IMG/VR virus record: IMGVR_UViG_3300027917_000013
Length of the DNA: 36,406 nucleotides
Direction: 5' to 3' (one strand)
Origin: a virus
This document shows, one piece after another, positions 1 to 36,406 of the stretch. The position numbers and the translations under genes are program-made. Under the pieces are notes generated by a model. It was not told the origin of the DNA. It saw only the letters and a list, made by a program, of their open reading frames with translations, and did not search any database. How positions within the stretch are numbered: position 1 is the stretch's first letter; each line of letters begins with the position of its first letter.

Positions 1-99
1 AGGAAATCAAAGACGTTACGGGCGCGAATACTGTAACCCGCAATGATAATTTTCAAATGGAGTTTGCTTTATGATTTATGTAATTTTGTTTGGGCTTGC
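1..99. repeat. Terminal direct repeat copy 1 (identical to 36308..36406); circular-assembly overlap
   Basis: By direct comparison, the first 99 nt equal the last 99 nt. The repeat runs through coding sequence (the 3' end of the 81-aa CDS and the 5' end of the next CDS). This fits a circularised contig rather than a physical genome terminus. Confidence 0.9.
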
Positions 100-418
100 T
101 GGATTGTGGATTTGCGGAGCGGTTGCCCTCGTTTGTTTGATTGGGTATGCCGCGCAAGAAAAACGGAAACGTTACCCCGTCCCGCCTTGTACCCCGAGTC
201 GAAACCCATTAACCCGGGGGGTTGTTTACTGGGACGTTTCCCGCAAAGCTCAACGGGAGCGGGATTGGTTTGAGCGGTTGCGGGAATACTGGGACCAATT
301 CAACGTTACCCGCGAATTTCAAGGGCTCTCAACCTCCCCCCCTCCGCCCTCGCGTATCGGGGAGGGGGTCCCCCATAGAGTAAACGAGGACGGACGGAAT
401 AAAGAAAATGTACGTTGA
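71..418 (+). CDS. Hypothetical membrane protein (single N-terminal TM helix)
   Basis: 115-aa ORF. In the duplicated copy its ATG overlaps the upstream stop as ATGA (36378-36381). It has a hydrophobic N-terminus (VILFGLAGLWICGAVALVCLIGY) followed by a charged, Pro-rich tail. No family recognised. Confidence 0.6.
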   Translation: MIYVILFGLAGLWICGAVALVCLIGYAAQEKRKRYPVPPCTPSRNPLTRGVVYWDVSRKAQRERDWFERLREYWDQFNVTREFQGLSTSPPPPSRIGEGVPHRVNEDGRNKENVR

Positions 419-1034
419 TGCGTCCCGCCTTGGTTCGGTTGTTGCGTTTTGGGTCCTTGCCGCGTTATTCGGGTCCCTGGGTTGGGGGGTTAAGAGCTTG
501 CCCGATTGGGTAAGGATGCTTTTACAAATCCTTGCAATTCTTTTTGTTGTAATCGCGATTATTACAACTTTGGATTGGTCAACCCATCAAGCAACCGCTC
601 GGATGAAAGAATACAATTATGCGCGGACCTCCCACGCGGTACAACTGGCAAGCGCGCTCAAGGGCTTAACAATTCGCCAAACCGAAATTGTTGCCCGTTA
701 TGATGTTTTGGAGGCGCGCGGTTTAATGGGGGAGGACGGGCGGATTGCTTGGACCATTGCCGCGCCCGGGGGGGATATACCCCTTGCGTTTATCCAAGAT
801 TTTTTAATCTTGTCCAAGGAAACCGCGCCGTATCTTTTCCCCATAAGGGAGCATGAGGAAATCAAAAAGCGGTTTGAATGGCGCAACGCGGAATCAATGG
901 CAAAAGCAACAACCGATTTGTTTATATATACCCTGGGTTGGGCGGATAAAGCAACCGGACCTTACCCCGCAAAGCTCAACCGCTCCCTTGATTGGGTTTT
1001 GCCCAAATTCGGGGTTAATTATGAGGAGTCTTAA
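408..1034 (+). CDS. Hypothetical membrane protein (two N-terminal TM helices plus a soluble domain)
   Basis: 208-aa ORF overlapping the previous CDS by 11 nt. Hydrophobic segments are VVAFWVLAALFGSLGWGV and MLLQILAILFVVIAIITTL. No family recognised. Confidence 0.75.
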   Translation: MYVDASRLGSVVAFWVLAALFGSLGWGVKSLPDWVRMLLQILAILFVVIAIITTLDWSTHQATARMKEYNYARTSHAVQLASALKGLTIRQTEIVARYDVLEARGLMGEDGRIAWTIAAPGGDIPLAFIQDFLILSKETAPYLFPIREHEEIKKRFEWRNAESMAKATTDLFIYTLGWADKATGPYPAKLNRSLDWVLPKFGVNYEES

Positions 1035-1035
1035 A

Positions 1036-1236
1036 ATGCCCGATTTTATAACGCAAACAATGTTTATGTGTCAATCTTTGGAAACCGCATACCTTTTTGA
1101 TAATGAGGAGCAAGAGGAAATGAATCTTTGCGGTTGGCATCAATTGAGCGGACCGGAAAAACTTGATAAATCTGCAACCGTCCCAGTTTGCCCGCGTTGC
1201 GGGGGTCCCGTTGTCTTGGTAAAGGTTGCAGTATGA
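1036..1236 (+). CDS. Small Zn-ribbon-like protein
   Basis: 66 aa when started at the internal ATG 1036, which has AGGAG about 8 nt upstream and lies just after the previous stop. The protein ends in ...VPVCPRCGGPVV. Its stop overlaps the next start as ATGA at 1233-1236. Confidence 0.6.
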   Translation: MPDFITQTMFMCQSLETAYLFDNEEQEEMNLCGWHQLSGPEKLDKSATVPVCPRCGGPVVLVKVAV

Positions 1237-2030
1237 TTAAAATATTTTCTTATGGCGGGGGAGTTCAATCAACTGCCGCGCTTGTATTGCAAACCCAGGG
1301 GAAACTTGAATTTGATAAGTTTGTTTTTGCAAATGTTGGGGATGATTCGGAAAACCCCGAAACTTTAAAATATTTCCGCGAGGTTGCATTGCCATTTGCC
1401 AAGAAAAACAACGTTGATATTGTTGAGGTAAGAAAGACAACAAGAGGCAAAGAGGAAACCTTGTTAAATTATATGTATCGAATCGAAAAAGGAATTGCAA
1501 TTCCCTTACGCATGAATGGAAATGGAGCCCCAGGAAATCGAACTTGCACAAACAATTTTAAAATTTATCAAATTGAAAAATATGTTAAATCCCTGGGAGT
1601 CAAAAAATACATTGCGGGTCTTGGTATCTCAACGGATGAAATACACCGCGCAAGGTCGGAGGAATGGACCCAAACAATTTATAAAAACCTTGAGGTAAAA
1701 CGGACATATCCACTAATTAAATTGAATATTTCCCGAAAAGATTGCAAAGCAATAATTAAAAATGTTGGACTCCCCATTCCTCCAAAATCGGCATGTTGGT
1801 TTTGCCCGTTTACACGTCATCTTGAATGGGTTGAAATGCGGATGCAAAACCCGGAAAGATTTGAAAAAGTTGTTGAGATTGAAAAAATGATGCAAGAAAA
1901 ACGCAAAAAAATAAACAAAGACCCGGTTTGGTATCATCCGTCATTAAAGCCTCTTGAGGTTGCGGTTGGGTTACAGGAAAATTTCTTTGATGAATTGGAC
2001 AACTGCGAATCGGGTTATTGTATGATTTGA
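1233..2030 (+). CDS. PAPS reductase-like / DndC-like PP-loop enzyme
   Basis: 265 aa starting MIKIFSYGGGVQSTAALVL, a PP-loop-type N-terminus. Cysteines occur as CWFCP and near the C-terminus (NCESGYC), as in phage 'phosphoadenosine phosphosulfate reductase' family proteins. The start was chosen at the ATGA overlap with the upstream gene rather than the ORF-track start at 1188. Confidence 0.7.
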   Translation: MIKIFSYGGGVQSTAALVLQTQGKLEFDKFVFANVGDDSENPETLKYFREVALPFAKKNNVDIVEVRKTTRGKEETLLNYMYRIEKGIAIPLRMNGNGAPGNRTCTNNFKIYQIEKYVKSLGVKKYIAGLGISTDEIHRARSEEWTQTIYKNLEVKRTYPLIKLNISRKDCKAIIKNVGLPIPPKSACWFCPFTRHLEWVEMRMQNPERFEKVVEIEKMMQEKRKKINKDPVWYHPSLKPLEVAVGLQENFFDELDNCESGYCMI

Positions 2031-2038
2031 GGTTATCA

Positions 2039-2380
2039 ATGACCAACCAAAAAACCCCTATATTTGTTAATTCTGTTGTTGTTGGGCATGTTGACGGGAA
2101 ATGGTTTATTAAGCGGATTTACGGGAGCAAGCATTTTCTAAAATCCCCCCGAGCAATCGCGCTTGATATAACATCTTTGGAGGATGCGGAAAACGCGGGA
2201 GCGGAGCAAGTTTTTGTAACGGACATTGATACCGGGAAACAATACCGGGCTCCCATTCAAAGAATATTTGAAAAGGGAATCAAGATTGACAGGGGTTTTA
2301 ATCTTCAACTTGCTTTGCTTATGGATGATTGGGAAACTACGGACCCCAGGGGACCCCAACAAGGGAGGTTTGATATATGA
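2039..2380 (+). CDS. Hypothetical protein
   Basis: 113 aa from ATG 2039, with GAGG 7 nt upstream. The ORF-track start at 2018 would overlap the previous gene. No family recognised. Confidence 0.7.
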   Translation: MTNQKTPIFVNSVVVGHVDGKWFIKRIYGSKHFLKSPRAIALDITSLEDAENAGAEQVFVTDIDTGKQYRAPIQRIFEKGIKIDRGFNLQLALLMDDWETTDPRGPQQGRFDI

Positions 2381-2562
2381 AACGAAAACCGGGTATAAGA
2401 GTCATTTTATGGAATCGGTTGCGTATTTGGCGATTTGAAATTTTATATAACAAAAAGGGCTTACAAATATATTGGTTGTCAAATTACAAATATTTTGAAA
2501 ACCTTGTAAAATTCGATTATGAATATGCAACCCCATTATTAAGAATAGGGGAGCAAATATAA
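2377..2562 (+). CDS. Doubtful small basic ORF at the end of the rightward operon
   Basis: 61-aa ORF whose start overlaps the upstream stop as ATGA. It lies in an AT-rich, low-complexity junction, has no recognisable Shine-Dalgarno sequence, and has odd composition. Confidence 0.25.
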   Translation: MKRKPGIRVILWNRLRIWRFEILYNKKGLQIYWLSNYKYFENLVKFDYEYATPLLRIGEQI

Positions 2563-2628
2563 TAAGACAAAATATGTATGCTTTTGATAAGATTTTTTAT
2601 CGTAAACAAAAAAAGAGGAGTCAATTGA

Positions 2629-2793
2629 TTATTCCCCAGGGACCTTTTCAATCGGTTTGTAATTCAAACCTGGGACAATGCGGTTGCCCACAATGGTAAT
2701 CATTGGCTCAAGGATTACCCCATGCTTTTTACAAACCTCTTGGACCTCCGCCGCGCAAGCCCGCGCCCGCGCTTGTAAGGCTTGCTCCCGCAT
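2629..2793 (-). CDS. Hypothetical small protein (last gene of the late operon)
   Basis: The ORF track gives 2629..2862 (77 aa). The in-frame ATG at 2793 sits 1 nt after the upstream stop (TAAGATG), giving a non-overlapping 54-aa product MREQALQARARACAAEV... The stop is the same either way. Confidence 0.55.
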   Translation of the reverse strand: MREQALQARARACAAEVQEVCKKHGVILEPMITIVGNRIVPGLNYKPIEKVPGE

Positions 2794-2794
2794 C

Positions 2795-3175
2795 TTATTT
2801 ATTTCGTTTATTTCTAAGATTGGAAACCCATTCCCCGGATTTAATTTGTCGTTTCCGCTCATTGATTTCCTTCCTTTTCCTCATGGTCCGCATTTTGGCG
2901 CGCAAGTTGCGCCGAATTATTCTTTGCGCGTCAACCCATATTTGCAAAGTTTCATGCTCGGTTTTTCTTGCAATTTTTACGCGCAACTTTTCAAGGTCCT
3001 CAAAATCGGGCTCCCCGTCCGCCTTATAAATTGCTTTGATTATCTTTTTGTAATCGCGCCCGTCAATGTCATCGGGCAAGGTTTCAACCGCGTCCCAAAA
3101 TTCATCAAGGGAATATTCCCCAAGTTGCAATTCCCGTATTTGGTCTTTCAATTTTACTTTGCTCGGATGCGCCAT
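2795..3175 (-). CDS. Hypothetical charged protein downstream of the tail fibre (possible fibre assembly factor)
   Basis: 126-aa ORF, tightly packed after the fibre gene. It has an acidic N-terminal half and a very basic C-terminal tail (RRNLRAKMRTMRKRKEINERKRQIK). The function is a guess from position only. Confidence 0.7.
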   Translation of the reverse strand: MAHPSKVKLKDQIRELQLGEYSLDEFWDAVETLPDDIDGRDYKKIIKAIYKADGEPDFEDLEKLRVKIARKTEHETLQIWVDAQRIIRRNLRAKMRTMRKRKEINERKRQIKSGEWVSNLRNKRNK

Positions 3176-3177
3176 TT

Positions 3178-4464
3178 TTACACTATGTTTACCGTTACCG
3201 ATTCGCCCAGGGTAATCCCATCATTCACATAAAGCAATTTTGGACTACCAACCGCGCTTGCTTTACCGACTTCAACTGTTCTTACTTGGATTTGTACGTT
3301 GCAAGCGTTGTTGTCCGTTCCCGCGGTATCCCGGTATTGGATAAGCAAGCGTTTGTTTGCATTATCAATTTCCGCTTGCCATTCTTTCGTGTTATCAGTT
3401 GGGTAAACCTTGGTTAATGTCTGCGTTACAATGTTCATTGTCCCTTGAGTATTTGCAATGACCCCCTCAAGTTTCCACGCGTAAAAATCCGCAAGGACAT
3501 TTTCCGCGCCCGCAATCAACGCCTCAAAATACCAAAGCGTATTTTCAATTAAGGGATATTGGTAACCCGTTACCCAACTTGATGACCAACTTGCAATTAA
3601 TTCCTCTTGGGAAATTAACGAGCATTGATTCATTCCTTGATAGGGGTCCGCGCCCGCATTATAAGAATTTACCCCGTTGCCCCAAACAATCCGCCCGTTG
3701 AAATACCCGTTGCCCGAATCGTCATTGCTTATGGTTTCCTCGCCAATGTGCAACCCCCCAAGTTGGTAATCCGTATAATGACGGTAACCAAATTGCATTA
3801 TCCATTGGGTCGGGCTTGCCCCGCTCCCCAATAAATCGTTTTGCTCCCCAACCTGTAAACTACTCCAAACGTCCCCTTGGGTCAAACAATTGATTGCCGC
3901 GTATTGCCCGGTATAAGTTGGGTAATCTGAAACCCCAGTTGCGGTTAAATCGTTGTTTTCCCCAACCGAATACCCTCCAAAAGTTTCGTCAATAATATCG
4001 TTGTTTGTACCAAAAATAAAAATATAATTGCCCTCCTCTATATCGTGATTTTCCCCAAAAGCAACAACCGCATATTGTCCGCCCGAATACGCGCCCGCAA
4101 CGTCAATATCAATTGCAAACCCGTAACCCAAGCAAAGATAAGAATATTGCCCCATATCAACCCCCGCGCCTCCAAGGACAACGGAATAATCCGAGCCCGC
4201 AACAATTTTATTGTAATTCCCGGTCAAAATACCGGAATAATCCGAGCCCGCAACGTCATTTGAATCGGTCCCCGTAAGTTGCAAGTCAACAACGTCCGCG
4301 CCCCGGTTCCCGGTCCCGTCCTCTTTTGCCCATTTTGTACCATGTATCCATGTAAAACCATCATCAACATTTCCCTTGATACCCTCCCCTAACATATCCC
4401 GAATCGTTTTCCTGATTAAGGGCTCAAGCCTTTTATAAAGCCCAGTAATATTATCCATGCTCAA
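3178..4464 (-). CDS. Tail fibre / receptor-binding protein (putative)
   Basis: 428 aa, the last large gene of the tail module, with an ATGA overlap to the upstream gene. It is Gly/Asn/Ser/Tyr-rich with short internal repeats (AGSDYSGILTGNYNKIVAGSDYSVVLGG), typical of beta-helical fibres. The C-terminal 15 aa match the repeat motif of the 894-aa protein. Confidence 0.6.
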   Translation of the reverse strand: MSMDNITGLYKRLEPLIRKTIRDMLGEGIKGNVDDGFTWIHGTKWAKEDGTGNRGADVVDLQLTGTDSNDVAGSDYSGILTGNYNKIVAGSDYSVVLGGAGVDMGQYSYLCLGYGFAIDIDVAGAYSGGQYAVVAFGENHDIEEGNYIFIFGTNNDIIDETFGGYSVGENNDLTATGVSDYPTYTGQYAAINCLTQGDVWSSLQVGEQNDLLGSGASPTQWIMQFGYRHYTDYQLGGLHIGEETISNDDSGNGYFNGRIVWGNGVNSYNAGADPYQGMNQCSLISQEELIASWSSSWVTGYQYPLIENTLWYFEALIAGAENVLADFYAWKLEGVIANTQGTMNIVTQTLTKVYPTDNTKEWQAEIDNANKRLLIQYRDTAGTDNNACNVQIQVRTVEVGKASAVGSPKLLYVNDGITLGESVTVNIV

Positions 4465-6008
4465 CCCTCGCGTATTGTAAAATCAAAGGGATTCAAAACG
4501 TCCCTTGTTTCCATTATTCTATAACCGCGCTTTGGGGAATACTCCGATTCCTCAATAAAAAAATGAGTCGGGTTGCTTATGCGCGTTGTGTTAATTGTAT
4601 CGGGTACAACTCCCTTAAGCCTTGTCCAATTCCCAACCGGGCAATCCTCGGGCAATATTGGGTTGTCATATCTATCCGTTATCTTGCCCCAGGGGTCAAT
4701 TTTATAATCCTCGGACCATTGCGCGGGCTCCTCGTAAATGCGGACCCTCCGCAAATCCGAAATTGTTGCAAGCAACCTCCGGTTGTTGCTTGTCCCCATT
4801 TTTAAAAGTTGCTCAATCTCATATTGCGCGGTTGCCTCCCCGTCCCTGTAAGGGGAGGAGTTTACCCCGCTTGTATCCTCAACCTCATAAGATTCAATAA
4901 ACTCCCCATGCGAATCAAAAGCGTCCGTTATTTGGGTTGTTGATTCCAAATCGCCCAGGACCCGAAAATTAAAATCCCTGTCATAAGGTTGAATCCAACT
5001 TGAGGTTGATGTTTTATATAATTTTATTCCCCCGTCTTGATAACCGTCCGTTGTTGTACCCTCAATCATAAAATAATTGTCCGCATCAATTCCCCCCGAC
5101 CTTTGGATATGAATCCAATAAAGCGTTGAATCCGCCAAGGTTTGAGGGGTATCAAGCGTAAAGGTTACCCAATTCGAGTATGTTTCAACGTTCGCGCCCG
5201 CAATGTCATCGGTCCCTGAAAGTTGCGCGTTTGGCGCGTTCCCCGAATCACTATAAAGGGCAACCTCAAGGTTATCGGTTGGCGCGCCAACTTTCCAAAC
5301 GCTCAACTCAATCTTGCTTGCAACCCATGAGGACCCGCTTTTATTTTGGAAACTTTGCGCGGCTCGCGGTCTGTCATCCTCCCCGATTTCCCGCCCTCCC
5401 CAGGTGTCATTTTCCTCATAAGCAATTTTACCTTTATCGTTCGCGTAATACCTCCAACCCAGGGTATCCCACCAACCCCCGCACTCAATTCGGGCAACCG
5501 CTTGTTTTCTTACCTTGCCCCATTGGGGAGGGGTTGGGCTCGGGTATTTCCGGTTTTCAAGTTGTGTATCTTGAAATTGAGCAACTTGCGTTGCGGTTAT
5601 CTCATGCGCGGTTAATAATAATTCCTTGGTCCCATATTCCGCGGTTGAGGTTGCATCCGAGTCCCAAGTTGTTGTAAACCGCTCCCCATTTTCGGTATAA
5701 GCAACTGCAAGTTTGTTTGACATTGAATCAAGGGAAATTCCGTATTCGATTCCATGCTCCTCGAATATCGTTACCTTATTGATGAAACCCCACCAAACCC
5801 GCTTGCCGCGTTCCTTATGAAAGATATAAACCGGGCAACGCAACATTTCAACAAACTCGAATAATTCAAGTTGGGACCCGGTAGCAATCAATGACGCGTA
5901 TTTTGGACCCCCAATCGCATTTTTTGTAAACCGCTCAACCTCCAATGTTTCCCAATGGACCCGGGGATATTTACTAAAATCCCGCTTTTCAAAGGATACC
6001 GTAAGCAT
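4461..6008 (-). CDS. Distal tail / baseplate structural protein
   Basis: 515-aa ORF, the second gene after the tape measure. Assigned by position only; a Dit/Tal-type role was not verified. Confidence 0.55.
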   Translation of the reverse strand: MLTVSFEKRDFSKYPRVHWETLEVERFTKNAIGGPKYASLIATGSQLELFEFVEMLRCPVYIFHKERGKRVWWGFINKVTIFEEHGIEYGISLDSMSNKLAVAYTENGERFTTTWDSDATSTAEYGTKELLLTAHEITATQVAQFQDTQLENRKYPSPTPPQWGKVRKQAVARIECGGWWDTLGWRYYANDKGKIAYEENDTWGGREIGEDDRPRAAQSFQNKSGSSWVASKIELSVWKVGAPTDNLEVALYSDSGNAPNAQLSGTDDIAGANVETYSNWVTFTLDTPQTLADSTLYWIHIQRSGGIDADNYFMIEGTTTDGYQDGGIKLYKTSTSSWIQPYDRDFNFRVLGDLESTTQITDAFDSHGEFIESYEVEDTSGVNSSPYRDGEATAQYEIEQLLKMGTSNNRRLLATISDLRRVRIYEEPAQWSEDYKIDPWGKITDRYDNPILPEDCPVGNWTRLKGVVPDTINTTRISNPTHFFIEESEYSPKRGYRIMETRDVLNPFDFTIREG

Positions 6009-6009
6009 C

Positions 6010-7581
6010 TTAAAAGGTCCTTATCCTTGGGCGATAAATAACCGTAACGGATGCGGTCCGGTCAATGTCCGCGGTATTTGCGGTAATCGAATGTTGTGTA
6101 AATTGTATTCGATGATTTTGGTTTGGCATAAGCATCAACGGACTCCCCTCCGCAACCAAATTATTTACTTGCTCCCCTGATATTTCCTGGTAAAAGGTTT
6201 CATCAATCCCGTCATCAACAAGAATTGAGTTTTGAGCAATCCCGTCAAGACAAACAAACTTGCGCCAACCGTCCAAAACAACCATTTGTAAAACATCAAG
6301 GTTTATAGTTTCATCGGACCCGCTTACAGATTGGGACCAAAGTTTTAATGTTAAATCGGTTGGAGTCCCGCCCTCCAATCGAAACGGGGGAAGTTGAAAC
6401 GTTGCAAACTCGCGCCATAAACGCGATATTGCCTCATAAGTATCATCAAATTGAAACCAACCGGACTCCCATAAAATATTAGTATCATAATAAATTTTTA
6501 ACGCATATCTGCAATTTGTTATATCCGTCCCGTCCCAAAACCGCATTATTGCCCGAACATAAGCCCCACGCGCCGCGTTAAGCATCCCGCTTGGTAACGT
6601 CCAAGTACAAAGCGCGCTTGCGCTTCCGGACAATACATTATAAGCCCGGTATATTAAAGAGCTTGCGCCCGCATCAACCGTATTACTCCCCCCAGTACAA
6701 TCCTCAACCTCAAGCATATAACCAAATTGCAACGGGGTTGCCAACCGATTCATACCAACCCAAACCGTTTCAAGGTCCGCGCCCGCGTCCGTATTGGTTA
6801 CCTTTAATTTAATCGGGGTTGGCTCGGTCCCCCCAATATTACTTGAGGAAATATCAACGTAATTTTGCACATAATAAATTTTTATTGCATCCCCCGCGGC
6901 CTCATTTACAACGGTTTCCTCATAAACTGTTAAAGTTGTTGAGCTCGCGGTTGCAATTGTATAAATCCCGTCATTGCTTGTTGAGCCCCTCAAACTGATA
7001 ATATCGCCCGCGGAAAATACCCCAAAACCCGAGCCCGAATCCGCAATGGTATCGGGCGCGGTAAACGAAACCGTATTATTACTAAACGCCTCCCCGCCCA
7101 TTGGATTCTTAATTGTTACCGAAGTCCCCGACCCTGATTGATTCTCAATGGTTAAGGTTGTTTCGGTATTCGCCTCCCAGTAATCCCGCCTTGTAAATAT
7201 CAAAAGAAATTCCCCGGATTTGGTTGCCCAAATTGCACCAAGCAACCGTTTCGGACCCTCAATGCTCCCCGCGTCCTCCGATTCGCTCCGCCTTACGATT
7301 TCGGACCTGTAAAGCGTTGATAAGGAATCGGGTTGAAATTTTATATATACCTTGTCGCCAACCCCGGTATCATATCTTGATTCCGCGTTCCTTAAAGCCC
7401 GCTCAATATTTTCAATTGCAGTTTGGAAATTTGCCGCGCTTGAGGATTTTATAAAAAGCCTTATCCGTTCCGTAACAATCCCGCCCTTGCCCGCCTCGGG
7501 GACATAATCCAAAAGGATATAATCCCCGCTTGTCAAGTTGATTGTTGTTGACCCGTAAATAATTTGTAAGGTATGCGCCAT
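6010..7581 (-). CDS. Distal tail structural protein
   Basis: 523-aa ORF immediately downstream of the tape measure gene. Assigned by position only. Confidence 0.55.
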   Translation of the reverse strand: MAHTLQIIYGSTTINLTSGDYILLDYVPEAGKGGIVTERIRLFIKSSSAANFQTAIENIERALRNAESRYDTGVGDKVYIKFQPDSLSTLYRSEIVRRSESEDAGSIEGPKRLLGAIWATKSGEFLLIFTRRDYWEANTETTLTIENQSGSGTSVTIKNPMGGEAFSNNTVSFTAPDTIADSGSGFGVFSAGDIISLRGSTSNDGIYTIATASSTTLTVYEETVVNEAAGDAIKIYYVQNYVDISSSNIGGTEPTPIKLKVTNTDAGADLETVWVGMNRLATPLQFGYMLEVEDCTGGSNTVDAGASSLIYRAYNVLSGSASALCTWTLPSGMLNAARGAYVRAIMRFWDGTDITNCRYALKIYYDTNILWESGWFQFDDTYEAISRLWREFATFQLPPFRLEGGTPTDLTLKLWSQSVSGSDETINLDVLQMVVLDGWRKFVCLDGIAQNSILVDDGIDETFYQEISGEQVNNLVAEGSPLMLMPNQNHRIQFTQHSITANTADIDRTASVTVIYRPRIRTF

Positions 7582-7585
7582 TTAT

Positions 7586-9637
7586 TTACCTGTATTCTTG
7601 AATCCTGCTTGCCAGTTTCCAAGCAAACTCCTCAAAATCCATATCGGACACAATTTGAGCCCCGGGGATGCTTACATTTATATTTGTCCCTGGGGGAGTC
7701 TCCCCTTGAGGGGTAACCGTTACAGTTTCCCCCCGGGTTGCCATAAAATTAACCGGGACCCTATCAATGCCCGGGCTCCCCTCAACAAGGAATTGCCCGC
7801 CGAATTGCATTTTTACTTTATTGTGTACCAAATGATTATAAACAAAATAAGATTGCGTTTTTGCAACTGAAAAAGTATATACCTTGCTCTTTCCAACACA
7901 AGGAATTATCCCTTTGATTTCATCAAATCCGCCCTCAACAAGCATAATTTTATTTTCTTTTGTAAGGTCCCGGGTTTCAACCCAACCCGCTTTTATATCA
8001 AACCAAGGATGCTCCGGGGAGCAAATAAAACTTGAGTCGTTGAATATAACCTCAAGTAAATCATCCCGCTCAAATTGGAATATTTCCGCTACCTCATTCA
8101 TTACAGGTTTTTCAAGGTTTTCATCATAAGACCAAACCAAATCCCCAACCTTGATTTCCTCAATTACCTTAAACCCGGAATAAATGTTAACGAGGGTCCC
8201 AGGGGCAAAGCAACCCCCGCCTCCCCCGTCCCCCTCGTCTTTCTTGTCGTCTCCCCCATTGTCCCCGCCTCCCCCGGGTATTTTCTTTAAATCATCAAGC
8301 CCTTTAACATCAAGCTCAATTGGGATATAAATACTTTCGGGTAATAAGTCAAATTCGTTTCCCAATTCAAGCAAATCATCAACAACGTCATTTACCGCGG
8401 TCCCTTGGTCCTCCCAATCCCGCTCAAGACGGGCAAGGGCAAGTTGAGCCTTGACGGTATCGGAGTCAAGTCCCCCAATCTTGGTTGCAACCTCAACAAA
8501 GATTGACTCAAGCTCGGGCAATTCCTCTTCACTCGCCTTTTTATAAGCCTCGTTAAGATGCTCCATTGCCTCCGCCGCGAGTCTCGCGTCCGTTACCTTT
8601 TGCAAGGACAACGCAAGGTTGCGGGTCTTTTGCTCCGCCTCCCCCGCCTCTTTATTGGTTGTCTGCAATCCCTTGTTCCAACCGTCAATTGCGGTATCCC
8701 CCATTTCAAGAGCTTTATTTAAAGCAAGTTGCGCCTTTTGCGCGTTATATTCCTCCTCGGTTAAACGATAAAAATAAATTGGCATATCTTTAACCGCGTC
8801 CCGGTATTCCTCAATCGTATTTGTTGACTCAAGAAATCTTTGATTTTGCTCTTTGGTTGCATCAATTACCGCAAATATCCCGTCAAGCCAAGGATTCGCG
8901 CCCTCCGCAACCCAGGTTGCAAACCCAACTTTCAAATCATCCATTGTTGCATTAAAACGGTCCAAACTTGAGGTTGCATTAAATCCCGCTTCATCAAGCG
9001 CGTTAAGTTTTCCTTCCGCCTCCTCCATTGTCGCAATAAGGAATCTTGTTTGACGGTCCGCCTCCGCAATGCCGTCATTTGCAAGTTCCTCCATTCGTTC
9101 CTTTACTTTCGCGCCTGAAATCCCGAACGTATCAAGCCTTAATATTGATTGGTTGGCAAGCAAAAGGGTAAATTCCTCAAACGCCTCTTTGGGTCCCTTA
9201 CCCATTGTTGCCCCAAGCGTTGTTGCAATGCGGGTCAATTTCGCGGCTTCATCCGCGTTTTCCGCAAGCCCCATTGACAATAAACGGGTTGCGTTTTGCA
9301 TCGCGTCCATTTTTGAGATTGTCCCCCCGGTTGCATCTTGGACCGCGTTTAACATTTCCTCCGCCGCGCGCCCTCCGCCCGCGTACGCTTTAAGGGCAAC
9401 CTCGGACCGTTGCGCGGCAATCCCCATTTCGTAAAGCTCGGGCAATGCTTTGATTGCGGACATTCCCAAATTTACGATTTGGTTACCCGCTCCGAGCATT
9501 ACCCCATCAAGAATAGAAAATTGACTCCCGGTCTTTTCGCCTTGTTTCCCCAGGTCCTCAAGGTCATTTTTAACATCCTGGGACCCGGTCCCTTGTTTTA
9601 CTACTCTTAAGATAATATCAAGTAAGGATTTGGACAT
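7586..9637 (-). CDS. Tape measure protein with a C-terminal Hint/BIL domain
   Basis: 683 aa, directly downstream of the G/GT chaperone pair, with its start overlapping the upstream stop as TAATG. The N-terminal roughly 450 aa are Ala/Glu/Leu/Lys-rich and look helical. A Gly/Asp linker, an intein-like block and a 77-aa tail follow. Confidence 0.8.
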   Translation of the reverse strand: MSKSLLDIILRVVKQGTGSQDVKNDLEDLGKQGEKTGSQFSILDGVMLGAGNQIVNLGMSAIKALPELYEMGIAAQRSEVALKAYAGGGRAAEEMLNAVQDATGGTISKMDAMQNATRLLSMGLAENADEAAKLTRIATTLGATMGKGPKEAFEEFTLLLANQSILRLDTFGISGAKVKERMEELANDGIAEADRQTRFLIATMEEAEGKLNALDEAGFNATSSLDRFNATMDDLKVGFATWVAEGANPWLDGIFAVIDATKEQNQRFLESTNTIEEYRDAVKDMPIYFYRLTEEEYNAQKAQLALNKALEMGDTAIDGWNKGLQTTNKEAGEAEQKTRNLALSLQKVTDARLAAEAMEHLNEAYKKASEEELPELESIFVEVATKIGGLDSDTVKAQLALARLERDWEDQGTAVNDVVDDLLELGNEFDLLPESIYIPIELDVKGLDDLKKIPGGGGDNGGDDKKDEGDGGGGGCFAPGTLVNIYSGFKVIEEIKVGDLVWSYDENLEKPVMNEVAEIFQFERDDLLEVIFNDSSFICSPEHPWFDIKAGWVETRDLTKENKIMLVEGGFDEIKGIIPCVGKSKVYTFSVAKTQSYFVYNHLVHNKVKMQFGGQFLVEGSPGIDRVPVNFMATRGETVTVTPQGETPPGTNINVSIPGAQIVSDMDFEEFAWKLASRIQEYR
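7820..8212 (-). other. Hint / bacterial intein-like (mini-intein-sized) domain inside the tape measure protein (residues 476-606)
   Basis: Intein blocks are readable. Block A is CFAPGTLVNIYSG. Block B is FICSPEHPWF. Block F is KVYTFSVAKTQSYFV. Block G is NHLVHN, followed by Lys at the +1 position. Confidence 0.7.
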
Positions 9638-10322
9638 TATTTGCGCCTTGGTTTATAACTGGGATGCTTTGCGCGCCATTCCGCAAAGTCTTTATCAACC
9701 TTTTTCCTATGCTCAACAAACCCCGGTAAATCATAAAGTAAAGCCCGGACCAAATCAATAAAATCATTTGGTAATTGGTCAACGTCCCAGGGAGCAACAA
9801 ACGGACCCCCAAGCGCGGTATTGACCATTCTTGCAATTTCAATATTGGATACCTCCGGGTTGCTTGTGTAACCGCTCCGAGCGGTTTGCAAAAGGTCTAA
9901 TTCAATTTTTTTTTGTAATGCTCCCGGTATTCTTGGAGCATATTAAAAGACCGTTTTTGGATAAACTCCCACAAAGCGGGGTCATCCTCAATCAAGTTTT
10001 CGGCAAGCTCTTTAACCTCCGCCTGGGTCCAATGGGTTTCCTCGTTTTCCGCTTGACTCCAGTTGTCCGCAAGCCAAGCATAATATTTGTCATTGATTGA
10101 CTCAATGGTCCCGGTAATTTGTTTCAATTTCTCAACATTGTCCGGGTCCGATTCTTTGAGCTTGCCAAGCGCGGTATTGAGCCCTTGTCTTATCGTTTCC
10201 CGCTCTTGCAGTTTTTCTCGGGTTGGATTAACCCAAACCTGGATTACCGCGCCCGCATACTCGGGAGCAAAATCCGCAAGGTCCAAAGGTCTTACAACTT
10301 TTTTATATTGTATTTTCATCAT
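9637..10322 (-). CDS. Tail assembly chaperone G-T fusion made by -1 programmed frameshift (about 228 aa)
   Basis: The -1 frame is open from the A9 run (9906-9914) through to the stop at 9637-9639. I read no stop between the slip site and the 84-aa ORF listed in the track. Confidence 0.65.
9897..10322 (-). CDS. Tail assembly chaperone (gpG-like)
   Basis: 141-aa acidic ORF just upstream of the tape measure gene, preceded by AAGAGGAGTCAA-ATG. It ends ...HYKKKLN*, with the Lys codons forming AAAAAAAAA. Confidence 0.7.
   Translation of the reverse strand: MMKIQYKKVVRPLDLADFAPEYAGAVIQVWVNPTREKLQERETIRQGLNTALGKLKESDPDNVEKLKQITGTIESINDKYYAWLADNWSQAENEETHWTQAEVKELAENLIEDDPALWEFIQKRSFNMLQEYREHYKKKLN
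9906..9914 (-). promoter_or_regulatory. Slippery sequence A_AAA_AAA for -1 ribosomal frameshifting
   Basis: The minus strand reads CAT TAC AAA AAA AAA TTG AAT TAG. Nine consecutive A residues lie 2 codons before the gpG-like stop, and the downstream ORF is in the -1 frame. Confidence 0.65.
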
Positions 10323-10378
10323 TTGACTCCTCTTTGTGTTGCAACAAATTTTGAGCCGGTTCAGCTCGGGTTGTCAAT

Positions 10379-11398
10379 TTATATTGCGCTTACATCGGTT
10401 GTAACGGTCAACTGCAAGAGCTTTGCTCCGGTTTGGTCATAATATCCTTGAAACGTTGCGGTATGCAAGTTGTTTCCGCGGTCCTCTTGACCCATCGGGG
10501 TTACGTCAACCCATGCCCCGCCAATGTCCAAAATCATGGAATGATTATCACCAACCCCGATTTGCGCGCCCGTAACCTGTAAGCGTAACACTTGCAAACT
10601 CGCGGCTTGAAAAGCGTCAAAGATTGCATCCGCGTCGGAGTTGCCTTCAAAAACAAACGTACCCCTAACGTCAAGGTATTCCTCCGCGTGATTGTTGAAA
10701 TATTTATTTGCATCCCCCGCAAATATCCATTTCACGCCCGTTAATATCTCAATGTCATAAGAGCGGAGCAACCCGGTCTTTTGGGTCCCGCCAACCCCCG
10801 CCCAGGTTGTATCAAGATAAAAACTTGTTACTTTCGCGGCCATTAATTCCGTTGATGGTAAGGACAACGCCCCGGTAAAGGTTGTTGTTGTCCATTGACG
10901 AGCAAAGAAATCCGCGTCAATGTTTACCGGGCTCCCAACCCCATCTTGCGCGATTTCGCCCGCAATGCGGTAACGGTCAAACATTGTATACTCACATTCA
11001 TAAGCCTGGACATCATCCCCCGCCTCAAGCGTTATTGAATCCGGGTCATTGGTTGCGGTTAAGCTCGGGGTAAAGGTCCAAAGGTAATCCCCCTCGGACG
11101 GGTTTTGCTCAACCGGGGTAACGTTGCCCTTGATACCGCATGAAAAGAGCATTGGTAATACCTGAAAATAGGGAGGGTGGTCATTGTCCCAACTCAAGGT
11201 ATTCCTTACCAAATATTCATACAACTGGGGACCTTGCGCGCTCCGCGCCTTGACCCCCGCCATATCCATAGGGAATTGCGCTTGACGGTCCGGCAAAATC
11301 GGCATTGGCGCGGCTAAAAGCATTGTATCCGCGGCAACCGCGGTCCCGTTTACCGATTCAAGTCCCCATTGTAATTTCGAAAATGCTCTACTTCCCAT
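10379..11398 (-). CDS. Major tail (tube) protein, putative
   Basis: 339-aa ORF between the neck genes and the chaperone pair, which is the canonical siphovirus position. No sheath gene is present. No motif-level confirmation. Confidence 0.55.
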   Translation of the reverse strand: MGSRAFSKLQWGLESVNGTAVAADTMLLAAPMPILPDRQAQFPMDMAGVKARSAQGPQLYEYLVRNTLSWDNDHPPYFQVLPMLFSCGIKGNVTPVEQNPSEGDYLWTFTPSLTATNDPDSITLEAGDDVQAYECEYTMFDRYRIAGEIAQDGVGSPVNIDADFFARQWTTTTFTGALSLPSTELMAAKVTSFYLDTTWAGVGGTQKTGLLRSYDIEILTGVKWIFAGDANKYFNNHAEEYLDVRGTFVFEGNSDADAIFDAFQAASLQVLRLQVTGAQIGVGDNHSMILDIGGAWVDVTPMGQEDRGNNLHTATFQGYYDQTGAKLLQLTVTTDVSAI

Positions 11399-11571
11399 TA
11401 TTCTTTACCTCCGCTTTTGGGCTCGGGTTTTACCTCTTGATAATTCCCGTTTTTTATAGCCTCTTGTAATATTTCCAATACGCCCAGGTATTCCGCCTCC
11501 GCGTCGGTTATCTCATGGGGCAACCCGGGGACTCCTCCGCCCTTGCCAACAAATTTATATTTTTTCGCCAT
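11398..11571 (-). CDS. Small hypothetical protein (57 aa), absent from the ORF track
   Basis: My hand translation is MAKKYKFVGKGGGVPGLPHEITDAEAEYLGVLEILQEAIKNGNYQEVKPEPKSGGKE. GGAGGT lies 7 nt upstream of the ATG. The stop overlaps the next ATG as TAATG. Confidence 0.55.
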   Translation of the reverse strand: MAKKYKFVGKGGGVPGLPHEITDAEAEYLGVLEILQEAIKNGNYQEVKPEPKSGGKE

Positions 11572-11584
11572 TGTTTTACCTCCG

Positions 11585-12055
11585 TTAAATACTTGGTGTG
11601 TAATCCCCGGTTACGTTTTCTTTAACATTCCAATAAACAATAAAACCGAGTCTTGGTTCATCCGCTCCGCCATAAGACAAAGCAACCGGACCCTCAACGC
11701 TTGCGCCCTCCTCGCCTCTTAGCAAAAAATGGTCAACGGTCCCGTTAAGTTTCATGCTCCCCGCCGCGGCATTGCGTATTCGAGCAATAAAGCGGATTGC
11801 CTCCGGTATGTTTGCTTTGCTTGCATTATCAAATAAATGGAATTCGGTTTGCCCTTGCCAGTAATCAATCAAGGGACCCCCAAGGGAATATTGACTCGTT
11901 ACATCGGTTGGGTATGTAATCGCGCATGGGGTAAACTCAATTGCCTCGGGAAATTCGGCAACCTCAAAGACCCGGAAACTTTTGACGGTCCCCCCGCGTC
12001 CGTCATCAATTTCCCAAAGTTTTGTGATTTCATCAATCCAACTTTCAATTGCCAA
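11585..12055 (-). CDS. Neck / tail terminator-like protein (by position)
   Basis: 156-aa ORF between the gp10-like gene and the major tail gene. It overlaps the upstream gene by 11 nt. Confidence 0.5.
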   Translation of the reverse strand: MAIESWIDEITKLWEIDDGRGGTVKSFRVFEVAEFPEAIEFTPCAITYPTDVTSQYSLGGPLIDYWQGQTEFHLFDNASKANIPEAIRFIARIRNAAAGSMKLNGTVDHFLLRGEEGASVEGPVALSYGGADEPRLGFIVYWNVKENVTGDYTPSI

Positions 12056-12590
12056 CGCTCAAATCCTCCGTAATCCTATCAAGGGCAAGCATAAATTGTT
12101 GCCTGATATACGCGCCCGATTTCCGATAACCTTTTTGCATAAATCGCCTTCCCTTTATCCCTTTTCGAGCAATGGACCGGGCGATTACATAAGCAACCCC
12201 AGGGACCTTTTTTTTGGGGACCTTTAACCTTATTTGTACCCACCTATACAACGCGGACGGGGGAGGCATTTTACCGGGACGCCTCCCAAACTCCATTACC
12301 GCGGGGTATTCCTCTTTTTCAAGCGTTGAGCCAACTTTACCAACAATGTTTGACCCGTAACCCGAAACCTCGGATTTTATTGAGCCCTTAAGCCTCCCAG
12401 TTACCCCGGTTGGGACAAGCGGGACAATTTCCGCTTGCAGTTTGAAAACGGATAATTGCATTGCGCGCCTTAAATGCTTATCCGTAATATCATCAAACAT
12501 GGTAAGTTTGGCAACCTGGGCGGAAATATCTTGCATATTCAAGGAATACCCAACAAGGTTTTCTCCCGTCTTGACTCCCTGTAACCTCAT
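12045..12590 (-). CDS. HK97 gp10-like head-tail joining protein
   Basis: 181 aa. The segment IVPLVPTGVTGRLKGSIKSEV resembles the P.dTG.L..S motif of the HK97 gp10 family. It lies in the neck module. Confidence 0.55.
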   Translation of the reverse strand: MRLQGVKTGENLVGYSLNMQDISAQVAKLTMFDDITDKHLRRAMQLSVFKLQAEIVPLVPTGVTGRLKGSIKSEVSGYGSNIVGKVGSTLEKEEYPAVMEFGRRPGKMPPPSALYRWVQIRLKVPKKKVPGVAYVIARSIARKGIKGRRFMQKGYRKSGAYIRQQFMLALDRITEDLSVGN

Positions 12591-13591
12591 TTGCCAAACC
12601 TCCGCGGTTTCATGTACTCCGCTTTTACCCGGTCAAGGACCTTGTTGGGAAATTCATCCATATAAAAGACTTCGCCCAATTCAATGTTTGCAGTTTTGCC
12701 CGCATAATTGGAGTCCTCTTTGCCGCGCATCAAACTCGCCATTTGCTTACATAGATATTTAACGTCAAACGGTACAACGTAACGGGATACCGTTTTACTC
12801 GTATGAGCCGCGGCAACCGTCCCATTTGCTCCGCGCTCAACGGTAAAAGTACGATAAATGTAAATGTCCGTTGTGTCCGCGTGGGTTGTCCGCTTGGTCT
12901 TATTCCAACCCCGAGTAACATATAAATCATTTCCTTGAATGTCCAAAATCCGCATTTGCTCAAAATCGATTTTGATGATTTCGCCAATGTTAAACGCGGT
13001 CCCGTCCCCGGTTGTTATGTCCTCCTCGGACGCGTCCAATGCCTCCGCAAGGTTTACATTTGAATCGGTTGCGGACCCGTAACCCGTTACAAATTCTTGC
13101 TCAGTTTCCACAAGTAAAACCGCGCCCGGGTATATCTTGCTTGCATCATCAACAACCATTGCCGCGGTTGAATTATCCGCCTGGGTTGTTGTTGCTCCGG
13201 TATCCTCAGTTTCGGAATACAAACCCCATGAGCCAACAATTGCAACAATGTCCTCCTCCCAGGTCCAAGCGTTGAGGGTAAGCGCGTCCGGGTCAATCCT
13301 TATCCGCGTATAAGGTCCGTTGTCATACCATTTATTTCGGGGGTAAAGCAAGTAATCCGTTGTGTCCAATGAGTCCCCGTCATCGGTAATACTCGTTACG
13401 CTTAAGATTGGGTCAACGGTTAAATCAATGTCCCCGGTCCCGTCAAACCTCTTTGTCCCAACAATCGGGGTAAAGTTTCCTATATTCGTTTCAATCCATT
13501 GGGACGCGGAGCGGACAAAATCAAGCAAGTCCCCGGGCTTATCGGCTCCAAATCCTTTAACGTCCTCAATCGTGCAATATGCCCGCGTCAT
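12587..13591 (-). CDS. Head-tail adaptor/connector-like protein (enlarged)
   Basis: 334 aa. The N-terminus MTRAYCTIEDVKGF... resembles gp6-like head-tail connector starts. It is the first gene of the neck module. Assigned from position and a weak motif. Confidence 0.45.
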   Translation of the reverse strand: MTRAYCTIEDVKGFGADKPGDLLDFVRSASQWIETNIGNFTPIVGTKRFDGTGDIDLTVDPILSVTSITDDGDSLDTTDYLLYPRNKWYDNGPYTRIRIDPDALTLNAWTWEEDIVAIVGSWGLYSETEDTGATTTQADNSTAAMVVDDASKIYPGAVLLVETEQEFVTGYGSATDSNVNLAEALDASEEDITTGDGTAFNIGEIIKIDFEQMRILDIQGNDLYVTRGWNKTKRTTHADTTDIYIYRTFTVERGANGTVAAAHTSKTVSRYVVPFDVKYLCKQMASLMRGKEDSNYAGKTANIELGEVFYMDEFPNKVLDRVKAEYMKPRRFGK

Positions 13592-13875
13592 TTCTCGTAA
13601 TCCTCAAGCCTCTTAACTAATTCCGCTTTTTTCCCAACCTGGGGGAGCCCACGCGCGGCAAGCTCAATTTTCAACTGGGGGACGGTCATTTTTTTGTAAT
13701 CGGGGGTTAAGATTGCTTTATGAGCCGGGGGAGCCTCAAGACCTTTTACCTTAAAACAACCGGGCGCGTCATTCATTAAAAATTCCGCGTGTAATGGGTC
13801 AACCTCAATTTCATCCCCTTTTTGGTATCTTTCCATGCGGTTTATATATTCGGATATAACCAAAAGTTTCGTCAT
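13588..13875 (-). CDS. SAP-domain protein
   Basis: 95 aa. The C-terminal MTVPQLKIELAARGLPQVGKKAELVKRLEDY is a textbook SAP / HeH helix-extended-helix motif. ATGA overlap with the next gene. Confidence 0.65.
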   Translation of the reverse strand: MTKLLVISEYINRMERYQKGDEIEVDPLHAEFLMNDAPGCFKVKGLEAPPAHKAILTPDYKKMTVPQLKIELAARGLPQVGKKAELVKRLEDYEK

Positions 13876-15279
13876 TTACAACCTCCGATAAAAACCAAAT
13901 TCGCCCTCGGGGGGGACAATGCGGTTTGCATCAAGCCAAACCTGAAACGGTTTTGAATGGTCAAAATGTTGGGGCATTGTGTCTTGTTGCCCAAAGTTGT
14001 TGTGAAAATAAAAAAGCCCGTCCGGTTTCAGTAATGCAAGCCATTTATCAAGCGTTGTCATCAATTCACCCGGATGAATATGCTCGATAACATCAACCGC
14101 AACAATCAAATCATATTTGAGCCCAACATTAATATAATCTTGATAGCAAGTATGGTCCCAAAGCAAAACGTTTTTATCATCCTGAAACCGGGTCATCATA
14201 AAATCACGTAATACCCCGGGCAATTCATAAACGTCAACCTGATTTGCTCCCCGCAAAACCTCAACCTCCCCGCCAATACCCCCGCCAACTACCAAGACCT
14301 TTTTATCCTTTATCTTTCGCAAGGGGTTTATGATTTGATGGTAAAACGGGGAAACATTCCATGCCAGTAAATCATATAAATATCCGTTTTCCTCGCGCCC
14401 GTAAAACTCGCGGTATTCCTCGGGGGTTTGCGGGTTTGCTTGCTCGAATGCGTTGCGGGTAAATTCGGTTCCCTTTACCGCGTAAGCAATAACATCATCC
14501 TGGGGGACCCCGGTAAAATCGGATATAAGCTCAACCAATGACAGGTAATCTTGCCATTTATCCCAAATGCCCGAAATCCTGATTTGCTCTTGATAGGTTT
14601 GCCAACCCGTTACAACCCGGGAAATATGCCCCGCTTTTACGCTCGTTGTTGAGCCAATCTTAAATTTGTATTTACCCCCCGCCTCCCTTGAAAATGCCAT
14701 ATCTTCACTTGTCCCCCCATGCCTCGGATACCAAAACCAATCAAACCGCTCGAGCGGGACCCCTGGGTTGTCATTCAAGATAGTTTCAAAAACCTCCCGC
14801 CTTATCAAAACGCAATGCAACCCAACTGCCGCGGTTGTTTCGGTAAAGTTGTCTTTCCAAACCAAGCATTGCATCAAATCCCCGAGCGTTGATTCCTTAA
14901 ACCAAATTGCCTCCGGGGGGAATCCCCGCCTTGTATAAAATGCCTGGAAAATGTCAAATTCAAAACCCTCGGGGACGGTCCGCAAGTCCTCAACGAAACC
15001 GGGACCAAATGACGCGTCCGAATCCAAAAAACAAAGGGTATCGTTGTTGCTCCGCAAGAATCCCCTTACAACCTCATTTGCCGCGGTATGAGCAACCCGG
15101 TCCTTGGCAATGATAAACGAGTCCCCCGTCCTCAACCCGGTTGTTATCAAATGGGACCAATCGGTTACAAACTGGGACTCAACGAGTTTTTCAAGACGCG
15201 TTGCAACACATATTGAGCCCCAATCAAGGGGAGCGGTTGCTTGCTCTTTGTTTACCTCATAATCAACTTTTGTTTCCAT
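13876..15279 (-). CDS. Glycosyltransferase (GT-A, DxD) fused to a class I SAM-dependent methyltransferase
   Basis: 467 aa from ATG 15279, preceded by AAGAGGAGTCAAAAGATT. The N-terminal half has CFLDSDA (DxD) and GTSEDMAF motifs and looks paralogous to the 268-aa GT. The C-terminal half has VLVVGGGIGGE (motif I), DLIVAVDVIEHI and LKPDGLFY. The ORF-track start at 15357 is a TTG that runs through a hairpin. Confidence 0.7.
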   Translation of the reverse strand: METKVDYEVNKEQATAPLDWGSICVATRLEKLVESQFVTDWSHLITTGLRTGDSFIIAKDRVAHTAANEVVRGFLRSNNDTLCFLDSDASFGPGFVEDLRTVPEGFEFDIFQAFYTRRGFPPEAIWFKESTLGDLMQCLVWKDNFTETTAAVGLHCVLIRREVFETILNDNPGVPLERFDWFWYPRHGGTSEDMAFSREAGGKYKFKIGSTTSVKAGHISRVVTGWQTYQEQIRISGIWDKWQDYLSLVELISDFTGVPQDDVIAYAVKGTEFTRNAFEQANPQTPEEYREFYGREENGYLYDLLAWNVSPFYHQIINPLRKIKDKKVLVVGGGIGGEVEVLRGANQVDVYELPGVLRDFMMTRFQDDKNVLLWDHTCYQDYINVGLKYDLIVAVDVIEHIHPGELMTTLDKWLALLKPDGLFYFHNNFGQQDTMPQHFDHSKPFQVWLDANRIVPPEGEFGFYRRL

Positions 15280-15301
15280 AATCTTTTGACTCCTCTTTTT
15301 C

Positions 15302-15351
15302 GAGCGGGGGAATTGGAGGAGGAGGAGTCCAAACCTCCGCTTCCCCCGCTC
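15302..15351 (-). promoter_or_regulatory. Large GC-rich stem-loop between the 143-aa gene and the GT-MTase gene
   Basis: There are perfect 11-bp arms, GAGCGGGGGAA (15302-15312) and TTCCCCCGCTC (15341-15351). An inner GGAGG/CCTCC pairing adds to the stem. No U-tract follows on the minus strand. Confidence 0.5.
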
Positions 15352-15355
15352 TACC

Positions 15356-15382
15356 AAATAAGCGCGCCGGGGGTTGCGCTTA
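15356..15382 (-). terminator. Weak intrinsic-terminator-like hairpin at the stop of the 143-aa gene
   Basis: The minus-strand RNA reads UAAGCGCAACCCCCGGCGCGCUUAUUUGG. This gives a 6-bp AAGCGC/GCGCUU stem, a 10-nt loop and a U-rich trail. Confidence 0.35.
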
Positions 15383-15811
15383 ATTTGGGTCTAATTGGAC
15401 AAACAACAACGCGGTAAAGTCATTGGTATTTGTGGGAGCCATATTGGTAGTACTGGTATATGAAATCCCCAAACCCTCGCCCGCGGAAAACGTCAAAACG
15501 CCCGGGCGTATGCTTGCATAACTTTGTTGTGTGTTTGCGGTTGATAGGACGGGCGCGGGGTATCCCGATTGTGCAAATTCGGTCCCGTCTTTTTGCGCCC
15601 GGAAAGTTGCGGAATCAACTGTAACCTCCGCGCTTGCCTGTACTGAAATACCAACAACGCTCCCGCCCTTTGGCATGACAACCAATGTGTTTGTATAGGT
15701 TGCATCGCTCGCGGTCAAGTCGGTATTGGTTTGGTTTGTTACGGCATTTGCAACCCCAAAAGGAATTGCAATAATCCCGCCGTATTTACCCGCGTTAAAT
15801 TCATCGCCCAT
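15380..15811 (-). CDS. Hypothetical virion protein (possible capsid decoration protein, by position)
   Basis: 143-aa Ser/Thr/Ala/Gly-rich ORF directly downstream of the major capsid gene, with GAGGAG 8 nt upstream of the ATG. Confidence 0.6.
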   Translation of the reverse strand: MGDEFNAGKYGGIIAIPFGVANAVTNQTNTDLTASDATYTNTLVVMPKGGSVVGISVQASAEVTVDSATFRAQKDGTEFAQSGYPAPVLSTANTQQSYASIRPGVLTFSAGEGLGISYTSTTNMAPTNTNDFTALLFVQLDPN

Positions 15812-15870
15812 TTTGTTTTACTCCTCGGTAAATGTTCTGATAAGCATTTGTTTATTCAATCAACCCAGGG

Positions 15871-17229
15871 TTACGAATAGTTAATACCATGTATGCCCGC
15901 GGTGTGGTCCTTACCCCGAGCGGTTGAGTCCCCGTTGTCTTGACAAGCAATTGCCTCGCGGAAACTCAACACCATGATATACAATCGTTTCCTGATATCG
16001 CGGTCAACCTCAATTAAGAGGTTGCGCTTAAAGCCTACTTTCCACATATCGCGGTGTACAAGGGCAATTTGCCCCTCGTCATTGCTTGCCGCGGTTGCGG
16101 AAACTTTACCATCATCCTCGGCAAGAGGCATGGATGCGGAAACAACAATTGGTATCCCGTCCATGCGGGCAAGCTCGCCCGTTAAGATGGTTGCTTGCGG
16201 TCCGTATTTGTCCAAGGTCCTTACATTGGTTAAGCTCAATAGGCTTATTAGATAAGTTTTGACATTTGTGATTGCCGCGATTCTCCCGGGGTCAACCCCG
16301 TACTTGCCCATTCGAGCAATACCCGCGCGCCATTCCGCGTCATCAAGAGTCGAGTCAACGTCCGTTGATTGCCCGGTACGGTCAACAAGGTAATAATGAC
16401 GAATCCCGTCTTGTCCGTTGCTCAAGTAATACGAGTCGGTTGGAGGGGTTGCATCATCAAGGTTAATATTCCCGGTTGCGGTTGCGGTTGCATCGGCATT
16501 GAGGGCAAACGCGTCCATTGCCTCCGCTCCGCTCCGCCTCAACTCCTGGGTTAAGGTTGGCAAAACTGCAATAACCGCATCCTCATCAAGGTCATAAGCC
16601 CAGTTTACCTCCGCGATATTTTCAGTTGCGGTCATTGTGGATTTTGCGGTTGCGGGGTTTTGCGCGTCCGTTGCTTCCCCAACCGTCCCTTTTCTCCACG
16701 TTATAGACCCCCAACCAACCGGGAAGTCAAACGGGTCCGAGGGCATTGCAATCGGGGTCCCAAACAAACCAACAACTCGGGACATTAAGAAAAAATCCTC
16801 CCATAGAGTCGCGGCAAGTTCAGTTGGCACATATTCATCCCCCGCGCCCGCGGTGGTTGCATCAAGCAATTTTGTCATATCATCGGATAAGGGTTTTGCG
16901 CCCTTGGGGTCAAGCTCCCGCGCCCGTTTGATGAATTGCCCCGCAAATAAAACATCGGACAATTTGCGCCCGTAAAACTTATTTGCGCGGTCCTCAACGT
17001 AACCTTGCGCCTCCGCTTTGAAACCATCGGGACCAACCCAATCCCCTTTTCGGACCGGGGTTTTATCCTTTTGAGCGTCCGCTTTTTCTTGTACCAAAGC
17101 ATCAACTTTCCCGCTCAATTCCTCCGCGAGTTTGTCAATGTCAATAGTTGTGCGGTCCTCTTTATGCTCTTTTACAACGGTTGTTAATTCTTGAATTGAT
17201 TGAATCAATTCATCCTGTTTATCCGTCAT
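15871..17229 (-). CDS. Major capsid protein, HK97 family
   Basis: 452 aa following the prohead protease. It has a charged, coiled N-terminal delta-like region and then a core (…GAGDEYVPTELAATLWEDFFLMSRVVGLFG…) typical of HK97-fold capsid proteins. Confidence 0.8.
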   Translation of the reverse strand: MTDKQDELIQSIQELTTVVKEHKEDRTTIDIDKLAEELSGKVDALVQEKADAQKDKTPVRKGDWVGPDGFKAEAQGYVEDRANKFYGRKLSDVLFAGQFIKRARELDPKGAKPLSDDMTKLLDATTAGAGDEYVPTELAATLWEDFFLMSRVVGLFGTPIAMPSDPFDFPVGWGSITWRKGTVGEATDAQNPATAKSTMTATENIAEVNWAYDLDEDAVIAVLPTLTQELRRSGAEAMDAFALNADATATATGNINLDDATPPTDSYYLSNGQDGIRHYYLVDRTGQSTDVDSTLDDAEWRAGIARMGKYGVDPGRIAAITNVKTYLISLLSLTNVRTLDKYGPQATILTGELARMDGIPIVVSASMPLAEDDGKVSATAASNDEGQIALVHRDMWKVGFKRNLLIEVDRDIRKRLYIMVLSFREAIACQDNGDSTARGKDHTAGIHGINYS

Positions 17230-17965
17230 TGTTAAATTCCTCCGTTAAGTCTTGTATAACATTTGATAAACTGTCAATTACCTCGGGGGGTAATTCCGTT
17301 TCACTCGCGTCGGGTATTGGTTCATTTGTGTTTGGTTCAACGTCATTATCCTCGGGTAATTCTGAAACGGGGTCATCTTGCTCCCCGTCATCATTCGTTT
17401 GTGTTTCCTTAAGCAATTCATCAAGCGTTTTAAGGGCAAGCCTCAACGCGTCTTGGTTTGCGGGTATTGTTACAATGCTTGACTCCAACATTTCCCATTT
17501 TTTGTAAACCCGTCCCCGTTGCAAGGGCTCCCCAGTTTCATCGGTACGCTTTTCCCATTCAACCGGGATAAACCCAACTGACATTGCATTTAAAAATCCC
17601 TTGTCCCATAAATCCCTTACAAGGTCCGCCTTGGCATTAATGCCCCGCTCAATAAACTGAAAGACCTTTTTGACTCCCTTACCCGGTATCAAGGAAACCT
17701 CAATTGCTTTTGCGACAACCGCGCCCGGGTCATAATAGTTATGCCCAAAAAGGATTACCGGGTTTTTATAATAATTGGTAAGGTCCGCGCCCTCCGCAAG
17801 TAATATATCCCCGTCCCGGTCAACTGATTCAGTTGAAACCATTGCCTCATAAATGCCCGCCTCGGGGTCAACCGCTTTTGATTCAATTACAAATGTTTTA
17901 CGTAATTTAACGTTACCTTTTTCAATCATTGCGTTAAAAAACGATTCGGTATTTGCGTCATTCAT
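17219..17965 (-). CDS. Prohead protease, HK97 / S78 family
   Basis: 248 aa. The sequence MVSTESVDRDGDILLAEG...PVILFGHNY matches the conserved N-terminal core of HK97-type prohead proteases. It lies between the portal and capsid genes. Confidence 0.8.
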   Translation of the reverse strand: MNDANTESFFNAMIEKGNVKLRKTFVIESKAVDPEAGIYEAMVSTESVDRDGDILLAEGADLTNYYKNPVILFGHNYYDPGAVVAKAIEVSLIPGKGVKKVFQFIERGINAKADLVRDLWDKGFLNAMSVGFIPVEWEKRTDETGEPLQRGRVYKKWEMLESSIVTIPANQDALRLALKTLDELLKETQTNDDGEQDDPVSELPEDNDVEPNTNEPIPDASETELPPEVIDSLSNVIQDLTEEFNNDG

Positions 17966-20082
17966 TCCTCAACCTCCGGTATCATCACACATAAACAATT
18001 GATAATATTGCCCGGGCTCCCGTTTGGGTCCCCTGGGTATTCCAATTGCTCATTGCCAACAACAAACATTTCATTGATTCCAACTCTTTGGTTATGCGCC
18101 GCGGCATGTTCGTCGCGCGTCCTCCCTGGGAGCAATGCGGAAATCCATATTTTCTTTTTGACAACCTCGGATTGGTCCCATGCTTGTTGGTCCGCAAAGT
18201 TGCTTGCGCCCGTCATTGTTGTCCTTGCAATACGCTCCGTTTGATAATCCGATTTGCGCCCGCCAAAGAAATTATTGATACGCTCTTGCATTGACGGAAT
18301 ACCCTCCCCCGCAAGCTCGGACTCTTGGATTATACCAATTAACCCGTTCCATGTTGTATCATTTACCTTTTGGGCAACCGTCCTTAATATATGCTCAATG
18401 CCAGTCCTTACAAGGGGAGCGTCAACGTCAAAGAGTAAATCAATCCCGAGCCCGTCAAGCTCATTTTGTCCAACCTGGGCAACCGTCCCTGCAACTGGGG
18501 GACCAAAACGCTTTATAAATTCGTCAACCCATTGCTCAAAATCAAATAAGTCCTCGGGGGTTGGAATCCGCTCGGGCTCCCGGGATTGAAACTTGCCGCG
18601 CCCGTAAATGCGGGAATTGCGGAGCCTTGCGTTAATTTCGTTTTGTTGGTCTTGGAAATAACGCTTAAGGGCGCGCCTCATGGAGTCAACTTGCTTGTCA
18701 ATTTGTTTTTGAGCCTTGCCCCAAATCGCCTCATGTTCTGCGCTTCCGTATTCGGGACCAATCATTTTATTTTTGGGGTCATTGATTCCCAGGTTATCAA
18801 CCCGAGGAGTAACAAACGCGCCCGCCTCCGAAATCGGGACCAAATTAACGGGAATATATCCAATGTCCCCGCCCTCAACCTCGGGCAAACCCAACCCCAG
18901 GTATTCGTTAAGCTCATTGACGGGATACCCCCGGTTTGCCAAGCGGTCAAGTTGGTCAATCTTGCTTGTCTTGTCCTCTTGCAACTGGGGAATCATTGTC
19001 AAGTTGGTCCTTACCTCAAGACCCCGCTCAATCTTGTTGTTTTTGCGGAAAAAGCGGGTTAACCCGTCATCCCTGAAACGGATAAGCGGGACAAGCGTCA
19101 AGGTCCACAAAACCCGGTCCGCGGTGTCAAAGTTTTCATAAGTATCCCGCCCGTAACCCATGATTTCATCGGGGACCCCGAAAAGCGCGCCCACCTCGTC
19201 GCGGTTAAACTTGCGTTGCTCCAACCATTCAACGTCTTTGGGAGGAAATGAAAAGGGCTTAATATCTGTAACCCCGTCCTCAAGTATGATTGGTTTATGC
19301 AACCCCTCCCCGGTCCCATAATCCCGCATAAGCTCATTCATATATTCATCCCGCTCAGTTTTGGTCAAACCATTGGGAGCAATCAAAGCATAATCCGGGC
19401 GGGCTTGATTGCGAAAAAATAACCGGGTCCATGCTTGCGCCAATTGGTCAATGATAATACCAATGCGGACCGCGGTAATGGGAGCAAGCCCGCGCCAAGG
19501 GTTGAGCGGGTTATAAAACTTGAAATGTATAAACTCCTCCGGGTCAAGTATGTAATCCGGTCCGTAACCGTCATCAATCTTGTAACCCGCAACCTTGCGG
19601 TACCTTTTTCCTTTTTTCTCGGGTTTTACATGGAATATATGAGGCTCCCTGGGATACATTTCAAGGATTGCATTTTGCGTTTGGTTCATTACCAATTCAA
19701 CCCCTTGCTCCCCGCCAAGCATCATATTAACAACCCATTCCCCCCAAAAATCCGCTTGTGACATTTCCTCATTGGGATAATCCAAAACGTCATTCAAAGG
19801 ATGATTATCCTTGGTTTCGTAACTGTCCCCGGTTTGCTCAACAACATTTATATCAAGCGGAGCAATCGAATCCTTGAGGACCTTGATTGCTTTGTGTACC
19901 CAAGTTTGGGTTTGATAGAAATCCGCATTGCCCAAGAACGTCCCCCGAGCAACCCCCCGCTCCTCCCCGCTCATTATCCGCATGATTGGCAACCTCCATT
20001 GCAAATCGGGATGCAAATCATACAATGGGGAGGGGTTGGTTTGTTTGTTTACCCGGTCCGTTATTCGTTTCAATATACTCAT
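17962..20082 (-). CDS. Portal protein fused to a MuF-like (SPP1 gp7-like) minor head protein domain
   Basis: 706 aa. The N-terminal roughly 430 aa are portal-like by position and length. The C-terminus has MuF hallmarks: RIARTTMTGASNFADQQAW, WISALLPGRTRDEHAAAHNQ and PGDPNGSPGNIINCLCV. Confidence 0.75.
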   Translation of the reverse strand: MSILKRITDRVNKQTNPSPLYDLHPDLQWRLPIMRIMSGEERGVARGTFLGNADFYQTQTWVHKAIKVLKDSIAPLDINVVEQTGDSYETKDNHPLNDVLDYPNEEMSQADFWGEWVVNMMLGGEQGVELVMNQTQNAILEMYPREPHIFHVKPEKKGKRYRKVAGYKIDDGYGPDYILDPEEFIHFKFYNPLNPWRGLAPITAVRIGIIIDQLAQAWTRLFFRNQARPDYALIAPNGLTKTERDEYMNELMRDYGTGEGLHKPIILEDGVTDIKPFSFPPKDVEWLEQRKFNRDEVGALFGVPDEIMGYGRDTYENFDTADRVLWTLTLVPLIRFRDDGLTRFFRKNNKIERGLEVRTNLTMIPQLQEDKTSKIDQLDRLANRGYPVNELNEYLGLGLPEVEGGDIGYIPVNLVPISEAGAFVTPRVDNLGINDPKNKMIGPEYGSAEHEAIWGKAQKQIDKQVDSMRRALKRYFQDQQNEINARLRNSRIYGRGKFQSREPERIPTPEDLFDFEQWVDEFIKRFGPPVAGTVAQVGQNELDGLGIDLLFDVDAPLVRTGIEHILRTVAQKVNDTTWNGLIGIIQESELAGEGIPSMQERINNFFGGRKSDYQTERIARTTMTGASNFADQQAWDQSEVVKKKIWISALLPGRTRDEHAAAHNQRVGINEMFVVGNEQLEYPGDPNGSPGNIINCLCVMIPEVEE

Positions 20083-20222
20083 AATTTAATACCCATTTCA
20101 TAACCCTCGATTAATGCCGCGACAAAGTATTTACAAAGTTTAACCGTTGCCCCGGCAATTATCCCCAAACCAATCGGTATTAAAGCAAACAACCAACCAA
20201 GCGCGGATTTGATTTTTGTCAA
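20079..20222 (-). CDS. Small single-TM peptide (47 aa, TTG start), absent from the ORF track
   Basis: My hand translation is (M)TKIKSALGWLFALIPIGLGIIAGATVKLCKYFVAALIEGYEMGIKL. GGGAGG lies 8 nt upstream. The TTG overlaps the TGA of the 894-aa gene, and the stop overlaps the portal ATG as ATGA. This fills an otherwise unexplained 136-nt gap. Confidence 0.45.
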   Translation of the reverse strand: MTKIKSALGWLFALIPIGLGIIAGATVKLCKYFVAALIEGYEMGIKL

Positions 20223-22903
20223 CGTTTGTGCCTCCCGCGTAATTTGTTGTAACGATTACCTGGGACCCCCAACTGATTCAAACGGTCATACCGTAATTTT
20301 CGTTTTACCCATTTCCGGGGTTGCTCCTCGGGGGTAACAATATCAATGTCAACCAATTCCCCAAGGATAACCGCGTCAAGTACATTAATTGATAAATCCC
20401 CGCCCGATAAAACCAAAACGTTTATTGCATCGGCAACCGTTACATTATCCGTTACCCCGATTTGCAAAGCATCCGGTAACAAGAGGCTTGCCGCGTCCGC
20501 AACCGTCAAACCATCAAGGGCTTGAATAAATAATAAGGTTGCAAGGTCAATTTCATCCGCAACTGTAACCCCGTCCGTTTCCGATATTTCGAGTTTGAGC
20601 GGGTCCAAGTTTGCCGCGTCCGCAACGGTAACCCCGTCCTCAACGTTGATATAAAGGATGCCCTCAACCGGGATTGATACGTTTACCGCATCGGCAACCG
20701 TTACCGCGTCCGTTTCAAATATCTCAATCAATAACGGGTCAACCTGGGCAATGTCCGCAACCTCAACCCCGTCCGTTACATCAACTTGCAACGGGGTCAT
20801 TGTTACGCTTACAAATTCATCAACGGTTAACCCATCGGAAACATTGACATATATAACACCCTCAACCGGGAGGTTGACGTTGATTTCCTCCCCAACCGTT
20901 ACACCCTCCGCAATCGCGATTTGCAACGCGTCCGGTAATGATACGCTTACAAATTCGCCCAGGTCAACATTGTCCGCAACGTCAATCCTTATGGGTATTT
21001 CAACGTTTGTAAACTCCCCGAGAGTCAACCCCTCCGCAATCGCGATTTGTAAAGCATCGGGCAAAATGACGTTGATAAATTCGGCAAGCGTTGTCCCGTC
21101 CGTAACGTCAATTTGTAAAGCATCGGGCAAGGTTACGTTGATGATTTCGCCCAGGTTTACCCCGTCCGTTGTACTGATTTCGAGCTTGATTGCTCCTACC
21201 TGGGCAATGTCCGCAACGGTCAACCCGTCAAGCTCGGCAATCTGTAAAGCTCCCATTTCGAGGTTAACGATTTCCGCGATTGTTACCCCGTCCGTTTTGC
21301 TTATCTCAAGTTTGATTGGGGCAACTGCAACGATTTCGGAAACGATTACCCCGTCCGAAACCTCAATTGTTAGGTTTGCCTCCCCTGGGATATTGACGTT
21401 GACAAACTCGGAAACGGTCAACCCATCGGTTTTATTTATCTGTAACGCATCGGGGAGGGTTACGTTAACAAACTCCCCCAGGTTGATGTTATCGGATACG
21501 TTTACCTCAAGTTTAATTGGTCCAATATTGACAAACTCCGAAACTGTAACCCCGTCCGTTTCCGATATTTCCAAATTGGATAAAATGACGTTGATGATTT
21601 CCCCAAGGTTTACCGCGTCCGAAACATTGATTTGCAGATTACCCAAGCGGACCGTTACCAATTCGCCAAGCGTTATCCCCTCGGTTTCGGATATAAAGGA
21701 TTTGAGCCTTGCGGTTACTTGCTCCCCCAGGGTTACTCCGTCCGTTTCAACAATCCCGGCAAGTTTGGTTTCAACCGTTACGATTTCGTCAACCGTTACC
21801 CCGTCCGTTTCCGAAACGGATAAATCCCCGCCCAGGTCCAAAGTATTGAAATAAATATTGCTCCCGTCCGTAAATATGTACCCAATTTCATTTGAGCTTG
21901 ACGGAGGTTTTTCAACCATTAACCGGGTATATGTTCCGGTTTCAATTGCTCCCCCATCGGTCCAACCGCTCCCGGTATTATAAATGTAATGAACGTCCGC
22001 GCTTGTATCTATATAAAATATATATTGGTCCGTCCCAACATAAAGCGCATCAAGTAAATATTGTCTATTGGTAGATACTACGTTGTAACCTGTATCCGAT
22101 AAAGTATCAACGTCCGCGCCCTCATAAATGTTGTCATTATTATCCGCAAAAACAATCCAAGGGGTTGTGCCTGAAACGTCAATTGCCATGCCTGCACTTG
22201 CTTGGTCCGCAACCCCCTCATCCTCGGTTCCCCAGGTTCCGCTTGTCCGCTTGCGGTAATAACCGTCCTTATCGTTTGTTGTTTCAGTATAAGATGATGA
22301 ACCACTATAAACAACGTGCGGGTCATCTGCGGTGTCAAGGACCATATCAACCATATTACAATGTTCTTGTATATCGGTTGCGCTTACTTTTTCTTGGGTT
22401 GCCCAAGATGCCCCGGTCCGGTTTGAATAATAAGGGTGTCCGTATGTTGTACCCTTAATTTTTAAACCCATTGTTGTTAAAACGTGAGGTTTGTCATTGC
22501 TATCAATCCAAATTCTTATATCCCCGTAAGTTGTAAATGCCAATAAACCATCAACAACAATACCAACTGATTCCCAAGACCCCAACCATGAATCGGTTCC
22601 GGTATCATATACCCGATAATAAAGAGGGGTTGCAAAAGGTAAACCAACAACAACGTGAATATCATCCGTTGAATCAATTGCCGCGTCCATTGCAGTAAAT
22701 TCTTCATCCGCGCCAACAATGTCATTATCTGTAACGGTTGATTGCAATGACGGGGAAGTATCAACATTTTTATATATCCGAAATTCGGGGTATCCGTATG
22801 TCCCTTTTGTACCTCCCGGGACAATAGCATACCAAACCCCGCCCGAGGTTTTAACAACCGCTCCGCGCAAATCTAAACTTGCCGCGTTGATTGTGATTGC
22901 CAT
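20219..22903 (-). CDS. Large virion-associated repeat protein with a propeller-like N-terminal domain, 23 tandem repeats and a basic tail
   Basis: 894-aa ORF. The N-terminal roughly 355 aa show a recurring D..D.PHVV / G..W pattern suggesting beta-propeller blades. Residues 364-856 are tandem repeats. The last 38 aa contain 13 Lys/Arg. Confidence 0.85.
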   Translation of the reverse strand: MAITINAASLDLRGAVVKTSGGVWYAIVPGGTKGTYGYPEFRIYKNVDTSPSLQSTVTDNDIVGADEEFTAMDAAIDSTDDIHVVVGLPFATPLYYRVYDTGTDSWLGSWESVGIVVDGLLAFTTYGDIRIWIDSNDKPHVLTTMGLKIKGTTYGHPYYSNRTGASWATQEKVSATDIQEHCNMVDMVLDTADDPHVVYSGSSSYTETTNDKDGYYRKRTSGTWGTEDEGVADQASAGMAIDVSGTTPWIVFADNNDNIYEGADVDTLSDTGYNVVSTNRQYLLDALYVGTDQYIFYIDTSADVHYIYNTGSGWTDGGAIETGTYTRLMVEKPPSSSNEIGYIFTDGSNIYFNTLDLGGDLSVSETDGVTVDEIVTVETKLAGIVETDGVTLGEQVTARLKSFISETEGITLGELVTVRLGNLQINVSDAVNLGEIINVILSNLEISETDGVTVSEFVNIGPIKLEVNVSDNINLGEFVNVTLPDALQINKTDGLTVSEFVNVNIPGEANLTIEVSDGVIVSEIVAVAPIKLEISKTDGVTIAEIVNLEMGALQIAELDGLTVADIAQVGAIKLEISTTDGVNLGEIINVTLPDALQIDVTDGTTLAEFINVILPDALQIAIAEGLTLGEFTNVEIPIRIDVADNVDLGEFVSVSLPDALQIAIAEGVTVGEEINVNLPVEGVIYVNVSDGLTVDEFVSVTMTPLQVDVTDGVEVADIAQVDPLLIEIFETDAVTVADAVNVSIPVEGILYINVEDGVTVADAANLDPLKLEISETDGVTVADEIDLATLLFIQALDGLTVADAASLLLPDALQIGVTDNVTVADAINVLVLSGGDLSINVLDAVILGELVDIDIVTPEEQPRKWVKRKLRYDRLNQLGVPGNRYNKLRGRHKR
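20336..21814 (-). repeat. Coding tandem repeat array (23 degenerate units of 15-25 aa, mostly 19-25)
   Basis: Units include SETDGVTVDEIVTVETKLAGIV, SDNINLGEFVNVTLPDALQIN and VTDGTTLAEFINVILPDALQIA. I parsed 23 units by hand. The periodicity also produces a 398-aa shadow ORF on the plus strand. Confidence 0.85.
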
Positions 22904-23337
22904 TATTCAACAACCTCAACAAACTTATATGAGCAATCGGGGAATTGCTCATGCCAGTATTTCGAGTCCTCAACCATCTTTGGGGGATGCGGTTTACAGG
23001 TTTGCTCCCAAATCCAATGATAGGTTGAGCCATAAAGCGCGCAAGTCATATCATCCTTTAAAAACGGGCATTGAGTATTTCCGGGTTTGTGCAAACCGTT
23101 TCCCCATTCATAAGGGTATTCAAGTCCGTCAACGATTGCAATCCCGCTCATTTGGATTTGCAACCGCTCCCCATCTTTGCCAGTTACCCCGCAAAGTTGC
23201 GATTGCGGGAAAGATTTATGATAGTCCTTTGCTTGCCAAGCGCGGTATTGCTCCGGGGTATTCTTACCCCAGGGATTCTCCCCATTGGTCCCGCAACATT
23301 GCCCGCAAAGGTTACACTCGCCAACGCGCTTAAACAT
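22903..23337 (-). CDS. CxxCxxCC-family (YkgJ/UPF0153-like) Zn/Fe-S protein
   Basis: 144 aa with ECNLCGQCC near the N-terminus and QCPFLKDDMTCALY later, which is the signature arrangement of the CxxCxxCC family. The stop overlaps the next ATG as TAATG. Confidence 0.65.
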   Translation of the reverse strand: MFKRVGECNLCGQCCGTNGENPWGKNTPEQYRAWQAKDYHKSFPQSQLCGVTGKDGERLQIQMSGIAIVDGLEYPYEWGNGLHKPGNTQCPFLKDDMTCALYGSTYHWIWEQTCKPHPPKMVEDSKYWHEQFPDCSYKFVEVVE

Positions 23338-23341
23338 TCAC

Positions 23342-23584
23342 TTAATCCTTTGGGTTGAAAATCGCGGTTGCTTTTATTCCGTCCTCAACTTGAATACCCA
23401 GGGTTGGGGGGTTTTGGTCCGCCTCAACCGGGACATAAACGTTGATGGTATAAGCATTGCAATTCCCAAGACCCGGGACATAAATACCAATTTCATGGTT
23501 TTTACTCAAAGAGCGGACCATTGCAACCCCGGGGATTGCCTCAACCGCTTTTAACAAGTCCTCATATTTCAAATCATCCGTCAT
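23342..23584 (-). CDS. Hypothetical protein
   Basis: 80-aa ORF starting immediately after the GT stop. No family recognised. Confidence 0.65.
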   Translation of the reverse strand: MTDDLKYEDLLKAVEAIPGVAMVRSLSKNHEIGIYVPGLGNCNAYTINVYVPVEADQNPPTLGIQVEDGIKATAIFNPKD

Positions 23585-24391
23585 TTATGCAACCTCATAA
23601 TTGGGGAATTTGCTCCCGTCAATATTGATATGAAAACAAAATAAATTGGTATCAACAAGAAAAGGGTATTTTTTGCGTTGATACTTGGACCAACCCGCTT
23701 TTTTAAAATACTCGCCTTGTATGACCCGGTTGCACCATTCAAGGTCCGAGGTCCCCGAAAAGGTATTAAATTGGTTTGCCTCCTCAACAAAATAAACCCG
23801 TTGCGGGGTATCGAATACGCGCCTTGTTACCGTCCCCTTTATTTGGTATTCGGGGGACTCTTTCCACATTTCGCGGAGTATCCCCATGTGAATTAACAAA
23901 AACCCGGTTGGGACCCCGCTTGCCCAAACCAACTCCCCGCGCTTGAAATCGGTATAAACCGAGGTCCCGCGCCCTCGGAAAATCAAGGGCTCGGAAGGTT
24001 CCGCCCGCGTGTAGTAAAGACCGGAAACAACCGGGGTATCCTCATCCCTGATATATTGATTGAGTCTCAAAAGCGCGTCCCCAGGGGCAATAACATCATG
24101 CTCCCATAAGAGCAACCATTCAAAATCTTTTTCAATGGCGCGCTTGACAATCAGGTTTTGAGCGTCCGCAACTTGGTAACGCAAGGGGAAATATCCGCCC
24201 ATGTATTCGAGCGTTGTAACCTGGGACCAATTGACGGGGATGATTTGCCCGTATCGGGATTGTGTCCATTCGACTCGGACAATCCCCAGGGTTGCGGTCC
24301 CAATCATTACTCGATTGATATAACCCTCCCCCCCATCTTGCACAATTATTCGATAATCGCGGACCGGGTTTGACTCCTCTTTTTTATTCAT
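23585..24391 (-). CDS. GT-A fold glycosyltransferase-like protein
   Basis: 268 aa. It has LLLWEHDV in the DxD position, and also YYTR, GFLLIHMGILRE and GTSDLEWCNRV. These elements are collinear with the N-terminal half of the 467-aa GT-MTase (CFLDSDA, FYTR, GLHCVLIRREVFE, GTSEDMAFSRE). Confidence 0.55.
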   Translation of the reverse strand: MNKKEESNPVRDYRIIVQDGGEGYINRVMIGTATLGIVRVEWTQSRYGQIIPVNWSQVTTLEYMGGYFPLRYQVADAQNLIVKRAIEKDFEWLLLWEHDVIAPGDALLRLNQYIRDEDTPVVSGLYYTRAEPSEPLIFRGRGTSVYTDFKRGELVWASGVPTGFLLIHMGILREMWKESPEYQIKGTVTRRVFDTPQRVYFVEEANQFNTFSGTSDLEWCNRVIQGEYFKKAGWSKYQRKKYPFLVDTNLFCFHINIDGSKFPNYEVA

Positions 24392-24941
24392 AATATGATT
24401 TGTCCTCCCGCCTCTTGATAAGTATTACCTCCATATTTCCGGTTGGGTCCCAACTGGGGGAATCCCCGATTGGTCCCGCAATTTTCCAAGGTTTCGGACG
24501 GTAAAACTTGTAAAGCAAGCCCTTATCCTTAACATGTAAGGGGTCAAAATACAACCATGTATTTTCATTCAAAAAGTTGATATGAGTCGGGTCTTGGAGC
24601 ATTCCTGGGCTTGCCCCATGAGGGCATGAAATGGCAAATTGCCCGTCCGGTTTCAGGATGCGCCAAACTTCATCCATAAACTCAACGAATGGGAATCTTG
24701 TCCCCTTTTCCGTTATGGCAACCGGGGGGATATGCTCAACCAAATGAGAGCAAACCGCGCGTATCGCGCAAGCATCGGGCAAGGGCTCCCAGGGATGAAT
24801 ATTTATATCCCAAATAATATCAACCCCCGGGAGCTTTTGCACATCAAGCCCAACCCAATCCGGTCCTTGCTTGTTTGCTCCGCACCCAATATCAAGTTGA
24901 ATCCCGCTTGCATCCGCAAGTAAACGCTTTATATCATTCAT
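24384..24941 (-). CDS. Class I SAM-dependent methyltransferase
   Basis: 185 aa from ATG 24941, preceded by AAGAGGAGTCAACTT. Motifs are LDIGCGANK (motif I), CSHLVEHI and ILKPDGQFAI. There is no DPPY/NPPY-type DNA-MTase motif. The ORF-track start at 24986 lacks an RBS and overlaps the upstream gene. Confidence 0.7.
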   Translation of the reverse strand: MNDIKRLLADASGIQLDIGCGANKQGPDWVGLDVQKLPGVDIIWDINIHPWEPLPDACAIRAVCSHLVEHIPPVAITEKGTRFPFVEFMDEVWRILKPDGQFAISCPHGASPGMLQDPTHINFLNENTWLYFDPLHVKDKGLLYKFYRPKPWKIAGPIGDSPSWDPTGNMEVILIKRREDKSYYE

Positions 24942-24972
24942 AAGTTGACTCCTCTTTTGAGATGTAAACCGT

Positions 24973-25467
24973 TTACGCGGTTGCAAAGGTTACATCATAA
25001 GTATATTCAACCGCTTGGTTTGTCGCGCAAGTTGATGACCCATAAGTATTACCCGCAAAGATGGTCCCGCCCGTTGAGCTCGCGAAAAGCCCAATGTTTG
25101 CAAGGGATTCGGTTGCGGTAACAAACGAGTCCACACTTGCAAAGGTCCCAGTAAAGCGGACCCGGGTTGAGCCCGAACTTGCCGCGGTTACCGCGTCCCG
25201 GTTTCCATTTGCATTGGAACCCGTAACCTCGGATTGTAGCGCGGTATCCGTTGCGCCCGGTTCCGTCCCCTCACCAAGCGCGGCATAAGAAATATAACTT
25301 GAGCCCGAAATGGAGCCCAGGGATTTTACAAGGTAACCAAGGACCCCGTCATTTACGATTTGGTTGGGTCCCTGATAACCCGAATCTCCCGCAATGCTCC
25401 CGTCTTGGTTGCGGATTCTTACATGAGAAAACCCATGTATCTTTATTCCTTTTTCTTTTACTTTCAT
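24973..25467 (-). CDS. Hypothetical Ser/Thr/Gly/Ala-rich protein (possible virion component)
   Basis: 164-aa ORF just downstream of TerL, with GGAG 8 nt upstream. Its composition looks beta-rich (…AALGEGTEPGATDTALQSEV…IGLFASSTGGTIFAG…). No family named with confidence. Confidence 0.65.
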   Translation of the reverse strand: MKVKEKGIKIHGFSHVRIRNQDGSIAGDSGYQGPNQIVNDGVLGYLVKSLGSISGSSYISYAALGEGTEPGATDTALQSEVTGSNANGNRDAVTAASSGSTRVRFTGTFASVDSFVTATESLANIGLFASSTGGTIFAGNTYGSSTCATNQAVEYTYDVTFATA

Positions 25468-25558
25468 TTCGTTTACTCCTATTCAATAAAATTTGTATGT
25501 TTCAGCTCAACCGGCTCAAAAATCATTGCATTAATTTTCCCATTCGTTGCCCTCCAAT

Positions 25559-26809
25559 TTACCTTGCCCTTGAATAAGCCCAATACCTGAAACCATCAAC
25601 CGCATGATTGTTTTTATCAATTGGGTTTTCGTCATCTTTGCGACTCCCTTGCTCCGGGTATTTGTACCCGTCCGTCAATTCACCAATAAAGTTTTTGCAT
25701 CTTGGATGCACAATCAAACTCCTATAACCGTTTGAGTCCCGTATTAATCGCCTTACAACCGCAATGCCCTCAACAATCTTATGAGCCTTAAACCTGTAAG
25801 GAATATCCGCAAGCCTGAAACGGTTTTGTAATTCTTTCGCCTCCGGGGGACCAATACAAATATCAGGTTTGGGGAGCCCGTAAGATTCGCATTTTTGTAT
25901 TACCTCCTCAACGCATGTTTCCGCCAAATGACGGGAGTGATAAATTTCATCAAAGACAATTACATTGCTCGGGGTCCGTTGAATAAACAAGATTGCCCGG
26001 GGGTCAATGTACCCATCATCAACGCCCAACTCAACGGTCAACTCGGGGTTGGGCTCAACCCGCTCAATGTTTGCGGTATCAAACTCCCGATAAACAACGC
26101 CTTCCGCCTGGACCCATTTACCCTCAAGCAAGCGTTGTCTTTGTATGCCCGTAAGCATTTCCAAGGATTCAAGGTATGAGGGCGGATTATATGGGTTGTC
26201 CCTTGCATTGGAGTAATAAACCTTTGCCAATTTCCCGAGGATAAGATTTTTGTTTATAAAATGCTCGGGTCCTCCCGGGTTGGTTGACAAAATGATTTGA
26301 GTCCAGTTTGCCGCGGTCCCCCGCATCCGGGCAAGAATTTCGTTGAAATCGGACTCCTCGAATTGCACCGCTTCCTCAAGCCAAACAACATCAACCTTGC
26401 CCTCATGCCCGATTGAGCGGATATGCTCCCGTTGCTCTTGGTTTGCCATGCCTCCCCAAGCAAGAATTGACCCGTTGTCATATTCAAACCTGAAAAGGGA
26501 CGGGCGGAAAGTAACCCGGGGGTCTTGGGCAATGATGGTCTTTTGCATAAAGAGGACAACCGAATTTGACATTGATTGTCTAATCTTGCGGACCATGAGC
26601 CCCATTGCTCCCGGGTATTTGAGCATAAAACCATGAATCTTTTCGCCCGCAAGCCTGGATTTACCCCCGCCCGCCGCGCCCGTCAAAAGCATAATTCGGG
26701 ATTTATCGCGCCAAGGATTTATTTGCCAAGGTAATGGTTTGTAATGTGCAATGTATTTCTTACGTTGTGAGGGCGGGGATTTCGTTTGTGTCCTCATTGT
26801 CCCAATCAT
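25559..26809 (-). CDS. terL: Terminase large subunit
   Basis: 416 aa following TerS. The Walker A-like motif is LLTGAAGGGKSRLAGEK. A WLEEA acidic (Walker B-like) motif and a C-terminal nuclease-sized region are also present. Confidence 0.8.
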   Translation of the reverse strand: MIGTMRTQTKSPPSQRKKYIAHYKPLPWQINPWRDKSRIMLLTGAAGGGKSRLAGEKIHGFMLKYPGAMGLMVRKIRQSMSNSVVLFMQKTIIAQDPRVTFRPSLFRFEYDNGSILAWGGMANQEQREHIRSIGHEGKVDVVWLEEAVQFEESDFNEILARMRGTAANWTQIILSTNPGGPEHFINKNLILGKLAKVYYSNARDNPYNPPSYLESLEMLTGIQRQRLLEGKWVQAEGVVYREFDTANIERVEPNPELTVELGVDDGYIDPRAILFIQRTPSNVIVFDEIYHSRHLAETCVEEVIQKCESYGLPKPDICIGPPEAKELQNRFRLADIPYRFKAHKIVEGIAVVRRLIRDSNGYRSLIVHPRCKNFIGELTDGYKYPEQGSRKDDENPIDKNNHAVDGFRYWAYSRAR

Positions 26810-27347
26810 CCGGGCTTACTTGCTCATAAGCCTTAACAACCGTAACGGTTGTATCTTGCTCAATCTTGTCCGTCCATAATTTGTGAAATTTTCCAACTTG
26901 AATTAAAGCGGTTTGGGAGTCATAAAATTCAACCTCCGCAATACGCCCGGAAACCCGGGACATTTTCATCTTTTTAATCAAATGCCCTTTACCATCTTTA
27001 AGCAACCTCTTAAGGTCAAGTATTTTTGTTTCGGGGTCAATATAATCATTGTATTCCGCTTTTGCCTGGGACCCCAAACGGTCTAATATTTCATTTGGGG
27101 TAATCATCCGCTCACCTAAAATTCTGTCAATCTCCTCCCTTATTTTAGGTTTTTTTAGATTGTCATGCCCAACAACGCCCAAAGTACTATAAGACCCCTT
27201 ATAACCTGCCATTTCCGCGGCTCGGGTTGCATTAAGGGTTTCAACGTAATAATGAATAAATAACCGTTGCTTTGGAGTAAACCCGGTCATTGGGGTCAAT
27301 AATCGCCCGTTGTGTTTCCCGTTTGAATTATGCCCGTTGTTGCTCAT
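26760..27347 (-). CDS. terS: Terminase small subunit (Terminase_2 / P27-like)
   Basis: 195 aa. The sequence LTPKQRLFIHYYVETLNATRAAEMAGYKG matches the characteristic HTH start of this family. It lies immediately upstream of TerL. Confidence 0.75.
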   Translation of the reverse strand: MSNNGHNSNGKHNGRLLTPMTGFTPKQRLFIHYYVETLNATRAAEMAGYKGSYSTLGVVGHDNLKKPKIREEIDRILGERMITPNEILDRLGSQAKAEYNDYIDPETKILDLKRLLKDGKGHLIKKMKMSRVSGRIAEVEFYDSQTALIQVGKFHKLWTDKIEQDTTVTVVKAYEQVSPDDWDNEDTNEIPALTT

Positions 27348-28204
27348 ATTCTCACAACCTTATACTCCGCATTTTCAAGGTCCGTAACCCGTTTGTTTAG
27401 CGCGTCAATTTGCTCTTGTAAATCATCATCCGGGGGGATTGGCTCAACAACCCCGCAATAAGCGCGCAACTCGTTTTGGGTCCCAAAGAAATAATTGTAA
27501 TCAACATTGGTAGTAACCGCGGGGACCAAAGGAACCCAACTATGCTTACCCGAAACCCCGATTTGCCAAAGTTTGAGCATTGGCGAAACCCAACCAATCG
27601 GGAGGGTTGGGGAGCTTGCACTTGTCCAATGAGCAACCCAACCGTCATAATTGGGAGCCCAAGAGGTATTACCAATCAATTGTTGCCAAAGATACGGGGA
27701 TGAATAAAACCCGGACCGGGCGCGGTAATCATTCGTTACCTCAAGGTAATTAAGCAAATTACCAACACGCGTATTTACGCTTACATTATCAGGGGTTTCA
27801 ACGTCCGCCCAGGTTGGGGGTTTATATAAAAGACGCTCGACAATTTTATAAAGCTCGAATAAATGGGTATTTGCTTGTAATTGCCCGGAAACGTTTGAGC
27901 GGAAAAAATGGTAAACCATAACCGCAAGGTCCGCATCCTGGGCGCGGTAACAATATTCATGGGACCCATCAACAACCCAGTTTGCCTCCGTTAATTTTAC
28001 GATAACCGCTCCGAATCCGTCCGCTTTGAGTTTTTTGAAATCAACATTTGGTTGATAATCGGGATGCAAATCAAGGACCGGGACAACTGGGGGAGCAACC
28101 GCAAGGGTACGCGCGGCAAATGCAACTACCTTATCCCAGGTTGAGGGGTAAGGGGTTTCAAAAAATCTTGGGTCCCTGGTTGTTGGATTAAAACCGTTTG
28201 TCAT
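27344..28204 (-). CDS. Endolysin, GH25 muramidase-like
   Basis: 286 aa with collinear GH25 landmarks: LDLHPDYQ..VDFKKLKADGFGAVIVKLTE, VMVYHFF, WADVE, SGFYSSPYLWQQ, GWVAHWT, LKLWQIGVSG and VDYNYFFG. A C-terminal coiled tail follows. Confidence 0.7.
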   Translation of the reverse strand: MTNGFNPTTRDPRFFETPYPSTWDKVVAFAARTLAVAPPVVPVLDLHPDYQPNVDFKKLKADGFGAVIVKLTEANWVVDGSHEYCYRAQDADLAVMVYHFFRSNVSGQLQANTHLFELYKIVERLLYKPPTWADVETPDNVSVNTRVGNLLNYLEVTNDYRARSGFYSSPYLWQQLIGNTSWAPNYDGWVAHWTSASSPTLPIGWVSPMLKLWQIGVSGKHSWVPLVPAVTTNVDYNYFFGTQNELRAYCGVVEPIPPDDDLQEQIDALNKRVTDLENAEYKVVRI

Positions 28205-28215
28205 AATTTATTTAC

Positions 28216-28248
28216 GGGGTCCGGGTCGGGGGAGGCAACCCGGACCCC
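28216..28248 (-). promoter_or_regulatory. Perfect 11-bp GC-rich hairpin 11 nt upstream of the endolysin start
   Basis: The arms are GGGGTCCGGGT (28216-28226) and ACCCGGACCCC (28238-28248), with an 11-nt loop. The endolysin ATG has no recognisable Shine-Dalgarno sequence. Confidence 0.55.
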
Positions 28249-28288
28249 AGGAAAAGGGAGGGTACATTCAATTTATGATGTTTTACCG

Positions 28289-28639
28289 TTAAGTTGCTCC
28301 CTTGTCCAAACAATACTCATTGGTAATTATTTCCTCCGCTTCCTTGTGTGAAGCATCAACAAGGGCGCGCCAAACTACCAAAAGCAAAACAACCAAAAGC
28401 GGGGTCAAAACATAATCCATAAAAAACTGAATTGAATCACCCGTAACCCCAAACAAACGCCGCGCAATCAACGCAACCCATAAGCCAAGAAAAAACAGGG
28501 ACGCGATAACATGGGCATAAATGGTCCGGGGGGATACTTCATCTTTTCGAGCAATCGCCAAACTTATAATTGAGTAAGCAAGAGCGGGGTAAATAATGAG
28601 CCTCAACCAAAGCAAGACAAACCTCAAGAGGTCCTCCAT
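28289..28639 (-). CDS. Multi-pass membrane protein (holin/antiholin candidate)
   Basis: 116 aa with 3-4 hydrophobic segments. It starts 1 nt after the upstream stop and sits directly upstream of the endolysin. Confidence 0.6.
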   Translation of the reverse strand: MEDLLRFVLLWLRLIIYPALAYSIISLAIARKDEVSPRTIYAHVIASLFFLGLWVALIARRLFGVTGDSIQFFMDYVLTPLLVVLLLVVWRALVDASHKEAEEIITNEYCLDKGAT

Positions 28640-28870
28640 TTAAGTTTTACCTCCAAACAAGATTGCCAATCCCGCGGCAACCGCGGACGCGAGGACGGTA
28701 AAAGCCCCTTGCGCGGCTTGAAAAAGAGTCATGCGCTCGGACAACCTTGCAACTTGTATTTTCAACTCCTCAACCTCCGCGTCCCGTTTTTCACATTCCG
28801 CCTCAAGTTTGATAATCTTATCTGATAAAACGTCAATTTTGAGGACCTTGTTGTTATCATCATTTACCAT
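28640..28870 (-). CDS. Coiled-coil protein with a C-terminal TM anchor (lysis accessory candidate)
   Basis: 76 aa. It has a charged heptad-like N-terminus (KIIKLEAECEKRDAEVEELKIQVARLSERM) and a hydrophobic C-terminus (FTVLASAVAAGLAILFGG). Confidence 0.6.
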   Translation of the reverse strand: MVNDDNNKVLKIDVLSDKIIKLEAECEKRDAEVEELKIQVARLSERMTLFQAAQGAFTVLASAVAAGLAILFGGKT

Positions 28871-28907
28871 AAAGACTCCCCGCTCGGGCGAATGTTTGAA
28901 TGGGGAT

Positions 28908-29204
28908 TTATACCTTATTTACTTTACTGGCAATATCTTTCCCAACCTCAAACACGCCCGCCGCGGTCAATCCTGGGACAAGCCCAAAAAAGAAAAACGC
29001 GATATATTGCCCCAAAGTTTGAGGGGGTCCAAGCGCGGCAACCTGGGCAACAACCCCGAGGACAAACCCGGTTAAAAGAGCAAGCCCAAGTTGCAAACGT
29101 CCCTGGGCTCCGAATTTTCCGTATAAGGTTACCAATCCCAAAATAAAAGGTTGCAGTAATACAGTATTTACAACCGCTTGCTTAATAAATTCACTTGGTT
29201 CCAT
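28908..29204 (-). CDS. Three-TM membrane protein (holin candidate), first gene of the late operon
   Basis: 98 aa from ATG 29204, preceded by GAGGAGTCAAAAAAC. The ORF-track start at 29309 (133 aa) has no RBS, and that extension covers promoter-like sequence. Confidence 0.6.
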   Translation of the reverse strand: MEPSEFIKQAVVNTVLLQPFILGLVTLYGKFGAQGRLQLGLALLTGFVLGVVAQVAALGPPQTLGQYIAFFFFGLVPGLTAAGVFEVGKDIASKVNKV

Positions 29205-29303
29205 GTTTTTTGACTCCTCGAATAGTTGACCCAATACCCCCGCGTTTCGATGGTACAACAAAACAAACAAATTTGCAAGTATTAACGTATATAAGCCTAA
29301 TAA

Positions 29304-29356
29304 TTGCAAGGTCTTAACATTTAAACTATTGACTAACGTATAAATATCGTATTATA
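29304..29356. promoter_or_regulatory. Divergent promoter region (candidates only)
   Basis: The only divergent intergenic region in the genome. Rightward there is TTGACT (29329-29334) followed after 15 nt by TATTAT (29350-29355). The complement of 29351-29356 reads TATAAT for leftward transcription. TTGCAA lies at 29304-29309. Spacings are imperfect. Confidence 0.35.
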
Positions 29357-29404
29357 CTTACCCCATCGGACCATTTTACAGGGGCAACGAGAGGAGTCAA
29401 AAAA

Positions 29405-30088
29405 ATGAATAAAAATAGTTTTTACTGCAAGCATGGTCATTTTATCGGGGGACCATTGGGACCGGATTATATTTGCGGTCTTTGCGAATCGGGAGCGGAT
29501 ATTTTGGTTAAGGTCCCATGTTGGAAAATTTACTTGACCCCGGACCCCGATAAAGAGGGTCAATTATACAAAACCGTTTACTCCATTGAGGGTTTGAAAA
29601 CAACCAACCCCTTGTTTGGAATTGCGGACAATGCGGGTAAATACTCAATGGTAACCTTGGAAATCGCCCTTGAGCAAATATGGGTTGCCGAGGCGGATTT
29701 TGATGATGCGCCAACCCTGGGGGAAATAATGGTCAAGGTTGAGCCCGAGGAAACATTTGAGTTTATGAACATTGACCCGGATTATCCCGATAATCCCGAG
29801 CCCGAATTACCGGATTGGATGAAAGACGAAACCGAATATTGCCCGCGTTGCGGGGACCCGGATTACAAACTTGTTGATTGTCGTTGTACGATTGATGCGG
29901 ACCGGGACATTGATGAATTTGACCCCGGTTATTATGATGAAATCGAAACCCCCCAGGATTCGGATTTTGATTACTGGGGCAACCCCTGGGCTCCCGGTCA
30001 AATTGAACTACAAAACCGGGACAACAACCCGATTTTTGCGGACCCATTTGCCCGCCCGGATTGGGACGGGGACCCAAACGAGTATTAA
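29405..30088 (+). CDS. First early protein: Cys/His N-terminus and a highly acidic C-terminal half
   Basis: 227 aa preceded by GAGAGGAGTCAAAAAA. By my count the last 132 aa contain about 40 Asp/Glu and about 8 Lys/Arg. CxxC pairs are present (ICGLC, CPRC). Confidence 0.8.
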   Translation: MNKNSFYCKHGHFIGGPLGPDYICGLCESGADILVKVPCWKIYLTPDPDKEGQLYKTVYSIEGLKTTNPLFGIADNAGKYSMVTLEIALEQIWVAEADFDDAPTLGEIMVKVEPEETFEFMNIDPDYPDNPEPELPDWMKDETEYCPRCGDPDYKLVDCRCTIDADRDIDEFDPGYYDEIETPQDSDFDYWGNPWAPGQIELQNRDNNPIFADPFARPDWDGDPNEY

Positions 30089-30105
30089 ACGAGGAGGTTT
30101 AGCTT

Positions 30106-30324
30106 ATGCCGCGTAAACAAATAAGTTTACAGTTATCCGATATGACCCAGGAAAAAATTGCCGCGCTTGCGGAATACTGGGGGTTTCCCCCCGTCCGTCA
30201 TAATACGCCCGTAATTGCCGAGGCAATTGACAGGATATATCGAGAAACTTTCCGCGACTCCCCCCCAGGGAGTCGGGAGCAAATTATAAAAACAGTTGCA
30301 AAAAAGATTGGAATGAGGGAGTAA
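30106..30324 (+). CDS. Ribbon-helix-helix (CopG/Arc-like) DNA-binding protein, putative
   Basis: 72 aa. It has a basic beta-strand-like start (PRKQISLQLSD) followed by two helices (QEKIAALAEYWG and VIAEAIDRIYRETF). GAGGAGG lies upstream. Confidence 0.45.
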   Translation: MPRKQISLQLSDMTQEKIAALAEYWGFPPVRHNTPVIAEAIDRIYRETFRDSPPGSREQIIKTVAKKIGMRE

Positions 30325-30330
30325 AACAAA

Positions 30331-30615
30331 ATGTTACAAGGGGCAAATATACAAATTGAAAACGCTTTGGCAACGTCCCCGGAATTTCGGGACGGGTATT
30401 TTACTTGCTGGAAACTAAACGAATTGACCAAGACCCCCGGGGGTCATCTTATCCCCGAAATTGCGGACCAATATGATTACTACCTCGGGCAAGCAATGGA
30501 AAAGAGCGGAAATGATGAATTTCGAGCGGGATATCTTGCGGGGGTCCGGGTAATAATGCAACCCGAGTTTGAGCATTTGGGACCCGAGCATTACCGGACC
30601 AATGGGGGGTATTGA
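30331..30615 (+). CDS. Hypothetical protein
   Basis: 94-aa ORF in the early operon. No family recognised. Confidence 0.65.
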   Translation: MLQGANIQIENALATSPEFRDGYFTCWKLNELTKTPGGHLIPEIADQYDYYLGQAMEKSGNDEFRAGYLAGVRVIMQPEFEHLGPEHYRTNGGY

Positions 30616-30616
30616 A

Positions 30617-30931
30617 ATGAATAAAATAAAATTTCATTTATCGGGTGATATGTTCTGCGAATTGGGTTTTGATAATGACGGAATTGTTGAGGAATTAAAA
30701 CCCAGTTTACAAACCGTTTTATTTGGCGTTTTATACAAGTCCCAAAAACGCGGACGCGGTTACACCTATATTTTTGAGGTTGAGCCCGCAATTGCGCGGG
30801 ATTTCGTTGATGAAATGCGTTTTGCCTCGGAGGGTAAAACCTATGGGGTTGACCCCGATTGCGCCCGCCTTAATAAACGCATTTTGAAACGAGCGGACAA
30901 GATTGAAAAAATGATTGGGGAGTCCAAATGA
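30617..30931 (+). CDS. Hypothetical protein
   Basis: 104 aa from ATG 30617 (MNKIKFHLSG...), which starts 1 nt after the upstream TGA. The ORF-track start at 30569 would overlap the upstream gene by 47 nt. Confidence 0.65.
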   Translation: MNKIKFHLSGDMFCELGFDNDGIVEELKPSLQTVLFGVLYKSQKRGRGYTYIFEVEPAIARDFVDEMRFASEGKTYGVDPDCARLNKRILKRADKIEKMIGESK

Positions 30932-31164
30932 CCAACATTGCTCTTTTCACATTCCCCCCGCGCTTTTGCCCAATATGCGCCTATCGGTTTTTATTCAATT
31001 CCCCGCTTGTACTGGGGGATTACCAAAACAAACTTGTTTTTAATTGCCCGCGTTGTCAACTCGAATTTCAACGGGCAACCGTCAACGAATGTTTGAGTAT
31101 TTCCAAATCATCCGGGGGGACGTTATACACTCGGCATACCCAAATGGAGGAGTCAAATGAATGA
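30928..31164 (+). CDS. Small Zn-ribbon protein
   Basis: 78 aa with CPIC ... CPRC. ATGA overlap with the upstream gene. Confidence 0.65.
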   Translation: MTNIALFTFPPRFCPICAYRFLFNSPLVLGDYQNKLVFNCPRCQLEFQRATVNECLSISKSSGGTLYTRHTQMEESNE

Positions 31165-31318
31165 GCTTACACTTGCGGAAATCTTTTTTGGTATCTTGCT
31201 CCCTTTTGCAACCGTTGTAATGATATTCCTTGGCGGGCGCAAAAGCAAACCCGCAATTTTTCAAGAGCTTGACGAAATTGAGCAAGCCCAGGACCAAATT
31301 GACAGGTTGCGAAAATGA
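31157..31318 (+). CDS. Small single-TM peptide (53 aa), absent from the ORF track
   Basis: My hand translation is MNELTLAEIFFGILLPFATVVMIFLGGRKSKPAIFQELDEIEQAQDQIDRLRK. It is preceded by GGAGGAGTCAA. The stop overlaps the next ATG as ATGA. Confidence 0.55.
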   Translation: MNELTLAEIFFGILLPFATVVMIFLGGRKSKPAIFQELDEIEQAQDQIDRLRK

Positions 31319-31587
31319 GCTTTACGGATGCGGAAATTGGTTTTGTCATTCGGGATTATGTTTGCGCCCAATGTTACCATGAGTTTATGCACTTCCCAAC
31401 GGGTCATAATAAATGGGTTGCCATTTGCCGAAACTGCAAAACGGACGCGGAAAAGGGCGGGCGGATTACCGTTTATACCGCGGAAAAAATGGGACAACGC
31501 AACCTTACAAGATACCGGGAATTAAAAGAGCGGGAGCCCAGGGAAAGACGGGACCCCGCCCAAATCATAACCGAATTAGGATTTTGA
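31315..31587 (+). CDS. Small Zn-finger protein
   Basis: 90 aa with CAQC ... CRNC and a basic C-terminal tail. Confidence 0.65.
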   Translation: MSFTDAEIGFVIRDYVCAQCYHEFMHFPTGHNKWVAICRNCKTDAEKGGRITVYTAEKMGQRNLTRYRELKEREPRERRDPAQIITELGF

Positions 31588-31602
31588 AAGAGGAGTCAAA
31601 TT

Positions 31603-32919
31603 ATGCCAATTATAGGATTGACGGACGGGACCCCGTCCATTAAAGAAATCGGGCGAATCCGTAAGGGCTCGGAAAAAGAGCAATACAAACCCGGGGTAAA
31701 CCTTGATTATTTCCGGGTTACTTTTCGCCCGGATGAAACCGAAATGCAAAATGCGTTTAATAGCATTTACGGGAATGAGCCCAGGACCATCAATGTAAAG
31801 CTCGCGTATGATGTTTGGGATGATAACCTTTTCTTTGCATATTACACTTGTTACCTTAAGGGCGGGATGCTCGGACAAGCAAACGGGGAGCAATGGGTTT
31901 ACCTCCGCGATTACCGGACCCAGGAAATCTTAATCAAGGGCGGGGAATTGACGGAAACGGGTAAAGCCCGGGAAATGAAAATTGCGTTTGATGAAAATGA
32001 GCCCGTTTATTTTTATCATTCCGAGCGTAAGAAAAAAGATATACCCGTTTACGCAAAACCCGAGGGGAGGGTTGCGTTGATGGTCCCCGAATTGGGGAGG
32101 TATGTTTACCTTACGCTTTTGACCCATGCGAAAAACGATTTGGCAAACTTGTCCGGGGAATTGCGGGACATATTCAACCGGGCGGAGCGGTTGGGAGTTT
32201 ACCCCTCGGATATTCCGCTTGTATTATCAAGACGGTTTGAGCCCGTAAGCAAGCCCGCATACAATGGGGAGGGGAGGATTACAACCGAGGAGTCCCTTGT
32301 CCATTTGGAGCCTCATGAGCAATTTGCAAAACTGGCAATTGGGTTTACCCAAAGAAAAACCTTGGAGGCGTTGACCCCTGGGCAACCCCATGTTGAGCAA
32401 TTGCCCGAGCAACCCGAGGATTATGCAATGCTCCCCTCGGGACCCGAGCCCCCGGAAAACTGGGATATAACCCCAGGACCAATGTTTGATTCGGAGCTTA
32501 TGCCCGAAAACAACGCCCAGGTTGAGCCAAAAGAGGAAACAGGGGATAAGGATACCCCCGAGGAAAATAAACCCCAGGAAAACCCCGTTTTTTCTTACGT
32601 TGATTTGGTCAATAAGCTCAACAACTGGGCGAAAATGTATAAAAACCAAGAGGCAACGACGCGGCATAGAAATTTGCTTGCATCGGTCCTTGATACAACC
32701 TTTGACGGGAATGAGGCAATGCGCCATAAGTTTACAAAGATGGTAACCGGGTTTGAATCAACAAGGGATATACCGGATGCGCTTTTACTTGCCATGCTCA
32801 AAACTTACCTGGGCGTTACGGGTTGGGATACCCCCCCAACCCCGGAGGCAATCCAAGAGGTCAAAGAATTGGGGAGCCTTTTGAATTTGGAGGATTCAGA
32901 AAATGACAATGACGAATGA
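31603..32919 (+). CDS. Large early protein, probable DNA replication or recombination factor (family not identified)
   Basis: 438 aa preceded by AGAGGAGTCAAATT. The conserved-looking N-terminus is IGRIRKGSEKEQYKPGVNLDYFRV. A Pro/Glu-rich linker follows, and the protein ends in an acidic tip (LEDSENDNDE) reminiscent of SSB-type tails. It lies upstream of the replisome-organizer gene. Confidence 0.8.
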   Translation: MPIIGLTDGTPSIKEIGRIRKGSEKEQYKPGVNLDYFRVTFRPDETEMQNAFNSIYGNEPRTINVKLAYDVWDDNLFFAYYTCYLKGGMLGQANGEQWVYLRDYRTQEILIKGGELTETGKAREMKIAFDENEPVYFYHSERKKKDIPVYAKPEGRVALMVPELGRYVYLTLLTHAKNDLANLSGELRDIFNRAERLGVYPSDIPLVLSRRFEPVSKPAYNGEGRITTEESLVHLEPHEQFAKLAIGFTQRKTLEALTPGQPHVEQLPEQPEDYAMLPSGPEPPENWDITPGPMFDSELMPENNAQVEPKEETGDKDTPEENKPQENPVFSYVDLVNKLNNWAKMYKNQEATTRHRNLLASVLDTTFDGNEAMRHKFTKMVTGFESTRDIPDALLLAMLKTYLGVTGWDTPPTPEAIQEVKELGSLLNLEDSENDNDE

Positions 32920-33091
32920 AAATCAAAATTTTGCAATTTGGGAGTCTTTGGAGCAAGTCAATCAAAGGTTAAAAAATCGCATTGTTGATTTGGAGCAAGA
33001 GGTTGACAGATTAAAAACCGATATTTACCAACTTGAGGACAAGGTTAACCGATTGGAGTCCCAGGTTGAATCCAACAACCGGGGTTGGTAA
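32903..33091 (+). CDS. Small coiled-coil protein
   Basis: 62 aa with GGAGGA 7 nt upstream. Heptad-like sequence: LKNRIVDLEQEVDRLKTDIYQLEDKVNRLESQVE. Confidence 0.6.
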   Translation: MTMTNENQNFAIWESLEQVNQRLKNRIVDLEQEVDRLKTDIYQLEDKVNRLESQVESNNRGW

Positions 33092-33282
33092 TGTCCCGTC
33101 AAGGTAAGGTTGGATTTGCGGTCAAGTACAAAAAGGGAAAGACAACAAAGACCGTTTACGCAAATTCAAGAGAGGAGGCAAAAAACCTTGCCGCGTATTT
33201 GCTCAAAACAGGAAAAGCGGACCGGGTTTGGGTTTCCCCTTGCCCGGAAACCATTGACCAAGAGGAGGCGAGTATAAGCTAA
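33091..33282 (+). CDS. Small basic protein
   Basis: 63 aa from ATG 33091, which overlaps the upstream stop as TAATG. The ORF-track start at 33085 is a TTG two codons earlier. Confidence 0.6.
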   Translation: MSRQGKVGFAVKYKKGKTTKTVYANSREEAKNLAAYLLKTGKADRVWVSPCPETIDQEEASIS

Positions 33283-33300
33283 GTAAAAGCATCAACATTC

Positions 33301-33368
33301 GGACCGGGGTAATGCCCAAATGGACAAAATACATAATCCCCCATAATACCCCCAAATTACCCCGGTCC
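33301..33368 (+). promoter_or_regulatory. Long-range perfect inverted repeat (13-bp arms, 42-nt loop) in the largest early-operon intergenic gap
   Basis: The arms are GGACCGGGGTAAT (33301-33313) and ATTACCCCGGTCC (33356-33368). A T-rich tract (TTATTTTATTTTTT) lies about 15 nt downstream. Confidence 0.5.
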
Positions 33369-33405
33369 CCGTCTTTGCAATTATTTTATTTTTTGGAGGT
33401 CTAAA

Positions 33406-33534
33406 ATGAGAGGAAACCCGGAATTGATTGTGATAAGCCTTGCGTTTTTCTTGCTTGCCCTTTTTATCTTGATTGTAATGATTGCGCCTGATTTCGTTGA
33501 ATATGCAATGCGTTACTTTTTCGGGGTTTGGTAA
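33406..33534 (+). CDS. Small single-TM peptide (42 aa), absent from the ORF track
   Basis: My hand translation is MRGNPELIVISLAFFLLALFILIVMIAPDFVEYAMRYFFGVW. GGAGGT lies 6 nt upstream. The stop is 2 nt before the next ATG. Confidence 0.5.
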   Translation: MRGNPELIVISLAFFLLALFILIVMIAPDFVEYAMRYFFGVW

Positions 33535-33536
33535 CA

Positions 33537-34376
33537 ATGGCAAATTATAGGCAAATTCACGTTTCGATTTGGAAAGATACATATTTTTTGGAGCTTGACC
33601 CCAAGGAAAAGTTGCTTTTTGTTTACCTGTTTTCAAATGAATCGTCATCATTGGCGGGCATTTATGAAATATCAATAAAAGTAATTTGCTTTGAAACTGG
33701 GCTTGATAATGATTTCGTTGTAAATGCTCTTGATAAGTTTGAAAAGGATGAAAAAATTTACTACCAAAACGGTATTGTTTGGGTAAAGAATTTACGCAAA
33801 TACAACAAGGGAGGTCAAACGGTTTATAAGCGTGTTATTGCAGATATTCAATTAATTCCTGATTGCGAATTGAAAAAAAGATACCTTGATTATTATAGGG
33901 TAGATATACCCTATATATACCCTATGGATACCCTATCAAAAAACAATTCCTCTCTACAAGGATACCCTATGGATAGGGTATCCTATGAAATGAAATGGAA
34001 TGAAATAAAAGGTAATGAAAATGAAATGAAATTTAATGAAAATGACGAAACCGAAACCAAAATTGAAAACTGGGAGCCAACCCCTTACTCCCAACTTTCA
34101 ACCGCGTTTGTAAATGCAACCCGAATACCAGAATATTCGGGAGGAGCGCAAAAATGGAATGAGGCAATTACCGCAATGGTTGAGGTTGGCATTGAGCCCG
34201 AGGACGTTGAAAAAGCGGTTGAAATCCTTGACGAAAAGGATTACACGATTGTTAACCCCGGGTCCGTCCAAAATACCGCGTTGGATTGTATGCGGAAACG
34301 TCTTGGAAAATCAACCAAGGACCCGTTGAGGCAAACGGACAAATCCCGGTCAAAATACAAAGATTGGGAATCATAG
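33537..34376 (+). CDS. Replication initiator / replisome-organizer-like protein containing the origin
   Basis: 279 aa from ATG 33537. The N-terminus (YRQIHVSIWKDTYFLELDPKEKLLFVYLFSNESSSLAGIYEISIKVICFETGL) resembles winged-helix phage replication organizers. Iterons and an AT-rich tract lie inside the central linker, as in lambda O. Confidence 0.6.
   Translation: MANYRQIHVSIWKDTYFLELDPKEKLLFVYLFSNESSSLAGIYEISIKVICFETGLDNDFVVNALDKFEKDEKIYYQNGIVWVKNLRKYNKGGQTVYKRVIADIQLIPDCELKKRYLDYYRVDIPYIYPMDTLSKNNSSLQGYPMDRVSYEMKWNEIKGNENEMKFNENDETETKIENWEPTPYSQLSTAFVNATRIPEYSGGAQKWNEAITAMVEVGIEPEDVEKAVEILDEKDYTIVNPGSVQNTALDCMRKRLGKSTKDPLRQTDKSRSKYKDWES
33904..34045 (+). repeat. Putative origin of replication: iterons plus an AT-rich element
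   Basis: ATACCCTAT occurs at 33906, 33917 and 33928 (exact 11-bp phasing) and again at 33962. An inverted copy, ATAGGGTAT, lies at 33973, forming the near-palindrome GGATACCCTAT-GG-ATAGGGTATCC. Seven ATGAAA repeats follow at 33985-34045. Confidence 0.65.
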
Positions 34377-34394
34377 AAAAGAGGAGTCAAAAAA

Positions 34395-34850
34395 ATGAAT
34401 GAGATAACTGAAAGAATACTTGAGAAAACCAATAAAGCGGAGCAAACCCGGACCAATGAAATTTTCATTGATGACCCGCTCAACCCGTCCGAGCTTGCCC
34501 GCCTCATGTTGGATTGGGATAAACTGCAAAAACAAGCGGACACAATCAAAACTTGGATTGAATATCAGATAAGGGAAATCGCCAAGGAAACCGTTACGGT
34601 TGGCAACGTCCGTTGTACTTATTCCAAAGCGCGAATGTCTTACGAATACGAAACCGCGGCAATGGATAAACTCAAGGAATTTAAAACCGAGGAGCAAACC
34701 GCAATCTTGGCAAAGCATACCGAAACCGTAACAAAAACAAATTGGATTGCCATTGTAAAGGATTTGAGTATTGAAACGGATGAAATCCCCAAATCCCAGG
34801 TTGCGGACCCCAAAGCAACGTTAAAGGTTTTGGAATGGGAGGACAAATGA
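34395..34850 (+). CDS. Hypothetical protein
   Basis: 151-aa ORF preceded by AAGAGGAGTCAAAAAA. No family named with confidence. Confidence 0.75.
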   Translation: MNEITERILEKTNKAEQTRTNEIFIDDPLNPSELARLMLDWDKLQKQADTIKTWIEYQIREIAKETVTVGNVRCTYSKARMSYEYETAAMDKLKEFKTEEQTAILAKHTETVTKTNWIAIVKDLSIETDEIPKSQVADPKATLKVLEWEDK

Positions 34851-35398
34851 AAACCGCAAAAAGACCGGACCCAAAACCGCTTGGTGACCCAATCGGACAA
34901 GGGCTTGATGATTTTATGATTTCGCTTGAAAATCGATTGTCAAATTCTTGTTTATTTCTGTTATCAATATTGATTGCAATAATTGTATTTGCAATTTTCT
35001 TTGTTGCGCTTGTAATATTTTTTGATACCGCGGACGCGGCAAGCGCGCCCAGTAATGTAATCCATTTGCCCCTTGTAATGAATAATACACCCAAAGAGCA
35101 ATTTGTGATTGACAGGGTTGATTGCCCTTATGTTTTAATCAAGTATGTAAACCCGTCCTTGCAAATTGACAAATCATATTATGCGGGTATGTTGTCCGTT
35201 GATAAACTGGGCGGGGGGGACCTGGGTTTTACAACGGTTCATTGGTGGTATGACCAAGGTAATACAGTTTGGTATTGGGCATCTTATGATTTTGACATTT
35301 GGGGTTATTACTTTTTGGATGCTTGGGTTAAGGTCCCTGGGGGTTATGTTTGGGTTTCAAACGGGGATTTGCTTTGGTATCCATGCCCCCCGCATTGA
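34847..35398 (+). CDS. Membrane-anchored protein with a Trp/Tyr-rich ectodomain
   Basis: 183 aa from ATG 34847, which overlaps the upstream stop as ATGA. The TM segment is CLFLLSILIAIIVFAIFFVALVIFF. The C-terminus is aromatic-rich (HWWYDQGNTVWYWASYDFDIWGYYFLDAW). Confidence 0.7.
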   Translation: MKTAKRPDPKPLGDPIGQGLDDFMISLENRLSNSCLFLLSILIAIIVFAIFFVALVIFFDTADAASAPSNVIHLPLVMNNTPKEQFVIDRVDCPYVLIKYVNPSLQIDKSYYAGMLSVDKLGGGDLGFTTVHWWYDQGNTVWYWASYDFDIWGYYFLDAWVKVPGGYVWVSNGDLLWYPCPPH

Positions 35399-35407
35399 GG
35401 TTAACAA

Positions 35408-35821
35408 ATGGCAACCTTGATTCCTCCCAGTAAAGTAATAAGGGCAAAGCGGAGCAAGTCTTATACTTTTTATAATTTCAAATGGCATTTAATAGAGCCA
35501 ACCCAAAAAAGGAAAACGGTTTGCAACATTGTTTTGATTCAATCCATGCCAAACCCGGTTAAATGGGAGGTTGTCCCGCTCGAATTTGTGAAATCCCGGG
35601 ACATTTGTAAAATTTGCCTGGGCGGAATGGTTGCGAAAGATATAGATAATTACATAGACCCGCAAGAGTCCAAATATTATATTGCTTTTAAATGCGGTTG
35701 TTATTCCGCAATTGTGTTTACAGGAAAAGAAGATTTGAATAAAACAAAAACTTGCTTTTACTGTAATCGAAAATGGAAAATGATAGACATTTACGGGGTT
35801 GAGGTTGTTGAAATTAAGTAA
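35408..35821 (+). CDS. Cys-rich (Zn-binding?) protein
   Basis: 137 aa with CKIC, CGC and CFYC clusters. No family recognised. Confidence 0.7.
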   Translation: MATLIPPSKVIRAKRSKSYTFYNFKWHLIEPTQKRKTVCNIVLIQSMPNPVKWEVVPLEFVKSRDICKICLGGMVAKDIDNYIDPQESKYYIAFKCGCYSAIVFTGKEDLNKTKTCFYCNRKWKMIDIYGVEVVEIK

Positions 35822-35866
35822 ACCGCTTAAACCCCCGATTTTTTCAAGGGAAACGGTAAAATCGGT

Positions 35867-36139
35867 TTGAGGCATACCAAGACATATATGCTCAATAGAA
35901 AACGCCTAGACCCCCGTTTTTTTGAGGCAAAAAAGGAAATGAAACCAACAACCGCGTTTAACATCTTGAAAAAATGCTCAAGGGAATATATCAAGCTCAA
36001 AAACCTTGAGTTTGACGCGAATCTTTATGAAACCGGGCTTGCAGATTATCAACGGGCAAAAAACGCGTATGATGAAAGAAAAAAGATTGAAACCGCAATT
36101 GCGGAATTGGAAACGTTTTTGAAAGAGGAGTCAAAATGA
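35867..36139 (+). CDS. Hypothetical protein (start uncertain)
   Basis: The ORF-track start is a TTG at 35867, and the first ATG is at 35888. Neither has a clear RBS. The C-terminal part is coiled and charged. The stop overlaps the next ATG as ATGA. Confidence 0.55.
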   Translation: MRHTKTYMLNRKRLDPRFFEAKKEMKPTTAFNILKKCSREYIKLKNLEFDANLYETGLADYQRAKNAYDERKKIETAIAELETFLKEESK

Positions 36140-36381
36140 CAACGGTAATTGCCGCGTACAACTCGGACGGTTGCATTGGGCGTTGTGACTCAAAATGCCA
36201 TGATGCAATGTATCCTGATTGTGATTGTATTTGCGGGGGCAAAAATCATGGGGTTGGGCTCAAGCAAGCAATACAAAACAATCAAGACGTTTGGGATGAA
36301 TTGGTTGAGGAAATCAAAGACGTTACGGGCGCGAATACTGTAACCCGCAATGATAATTTTCAAATGGAGTTTGCTTTATGA
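36136..36381 (+). CDS. Small Cys-rich protein (C-x3-C-x3-C ... C-x-C-x-CGG-x-NHG motif)
   Basis: 81 aa preceded by AGAGGAGTCAAA. The cysteine cluster is GCIGRCDSKCHDAMYPDCDCICGGKNHG. I recall similar small proteins of unknown function in phage early regions. Confidence 0.75.
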   Translation: MTTVIAAYNSDGCIGRCDSKCHDAMYPDCDCICGGKNHGVGLKQAIQNNQDVWDELVEEIKDVTGANTVTRNDNFQMEFAL

Positions 36382-36406
36382 TTTATGTAATTTTGTTTGG
36401 GCTTGC
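36308..36406. repeat. Terminal direct repeat copy 2 (identical to 1..99)
   Basis: Same 99-nt string as 1..99. The CDS that starts at 71 starts again at 36378 in this copy. Confidence 0.9.

Follow-up and report, generated by a model that had tools for sequence, protein, structure and literature searches.

The type-A bacterial intein-like (BIL) domains were reportedly described by Amitai in 2003 and by Dassa in 2004, and the BILs described are located in the variable regions of proteins that bacteria secrete or display on their surface. It has been unclear since then what biological role BIL domains have, and BIL splicing without a side-chain nucleophile is known mainly from engineered constructs. 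A second related group, PT-HINT, is the pre-toxin Hint of polymorphic toxin systems, which is usually located before a C-terminal toxin and is thought to release it. In BUBL proteins, BIL domains attach ubiquitin-like domains covalently, and the Hint of Hedgehog has a Gly-Cys-Phe junction tripeptide; both BUBL and Hedgehog hand a thioester to an external nucleophile (a target lysine and cholesterol, respectively) with extra domains. Here, we describe a predicted type-A BIL domain in the tape measure protein (TMP) of a phage and compare it with these systems.

The window analyzed is a stretch of 36,406 nucleotides of viral DNA (IMG/VR record IMGVR_UViG_3300027917_000013). Positions 7586..9637 of its minus strand encode a protein of 683 amino acids (aa), including the insert described below, for which we found 127 homologues; the reading frame and all of the motifs quoted in an initial annotation of this DNA proved correct to the base. 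The small plus-strand ORFs at 7598-7870, 7884-8129, and 8075-8290 were judged to be shadows of this long minus-strand gene. The protein, from a metagenomic contig that is on record in two sources, formed a singleton cluster; the phage is contig k141_2755427 of ENA ERZ27279932.

The gene is located directly downstream of a tail assembly chaperone pair (9637..10322, minus strand) consisting of a 141-aa ORF at 9897-10322 and an 84-aa ORF at 9637-9891, which, from our reading of the sequence, are linked by a −1 frameshift at an A9 slippery run (9906-9914), the −1 frame being open from this run through into the 84-aa ORF. Two tail genes follow on the same strand (4461..7581), encoding 523 aa (6010-7581) and 515 aa (4461-6008), and blastp found their homologues to be the genes 3′ of another Hint-bearing TMP, P0176 (44.5% identity over the full length with E = 3e-147, and 46% with E = 4e-54, respectively). 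P0002, the closest homologue without a Hint, belongs to a syntenic tail module in which the next gene downstream is a distal-tail gene of the SPP1_Dit type. The ruler part of the protein (aa 1-453; 8279..9637, minus strand) aligns with all homologues of the family and appears to be a helical body, with 17 helices predicted at aa 5-429. This prediction comes from a full-length AF2 model of poor confidence (pLDDT 48), from which secondary structure alone was taken; the Hint domain is unfolded in this model because the alignment was gapped there. The body had no match to a TMP family in Pfam, NCBIfam, or PHROG, the family profile searched against the PDB returned coiled-coil noise only, and one family member matched phrog_167 weakly (E = 0.003). 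Synteny and the C-terminal motif described below confirm the predicted identity of the 683-aa protein as a siphovirus-type TMP, and the initial annotation had identified it as such; the chaperone pair with its A9 frameshift, the all-helical body (at low confidence), and the synteny with P0002 all agree.

Residues 476 to 606 (7820..8212, minus strand) were identified by Pfam, AF2, and Foldseek as a Hint domain of the type-A BIL/PT-HINT class. All of its blocks lie on the minus strand. Block A (C476-S503; 8129-8212) begins with Cys476 (codon 8210..8212), which follows Gly475 and is residue 1, the predicted thioester nucleophile. Block B is FICSPEHPWFD (aa 537-547; 7997..8029), containing the TxxH motif as Ser540-x-x-His543. 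Block F is KVYTFSVAKTQSYFV (aa 585-599; 7841..7885), with the non-consensus residues Thr588 and Gln595, and block G is NHLVHN (aa 601-606; 7820..7837), ending in His605-Asn606, of which Asn606 is the predicted succinimide-forming residue. The four primary catalytic positions (Cys476, His543, His605, and Asn606) are thus intact, as is the remainder of the conserved core. There is no insert between blocks B and F in these 131 aa, and a search for homing endonuclease families across the window found none. The +1 residue is Lys607, and none of the residues KVKM that follow Asn606 is Cys, Ser, or Thr.

The Pfam family PT-HINT (PF07591) matched the whole TMP with E = 2.4e-10 and 41.2 bits, relative to a gathering cut-off of 27.7, and matched the excised segment with 44.3 bits (E = 2.8e-11). 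The Hint, Intein_splicing, and Hint_2 profiles matched the same residues less strongly. The Hedgehog-type family PF01079 gave a weak N-terminal match (aa 474-517) of 20 bits, below its gathering cut-off of 29.7, and a Hedgehog-like reading was ruled out, since no sterol- or adduct-recognition region follows the Hint. The AF2 model built for aa 460-620 was all-β, with 13 strands, and its pLDDT averaged 84.2 and was at least 90 for 110 residues. When this model was compared with the PDB by Foldseek, ranks 1 to 5 were BIL domains, followed by dozens of mini-inteins; in all, 63 Hint or intein structures matched at E ≤ 1e-3, with best TM values of 0.77 to 0.90. The top matches were 6tmm and 6y75 (E about 1e-11), which are Tetrahymena BUBL BIL domains, and 2lwy (TM 0.90, rmsd 1.4 Å), the Clostridium thermocellum (C. 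thermocellum) BIL. In a phmmer search of the PDB, 6y75/6tmm and 2lwy likewise outranked inteins (2lwy full-length E = 4e-5). By both profile and model, the match to Hint is far beyond chance, and the segment is confirmed as a predicted Hint domain with the type-A BIL pattern (Cys1, a terminal His-Asn, and a non-nucleophilic +1 residue). The initial annotation had proposed such a domain from the four blocks in 131 aa without an endonuclease, preceded by a Gly/Asp linker and followed by Lys607 and a 77-aa C-terminal tail, and had suggested profile searches and a structural comparison with mini-inteins; the translation, the above-cut-off Pfam match, and the confident model bear out each part of that description.

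The catalytic and junction residues were compared with those of a clade of Hint relatives. Residue 1 was Cys in 197/199 members, block B had His in 197/199 and either Thr (182/199) or Ser (17/199), and the His and Asn of block G were invariant (199/199). The −1 residue was Gly in 79 of 186 clade domains, and the +1 residue was Lys in 92 of the 186, the commonest state, and Cys, Ser, or Thr in only 27. The junction states Gly−1, Cys1, His-Asn, and Lys+1 are the modal states of the clade. These numbers bear on the reading that the domain is a degenerate canonical intein, namely a class 1 mini-intein whose +1 Cys, Ser, or Thr was mutated away in this copy. Canonical inteins occur in actinophage TMPs (bioRxiv 10.1101/2025.01.02.630785), and the relatives P0123-P0125 have Ser at +1, but a non-nucleophilic +1 residue is the rule of the clade (159/186 domains), the TMP-borne copies have K, K, K, Y, F, A, M, I, and T there, and BIL domains, not inteins, are the nearest relatives by both sequence and structure. 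We regard this reading as very improbable.

The domain is about equidistant from TMP-type and toxin-type Hints, with approximately 37% identity to both, and many of its nearest relatives are of the PT-HINT type, in which His-Asn is followed by xC. The second-best word-indexed match, P0122, is an archaeal chromosomal membrane protein with MCM, S12/S7, and EF-2 neighbours and was set aside as uninformative for phage. A match in a Ruminococcus phage, H1, is within an unannotated 265-aa CDS.

In canonical inteins, the equivalent block-F residues assist step coordination and Asn cyclization. The column of Thr588 is Asn in 93% of the clade and that of Gln595 is His in 81%, and because both residues are non-consensus here, activity of the Hint, especially C-terminal cleavage, cannot be assumed. 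Such departures at conserved columns would fit an inactive or crippled passenger that has lost self-processing and forms a folded bead within the finished TMP, lodged either in the cavity of the tail tip or in the lumen of the tube, with the long Gly-rich linker allowing the TMP to tolerate it. The unusually long flexible linker before the Hint is consistent with this, as are the folded enzymatic domains carried by other TMPs. However, the primary catalytic positions and core are intact, the fold is predicted at high confidence, and the compositional anomaly described below suggests a recent arrival and hence little time for decay; furthermore, a narrow lumen would need room for the three 15-kDa globular domains of each trimer. 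An inactive Hint therefore seems to us quite unlikely.

The Hint is preceded by a Gly/Asp-rich linker, PGGGGDNGGDDKKDEGDGGGGG (aa 454-475; 8213..8278, minus strand), whose length exceeds that of the linker in Hint-less homologues by about 19 aa. Its GC content of 0.727 comes from Gly/Asp codons, and a 14-nt sequence, CCCCGCCTCCCCCG, is repeated directly within it (8215-8228 and 8263-8276). The +1 to +3 residues, Lys607-Val608-Lys609 (7811..7819, minus strand), are encoded by AAA GTA AAA, which is AT-rich like the Hint, and are missing in Hint-less homologues; from alignment and composition, they probably belong to the inserted segment. A conserved lambda-type TMP C-terminal motif follows, QFGGQFLVEGSPGIDRVPVNFMATRGETVTVTP (aa 611-645; 7703..7807, minus strand), which is common to Hint-less family members and the P0176 family. 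The FQHGG...GE.V motif occurs in the P0176 family, including proteins annotated as lambda-family TMP or PF09718. An HMM of the query-family C-terminal motif was too narrow for the variants in other TMPs, and a regular expression with manual reading was used. The remaining residues, 646 to 683 (7589..7702, minus strand), finish in an amphipathic helix (aa 668-682) in the AF2 model, at low confidence. In the T5 and 80alpha TMPs, the trimeric C-terminal residues are located in the hub (PMC10038345), and by analogy, aa 646-683 may be the tip-anchoring end. The release of a toxin by this Hint was ruled out, the downstream 77 aa being the conserved end of the TMP, and profile searches of the TMP found no match to a toxin family.

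It was found that the Hint is a clean gap in 10 aligned TMP homologues and is missing from 119/119 other members of the TMP family (i.e., 1/120 carries it). The insertion lies in a flexible hinge rich in Gly, and the conserved C-terminal motif is 3 residues downstream of it. The GC and GC3 contents of the Hint are 0.379 and 0.359, in contrast to 0.476 and 0.477 for the TMP body (z = −3.0), and its GC content falls in the lowest percentile among windows of the structural module. Because the insert is unique in the 120-member family and is an outlier in base composition, it is foreign to the TMP and was laterally acquired by it. The description of the domain in the initial annotation as built into the TMP therefore does not hold: its composition is foreign, and carriers are rare both here and in the related P0176 family, where PF07591 is present in 3/120 listed relatives and 117/120 are without it.

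Sequence comparison also indicates that the site is one of recurrent insertion, similar Hints being present in at least 10 other TMP clusters with unrelated bodies. In P0151, P0170, P0176, P0189, P0213, P0231, and P0277, the Hint ends 0 to 3 residues before an FQHGG-type motif; the spacer is about 7 to 10 residues in P0188 and P0269 and longer in P0200 and P0216. The body of P0170 matches PHROG TMP families. The bodies of P0170 and P0231 are 27% identical, their Hints 90%, and their tails 67%, values that show lateral movement of the predicted Hint. For P0189 and P0277, the corresponding identities are 59, 56, and 63%, showing that a putative Hint was long retained, through approximately 40% divergence.

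Such retention, together with the location of the Hint precisely where the ruler gives way to the conserved C-terminal module, and in the same place in other TMPs, would be expected of a domesticated self-cleavage module. While the tail is being assembled, or afterwards, such a module would cleave the TMP at Cys476 and/or Asn606, freeing the 77-aa tip-anchored peptide without a protease; pb2 cleavage in T5 and the conversion of lambda gpH to H* would be the equivalents of this step. The initial annotation had pointed to TMP processing in lambda, which is real and extends to T5: the T5 TMP (pb2) is cleaved after R1127 in morphogenesis, "as lambda TMP", and the C-terminal fragment remains in the tip (PMC10038345). 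The in vitro outcome for type-A BILs is also mostly cleavage (PMC4031507). However, with carriers at only 1/120 and 3/120 in the two families, TMPs evidently work without a Hint, and because it is sporadic in both, a required maturation role is disfavoured. The foreign composition of the Hint also argues against domestication, and cleavage right after folding would part the ruler from the tip anchor before assembly unless it were delayed, for which control we found no sequence sign. A role in C-terminal TMP maturation is thus possible but unsupported, and we consider the self-cleavage reading unlikely, although the recurrence of Hints at one site could also reflect selection for function there.

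A second set of tail proteins bears on the choice between cleavage and re-joining. In gpJ-like tail-tip proteins, a Hint was found at one site within G[AS]KGG|KGG in 43/55 loci, in a Gly/Lys-rich N-terminus, and these Hints are from the same broad clade as those of the TMPs. A short N-terminal leader, [VI]P.I.G, is kept in both Hint-plus and Hint-minus alleles across 45 to 100% divergence, and Hint-less and Hint-bearing alleles co-exist in both the TMPs and the gpJ-like proteins. Simple cleavage would not need the conserved leader upstream of the Hint, and the conservation of this leader in both kinds of allele at one site favours re-joining of the flanks.

One Hint clade is present at the C-terminal end of the TMP and at the N-terminal end of the gpJ-like protein, two partners that come together in the tail tip, which raises the matter of thioester-driven ligation. 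Here, an amine or thiol on some other molecule, such as a tail-tip protein or a component of the host envelope, would resolve the Gly475 thioester, so that the TMP body becomes covalently attached to that molecule. The nearest solved structures are BUBL BIL2 domains, and poly-Gly flanks would make the termini accessible. Nevertheless, no acceptor is indicated in the window, only the TMP has a Hint in the source phage, a sporadic distribution argues against a built-in assembly step, and the structural similarity is of a kind common to the whole fold; such ligation is highly improbable. In a broader form, the BIL-type Hints could constitute an unrecognised assembly-coupled self-processing system of the tail tip, placed at the TMP boundary and the gpJ-like N-terminus and providing either protease-free cleavage, in the role of the missing "protease" of gpH*-type maturation, or thioester-driven covalent joining of tip components, which we regard as a doubtful proposition.

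The reading that we favour, with a probability of about 55%, is that the insert is an intein-like element that excises itself by BIL chemistry with re-joining of its flanks, and so is a passenger and not a tail-maturation device. According to this model, the TMP gained laterally a 134-residue cassette comprising the 131-aa Hint and Lys-Val-Lys. Once the Hint has been translated and folded, a thioester would arise by attack of Cys476 on the carbonyl of Gly475. Asn606 would then cyclize and cut the chain before Lys607, and the freed α-amine of Lys607 would attack the thioester, expelling the Hint and joining the body to the tail. The product would be a TMP of about 552 aa capable of normal assembly, with junction cleavage as the expected side reaction. 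A passenger without an endonuclease would persist through self-removal and could spread by recombination between co-infecting phages, with the conserved C-terminal motif and runs of Gly codons as flanks. In type-A BILs, thioester formation, Asn cyclization, and aminolysis together achieve splicing although there is no +1 nucleophile (PMC4031507), and so re-joining of the TMP is possible by this route. The initial annotation held that splicing is chemically blocked by the +1 Lys, which is correct for the canonical route, but the aminolysis route remains (PMC4031507). Because "cleavage products dominate" over splicing in the characterised type-A BILs (PMC4031507), efficient re-ligation is not guaranteed; our inference is that the Hint has activity and yields its productive outcome through re-ligation, not mere cleavage.

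Our literature search found no earlier report of BIL-type Hints in tail-tip proteins; co-mentions of "Hint domain" and TMP all concerned helicase, terminase, RNR, or dCTP-deaminase inteins. A tblastn search of 50,697 deposited phage genome records with the query TMP, the P0170 Hint and tail, and the gpJ-type N-terminus returned no annotated TMP among the matches listed; these lay either in hypothetical proteins or in helicase, polymerase, portal, and terminase genes that carry inteins. A scan of genome contigs with a narrow alignment found no relative and no cultured-host example.

A TMP must stay continuous to measure tail length, and BIL chemistry appears here to be required in nature. The Hint-plus and Hint-minus alleles in two families of tail-tip proteins offer a natural, genetically tractable test of whether BIL splicing is efficient in vivo. 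Intein-like elements would be extended to a class that needs no Cys, Ser, or Thr at the insertion site and can therefore invade Gly-rich hinges, and small (131 aa), endonuclease-free ligation or cleavage modules would become available for protein engineering. If the Hint were instead a cleavage device, it would account mechanistically for the processing that TMPs have long been known to undergo at the C-terminus. For annotation, PT-HINT matches on viral contigs do not mark toxins.

Compared with known systems, the Hint is located at a body/tail boundary that corresponds to where lambda gpH (to H*) and T5 pb2 are cut, near the tip-bound C-terminal part of the TMP; the T5 paper names neither a Hint domain nor a protease for these cleavages (PMC10038345). 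The lambda and T5 cleavages are constant in those phages, whereas the TMP Hint described here is optional. PT-HINT is its best-scoring Pfam family, above the gathering cut-off, but the context differs in that the 77-aa downstream part is a TMP end found also in Hint-less homologues. The BUBL BIL domains 6TMM and 6Y75 are its best PDB matches in both sequence and structure, and the Gly-Cys-Phe junction of Hedgehog is present in it too; unlike BUBL and Hedgehog, it has no partner of the kind used there and no sterol-recognition region. With canonical phage mini-inteins, it shares the Hint fold, a conserved site in an essential protein, and sporadic occurrence among homologues, and TMPs of actinophages have already been catalogued as intein hosts (bioRxiv 10.1101/2025.01.02.630785). 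When class 1 intein features were examined, precise insertion and intein-less alleles were found, and a +1 nucleophile and an endonuclease were not. Being without a +1 Cys, Ser, or Thr and with no endonuclease inside or nearby, the TMP Hint differs from canonical inteins and is nearer to the BILs. It shares with type-A BILs a Hint fold of approximately 130 to 140 aa, Cys1, a TxxH-type block B, a C-terminal His-Asn, and the lack of a +1 nucleophile and endonuclease, and it differs from described BILs in its conserved recurrent site, its location in a phage virion protein, and its intein-like presence/absence polymorphism.

Because no curated tape measure protein (TMP) profile matched the body of the 683-aa protein (minus-strand ORF call of 683 codons, 7586-9637), the TMP assignment was tested by gene context. 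The minus-strand genes run in the order TerS, TerL, an 894-aa ORF without assignment (20219-22903 (-), no Pfam or PHROG match), portal, protease, probable capsid, adaptor and tail-completion, followed by genes for 339, 141 and 84 aa, the 683-aa protein, and 523, 515 and 428 aa. The portal carries a fused MuF-like head-morphogenesis domain (17962-20082 (-); phrog_2662 matches its full length and phrog_2468 matches aa 466-704), and the C-terminal part of a 493-aa ORF in the head/neck module (13876-15357 (-)) is a SAM-methyltransferase domain (PF13489, E=6.6e-7, aa 346-453). A Methyltransf_23 gene, cut at the locus start, also lies upstream in L099, a tail-module locus of a Hint-less relative. 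The 141-aa ORF ends in ...CAT TAC AAA AAA AAA TTG AAT TAG, and a -1 slip on its A9 run (9906-9914 (-)) gives a stop-free frame that continues into the 84-aa ORF, so that the two are predicted to be a G/GT-type tail chaperone pair, an arrangement that precedes tape measure genes. The module of P0002, the closest Hint-less homologue, is syntenic (338, 140 and 63 aa, a TMP of 536 aa, then a Pfam SPP1_Dit gene). A low-confidence prediction, read for secondary structure only, gave an all-helical body, with 17 helices between aa 5 and 429; two strands and a terminal helix come after it. On this context, we regard the identity of the 683-aa protein as a TMP as settled.

The initial annotation had placed a Hint domain in this protein, and each motif that it quoted was found at the residue given. 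The domain runs from Cys476 to Asn606 (7820-8212 (-), by exact match of residues to positions), preceded by a Gly/Asp linker (aa 454-475) and followed by 77 residues to the C terminus, the first of which is Lys. Pfam PT-HINT (PF07591) matched at 41.2 bits (E=2.4e-10), above the curated cut-off of 27.7, and Hint, Intein_splicing and Hint_2 matched the same residues below threshold. In a PDB sequence search, bacterial intein-like (BIL) domains ranked first (6y75/6tmm and 2lwy), with 2lwy, a "bacterial intein-like domain", matched along its full length. The AlphaFold2 model of aa 460-620 was confident (pLDDT 84.2, 110 residues ≥90) and all-beta, and Foldseek ranked Tetrahymena BUBL BIL2 and the C. 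thermocellum BIL (TM 0.90, rmsd 1.4 Å) ahead of about sixty mini-inteins and Hedgehog. The domain therefore belongs to the Hint superfamily and is no chance resemblance. The predicted catalytic residues are Cys1, Ser540-x-x-His543, His605 and Asn606. Two conserved block-F columns are off-consensus: residue 588 is Thr (Asn in 93%) and residue 595 is Gln (His in 81%). These changes suggest that the domain could be inactive and simply retained in the TMP, which we consider quite doubtful.

A search of 5.8 billion proteins yielded 127 homologues, most of 520-540 aa, all of which match only the N-terminal ~65% and the C-terminal end of the query; the query, a singleton cluster, alone carries PF07591, and no Hint-like sequence was found in any of 119 other family members. 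In the alignment, the homologues pass from a short variable hinge to a conserved motif, [FY]Q[HR]GGxFxVxGxxGxDRVPVxFxATxGExVTVTP, with nothing between; in the query, the linker, the Hint and Lys-Val-Lys intervene. The Hint DNA has a GC of 0.379 and GC3 of 0.359 (body 0.476/0.477; tail 0.494), which ranks it in the bottom percentile of the 393-nt windows taken over the structural module (z=-3.0), and the AT-rich stretch extends through AAA GTA AAA (KVK). The clean alignment gap, the Hint-less relatives and the composition together show that the domain, described initially as built into the TMP, is instead an insertion, the unit probably being Cys476-Lys609, gained laterally from an AT-richer source. 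Within the linker, directly upstream of the Hint, a 14-nt exact direct repeat (CCCCGCCTCCCCCG, + strand) occurs at 8215-8228 and 8263-8276; duplication by slippage may have produced it, or it may be a trace that the insertion left.

An exhaustive HMMER search with aa 460-683 against 1.84 billion representatives returned 7,616 Hint relatives (E≤0.001), all of them metagenomic, of which the best 150 were inspected. Several of these align through the Hint into the C-terminal motif, and when read they are long helical proteins with one Hint and a short C-terminal tail bearing a variant of the same motif: P0170 and P0231 (~670 aa), P0213 (719), P0189 (1056), P0176 (1154), P0269 (1377), P0188 (1495), P0200 (3650), P0216 (4015 aa) and the shorter P0151. 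The P0170 body matches PHROG TMP families, and some of the 164 homologues of P0176 are named "lambda family phage tail tape measure protein" at source, with PF09718. Where the Hint is absent in that family, the sequence is ...SD|FQHGGHFIVPPGYPQDRY..SGEEVLVVTP, ...FQRGG...IIGEGGMELFIP or FAHGVGMMGENGPEAIVP; as these span the motif forms, the variants are one lambda-type TMP C-terminal motif. PF07591 is rare there also, in 3 of the 120 members listed. In seven of the Hint-bearing TMP-type proteins, 0-3 residues separate the Hint from the first residue of the motif (HN|KVK-MQFGG in the query; HN|Y-KFAGG, HN|K-KFAGGG, HN|M-KGQYG, HN|A-KAQYG and HN|-KNARG in others), and the spacers are longer in P0188, P0269, P0200 and P0216. 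The last two, giants of helical sequence (P0216 at L005:3-8774 (+)), carry at their C-terminal end a poly-Gly stretch, a single Hint and a C-terminal motif of the TMP type; were they tape measures, the tails would be extremely long.

Although the TMP bodies of P0176 and the query are unrelated, their phages share homologues of both genes that follow the TMP (44.5% identity, E=3e-147; 46%, E=4e-54), and the P0176 phage is a true relative of the query's phage. The query tail is 49% identical to that of Hint-less P0002 and 27% to that of P0176, and therefore the Hint came without the tail in the query's lineage. Between P0170 and P0231, identity is only 27% in the bodies, 90% in the Hints and 67% in the tails, which shows lateral transfer from one TMP gene to another that differs greatly from it. 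P0189 and P0277, another Hint-bearing TMP-type protein, diverge evenly (59/56/63% identity of body, Hint and tail), and the Hint has been retained over this long divergence with the catalytic residues kept. No homing endonuclease was found in the window.

Among complete domains of the best matches (186), Cys occupies position 1 in 184 and Gly position -1 in 79; at +1, 92 have Lys and only 27 have Cys/Ser/Thr. The query junctions are thus the modal states of the clade rather than a degenerate accident, and these statistics run contrary to a degenerate canonical intein, a reading with indirect support that we hold to be most improbable. The TMP-borne Hints of P0176, P0151, P0170, P0231, P0189, P0188 and P0269 are mutual best matches (40-44%); the query Hint lies about as far (~37%) from these as from PT-HINTs of the toxin type.

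The clade is also found elsewhere. Many metagenomic proteins (P0127, P0128, P0130, P0141, P0143 and others) repeat the Hint head to tail in tandem, with as many as 10 matched stretches and joints ...VHN-KGG(G)-CF.... P0123 (L004:182-1087), P0124 and P0125, Ala/Gly-rich proteins of ~230-400 aa on 1-1.6 kb contigs, have poly-Gly, Hint, SKAKGG, then ..SDSIPA..GEFVV; their +1 is Ser, so canonical splicing would be possible. P0122 (L002:10001-11230), an archaeal chromosomal gene beside MCM, S12/S7 and EF-2, encodes a membrane-anchored protein in which poly-Gly, Hint and HN-K precede a long poly-Asp region, and is a cellular relative. In the deposited genome of a gut phage, Ruminococcus phage NatCom_3870 (PV036417.1; L001:5640-6437), as many as three Hint matches fall in genes without annotation; one of the coding sequences starts almost at the Hint and may be mis-called or split.

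A second host was found by scanning IMG/VR, where the same broad clade occupies residues ~23-151 of ~2,065-aa proteins (L008:7941-14138 (+); also L006-L009, L012-L020, L022-L025, L027 and L043-L097). These bear Pfam FNIII-A_GpJ and Phage-tail_3, and so are gpJ-like tail-tip proteins. With the post-Hint part as query, 55 loci were recovered, 43 with the Hint and 12 without, a count that includes redundant copies: distinct N-termini number about 11 among the Hint-plus alleles and 7 among the Hint-minus alleles. Every Hint lies at the same site within G[AS]KGG|KGG, and its +1 residue is Gly or Lys. The leader is a real N terminus, its ATG directly following the upstream stop, and its motif [VI]P.I.G is kept in both alleles (45-100% identity). 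Such a conserved 20-28-residue leader would be expected if the flanks were re-joined after excision.

During siphovirus assembly, the TMP must keep its tip-bound C terminus connected with the ruler for at least as long as tail assembly lasts, and the Hint is optional in every family examined. For these two reasons, we prefer the reading that it is a self-removing, endonuclease-less, intein-like passenger (probability roughly 0.55), which would excise itself to restore a ~552-aa TMP and might have spread when phages recombined at the conserved motif and Gly-codon runs. The initial annotation proposed that it processes the TMP C terminus in tail maturation. Its position is analogous to the cleavage position of T5 pb2, which is cut after R1127 in morphogenesis, "as lambda TMP", the C-terminal piece staying in the hub (PMC10038345); however, the sporadic distribution and foreign composition speak against a required role, and we judge this proposal unlikely. 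BILs are without a +1 nucleophile, and those of type A end in His-Asn and can splice when a thioester forms at the N terminus, the C-terminal Asn cyclises and the alpha-amine thus freed attacks the thioester, although cleavage products dominate (PMC4031507). Use of the thioester to ligate the TMP to another molecule, for which the support is indirect, has, in our estimation, very little chance of being correct. Excision of a passenger remains our favored reading.

Canonical inteins are already catalogued in actinophage TMPs (bioRxiv 10.1101/2025.01.02.630785). For domains of the BIL/PT-HINT type, we found no description in the literature from either TMPs or gpJ-like proteins, and the matches listed from 50,697 deposited phage genomes included no annotated example; what is new is a known self-processing domain class in a recurrent, site-specific virion context. 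The query Hint departs from canonical inteins in their defining +1 residue, having Lys after Asn606, and from PT-HINT in that family's toxin context, whereas it agrees with type-A BILs in every sequence and structural feature open to test.

Follow-up and report, generated by a model that had tools for sequence, protein, structure and literature searches.

To our knowledge, a few mycobacteriophages are the only tailed phages whose virions have been shown to be glycosylated by phage-encoded enzymes, with altered antibody recognition as a consequence. Enzymes that join glycosyltransferase (GT) and methyltransferase (MT) domains in one polypeptide have been described in other settings. In chlorovirus PBCV-1, the protein A064R (domain order GT-GT-MT, considered here with A061L) carries an MT that methylates the terminal rhamnose of the capsid glycan (PMC9614988). 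WsaE of Geobacillus stearothermophilus has the order MT-GT-GT, and its MT 2-O-methylates the terminal sugar and so caps the S-layer glycan chain (PMC2943079). The mycobacteriophage genes for virion glycosylation, as Freeman et al. (2023) is relayed in PMC12363180, PMC11600133 and PMC12619734, include Che8 gp110, Corndog gp38 and, in cluster O, an O-methyltransferase with three glycosyltransferases.

Here we focus on a GT-MT fusion encoded in the structural operon of an environmental phage. The window, meaning the whole stretch of DNA that was analysed, comprises the 36,406 nucleotides of IMG/VR virus record IMGVR_UViG_3300027917_000013. We read the fusion, with a probability of roughly 0.45, as a soluble, late-expressed, bifunctional glycan-building enzyme of virion assembly, by which a sugar would be placed on a virion protein and then O-methylated. 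Its parts are as follows.

13876..15279, minus strand: GT-A / class I SAM-methyltransferase fusion gene, 467 aa, stop codon 13876-13878 (ORF, Shine-Dalgarno sequence, homologues, AF2 model)
14575..15228, minus strand: predicted GT-A glycosyltransferase domain, aa ~18-235 (N-domain model, Foldseek, BFVD, family-level Pfam)
15016..15024, minus strand: DxD motif D86-S87-D88, just after strand beta4, aa 81-85/86
14701..14706, minus strand: E192-D193 ('SED'), at the start of helix 192-203 (DSSP), each at least 90% conserved
14314..14574, minus strand: all-helical linker or N-terminal extension of the MT domain, aa 236-322 (DSSP helices 238-322; invariant Y300, W307 and N308)
13879..14313, minus strand: predicted class I SAM-methyltransferase Rossmann core, aa 323-467 (PF13489, profile and Foldseek matches)
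14269..14286, minus strand: MT motif I, G332-G-G-I-G-G337, the SAM-binding loop, with G332, G334 and G336 invariant

The longest open reading frame at the locus spans 13876-15357 on the minus strand and would give 493 aa from a TTG start. The ATG at 15279 yields the 467-aa protein, has a GAGGAG Shine-Dalgarno sequence 8 nt upstream, and lies near the point where the homologues start too. An ORF check bore out the reading frames and coordinates that the original prediction had given for this gene and for the SAP gene next to it. Every motif it had named was found in the fusion (CFLDSDA, FYTR, GTSEDMAFSRE, VLVVGGGIGGE, DLIVAVDVIEHI and LKPDGLFY), and the two-domain enzyme it had proposed is real by fold matches, Pfam and conserved motifs. 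Loss of the catalytic motifs on careful alignment, which it had named as grounds for abandoning the idea, was not seen: DxD, ED and GxGxG are conserved across homologues. The AF2 model of the full-length protein has a pLDDT of 93.3 and a pTM of 0.87 and is globular and soluble, and the sequence is free of any hydrophobic segment. There are 133 full-length homologues at 39-72% identity. Like enzymes of the A064R and WsaE type, the fusion combines glycosyltransferase and class I methyltransferase domains within a single chain.

Judging from its modelled structure, the N-terminal domain is a GT-A fold glycosyltransferase of predicted activity. Modelled alone, it reaches an AlphaFold pLDDT of 91.7, and the best 50 Foldseek matches in the PDB are all GT-A enzymes (TM 0.44-0.57), B4GALNT1 among them, with the protein O-glycosyltransferases LH3, COLGALT1, mimivirus R699 and ppGalNAc-Ts at the top; in BFVD the best matches are phage GT-A proteins (E 3e-15, TM 0.67-0.71). 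That protein O-GTs stand out in this list is due in part to the large number of such entries in the PDB, and a GT-A fold does not reveal the acceptor. Pfam places the fusion protein alone below threshold (13.3 bits, E 0.079, against 23.3 for PF00535). At the level of the family, 20 of 53 homologues match PF13632 (best 1e-7) and 8 of 53 match PF00535, a threshold that relatives of reversed domain order exceed with 24.4-26.8 bits. Both aspartates of the DxD motif, which is located at the C-terminal end of strand 81-85/86, are invariant among the 53 homologues, and the motif aligns with DED of STIV A197 and with EHD of the family of a second GT in the window, described below. We take E192-D193 to be a candidate for the catalytic base of GT2-type enzymes. 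When the PDB was searched with this domain, by sequence and by profile, nothing emerged beyond a single marginal match to A197 (PDB 2c0n), the sole PDB sequence reached by the profile, with a non-significant E of 0.099.

The C-terminal half is a predicted class I SAM methyltransferase. Pfam Methyltransf_23 (PF13489) matches aa 320-427 of the fusion with 29.8 bits, against a cut-off of 27, and 52 of the 53 family members match it as well. A profile search of the PDB finds CFA synthase (5.5e-7) and phosphoethanolamine N-MTs, and Foldseek with the full fusion model returns MTases at E of about 1e-6 to 1e-7; the closest matches are small-molecule or lipid MTases (CFA synthase, PEAMT, UbiG). Strand 347-351 (beta2) is followed at once by the acidic residue E352, whose conservation reaches at least 90%. 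Weak matches to PF05891, the protein N-terminal MT family, occur in 6 of the 53 members (best E 6.4e-6), and the Foldseek list for the fusion model includes NRMT2 with peptide, and 6dub. The MT could therefore methylate a protein and not a sugar, a reading weighed below.

The genes flanking the fusion, and a second GT and MT pair elsewhere in the window, are the following.

15871..17229, minus strand: major capsid protein (MCP), 452 aa, with an N-terminal scaffold-like segment; candidate acceptor
15380..15811, minus strand: 143-aa Ser/Thr-rich protein after the MCP, putative decoration or auxiliary head protein; candidate acceptor
13588..13875, minus strand: 95-aa small head-module protein with a DUF7210-like conserved N-domain and a C-terminal SAP domain
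13594..13701, minus strand: SAP domain of that protein, aa 59-94 (PF02037, 56.9 bits with the cut-off at 23.9, E 1.4e-15, covering positions 1-36 of the 37 in the profile)
12587..13591, minus strand: head-tail adaptor, 334 aa, the downstream boundary of the unit (phrog_442 head-tail adaptor, 1.5e-8; synteny)
23585..24391, minus strand: 268-aa remote GT-A homologue, the second GT (family of >1443 clusters; hhalign to the fusion N-domain)
24384..24986, minus strand: 200-aa ORF (185 aa in the protein database) adjoining the 268-aa GT, a putative class I MT, the second MT

The second GT had been thought collinear with, and paralogous to, the GT domain of the fusion. Pairwise BLASTP between the two gave nothing significant. 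With hhalign, the fusion N-domain and the 268-aa family align over 160 collinear columns at E 5.6e-5, 66% probability and 17% identity, DSD of the one being paired with EHD of the other; the pairing of GTSED with GTSD is not resolved by this alignment. The N-domain at locus L048 matches the HMMs of both families. Remote, collinear homology therefore holds and recent paralogy does not, and by these profiles the two GT domains appear to be distant relatives within a superfamily. Three of 33 members of the 268-aa family have a weak Pfam GT2_3 match, and a PDB search with the family gave nothing meaningful. The separate GT and MT pair that the original prediction had counted in this genome is present. 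The 200-aa ORF stays below the Pfam threshold alone (18.9 bits) and matches the fusion MT domain at E 0.001 by BLASTP; support comes from its family of 1580 clusters, some of which match Pfam Methyltransf_11/23 or are named class I SAM MTases. This family shares contigs with the 268-aa family, and the pair is adjacent in L001 too. A 268-aa gene downstream of the fusion in L003 was rejected as a relative of the gene at 23585-24391; it encodes a conserved putative tail-tube protein.

The combinations in which the two domains of the fusion occur bear on what they do together. In other phage lineages, 17 full-length proteins join the same MT subfamily to a GT2 domain in the reversed order, MT-GT, and their genes likewise lie between the capsid genes and the adaptor; the helical linker accompanies the MT core in these proteins (HMM positions 6-225). 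In L049-L051 the same slot is filled by GT-only genes, and no MT-only gene of this MT subfamily was found in 70 loci. Elsewhere, members of this GT subfamily have sulfotransferase domains or a second GT2 as fusion partner, both typical of sugar tailoring, and in one lineage a radical SAM/SPASM enzyme neighbours the GT gene. An MT that never occurs without a GT, a GT that does occur alone, and a partner that can be swapped together favour a sugar that is added and then O-methylated. The methylated sugar product that had been proposed is thus favoured by both fusion orders and by the constant company of a GT. The fusion family is confined to metagenomic, phage-like contigs, within a GT subfamily of about 3900 clusters. 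Across 50,697 GenBank phage records, neither the fusion nor the 268-aa GT found a counterpart by tblastn at E 1e-3, and blastn with the fusion region gave none in GenBank phages; the fusion has no cultured-phage relative in these records.

The fusion gene is part of the structural operon, adjoins the gene that follows and carries a Shine-Dalgarno sequence of its own. The late control that the original prediction gave to both GT and MT pairs is suggested by the common strand and the close packing of the genes; a promoter and terminator scan gave only background level, and a stem-loop after the 143-aa gene was discarded because it was no better than shuffled sequence (z -0.96). The MCP is assigned from phrog_1623 (virion structural protein, 2.9e-6), from its location after the S78 prohead protease, and from conserved synteny. 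Of 40 distinct related phage contigs, 37 preserve the arrangement MCP, 143-aa protein, GT(-MT), each with a 143-aa homologue directly upstream of the GT gene, and a small protein and the adaptor usually come next. Genes of the fusion type belong to operons for head or tail morphogenesis in three or more capsid lineages, and in three loci of other lineages the fusion directly precedes a putative tail-tube gene. The fusion and the SAP protein had been described as splitting the capsid and neck modules. Given their conserved place in the module and a GC content that is unremarkable, with no sign of recent acquisition in the fusion region, they are better regarded as residents than as an insertion.

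For the 143-aa protein, no match was found in Pfam, PHROG or NCBIfam, and a PDB search with its family gave nothing meaningful. The family has a conserved Ser/Thr cluster at aa 117-131, with about 7 of 15 residues in GT-carrying and about 4 of 15 in GT-lacking phages, a small and phylogeny-confounded comparison that was dropped as evidence for an acceptor. Distant homologues occur without any GT, so the protein does not need the enzyme.

The 95-aa gene begins immediately after the fusion gene ends and shares 4 nt with the start of the adaptor gene. Its C-terminus is a true SAP domain, as had been said; the protein itself is no part of the enzyme system. It belongs to a separate conserved family, of which 27 distinct homologues occupy the same slot, and a SAP-like C-terminus is found in only 2 of 27 distinct members, L037 alone among the homologues sharing it. 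Most homologues end in 'APPxDKM' and a short basic tail; L001 has an AT-hook in the SAP position and L003 a helix-hairpin-helix, and this interchangeable tail is probably DNA-binding. In L003, L006 and L007 the fusion does not adjoin the small protein at all. In this conserved head-module family the SAP motif is a tail that may be present or absent, and it has no relation to the fusion enzyme.

The two folds, the conserved motifs of catalytic type, the constant gene position, the permuted domain order and the alternative tailoring partners are observations; what follows on acceptor, donor sugar, sequence of reactions and advantage to the phage is a proposed mechanism. With a metal bound at the DxD motif, the GT-A domain would transfer the sugar of a nucleotide-sugar to a major repeated virion protein, for which the capsid protein and its 143-aa associate are the likeliest candidates in the present lineage and the tail tube a possible one in some others. 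The fused class I MT would then O-methylate the transferred sugar to leave a methyl-capped glycan on the particle surface, where it might serve surface shielding, stability or adsorption. Gene position is circumstantial evidence for an acceptor. The head surface, to which the original prediction had pointed, is favoured by the GT gene following the MCP-associated gene so consistently; with a tail-tube gene as the neighbour in three lineages, the head is not the only candidate target.

Several other readings have to be set against this one. GT2-like domains mostly act on polysaccharide or lipid-linked acceptors, and these usual acceptors, together with the PF13632 and PF00535 matches across the family and with WsaE, which works on a lipid-linked glycan before transfer to protein, would suit a late glycoconjugate outside the virion. 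The enzyme might build or modify a host envelope polysaccharide or teichoic acid, with release or the exclusion of superinfecting phages as the purpose, or it might produce a methylated sugar as a soluble metabolite. We consider this rather unlikely for a globular, soluble protein without a hydrophobic segment, encoded in the morphogenesis operon of several capsid lineages, in a window that yielded no gene for a flippase, a polyprenyl-phosphate transferase or sugar-nucleotide synthesis. Both domains might instead act independently on virion proteins, the GT on Ser/Thr (or Lys) and the MT on protein side chains or N-termini. The PF05891, NRMT2 and 6dub matches fit such a division of labour, as does a mycobacteriophage tail protein that is methylated in a host-enzyme-dependent manner (PMC13445384). 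That the MT is never without a GT, that it can be exchanged for a sulfotransferase or a second GT by what looks like sugar-tailoring logic, and that its closest matches are small-molecule and lipid MTases make this unlikely.

Glycosylation of a modified DNA base before or during packaging, with the SAP neighbour bringing the DNA, draws on that neighbour's DNA-binding type of motif and on the phage DNA-hypermodifying GT-A enzymes of Pyle et al., which glycosylate 5hmC and have in common with the fusion the GT-A fold and the R...DxD...ED pattern (bioRxiv 10.1101/2023.12.21.572611). The top homologues reported for those enzymes are TarP and JGT (bioRxiv 10.1101/2023.12.21.572611); both are absent from the 50 best structural matches of the fusion GT, which are led by LH3, ppGalNAc-T and similar structures. 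The DNA-hypermodifying GTs cluster with C5-MT/5mYOX or hydroxymethylase genes, whereas the fusion keeps company with virion morphogenesis genes, namely those for the MCP, the 143-aa protein and the adaptor. When the larger ORFs of the window were scanned with Pfam and PHROG, no C5-MT, 5mYOX/TET, hydroxymethylase or DNA-MT turned up, and this reading was demoted for that reason; the fusion MT is not of a DNA-MT family either, and the rarity of the SAP tail and the loci where fusion and small protein lie apart weigh against it further. We regard it as quite improbable. Still less probable is a structural or assembly factor in which one or both domains are catalytically dead. The sub-threshold Pfam GT2 score of the fusion itself could be taken that way, but among homologues at 39-72% identity DxD, ED, GxGxG and the acidic beta2 residue vary hardly or not at all, a degree of conservation that a pseudoenzyme would not be expected to show.

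The reading of the fusion as a virion-glycan enzyme points to a sugar coating of virions in environmental phages. The family has no cultured-phage relative, and different lineages keep its genes in the same place, beside those for major virion proteins. Should the enzyme indeed add sugars to capsid or tail proteins and methyl-cap them, glycans on the particle surface would be a common trait of environmental phages, with a bearing on adsorption, particle stability, grazing, immune recognition, and the engineering of phages for display or therapy. Since the enzyme is a single compact polypeptide and one candidate acceptor is a small 143-aa protein, the question can be put directly in E. coli, with no phage culture needed. 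More tentatively, and with a good deal of doubt, one GT-A subfamily with interchangeable tailoring modules may form a modular 'virion glycan' toolkit in the morphogenesis operons of uncultivated tailed phages of several capsid lineages, in which case methylated or sulfated capsid or tail coats would be widespread and not a mycobacteriophage peculiarity. The modules of such a toolkit would be the MT in either order, the sulfotransferase, the second GT and the radical SAM/SPASM neighbour of one lineage.

How far do the known systems resemble the fusion? Collagen GTs and polypeptide GalNAc-transferases have the GT-A fold, depend on Mn and attach sugars directly to the side chains of proteins. The collagen hydroxylysine GTs (the LH3 GT domain, COLGALT1 and mimivirus R699) and the polypeptide GalNAc-transferases come closest to the GT domain in structure (E 2e-7 to 1e-5, TM 0.5-0.57); at 8-14% identity, and with no lectin, hydroxylase or accessory domains in the fusion, this is a fold-level likeness that does not fix the acceptor. 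The archaeal virus GT-A protein STIV A197 is viral like the fusion GT and aligns in the DxD region; it is a single-domain protein.

By architecture the fusion resembles A064R, which is also viral and soluble, has its GT domain(s) followed by a class I SAM MT, and begins with a GT-A domain that bears a DXD motif (PMC9614988). PBCV-1 also resembles the present genome in having a second, separate MT. A064R differs in belonging to a eukaryotic giant virus, in its early expression, in its three domains and in extending an existing N-glycan, whereas the fusion joins a single GT to a single MT and is encoded in a presumably late operon for morphogenesis. WsaE, again by architecture, is a soluble fusion of MT and GT whose glycan is destined for a protein lattice, and its MT-first order is that of the reversed phage variants; unlike the fusion, it is cellular, has two GT domains and uses a lipid-linked glycan substrate. 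The mycobacteriophage system, as those secondary accounts present it, differs in its separate genes, its actinobacterial hosts and its glycans at subunit C-termini, and tblastn of the 50,697 GenBank phage records showed no homology to the Che8 or Corndog glycosyltransferases. In the same accounts, the mycobacteriophage GTs, those of cluster O with an adjacent O-MT, glycosylate capsid and tail-tube subunits, and it is these two classes of gene that are found beside the fusion.

Open reading frame calling and Pfam and PHROG scans resolved the minus strand of the window into a single unbroken morphogenesis block, in which the 467-aa fusion of a glycosyltransferase (GT) and a methyltransferase (MT) lies between the capsid genes and the head-tail adaptor. 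The start codon of the fusion was placed at ATG 15279 rather than at the alternative in-frame TTG 15357 (493 aa), because a GAGGAG ribosome-binding site stands 8 nt upstream of the former and homologue N-termini fall nearby. The first base of the 95-aa gene immediately follows the fusion stop codon, and the last 4 nt of this gene overlap the start of the adaptor gene. The Pfam and PHROG scans recognised no polymerase or nucleotide-metabolism gene among the larger ORFs of the window.

Order of the morphogenesis block and individual features of the window
Block, first half, minus strand: small terminase, large terminase, 164-aa, 200-aa methyltransferase-like, 268-aa, 80-aa, 144-aa and 894-aa proteins
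Block, second half, minus strand: portal, S78 prohead protease, 452-aa capsid protein, 143-aa protein, 467-aa fusion, 95-aa protein, head-tail adaptor, neck and tail genes
27344-28204, minus strand: GH25 lysozyme (PF01183, 3.4e-16), directly preceding the small terminase gene and encoded on the structural-block strand
22903-25467, minus strand: second cassette, between terminase and 894-aa protein, with 164-aa protein, 200-aa putative class I MT, 268-aa remote GT-A homologue, 80-aa and 144-aa proteins
20219-22903, minus strand: 894-aa protein, flanked by the second cassette and the portal, with no match in Pfam, PHROG or NCBIfam; a 600-aa relative has the same place in the related contig L001
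17962-20082, minus strand: portal, 706 aa, with a C-terminal Mu F-like domain (PF04233, aa 592-701, 1.5e-8), as in L001
7586-9637, minus strand: 683-aa protein in tape-measure position, with a HINT/pretoxin-HINT domain (PF07591, aa 474-601, 2.4e-10); the 744-aa TMP of L005 has a weak Hint_2 match
1188-2030, plus strand: 280-aa PAPS-reductase-like protein (phrog_424, 2.7e-33), among non-structural genes
31603-32919, plus strand: 438-aa protein with a Gp3-like recombination-directionality-factor-like domain (PF18897, 7e-13)
33528-34376, plus strand: 282-aa DnaD/replisome-organiser-like protein (phrog_6251, 2.5e-19)

The original prediction described a GT-MT two-domain enzyme, and every motif it quoted was found in the sequence. 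The C-terminal half is a class I SAM methyltransferase: it matches Pfam Methyltransf_23 at 29.8 bits (cut-off 27), as do 52 of 53 fusion homologues, and in the PDB the family profile finds cyclopropane-fatty-acid synthase (5.5e-7) and also phosphoethanolamine N-methyltransferases. Glycines G332, G334 and G336 do not vary among the homologues, and at least 90% of these retain E352 at the end of beta2. On its own, the N-terminal half matches Pfam GT2 only below threshold (13.3 bits, E 0.079), and this domain was therefore tested through its family, its structure and a fold search. Among the 53 homologues, PF13632 is matched by 20 (best 1e-7) and PF00535 by 8. AlphaFold models the full-length fusion with a pLDDT of 93.3 and a pTM of 0.87, and residues 1-240 alone with a pLDDT of 91.7. 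The best 50 PDB matches to the N-domain fold are all GT-A glycosyltransferases (TM 0.44-0.57), led by the LH3 collagen hydroxylysine glycosyltransferase domain (E 2e-7) and followed by B4GALNT1, mimivirus R699, COLGALT1 and polypeptide GalNAc-transferases. A search of predicted viral structures ranked GT-A proteins from uncultured tailed phages highest (E 3e-15, TM about 0.7), one of them carrying the annotation FkbM methyltransferase multidomain protein. The DSD motif, with D86 and D88 invariant, lies right after the fourth strand, while E192-D193 (at least 90% conserved) begins a helix. A profile of the domain had a sole match among PDB sequences, the archaeal-virus GT-A enzyme A197, at a marginal E of 0.099 and with the DxD region aligned. 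The two-domain observation is confirmed.

The fusion had also been said to split the capsid and neck modules, and this wording proved wrong. Its 133 full-length relatives (39-72% identity) are all metagenomic, with none among cultured phages. Window proteins were mapped onto 57 loci from IMG/VR and four from species genomes; these four are all MAG contigs, each with recognised phage genes (portal, capsid or tail). Of 40 distinct GT-bearing genes, 37 come right after the gene for a 143-aa homologue, which in turn follows the capsid gene; in 24 of the 37 loci a 95-aa homologue comes directly after, and then the adaptor. Because this order is conserved and the GC content of the gene equals that of its surroundings, the fusion is a resident of the module in a lineage-wide arrangement, not an insertion. 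In three phages whose capsid genes are of other types (PF05065 or Mu gpT), among them L003 with its fusion at 10001-11365, the fusion follows the neck genes, and immediately downstream is a conserved protein of about 268 aa, distinct from the 268-aa GT of the window. This is a putative tail tube protein, since its gene is followed by a chaperone-like gene and by one of tape-measure size. The 143-aa family also extends to GT-less phages, where distant homologues (28-33% identity) follow the capsid gene (L085:2030-5309, plus strand, and L086-L090); L085 has the domain in three neighbouring proteins (592, 133 and 348 aa). Weak profile matches (E 0.15-0.65) of this family to the biotinyl-domain regions of carboxylases may point to a barrel-sandwich fold.

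The SAP motif of the neighbouring 95-aa protein is indeed canonical (56.9 bits, a solid assignment), but it sits in the variable part of the protein, and membership of the protein in the enzyme system did not hold. The 27 distinct homologues of this protein have in common an N-terminal domain of about 45 residues that weakly matches DUF7210, the motif 'APPxDKM' and a short tail of basic residues, and the SAP-like C-terminus is found in the window protein and L037 only; the tail is an AT-hook (GRPRGRPRKK) in L001 and a run of KAKAA repeats in L017. In L003, a 162-aa protein with a helix-hairpin-helix C-terminus lies between the capsid genes and the adaptor, and the fusion is several genes further downstream. 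The N-terminal segment of this protein resembles the 95-aa family by eye, although phmmer mapping gave no link. The 95-aa protein is accordingly a small protein conserved in the head module, whose exchangeable tails probably bind DNA, and it is independent of the GT-MT enzyme.

The domains of the fusion are combined differently in other lineages. In L049-L051 the slot after the 143-aa gene holds a GT-only protein of 255-257 aa without a methyltransferase. The order is reversed in 17 full-length proteins of about 455-480 aa (15 from IMG/VR loci, the others from two of the four genome-scan loci), which begin with the MT subfamily of the fusion (HMM E 1e-43 to 1e-53) and end in a GT2 domain; PF00535 is above cut-off in four of six scanned (24.4-26.8 bits). 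Examined gene by gene, L059 (fusion at 7881-9281) and L063 carry the reversed fusion between the capsid gene with a gene of about 135 aa (132 aa in L059) and the adaptor. Directly downstream of it, still within the head module, both encode a radical SAM enzyme of about 264 aa (L059:9271-10065, plus strand; L063 about 9400-10195, plus strand) with a CNAKCVFC motif and a SPASM/twitch-type C-terminus, which by its NCBIfam matches (tungsten-cofactor rSAM maturase 7e-19, spiro-SPASM 2e-15, twitch rSAM 2e-11) is predicted to be of the peptide/protein-maturase type. The GT-domain profile found 3918 relatives among 1.84 billion representative proteins, 418 of them at E<=1e-10, with the architectures GT alone, GT-MT and X-GT. 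Among the X-GT proteins sampled, in which the GT-A domain is C-terminal, X is a sulfotransferase in four (P0261, P0265, P0270 and P0263; PF13469, up to 8e-10; three of them exceed the Pfam cut-off), whereas P0271 has a second GT2 there. Of the two genomic contexts retrieved, L091 has a gene downstream of X-GT that matches a virion-structural PHROG, and L092 has two genes that match phage families of unknown function. This suggests that phage glycans may be sulfated as well as methylated. No gene of the MT subfamily without a GT was found in any locus mapped.

The genome does contain two GT and MT sets, one fused and the other formed by two neighbouring genes, those of the 268-aa GT and a second METHYLTRANSFERASE. 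The 200-aa protein alone has a sub-threshold MT match, but it aligns with the MT domain of the fusion (E 0.001), and its family (1580 clusters) includes members with Pfam Methyltransf_11/23 matches or named class I SAM methyltransferase. This family and that of the 268-aa GT (>1443 clusters) co-occur on contigs, with the genes adjacent again in L001; at about 1500 clusters each, they are ten times the size of the fusion family. The 144-aa protein of the same cassette has a CxxCxxCC motif and a weak PF03692 match. The two GT domains had been called collinear and apparently paralogous. Remote homology was borne out by profile-profile comparison (160 collinear columns, E 5.6e-5, probability 66%), recent duplication was not (17% identity, and nothing found by BLASTP). 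In this alignment DSD pairs with an invariant EHD and FYTRRGFPPE of the fusion with YYTRxxPSEP of the 268-aa family; a pairing of GTSED with GTSD was not resolved. The N-domain of the relative L048 also matches both family HMMs (7e-17 and 9e-8). The two GT domains are accordingly distant members of one superfamily.

Both fusion orders exist, the GT occurs alone but the MT never does, and other sugar-tailoring enzymes can stand in for the MT. These patterns are most simply read as a GT domain that would make a glycosidic product for modification by its partner domain, in the fusion by O-methylation. The gene adjoins the capsid and small companion genes, or a putative tail tube gene, in at least three capsid lineages. 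This placement points to these proteins, the most abundant on the particle surface, as acceptors: the capsid plus its companion, or the tail tube. From the observed folds, motifs, synteny and domain combinations we infer, with a probability of roughly 0.45, that a sugar is placed on a virion protein and then O-methylated by the fusion; acceptor, donor, product and benefit all belong to this inferred part. A methylated sugar on the head, as originally predicted, is upheld in part: the evidence is best read as a methyl-sugar carried by a virion protein, with the head as the likeliest target, but the tail-tube-adjacent lineages mean that the head is not the sole candidate.

Most GT2 enzymes make non-virion glycoconjugates; we consider such a product unlikely here, as the operon context argues otherwise, the protein has no membrane segment and no carrier-lipid or export gene was found in the window. 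Somewhat less likely still is an MT that methylates protein independently of the sugar, a reading favoured by a weak similarity to protein N-terminal methyltransferases. Phage GT-A enzymes that glycosylate DNA are known, but the window's larger ORFs include no base-hydroxymethylating or TET-type gene and the SAP neighbour is not linked to the fusion, making this role improbable. A catalytically dead fusion, contradicted by the conserved catalytic-type residues, is the least credible of all.

A virion protein sugar tailored by the fusion would have three precedents. In chlorovirus A064R, an MT placed after two GT domains adds a methyl group to the rhamnose that terminates the capsid glycan (PMC9614988), and in the S-layer enzyme WsaE a glycan built by its own GT domains is capped by the MT domain (PMC2943079). 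Cluster O mycobacteriophages are reported to have an O-methyltransferase gene ahead of three GT genes, which modify capsid and tail-tube proteins (PMC11600133; PMC12619734). Given the modular make-up of the GT family, environmental phages may commonly carry virion glycans. In its proposed role, the fusion falls with the known viral GT and MT glycan-capping enzymes and with phage virion glycosylation.

Follow-up and report, generated by a model that had tools for sequence, protein, structure and literature searches.

What kind of protein is encoded by a large reading frame wedged between a cassette of putative modification genes and a portal gene is the question raised by this locus, which lies in a stretch of viral DNA of 36,406 nucleotides (IMG/VR record IMGVR_UViG_3300027917_000013; the whole of it is termed 'the window' below). 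Accessory fibres decide which surfaces a phage sticks to and, to our knowledge, nearly all of those known come from a few cultured phages. The reading tentatively favoured here is that the product is an accessory virion fibre or adhesin, swappable, probably modified and anchored by a C-terminal tail.

The original prediction of an 894-codon frame between a gene cassette and the portal is correct, the gene downstream being a portal-MuF fusion, and the pre-portal location to which it drew attention is conserved in related phages. Its statement that no standard head or tail component is recognizable also stands, with no match to the protein in Pfam, PHROG or NCBIfam. A word search of 5.8 billion proteins yielded only nine homologs, all modular; no GenBank phage carries one, and all relatives are uncultured metagenomic contigs. 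Spacing is minimal. At its start (TAATG) the gene shares 1 nt with the end of the CxxCxxCC gene that precedes it; at its end, the stop codon overlaps the TTG start of a 47-codon frame, and the stop of the latter overlaps the portal ATG. This small frame is kept upstream of related portals; occupying what had been regarded as a 'gap', it is the sole item overlooked originally. The CxxCxxCC-like protein has, in addition to its Pfam match, a very weak match to the FliB lysine-methylase, and a homolog of it is encoded directly upstream of a propeller protein (P0006) in another locus (L003).

Table 1. Coordinates in the window of the fibre-like gene, its parts and the neighbouring or related features
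Feature	Coordinates	Strand	Description	Basis
Fibre-like ORF	20219..22903	(-)	894 aa; propeller head, 23-unit repeat stalk and basic tail	ORF list
Head, aa 1-360	21824..22903	(-)	N-terminal beta-propeller domain, probably seven blades	AlphaFold2 and Foldseek
Stalk, aa 364-857	20333..21814	(-)	23 degenerate repeats of 18-24 aa	Unit HMM and shuffle test
Basic C-terminal tail, aa 859-894	20222..20329	(-)	36 aa; conserved motif P-R..RYD.LN..G..RYNKL.R	
47-aa ORF	20079..20222	(-)	One hydrophobic helix; translationally coupled to fibre-like ORF and portal	Sequence reading
Portal fused to MuF domain	17962..20082	(-)		Pfam Phage_portal E 6e-53, Phage_Mu_F E 1.5e-8
CxxCxxCC-like protein	22903..23337	(-)	144 aa	Pfam PF03692 E 3e-4, under curated cut-off
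Set member three	23585..24391	(-)	268 aa; possibly divergent GT-A glycosyltransferase; conserved in 22 viral and seven MAG loci	
Set member two	24384..24986	(-)	200 aa; class I SAM-methyltransferase-like	Pfam Methyltransf_23 E 1.3e-3
Set member one	24973..25467	(-)	164 aa; conserved in all 22 viral loci	
Lone stalk-type unit (VNDGITLGESVTVNIV)	3181..3228	(-)	C-terminus of g428, last tail-module gene	Unit HMM E 1.2e-4

The N-terminal part had been described as having a blade-like periodicity, and as a propeller of the sialidase/BNR type. The periodicity is real: an AlphaFold2 model of the head built with 34 homologs is all-beta, with about 27 strands (pLDDT 88.6, pTM 0.90), and its Foldseek matches are beta-propellers. 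Within the PDB these are the Photorhabdus PLL/PHL lectins (E 2e-10 to 1e-8, probability 1.00, TM 0.57-0.65) and, with TM values of 0.5-0.68, GH145 enzymes (0.64-0.68), PL42 (0.63), sialidases (0.50-0.55) and PL25; large uncharacterised phage proteins are also among the best structural matches. Closest in fold are seven-bladed lectins or lyases, not six-bladed sialidases. A profile search with the head gave 64 homologs, the distant ones bearing the Pfam domains BNR_4, BNR_2 or BNR, and a profile search of PDB sequences retrieved nothing significant. What stands of the description is a propeller of carbohydrate-active or lectin kind, which the modelled fold and the distant BNR_4 and BNR_2 matches support; sialidase identity does not. 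Among the 34 homologs there is no conserved arginine, so the sialidase arginine triad is absent from the head, no RIP motif is conserved, and none of the Pfam BNR models matches the protein at E <= 0.01. With the seven-bladed nature of the best matches added, a sialidase is not demonstrable. The G-x-(S/T)-W elements (SNRTGASW, NTGSGW) are without Asp and so merely Asp-box-like.

Across the 34-homolog alignment D77, H83 and D134 never vary, with H140 invariant or nearly so; the other invariant or near-invariant positions are I131, G22, K45, P51, I76, Y96, P139, G151, Y159, W167, Y294, D303 and G323. A D-x5-H motif occupies three successive blades (aa 77-83, 134-140 and 189-195), and recurrence of a motif from blade to blade is also a feature of multivalent lectins. 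Fucose and O-methylated sugars are ligands of the seven-bladed Photorhabdus PLL/PHL lectins (PDB entry titles; PMC6943638). These lectins (PDB 6t96, 6rg2 and 5mxg, among others) resemble the head in size, at about 350 residues, and in having a propeller fold with a blade-to-blade motif; however, they are soluble bacterial proteins that are part of no fibre, identity in the structural alignments is 11-15%, and sugar binding by the phage head is a prediction. GH33 sialidases, GH145, PL42 rhamnose-glucuronate lyase and PL25 ulvan lyase share the propeller fold with the head, from which the arginine and BNR signatures of the Asp-box/BNR enzymes distinguish them.

The favoured reading has a head that recognises carbohydrate, with a leaning to binding over cleavage, though it may be catalytic, given the invariant His, Asp and Tyr residues together with a slightly higher TM to GH145 and PL42 than to the lectins. 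In a fibre of the same architecture and attachment the propeller could instead be an enzyme, either a lyase acting on polysaccharide or a glycosidase (structural class of PL42, PL25, GH145 or GH33), cleaving capsule, slime or cell-wall polysaccharide and so opening the way to the cell surface. In keeping with this are TM values similar to or above those for the PLL lectins, the near-invariance of K45, Y96 and Y159 beside the Asp and His residues of the D-x5-H motifs, and the BNR_2 and BNR_4 domains on distant relatives. The propeller lyases PL24, PL25 and PL42 use His/Tyr acid-base chemistry, with which the conserved His and Tyr residues are compatible. Nevertheless, such a depolymerase is unlikely: the arginines of a sialidase triad are lacking, the D-x5-H motif is repeated across blades and does not mark a unique centre, heads of other kinds borne by this stalk type are non-catalytic binding modules, and no solved enzyme is matched at the sequence level.

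The stalk, reported as 23 tandem repeats, gives exactly that number of units with a unit HMM, the family consensus being SVSDGVTVGEAVTVSLPDAL. Its periodicity far exceeds that seen after shuffling, with z = 5.6 at lag 20-23 and z = 11.1 at lag 42-44. The repeats are degenerate in DNA, where only one tandem repeat (66 bp x 1.9) was detected. The stalk has a net charge of -76 and a pI of 4.05. The beta-solenoid proposed for it is tentative: the AlphaFold2 model is all-beta, with two strands per unit, but of low confidence (pLDDT 59.6), and Foldseek gave no match at E < 1. The non-significant Foldseek list is made of beta-solenoids, e.g. CsgA, tapirin and GlmU. Comparison of the repeats with Pfam, PF12789 included, gave no match.

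Repeats of this type belong to a large, unannotated family of 534 representative proteins. The usual layout in relatives is a globular N-terminal domain followed by repeats until about 60 aa before the C-terminus. Among 60 stalk-sharing relatives only one has a NosD match, the protein from the window having no Pfam match of any kind, and the N-terminal partners, for the most part lectin or carbohydrate-binding modules, include Laminin_G_3 (12 of the 60), F5/8-C, CBM96, CBM4_9 and Kelch. Several relatives match PHROG families termed 'virion structural protein', 'tail protein' or 'minor tail protein', and one (P0002) adjoins Beta_helix and BppU_N genes.

The tail is as basic as had been claimed: its net charge is +10 and its pI 11.6, against a net charge of -98 for the body, and it is disordered in the AlphaFold2 model. 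A shared motif, RYD..N..G..RYN[KR]L..R, closes the proteins encoded before the portal in L001, L011, L015/L016 and L018/L019, and also a protein whose genomic context is not known (P0081), so that the motif rests on about six independent sequences (five to six including the window). The aligned C-terminal pattern, which the protein from the window fits, is P-R-x(1-8)-[RL]-Y-D-x-[LWY]-[ND]-x-[LI]-G-x(3-6)-R-Y-[ND]-[KR]-[LH]-x-[RG]..R. It is the protein sequence that is conserved, the codons differing synonymously, and the motif is unique within the window. In all these loci of known context, the window's own among them, the gene sits directly before a small ORF and a portal-MuF gene, the portal being the conserved downstream neighbour of every tail-bearing gene (relatives' portals are 40-65% identical).

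The heads and stalks that precede the tail are unrelated to one another. That of L018, for instance, combines a Laminin_G_3 (ConA-like) head with units of the Pfam PTR 'phage tail repeat', and arrays of PTR units about 22 aa long (PF12789) mark the tail-bearing proteins of both L015 (E 1e-14) and L018 (E 3e-12) but are not a feature of the protein in the window; alignment of these PTR proteins with its stalk and tail is weak (E 3e-7 over 378 aa, 25% identity). Some closely related phages lack the pre-portal gene altogether, and it is therefore accessory. These comparisons of sequence point to the tail as a conserved, lineage-specific docking or assembly motif, and not to the binding of DNA or teichoic acid raised originally. 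So basic and disordered a tail might just as well serve as a signal for encapsidation or for binding nucleic acid.

In the fibre envisaged, the propeller head would be the distal end, recognising carbohydrate, and the 23 acidic beta-strand repeats would form a rigid stalk. As a two-strand solenoid of a single chain this would measure about 11 nm, and as an oligomeric beta-fibre it would be longer. The 36-residue basic peptide would be the proximal end and would dock the fibre on a virion component conserved in the lineage; since its gene is tightly coupled to that of the portal, the head or neck is the likeliest site. The pre-portal locus would then be an exchange site, with the docking peptide kept and entire heads and stalks swapped among related phages. 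A distal N-terminus and an anchored C-terminus are the opposite of what is found in most tail fibres. Of this picture, the arrangement of domains, the head fold, the conserved tail with its place before the portal and the association of the stalk type with the gene set described below are observed; incorporation into the virion, polarity, docking partner, sugar binding and stalk modification are predictions. Head fibres and decoration proteins such as T4 Hoc, phi29 gp8.5, the P68 head fibre and the RcGTA head spikes have an outward-facing binding domain, Hoc being anchored by its C-terminal part, and are accessory, dispensable and encoded in or near the head module. However, the protein considered here has no sequence or fold kinship with any of the four, and none of them is known to have a propeller for a head, a stalk of 21-aa repeats or a short, basic peptide at its C-terminus.

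A constant C-terminal peptide with a variable passenger is also the logic of cargo-loading peptides, and the basic peptide might load the protein into the procapsid, onto portal-MuF or DNA, for later ejection into the host. The HK97 protease has a C-terminal capsid-targeting region, the P22 scaffold a basic coat-binding helix-turn-helix at its C-terminus, and the P1 Dar proteins, which are anti-restriction, are packaged. Location of the gene in the packaging and head module, its translational coupling to the portal-MuF gene and the opposite charges of tail and extremely acidic body would all suit such cargo. Yet it is hard to see what lectin- or CBM-type heads on fibre-like stalks, PTR units included, would do within a capsid. 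Moreover, the protease of the phage lacks the tail motif and has an acidic C-terminus, and the same stalk type occurs elsewhere in tail-module proteins, leaving encapsidation rather improbable.

A link between the protein and neighbouring modification genes, suggested originally from one genome, now has comparative support in the co-occurrence across loci of the stalk type and a set of three upstream genes. Their order upstream of the stalk protein, namely the genes for the 164-aa, the methyltransferase-like and the 268-aa proteins, is the same in the window, in L005 and in 22 IMG/VR loci; all three are present in 22 of those 22, which were found via the 268-aa protein. That protein is conserved in 22 viral and seven MAG loci. 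Where at least 3 kb of downstream sequence made a locus informative, an array of the stalk type (SVSDGVTVGE-type) lies downstream of the set in about nine of 13 non-redundant loci. Conversely, a homolog of the 268-aa protein lies upstream in all four loci found via the stalk, and in the 27 loci devoid of the set there is no such array, locus counts for the set including redundant contigs. No GenBank phage has a homolog of the set.

As to what the three encode, the 164-aa protein has no informative match in Pfam, PDB or PHROG, and the family profile of the 200-aa protein matches a methyltransferase (PDB 3dli, E 8.9e-8). The 268-aa protein matched no PDB sequence; its family shows weak GT2-type Pfam matches (E 0.065-0.27) in four of 15 members and a conserved EWLLLxE[DH]DV motif, in which a DxD-like E[DH]D follows a hydrophobic strand, features on which its possible assignment in Table 1 is based. 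From such gene associations the set most plausibly modifies the stalk after translation or serves its assembly; it would be an accessory set dedicated to the stalk type, for glycosylation plus methylation or for assembly.

Phage glycosyltransferases and methyltransferases often modify host surface polymers, and it is just conceivable, though highly improbable, that the three genes act on host glycans and that their neighbour is a moron-like, late-expressed product that is freed at lysis or exposed on the infected cell, e.g. binding matrix polysaccharide, for the cassette is accessory and patchy among related phages and the protein itself matches no structural family; against this, no signal peptide or membrane segment is discernible in its sequence, its start and stop codons overlap those of structural-gene neighbours, the set co-occurs specifically with the stalk type and not with host-glycan genes, and a stalk-like unit is present on some homologs of the 268-aa protein.

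For the accessory fibre, the closest functional analogy to a stalk with its own set of genes is provided by AIDA-I and TibA, self-associating autotransporter adhesins with imperfect repeats of about 19 aa forming a beta-helix, in which Ser/Thr residues of the repeats are glycosylated by dedicated heptosyltransferases, Aah and TibC respectively, encoded directly upstream. Those adhesins are, however, bacterial outer-membrane proteins, Aah and TibC are unrelated to the three-gene set, and modification of the phage stalk is inferred from gene co-occurrence. Precedent for phage enzymes modifying the structural proteins of their own phage comes from mycobacteriophages, where glycosyltransferases reportedly (2023) act on capsid and tail-tube proteins, though the enzymes, their substrates (major capsid and tail-tube proteins, at the C-terminus) and their genome positions differ from those of the set.

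A bolder proposal is possible but doubtful: that the RYD/RYN peptide is a portable docking or encapsidation signal, by which whole lectin-and-stalk passengers are exchanged at a fixed site before the portal gene, and that the three genes are an undescribed, widespread system which glycosylates and methylates a stalk of 20-22-aa beta-repeats shared by hundreds of uncharacterised phage fibres. The stalk-repeat family carries interchangeable lectin-type heads, and a short conserved peptide seems to set the mounting site of the fibre. As a docking signal, the tail might serve for the display of foreign binding domains on phage particles, and if the set modifies the stalk, phage self-glycosylation would reach beyond mycobacteriophages to many environmental phages.

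Attention is finally drawn to stalk units occurring singly. A six-frame scan of the window revealed only one other significant unit, that at the end of g428, and three homologs of the 268-aa protein likewise end in a single stalk-like unit; such lone units may be docking or recognition elements.

The 894-aa ORF of the original prediction is real, being present in the ORF list, and its three-part architecture of head, stalk and basic tail is evident. It sits in the minus-strand late operon of the window, preceded in order by genes for a GH25 endolysin, the small terminase and the large terminase and by five small genes, and followed by those for a portal-MuF fusion, a prohead protease and a capsid-like protein, with a GT2/methyltransferase fusion, adaptor and neck proteins, a tape-measure-like protein and distal tail genes continuing beyond. 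The stop codon of the upstream CxxCxxCC gene is overlapped by the target ATG (TAATG), and a 47-aa hydrophobic ORF begins at a TTG overlapping the target TGA and ends at a stop overlapping the portal ATG. Scans of the target against the Pfam, PHROG and NCBIfam libraries were negative, tblastn of the whole protein and of the head alone against GenBank phages gave no match, and close relatives of it or of P0081, a homologous protein, were not found in IMG/VR. The few homologs from a full-length search are modular, some sharing only the N-terminal domain and others only the repeats, with P0007 having repeats plus tail. All relatives derive from uncultured material, and the closest cultured portal to that of the window is only 27% identical. 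Fusion of the portal to a MuF-like domain is common to every related portal recovered.

Coordinates of the features discussed, in the window unless a related locus (L-number) is given
Feature	Coordinates	Strand	Remarks
Target, 894 aa	20219-22903	-	head aa 1-360, stalk aa 364-857, tail aa 859-894
47-aa ORF	20079-20222	-	one hydrophobic helix (MTKIKSALGWLFALIPIGLGIIAGATVKLCKYFVAALIEGYEMGIKL)
Portal-MuF fusion	17962-20082	-	MuF-like domain aa 592-701
144-aa CxxCxxCC-like protein	22903-23337	-	overlaps target start by 1 nt
268-aa protein	23585-24391	-	three-gene set
200-aa methyltransferase-like protein	24384-24986	-	three-gene set
164-aa protein	24973-25467	-	three-gene set
493-aa GT2/methyltransferase fusion	13876-15357	-	weak GT2-like N-terminal part, class I methyltransferase
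Major capsid protein	15871-17229
143-aa protein	15380-15811
Adaptor	12587-13591
683-aa tape-measure-like protein	7586-9637	-	HINT / pretoxin-HINT domain aa 474-601, Pfam E 2.4e-10
g428, last tail-module gene	3178-4464	-	Gly/Asp-rich repeats
Single stalk unit of g428	3181-3228	-	VNDGITLGESVTVNIV, C-terminal; unit HMM E 1.2e-4
PAPS-reductase-like gene	1188-2030	+	PHROG 424, E 2.7e-33
P0004	L002:119-2530		~25 copies of a 16-aa repeat (RRGELSWAELQTQDAG)
Loci of P0021/P0019 with methyltransferase upstream	L006:9363-11098; L007:4240-5975; L008:9348-11725
268-aa homologs with stalk-like unit	L004:1-492; L005:3373-4278; L044:2716-3651		C-terminal unit
CxxCxxCC homolog	L003:2-445		directly 5′ of P0006

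The last 36 residues of the target have a net charge of +10 and a pI of 11.6, and are disordered in the AlphaFold2 model. The portal of L001, the locus of P0007, is 62% identical to that of the window, and a portal-based scan of metagenome contigs yielded 19 further loci with portals 40-65% identical. At those with upstream sequence present, two situations are found: either the large terminase is directly 5′ of the small ORF and portal, or a large gene is inserted before them whose product ends in one and the same basic motif (...PRKWVKRKLRYDRLNQLGVPGNRYNKLRGRHKR in the window, ...PARLGVRRLRYDRLNRIGKPGKRYNKHRGPWR in L001, ...PRNLYDKWDAIGDESGRYDRLSRRGRRQR in L011 and ...PRTRYDMYNSLGREAMPERYNRLSRRRRR in L015, L016, L018 and L019, with P0081, of unknown context, also having this tail). 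A peptide resembling the 47-aa product is directly 5′ of related portals with or without the tail-bearing gene (L001, L012, L013, L019 and L022). Position and tail are thus conserved, and the bodies of the tail-bearing proteins are wholly different from one another. That of L018 comprises a Laminin_G_3 head and Pfam PTR ‘phage tail repeat’ units; that of L015 comprises PTR units only, with a separate 460-aa gene preceding it that is beta-helix-like by eye and has no Pfam match; that of L011 combines an unknown head with a Gly/Ser-rich 20-aa repeat; and in L001, P0081 and P0131 the stalk type of the window bears another head, jelly-roll-like and common to the three. The simplest reading is of an accessory, swappable fibre that a conserved C-terminal peptide would mount on a lineage-conserved component. 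The tail-bearing gene is patchy on the portal tree, whose sequences are too few for a co-varying docking site to be sought. Conservation of the tail for DNA-level reasons, as a pac site or regulatory element, is ruled out since its codons vary at synonymous sites among relatives, so that selection is on the peptide. A capsid-targeting signal shared with the prohead protease is likewise ruled out, as the target alone in the window carries the motif and the protease has an acidic C-terminal end. The tail alone retrieved nothing in a word-indexed protein search, and degenerate DNA patterns for it gave no confirmed locus in IMG/VR.

The head is a beta-propeller, as had been predicted, though the specification of a sialidase kind is not borne out. 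Its AlphaFold2 model, from a 34-sequence alignment, is confident and all-beta (pLDDT 88.6, pTM 0.90, ~27 strands), and Foldseek against the PDB returned propellers exclusively, with the Photorhabdus PLL/PHL seven-bladed lectins ranked first (E 2e-10), followed by PL42 rhamnose-glucuronate lyase, GH145, sialidases and PL25 ulvan lyase, the GH145 enzymes having the highest TM (0.64-0.68). Among predicted viral structures the top matches were large uncharacterised phage proteins, including Bacillus phage G gp427; the head profile found no usable match among PDB sequences. The N-domain profile retrieved 64 proteins, the most distant having Pfam BNR_4, BNR_2 or BNR. No arginine is conserved in the alignment, and the target does not pass the membership tests for a GH33 sialidase. 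D77, H83 and D134 are invariant and H140 nearly so (at least 90% of sequences), all within a D-x5-H motif repeated in successive blades. We read the head as a probable carbohydrate-recognition domain, with resemblance to the PLL lectins in fold alone. A catalytic head, making the protein a depolymerase, is the closest rival, with lyases and GH145 enzymes among the structural matches; sugar binding seems somewhat more likely than catalysis. A propeller head of the target's type is present on another stalk in P0004, with scaffold and capsid genes coming after it, a further case of head/stalk shuffling inside a head module.

The stalk contains exactly the 23 repeats that had been counted, found by a unit HMM and of 18-24 aa each, with periodicity far exceeding shuffled controls (z = 5.6 and 11.1) and a net charge of -76. 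Their DNA has diverged, a single 66-bp x 1.9 tandem repeat being left. N-x-S/T sequons are enriched (9 observed versus 3.7 expected, p ~0.006), but were dropped as evidence of N-glycosylation, the enrichment coming largely from the repeat consensus and being inconsistent in relatives. The solenoid or fibre originally proposed is in keeping with an all-beta AlphaFold2 model, from only five sequences, with two strands per unit, but its pLDDT is low (59.6; middle 70-81) and Foldseek gave nothing significant. The matches below significance were beta-solenoids, among them curli CsgA, tapirin and GlmU, so that a fibre or solenoid is plausible rather than established. An exhaustive HMMER search with aa 362-894 found 534 representatives of stalk-type proteins at E <= 0.001, of which 210 reach E <= 1e-10; they are 380-3136 aa long, with a usual layout of a ~220-aa globular N-terminal domain, then repeats up to ~60 aa before the C-terminus. 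Because Pfam partners in 60 members are mostly binding modules (Laminin_G_3 in 12, F5/8 type C, CBM96, CBM4_9, Kelch and Big_8), a few members match PHROGs annotated as virion structural, tail or minor tail protein, and one homolog adjoins Beta_helix and BppU_N genes, the stalk is taken to carry, in structural proteins of phages, lectin-type heads that can be exchanged.

When the five upstream proteins were searched by tblastn, homologs of the 164-aa, methyltransferase-like and 268-aa genes were found together upstream of the stalk protein P0005 (51-57% identity), and the 268-aa homolog alone at the truncated starts of the P0002 and P0007 loci, so that each of the four stalk-derived loci has it. 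Conversely, the 268-aa family searched against IMG/VR gave 22 loci, in every one of which the other two genes immediately precede the 268-aa gene in unchanged order (the contig of L051 stops inside that gene). A stalk array of the same type follows within a few kb in ~9 of the 13 informative loci (non-redundant, with at least 3 kb of downstream sequence), two diverged arrays detected by periodicity being included, and in none of 27 loci without the set. For this association test a short unit HMM was set aside, being less sensitive than whole-array search. At L011, L015 and L018, which have other stalks, no such set is seen on the available sequence. The set goes with stalk type, and not with the tail or the pre-portal position. 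The methyltransferase family profile matches the solved class I methyltransferase 3dli (E 8.9e-8). The 268-aa family has a conserved EWLLLxE[DH]DV segment and, in 4 of 15 members, weak GT2-type Pfam matches (E ~0.07), with no usable match to PDB sequences singly or as profiles; the 164-aa family matches nothing, PDB profile search included, and neither protein has a tblastn match in GenBank phages. MAG contigs bearing the set are in scattered taxa (Saccharibacteria, Caldilinea, Planctomycetes-like bins, Dependentiae and others) and are probably mis-binned phage contigs, so a host cannot be named. In other loci, a class I SAM-methyltransferase gene, unrelated by BLAST to that of the window, is immediately upstream of each of P0021 and P0019, which are propeller-only or propeller-containing; the structural region of L006 also has GT8, GT4 and Methyltransf_21 genes.

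We rate the target as a phage fibre or adhesin, of a kind already known, with three features that appear unreported, namely the pre-portal exchange locus, the putative RYD/RYN docking tail and the dedicated three-gene set. As a virion fibre, it would have its N-terminal head distal, binding (or cleaving) polysaccharide, and its basic tail as anchor, probably at the head or neck since its gene is coupled to that for the portal, while the stalk would be modified or assembled by the products of the three upstream genes. The rival in which the tail directs the protein into the capsid as cargo is disfavored by the variety of lectin-type heads and tail-fibre-type stalks at one locus. A non-virion product is a further rival. 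Functionally nearest, and not homologous, are accessory head/neck fibres with distal binding domains, and AIDA-I with Aah and TibA with TibC, these being beta-helical repeat adhesins each with a dedicated upstream glycosyltransferase. Modification by a phage of structural proteins of its own has a precedent in mycobacteriophage virion glycosylation, whose proteins are also not homologous to those of the window.

Single stalk units occur on other proteins. Three 268-aa homologs end in a proline-rich linker and one stalk-like unit (DLG[VI]SVSDGxxMGE), an extension that the copy in the window does not have, and g428 has one at its C-terminus. Such units may act as docking strands or be recognition sites in common; the one on g428 might, as a strand, dock the fibre, or be a modification site that the two proteins share.

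The capsid genes and the head-tail adaptor flank the 493-aa fusion gene, as they do in L001, L011 and L014, so that the structural module of the phage includes a second putative modification enzyme. The 144-aa CxxCxxCC-like protein has a Pfam match below cut-off and a very weak match to the flagellin lysine methylase FliB. Its homolog in L003 adjoins the start of the propeller protein P0006 (abutting or ~1 nt overlap per called genes), which suggests a tie to the propeller head and not to the stalk. The HINT domain of the tape-measure-like protein could represent a self-cleaving module or an intein-like insertion, and the PAPS-reductase-like gene, at the left contig end, is encoded on the other strand.

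Follow-up and report, generated by a model that had tools for sequence, protein, structure and literature searches.

Between the DNA-packaging and portal genes of an uncultured phage lies a widespread, undescribed gene module, p164-MT-GT-p80, in which a predicted methyltransferase (MT) and a GT-A-fold glycosyltransferase (GT) are flanked by two small conserved proteins. We recognized this module from what its genes show in fold, motifs, order, and co-occurrence, both in the window (the whole 36,406-nucleotide stretch of viral DNA analyzed here) and in related viral loci. In the window, the late structural operon contains five tightly packed genes between TerL and a portal-MuF fusion. These five ORFs had been named in a preliminary description, and all were recovered on the (-) strand at the same coordinates, as were the motifs LDIGCGANK, LKPDGQFAI, LLLWEHDV, GTSDLEWC, ECNLCGQCC, and CPFL. 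The features referred to below are as follows.

TerS: 26760-27347; flank on the TerL side of the five-ORF block
TerL: 25559..26809, (-) strand; Pfam Terminase_3 (E 7e-17) and PHROG 2; boundary upstream of the insertion
p164: 24973..25467, (-) strand; small Ser/Thr/Gly-rich protein, first conserved gene of the p164-MT-GT-p80 module
MT200: 24384..24986 as called, (-) strand; predicted class I SAM-dependent methyltransferase
GT268: 23585..24391, (-) strand; GT-A-fold glycosyltransferase, anchor gene of the module
p80: 23342..23584, (-) strand; small conserved protein after the GT
Cxx144: 22903..23337, (-) strand; divergent CxxCxxCC-type putative metal-binding protein with eight conserved cysteines
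p894, whole (894 aa): 20219-22903, (-) strand; between Cxx144 and the portal-MuF fusion
p894 N-terminal domain (aa 1 to ~355): 21839..22903, (-) strand; tblastn matches to genes directly after Cxx144 homologs
p894 C-terminal part: 20219..21838, (-) strand; tandem repeats and a basic tail, fiber-shaft-like
Portal-MuF fusion: 17962..20082, (-) strand; Pfam Phage_portal (E 6e-53) and Phage_Mu_F (E 1.5e-8); downstream boundary
p143: 15380-15811; Thr/Ser-rich protein beside the capsid-like p452
p493: 13876..15357, (-) strand; directly after the capsid-like p452 and p143

MT200 and GT268 overlap by 8 nt, GT268 and p80 abut, p80 and Cxx144 are separated by 4 nt, and Cxx144 and p894 overlap by 1 nt. 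A Shine-Dalgarno-like sequence precedes every start in the block, while promoter- and terminator-like sites in the operon did not rise above shuffled expectation. The start of MT200 is more probably ATG 24941 than TTG 24986, as its Shine-Dalgarno sequence (GAGGAG) and the N-termini of homologs agree. No transmembrane segments were found in any of the examined proteins.

Conservation and mobility of the module

The arrangement of the MT-GT pair is far from chance, as 82 of the 85 related viral loci have an MT homolog immediately upstream of the GT. Judged by sequence comparison, the conserved unit is p164-MT-GT-p80. The gene directly upstream of the MT is a p164 homolog in 54 of the 85 loci (~55 when p164-type proteins are counted), and a lambda-like tail tube protein takes the place directly upstream of the pair in 23 loci; the upstream neighbor is a fiber-base or tail-tube gene in ~78/81 loci. 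Where the pair is tube-linked, the tail tube protein is on one side of it and the tail assembly chaperones are on the other. Four related loci have a GP4 gp77-type fiber-tail adaptor after the GT (E 3.6e-20), a gene not found in the window. An iterative search placed homologs of p80 (65-82 aa) in 21 other loci, or ~14 with near-identical contigs merged, nearly all of them immediately after the GT or a short way downstream of it. p80 had no match in Pfam or PHROGs, and it is possibly an accessory or adaptor protein.

The phage backbones that carry the module are unrelated, including one with a Mu-type portal, one with an SU10-type capsid, a siphovirus with a tape measure, and the HK97-like phage of the window. 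Across these backbones, GT identity is 50-65%, and portal identity is 21-25% where any portal match was found. The module genes lie within structural operons in every backbone examined. The best reading of these identities is that the module is horizontally mobile and moves between unrelated phages. In related loci, the same cluster adds RmlC-like, NDP-sugar epimerase, PglD-like, and further GT genes, and some contain whole sugar-pathway gene sets.

GT268 and MT200

A metagenomic search recovered 1,443 relatives of GT268 at E<=1e-3, with identities of 50-77% overall and 59-77% among the matches listed, none of which had a Pfam domain. GT268 itself had no match in Pfam even at E<=10, its sole NCBIfam match was a rhamnosyltransferase at E 0.13, and a PDB profile search returned nothing relevant. 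Using tblastn, we found no match in cultured phages at E<=1e-3 among 50,697 phage records, many of them from mycobacteriophages. GT268 represents a new sequence family within the GT-A fold, outside the curated GT families.

The AF2 model of GT268 (pLDDT 79, with low confidence at residues 37-71) has GT-A topology, predicted as a single Rossmann-like alpha/beta/alpha domain. A Foldseek search of the PDB gave 16 matches at E<=1e-3, and the matches are all GT-A glycosyltransferases or GT domains down to about rank 29. The best is STIV A197 (E 2.9e-6); others are COLGALT1, LH3, Mnn9, GalNAc-T, mimivirus R699, and PBCV-1 A64R, as well as heparosan synthase, WrtF, and SpsA. TM-scores to the solved structures are modest, at 0.35-0.43 (TMq). 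Residues E97-H98-D99 come right after beta strand 92-96 of the model and are invariant across 40 aligned GT268 sequences (50-77% identity); we assign them as an ExD variant of the DxD-type motif and the predicted metal/NDP-sugar site. G213-T-S-D216 and H254 are likewise invariant in the 40 sequences. The fold match and the invariant ExD motif bear out the GT-A reading given in the preliminary description. The same description had MT200 as a class I SAM methyltransferase that has no (D/N/S)PP(Y/F) motif, and the motifs of MT200 agree with it on both counts.

MT200 is predicted from its sequence to be a class I SAM-dependent methyltransferase. It matches Pfam Methyltransf_23 at E 1.3e-3 (18.9 bits vs a cut-off of 27), and Methyltransf_11 is matched by 14/30 family members, with a best E of 9.3e-6. 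The best PDB match is the methyltransferase 3dli (E 0.018), and the two have a DPTH motif in common. Conserved features of the family are motif I (LDIGCG), D48, D60, a HxxEH stretch, and DPTH; in MT200 itself, motif I (LDIGCGANK), the invariant D48, and D60 are intact. GxG is kept in 47 of 60 family sequences. A subset of the tail-tube-linked MTs has a 3-residue deletion in the glycine loop and DPAA instead of DPTH. Because some of these MTs have lost glycine-loop residues, methyl transfer is not universally conserved. The DNA-methylase motifs (D/N/S)PP(Y/F) and PC are absent from MT200, p493, and Cxx144.

Structural proteins and further genes of the operon

The sequence of p164 had no match in Pfam or PHROGs, nor among the 50,697 cultured phage records. 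Among 40 relatives, one matches Gp80 (PF23140) at E 0.058 and seven match DUF7382 weakly. A Foldseek search of the PDB matched the AF2 model of p164 (pLDDT 81) to 9h4p_BD, a tail protein of HFTV1 (E 6.5e-5, TMq 0.54), and to the phage GP4 fiber I/adaptor entry 8jou_a (TMt 0.58). In BFVD, the top match is an uncharacterized protein (TM 0.80/0.87), and other matches are named tail fiber, tail-collar fiber, and minor tail protein. From its model, p164 is predicted to be structural and non-enzymatic, its fold being that of a tail-fiber or tail-collar fiber base (attachment) domain. It had been proposed as a substrate of the neighboring enzymes; the model supports a structural fiber-base protein, and p164 stands as a candidate acceptor.

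Cxx144 has the CxxCxxCC signature and a second Cys cluster, both conserved in its family of ~50 relatives, in which C8, C11, C14, C15, C90, C99, C114, and C135 are conserved. It scores 21.8 bits against Pfam CxxCxxCC (PF03692), vs a cut-off of 23, and 8 of 32 relatives match that profile at E<=0.01. A link to the flagellin methylase FliB had also been suggested. The match to the FliB model NF038110 is below threshold (13.7 bits vs a cut-off of 85, E 0.033) and covers residues 84-118 only, and Cxx144 has 144 aa vs 373 positions in the profile. The score, partial span, and short length rule out membership in FliB, and the analogy serves as a lead only.

The genomic context of Cxx144 is also distinct. 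None of the 85 loci carrying the MT-GT pair has a Cxx144 homolog, and the single five-gene cassette of the preliminary description does not hold. In 7 of 7 other loci with a Cxx144 homolog, it is followed immediately by a homolog of the p894 N-terminal domain (found by tblastn with p894 residues 1-435), and no MT, GT, or p164 was detected in these seven loci. This gene order suggests that Cxx144 is a partner of the p894 N-terminal domain; it lies outside the MT-GT module.

The N-terminal domain of p894 contains repeated 'D..D.PHVV' segments and had no match in Pfam, PHROG, or PDB sequences; it might be a beta-propeller, a suggestion made without support from any search match. The C-terminal part consists of 23 tandem repeats of ~21 aa, with the consensus L-x-I-x-x-[ST]-D-G-V-T-V-x-E-x-V-x-V, followed by a strongly basic 35-aa tail. 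According to tblastn, 33 of the 85 loci have a homologous p894-type repeat protein no more than 10 kb from the GT; clustering puts the number of loci with such a protein nearby at 44. The repeat region is fiber-shaft-like and is a candidate acceptor for the MT-GT module.

The preliminary description missed a further modification set in the same operon: p493, which has another methyltransferase domain and probably one of GT-A type. Its C-terminal part matches Pfam Methyltransf_23 above the cut-off (E 6.6e-7), and hhalign aligns p493 with the MT family at E 5e-5. Its N-terminal part, which contains a CFLDSDA motif, is probably a GT-A domain, so p493 is likely a GT-MT fusion. Against the GT268 family, hhalign gives E 0.016, with the DxD aligned to EHD, and there is a weak match to Glycos_transf_2 (E 0.029).

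Proposed function and alternative explanations

We consider it moderately probable that the mobile module glycosylates, and possibly methylates, exposed virion proteins, with Cxx144-p894 as a second module and p493 acting on the head. Virion-protein modification, as first proposed for a single cassette, is the best reading because, in addition to its place in the late operon, the MT-GT pair is linked to exposed virion proteins by its context in the loci compared; the single cassette is the part of that proposal that fell. The fold matches of GT268 to viral GT-A enzymes or to enzymes acting on proteins or glycoprotein glycans also support virion glycosylation. The acceptors of GT-A enzymes are of many types, however, and neither a residue nor a motif for attachment was identified in the candidate acceptors.

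Genes beside fiber genes often encode assembly chaperones, and MT200, GT268, and p80 could be fiber or tube assembly factors with enzyme-like folds, whose essential role is non-catalytic (folding, trimerization, or attachment). They lie directly downstream of a fiber or tube gene, the classic site of tail-fiber assembly proteins and chaperones, the tube-linked pairs have assembly chaperones on their other side, and the SAM-binding loop is degraded in several MT homologs. We nevertheless regard this as unlikely: the ExD, the GTSD Asp, and the C-terminal His invariant in 40 GT members are typical of a selected active site, most MTs, MT200 included, retain all SAM motifs, and related loci add sugar-nucleotide genes. 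Modification of a non-protein acceptor, either free glycan or host envelope glycans and lipid-linked precursors (for receptor masking, superinfection exclusion, or help in lysis), also seems improbable. Polysaccharide building is common among GT-A enzymes, heparosan synthase, WrtF, and SpsA are among the fold matches, and some related loci hold whole sugar-pathway sets. However, the proteins have no membrane segments or Gtr-like partners, the genes form part of the late structural operon, away from lysogeny genes, the upstream neighbor is almost always a fiber-base or tail-tube gene, and the best fold matches of GT268 are protein-glycosylating or viral enzymes.

DNA glycosylation and methylation both occur in phages, and both enzyme classes are represented in the window, but base glycosylation and methylation by the MT-GT pair to evade restriction is very unlikely here. 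Neither methyltransferase has DNA-methylase motif IV or a PC motif, no hydroxymethylase or thymidylate-synthase-like gene was found in the window, and all the backbones examined have these genes within structural operons. To our knowledge, the phage DNA glucosyltransferases described so far do not belong to the GT268 family. It is equally hard to credit that all five genes form one enzymatic cassette, with Cxx144 as a FliB-like methylation component beside MT200 and GT268. Translational coupling links Cxx144 to p80 and p894, and it has the CxxCxxCC signature and the weak match to the FliB model, but its absence from the MT-GT loci, its pairing with the p894 N-terminal domain in 7 of 7 other loci, and its length and score against FliB all speak against this. 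The co-occurrence data, which rest on homolog searches, already largely refute such a cassette.

Virion-protein modification has precedents. PMC11256854 (citing Freeman 2023) describes glycans on capsid proteins of mycobacteriophages Che8 and Rita; the GT genes of F1 phages are near the genome 3′ end, outside the structural operon, with capsid proteins as reported targets. As in those phages, the GT of the window would be a phage-encoded, cytoplasmic enzyme that glycosylates virion structural proteins using host sugar donors. In contrast, GT268 and p164 have no sequence match in the 50,697 cultured phage records (for GT268, tblastn at E<=1e-3 showed no homology to Che8-type GTs), and GT268 and the MT are wedged by fiber-base or tail-tube genes and are mobile between unrelated phages. 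STIV A197 and PBCV-1 A64R are, like GT268, small soluble virus-encoded GT-A enzymes, and A64R, according to its PDB entry, takes part in glycosylating the major capsid protein. They differ in coming from archaeal and algal viruses, in their ~14% identity to GT268, in having neither a methyltransferase partner nor a fiber-gene link, and in the 35-residue low-confidence insertion of GT268 (37-71), which contains invariant residues.

The p164 model matches the folds of GP4 fiber I (gp80) and adaptor (gp77), the HFTV1 tail-fiber base, and tail-collar N-terminal domains, yet p164 is a stand-alone protein of 164 aa with no sequence-level family membership, and adjacent modification enzymes are reported for none of the solved examples. 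Cxx144 resembles FliB and the YkgJ-like CxxCxxCC family (PF03692) in its CxxCGxCC and second CPFL...C cluster and, like FliB, accompanies a surface filament protein; it differs in falling below both curated thresholds and in its small family with its own eight conserved Cys. A methyltransferase acting on phage tail proteins also has a precedent, as a mycobacteriophage minor tail protein is methylated by host MepM and tail-protein methylation is needed for adsorption (PMC13445384). MepM is host-encoded, whereas MT200 is phage-encoded and paired with a GT, and its putative substrate is a sugar or protein.

In our preferred reading of virion-protein modification, two modules would lie side by side and share their expression with the genes of the virion. 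The first of them, module 1 (p164-MT200-GT268-p80), would be a horizontally mobile unit, in which p164 would be a fiber-base or collar-fiber protein, as are its solved relatives, which trimerize. GT268 would be a soluble, metal-dependent GT-A enzyme in the infected cytoplasm that transfers sugar from a host nucleotide-sugar to exposed proteins of the virion, either as these assemble or beforehand. Likely acceptors would be p164 itself and/or the repeat shaft of p894 and, in related siphoviruses, the tail tube protein. MT200 would next methylate the sugar or protein using SAM, and p80 would serve as an accessory protein. Module 2 (Cxx144-p894) would supply a large fiber protein together with a metal-binding protein dedicated to the N-terminal domain of that fiber, and the p493 GT/MT set probably does the same job as module 1 for head proteins, namely p143 and/or the capsid protein. 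We infer the catalysis, acceptor, and sugar, and the biological effect may be on adsorption, stability, or shielding.

The late operon between terminase and portal

The late genes of the window form an unbroken operon on the minus strand, as judged from ORF calls and from Pfam and PHROGs assignments. The genes considered here are listed below.

Late genes (coordinates, strand, product)
26760-27347 (-), TerS (Pfam/PHROGs)
25559-26809 (-), TerL (Pfam/PHROGs)
24973-25467 (-), p164, small Ser/Thr/Gly-rich protein
24384-24986 (-), MT200, 200-aa methyltransferase
23585-24391 (-), GT268, 268-aa GT-A-fold protein
23342-23584 (-), p80, 80-aa protein
22903-23337 (-), Cxx144, 144-aa CxxCxxCC-type protein
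20219-22903 (-), p894, 894-aa fiber-like protein
17962-20082 (-), portal+MuF fusion (Pfam/PHROGs)
15871-17229, p452, capsid-like protein
15380-15811, p143, Thr/Ser-rich protein
13876-15357 (-), p493, directly after p452 and p143

A preliminary description of this DNA had reported five ORFs between TerL and p894, including a methyltransferase lacking DNA-methylase motifs and a GT-A-like protein. We recovered all five and every motif quoted for them; the methyltransferase call was right, and the GT-A call holds at the level of the fold. Gene junctions are tight, with overlaps of 8 nt and 1 nt, one gap of 4 nt, and one stop codon that abuts the next start, and a Shine-Dalgarno-like sequence precedes each start. 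Promoter- and terminator-like sites showed no excess over shuffled expectation, and the GC content of the insert is flat. No protein of the five-ORF set has a DNA-methylase motif or a membrane segment. Searches of cultured-phage records gave no match to the region (nucleotide) or to GT268 and p164 (protein), and the closest cultured-phage portal, from Geobacillus phage GBK2, is only 27% identical. PADLOC placed the region in no defense system, and no tRNA gene or integrase was seen in the window. Elsewhere in the window, a GH25 lysozyme gene lies just upstream of TerS (27344-28204, -), and the divergent early region encodes a Gp3-like “recombination directionality factor-like” protein (31603-32919, +; E 7e-13). 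In the tail-gene region, residues 474-601 of a 683-aa protein (7586-9637, -) form a Pretoxin-HINT/Hint domain (Pfam PT-HINT, E 2.4e-10), which may act as an intein-like or autoprocessing unit within a structural protein.

The motifs of MT200 mark it as a class I SAM methyltransferase: motif I LDIGCG, an invariant D48, D60, HxxEH, and DPTH. Its own Pfam scores fall below threshold, and 14 of 30 relatives match Methyltransf_11. The probable start is the ATG at 24941, which follows a GAGGAG and agrees with the N-termini of homologues. GT268 had no Pfam, PHROG, NCBIfam, or PDB sequence match. A collection of 5.8 billion proteins holds 1,443 relatives, and the best 120 of these are 59-77% identical and all “hypothetical.” Invariant in 40 aligned family members are E97-H98-D99, G213-T-S-D216, H254, and many other positions. 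In the AlphaFold model (pLDDT 79, with residues 37-71 poorly predicted), the EHD directly follows strand 92-96. A Foldseek search of the PDB with this model returned GT-A glycosyltransferases, with STIV A197 at the top (E 2.9e-6), followed by COLGALT1, the LH3 GT domain, Mnn9, heparosan synthase, GalNAc-T, mimivirus R699, SpsA, and PBCV-1 A64R. Because the structure matches are to GT-A enzymes and the sequence searches were empty, we consider GT268 a GT-A protein at the fold level and a new sequence family.

The first gene of the insert, p164, is a non-enzyme. A Foldseek search of the PDB with its model (pLDDT 81) matched the 953-residue HFTV1 tail protein 9h4p_BD, which is probably the tail-fiber protein, and also one chain of the phage GP4 fiber I/adaptor entry. 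According to the HFTV1 paper (10.1101/2024.12.09.627619), a tail-fiber protein makes up a trimeric base that is anchored to the hub of the baseplate. Many BFVD matches are named tail fiber, tail-collar fiber, or minor tail protein; the top one is an uncharacterized protein (TM 0.80/0.87). PDB sequence and profile searches with GT268, p164, the Cxx144 family, and the N-terminal domain of p894 gave nothing meaningful, and p80 had no family match.

A methyltransferase-glycosyltransferase pair in unrelated phages

We compared 85 viral and metagenomic loci, each with a GT268 relative (85/85), using the window proteins as tblastn queries. MT200 was found in 82 of them (the three without it are located at or close to the end of a contig), p164 in 54, and repeats of the p894 type in 33. 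Neither p80 nor Cxx144 was detected by tblastn (0/85 each), and iterative search placed p80 homologues downstream of the GT gene in 21 other loci (~14 once near-identical contigs were collapsed). The phage backbones are wholly different, including a Mu-type portal, an SU10-type capsid, and siphoviruses with a tape measure. Across backbones, GT identity is 50-65%; portals gave a match in only 11 loci, at 21-25% identity. One relative, L032, shares the TerS-TerL-p164 order of the window, with a TerL 61% identical. In GTDB representative genomes, the enzyme families were found on just six MAG contigs, which come from unrelated phyla and are probably binned phage contigs.

Gene-order tables revealed two arrangements. 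The first, seen in ~55 loci, runs p164, MT, GT, and a small protein, and a repeat protein is usually encoded close by. In about 23 loci (for example L009, L012, L019, L022, L035, L046, L052, L060, and L069), the MT-GT pair is flanked on one side by a lambda-like tail tube protein, which matches Pfam Phage_TTP_11/12 above threshold, and on the other by the tail assembly chaperones and tape measure; a second GT-like gene containing DxD (“WILDDDD”) often accompanies the pair. Taking both counts together, a gene for an exposed virion protein precedes the enzyme pair in ~78 of the 81 loci with enough upstream sequence. Four loci clearly encode a GP4 gp77-type fiber-tail adaptor right after the GT (E 3.6e-20), which fits p164 as a fiber-I-like protein. 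In related phages, the structural cluster that holds the module also encodes RmlC-like, NDP-sugar epimerase/dehydratase, and PglD-like hexapeptide acetyltransferase proteins, together with additional GT1/GT2 enzymes (L001 1200-5650; L002 16123-20362), which suggests more elaborate glycans in those phages. Some loci have a gene for a 72-87-aa zinc-ribbon-like protein (CxxC...CxxC) between MT and GT (L001 9782-10000; L002 9757-10014; L004 9741-10004); the window has no equivalent, as its MT and GT genes overlap.

A putative second set follows the capsid-like gene. The C-terminal part of p493 has a Methyltransf_23 domain above threshold (E 6.6e-7) that aligns with the MT200 family (hhalign E 5e-5). 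In its N-terminal region, CFLDSDA aligned with the EHD of the GT268 family (E 0.016), and Glycos_transf_2 matched weakly (E 0.029). From these alignments, p493 is probably a GT-A and SAM-methyltransferase fusion, a second modification set of the same late operon. Such a fusion argues that both activities work together. The unfused counterpart is seen in L004, where GT and then MT lie a short way downstream of an SU10-type capsid gene. Thus, the order of a structural protein gene and then MT/GT appears in three forms, after p164, after a tail tube gene, and after p143. No p493 relatives were found in IMG/VR, and p143 has no similarity to f26, a protein encoded ahead of repeat proteins elsewhere.

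Cxx144 and the chimeric fiber-like protein p894

Cxx144 bears the CxxCxxCC signature, scoring 21.8 bits against a Pfam threshold of 23, and reached 13.7 bits with the FliB (flagellin lysine N-methylase) model, for which the cut-off is 85. A word-indexed search returned one fragment only, and an exhaustive HMMER search returned ~50 representatives (146-187 aa) in which eight cysteines are conserved. In a scan for extra loci, the full alignment was too divergent, and a narrower one added two. In all seven loci with DNA downstream of the Cxx homologue (L092, L093, L094, L096, L097, L098, and L099), the next gene encodes a homologue of the p894 N-terminal part (within residues 1-450). MT, GT, and p164 were not detected in these seven, which include two of 16 kb. 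The role first assigned to the CxxCxxCC protein, as a FliB-like member of the modification set, was wrong.

The N-terminal domain of p894, in which “D..D.PHVV” segments recur, accompanies Cxx144; the 23 tandem, acidic, ~21-residue repeats that follow are of the type that travels with the MT-GT module. Hence, p894 is a chimera. It ends in a strongly basic 35-residue tail (20219-20323, -; PRKWVKRKLRYDRLNQLGVPGNRYNKLRGRHKR), which might be an anchoring or nucleic-acid-binding segment. Such a tail would be unusual for a fiber protein. Antisense to the repeats is a Ser/Thr/Pro-rich 398-aa ORF (20658-21854, +), almost certainly a repeat artifact rather than a gene.

Proposed function and significance

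Our best reading of the observed folds, catalytic-type conserved residues, late-operon position, and co-occurrence with fiber and tube genes is that the module glycosylates, and perhaps also methylates, exposed virion proteins, which we consider reasonably probable. GT268 would move sugar from a host NDP-sugar onto p164 and/or the p894 repeats, and the tail tube protein would be the acceptor in the tube-linked arrangement. MT200 would methylate either the sugar or the protein, and the resulting decoration would alter adsorption, stability, or recognition. As for precedent, glycans are described on the capsid proteins of Che8 and Rita (PMC11256854), and a tail protein is reported to need methylation for binding (PMC13445384). 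A shared acceptor motif was also considered. N-x-S/T sequons occur in tube proteins (“ANVTNIS”), but the idea was dropped because the near-invariant N154 of the p164 family (“VNYTYD”) is E in the window p164.

The preliminary description had proposed virion proteins as targets of a single five-gene cassette. The target remains probable, given the co-occurrence with fiber and tube genes. The single cassette with a FliB-like component is largely refuted, as the co-occurrence data run against one unit: with Cxx144 in none of the 85 MT-GT loci, it splits in two. DNA modification by the pair is rejected as the main reading, since we found no hydroxymethylase-type gene in the window and no DNA-methylase motif in the methyltransferases. 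Less probably, the enzymes act on non-protein acceptors, or MT200, GT268, and p80 are non-catalytic assembly factors. The latter would fit a subset of tube-linked MTs with a degraded SAM loop; in several, the glycine loop is 3 residues shorter and DPTH is replaced by DPAA. Returning to virion-protein modification, we tentatively propose a previously unrecognized, horizontally mobile module, p164-MT-GT-p80, for fiber/tube glyco-methylation, which may put methylated sugars covalently on receptor-facing parts (collar/tail fibers and tubes). The window phage may have two such systems, for fibers and head, plus Cxx144 as a separate metal-cluster partner of the large fiber protein.

Virion glycosylation of phages is an already known kind of system, to our knowledge documented so far for a few mycobacteriophages. 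The enzyme families here are new at the sequence level, with none in 50,697 cultured phage records. The GT is coupled to an MT (82/85 loci), and the pair is tied to fiber-base and tail-tube genes and mobile between unrelated phages. According to PMC11256854, citing Freeman 2023, glycosylation of mycobacteriophage virions changes antibody recognition; the module, if our reading is true, would carry such decoration well past actinobacteriophage virion proteins. With the module absent from every cultured phage, this decoration would have escaped notice. A large “hypothetical” family (50-77% identity) gains a function-level handle, and p164, the 21-aa repeats of p894, and tail tube proteins are defined as candidate substrates. 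The pairing of Cxx144 with the p894 N-domain is a separate small puzzle on metal-binding partners of fiber proteins. The module is common among environmental phages, with >1,400 GT clusters. If a conserved mobile pair does act on the fiber and tube genes' products across hundreds of uncultured phages, structures for host recognition would widely be decorated post-translationally, and virion glycosylation would be a general, transferable trait with possible effects on adsorption, host range, particle stability, and recognition by immune or defense systems.
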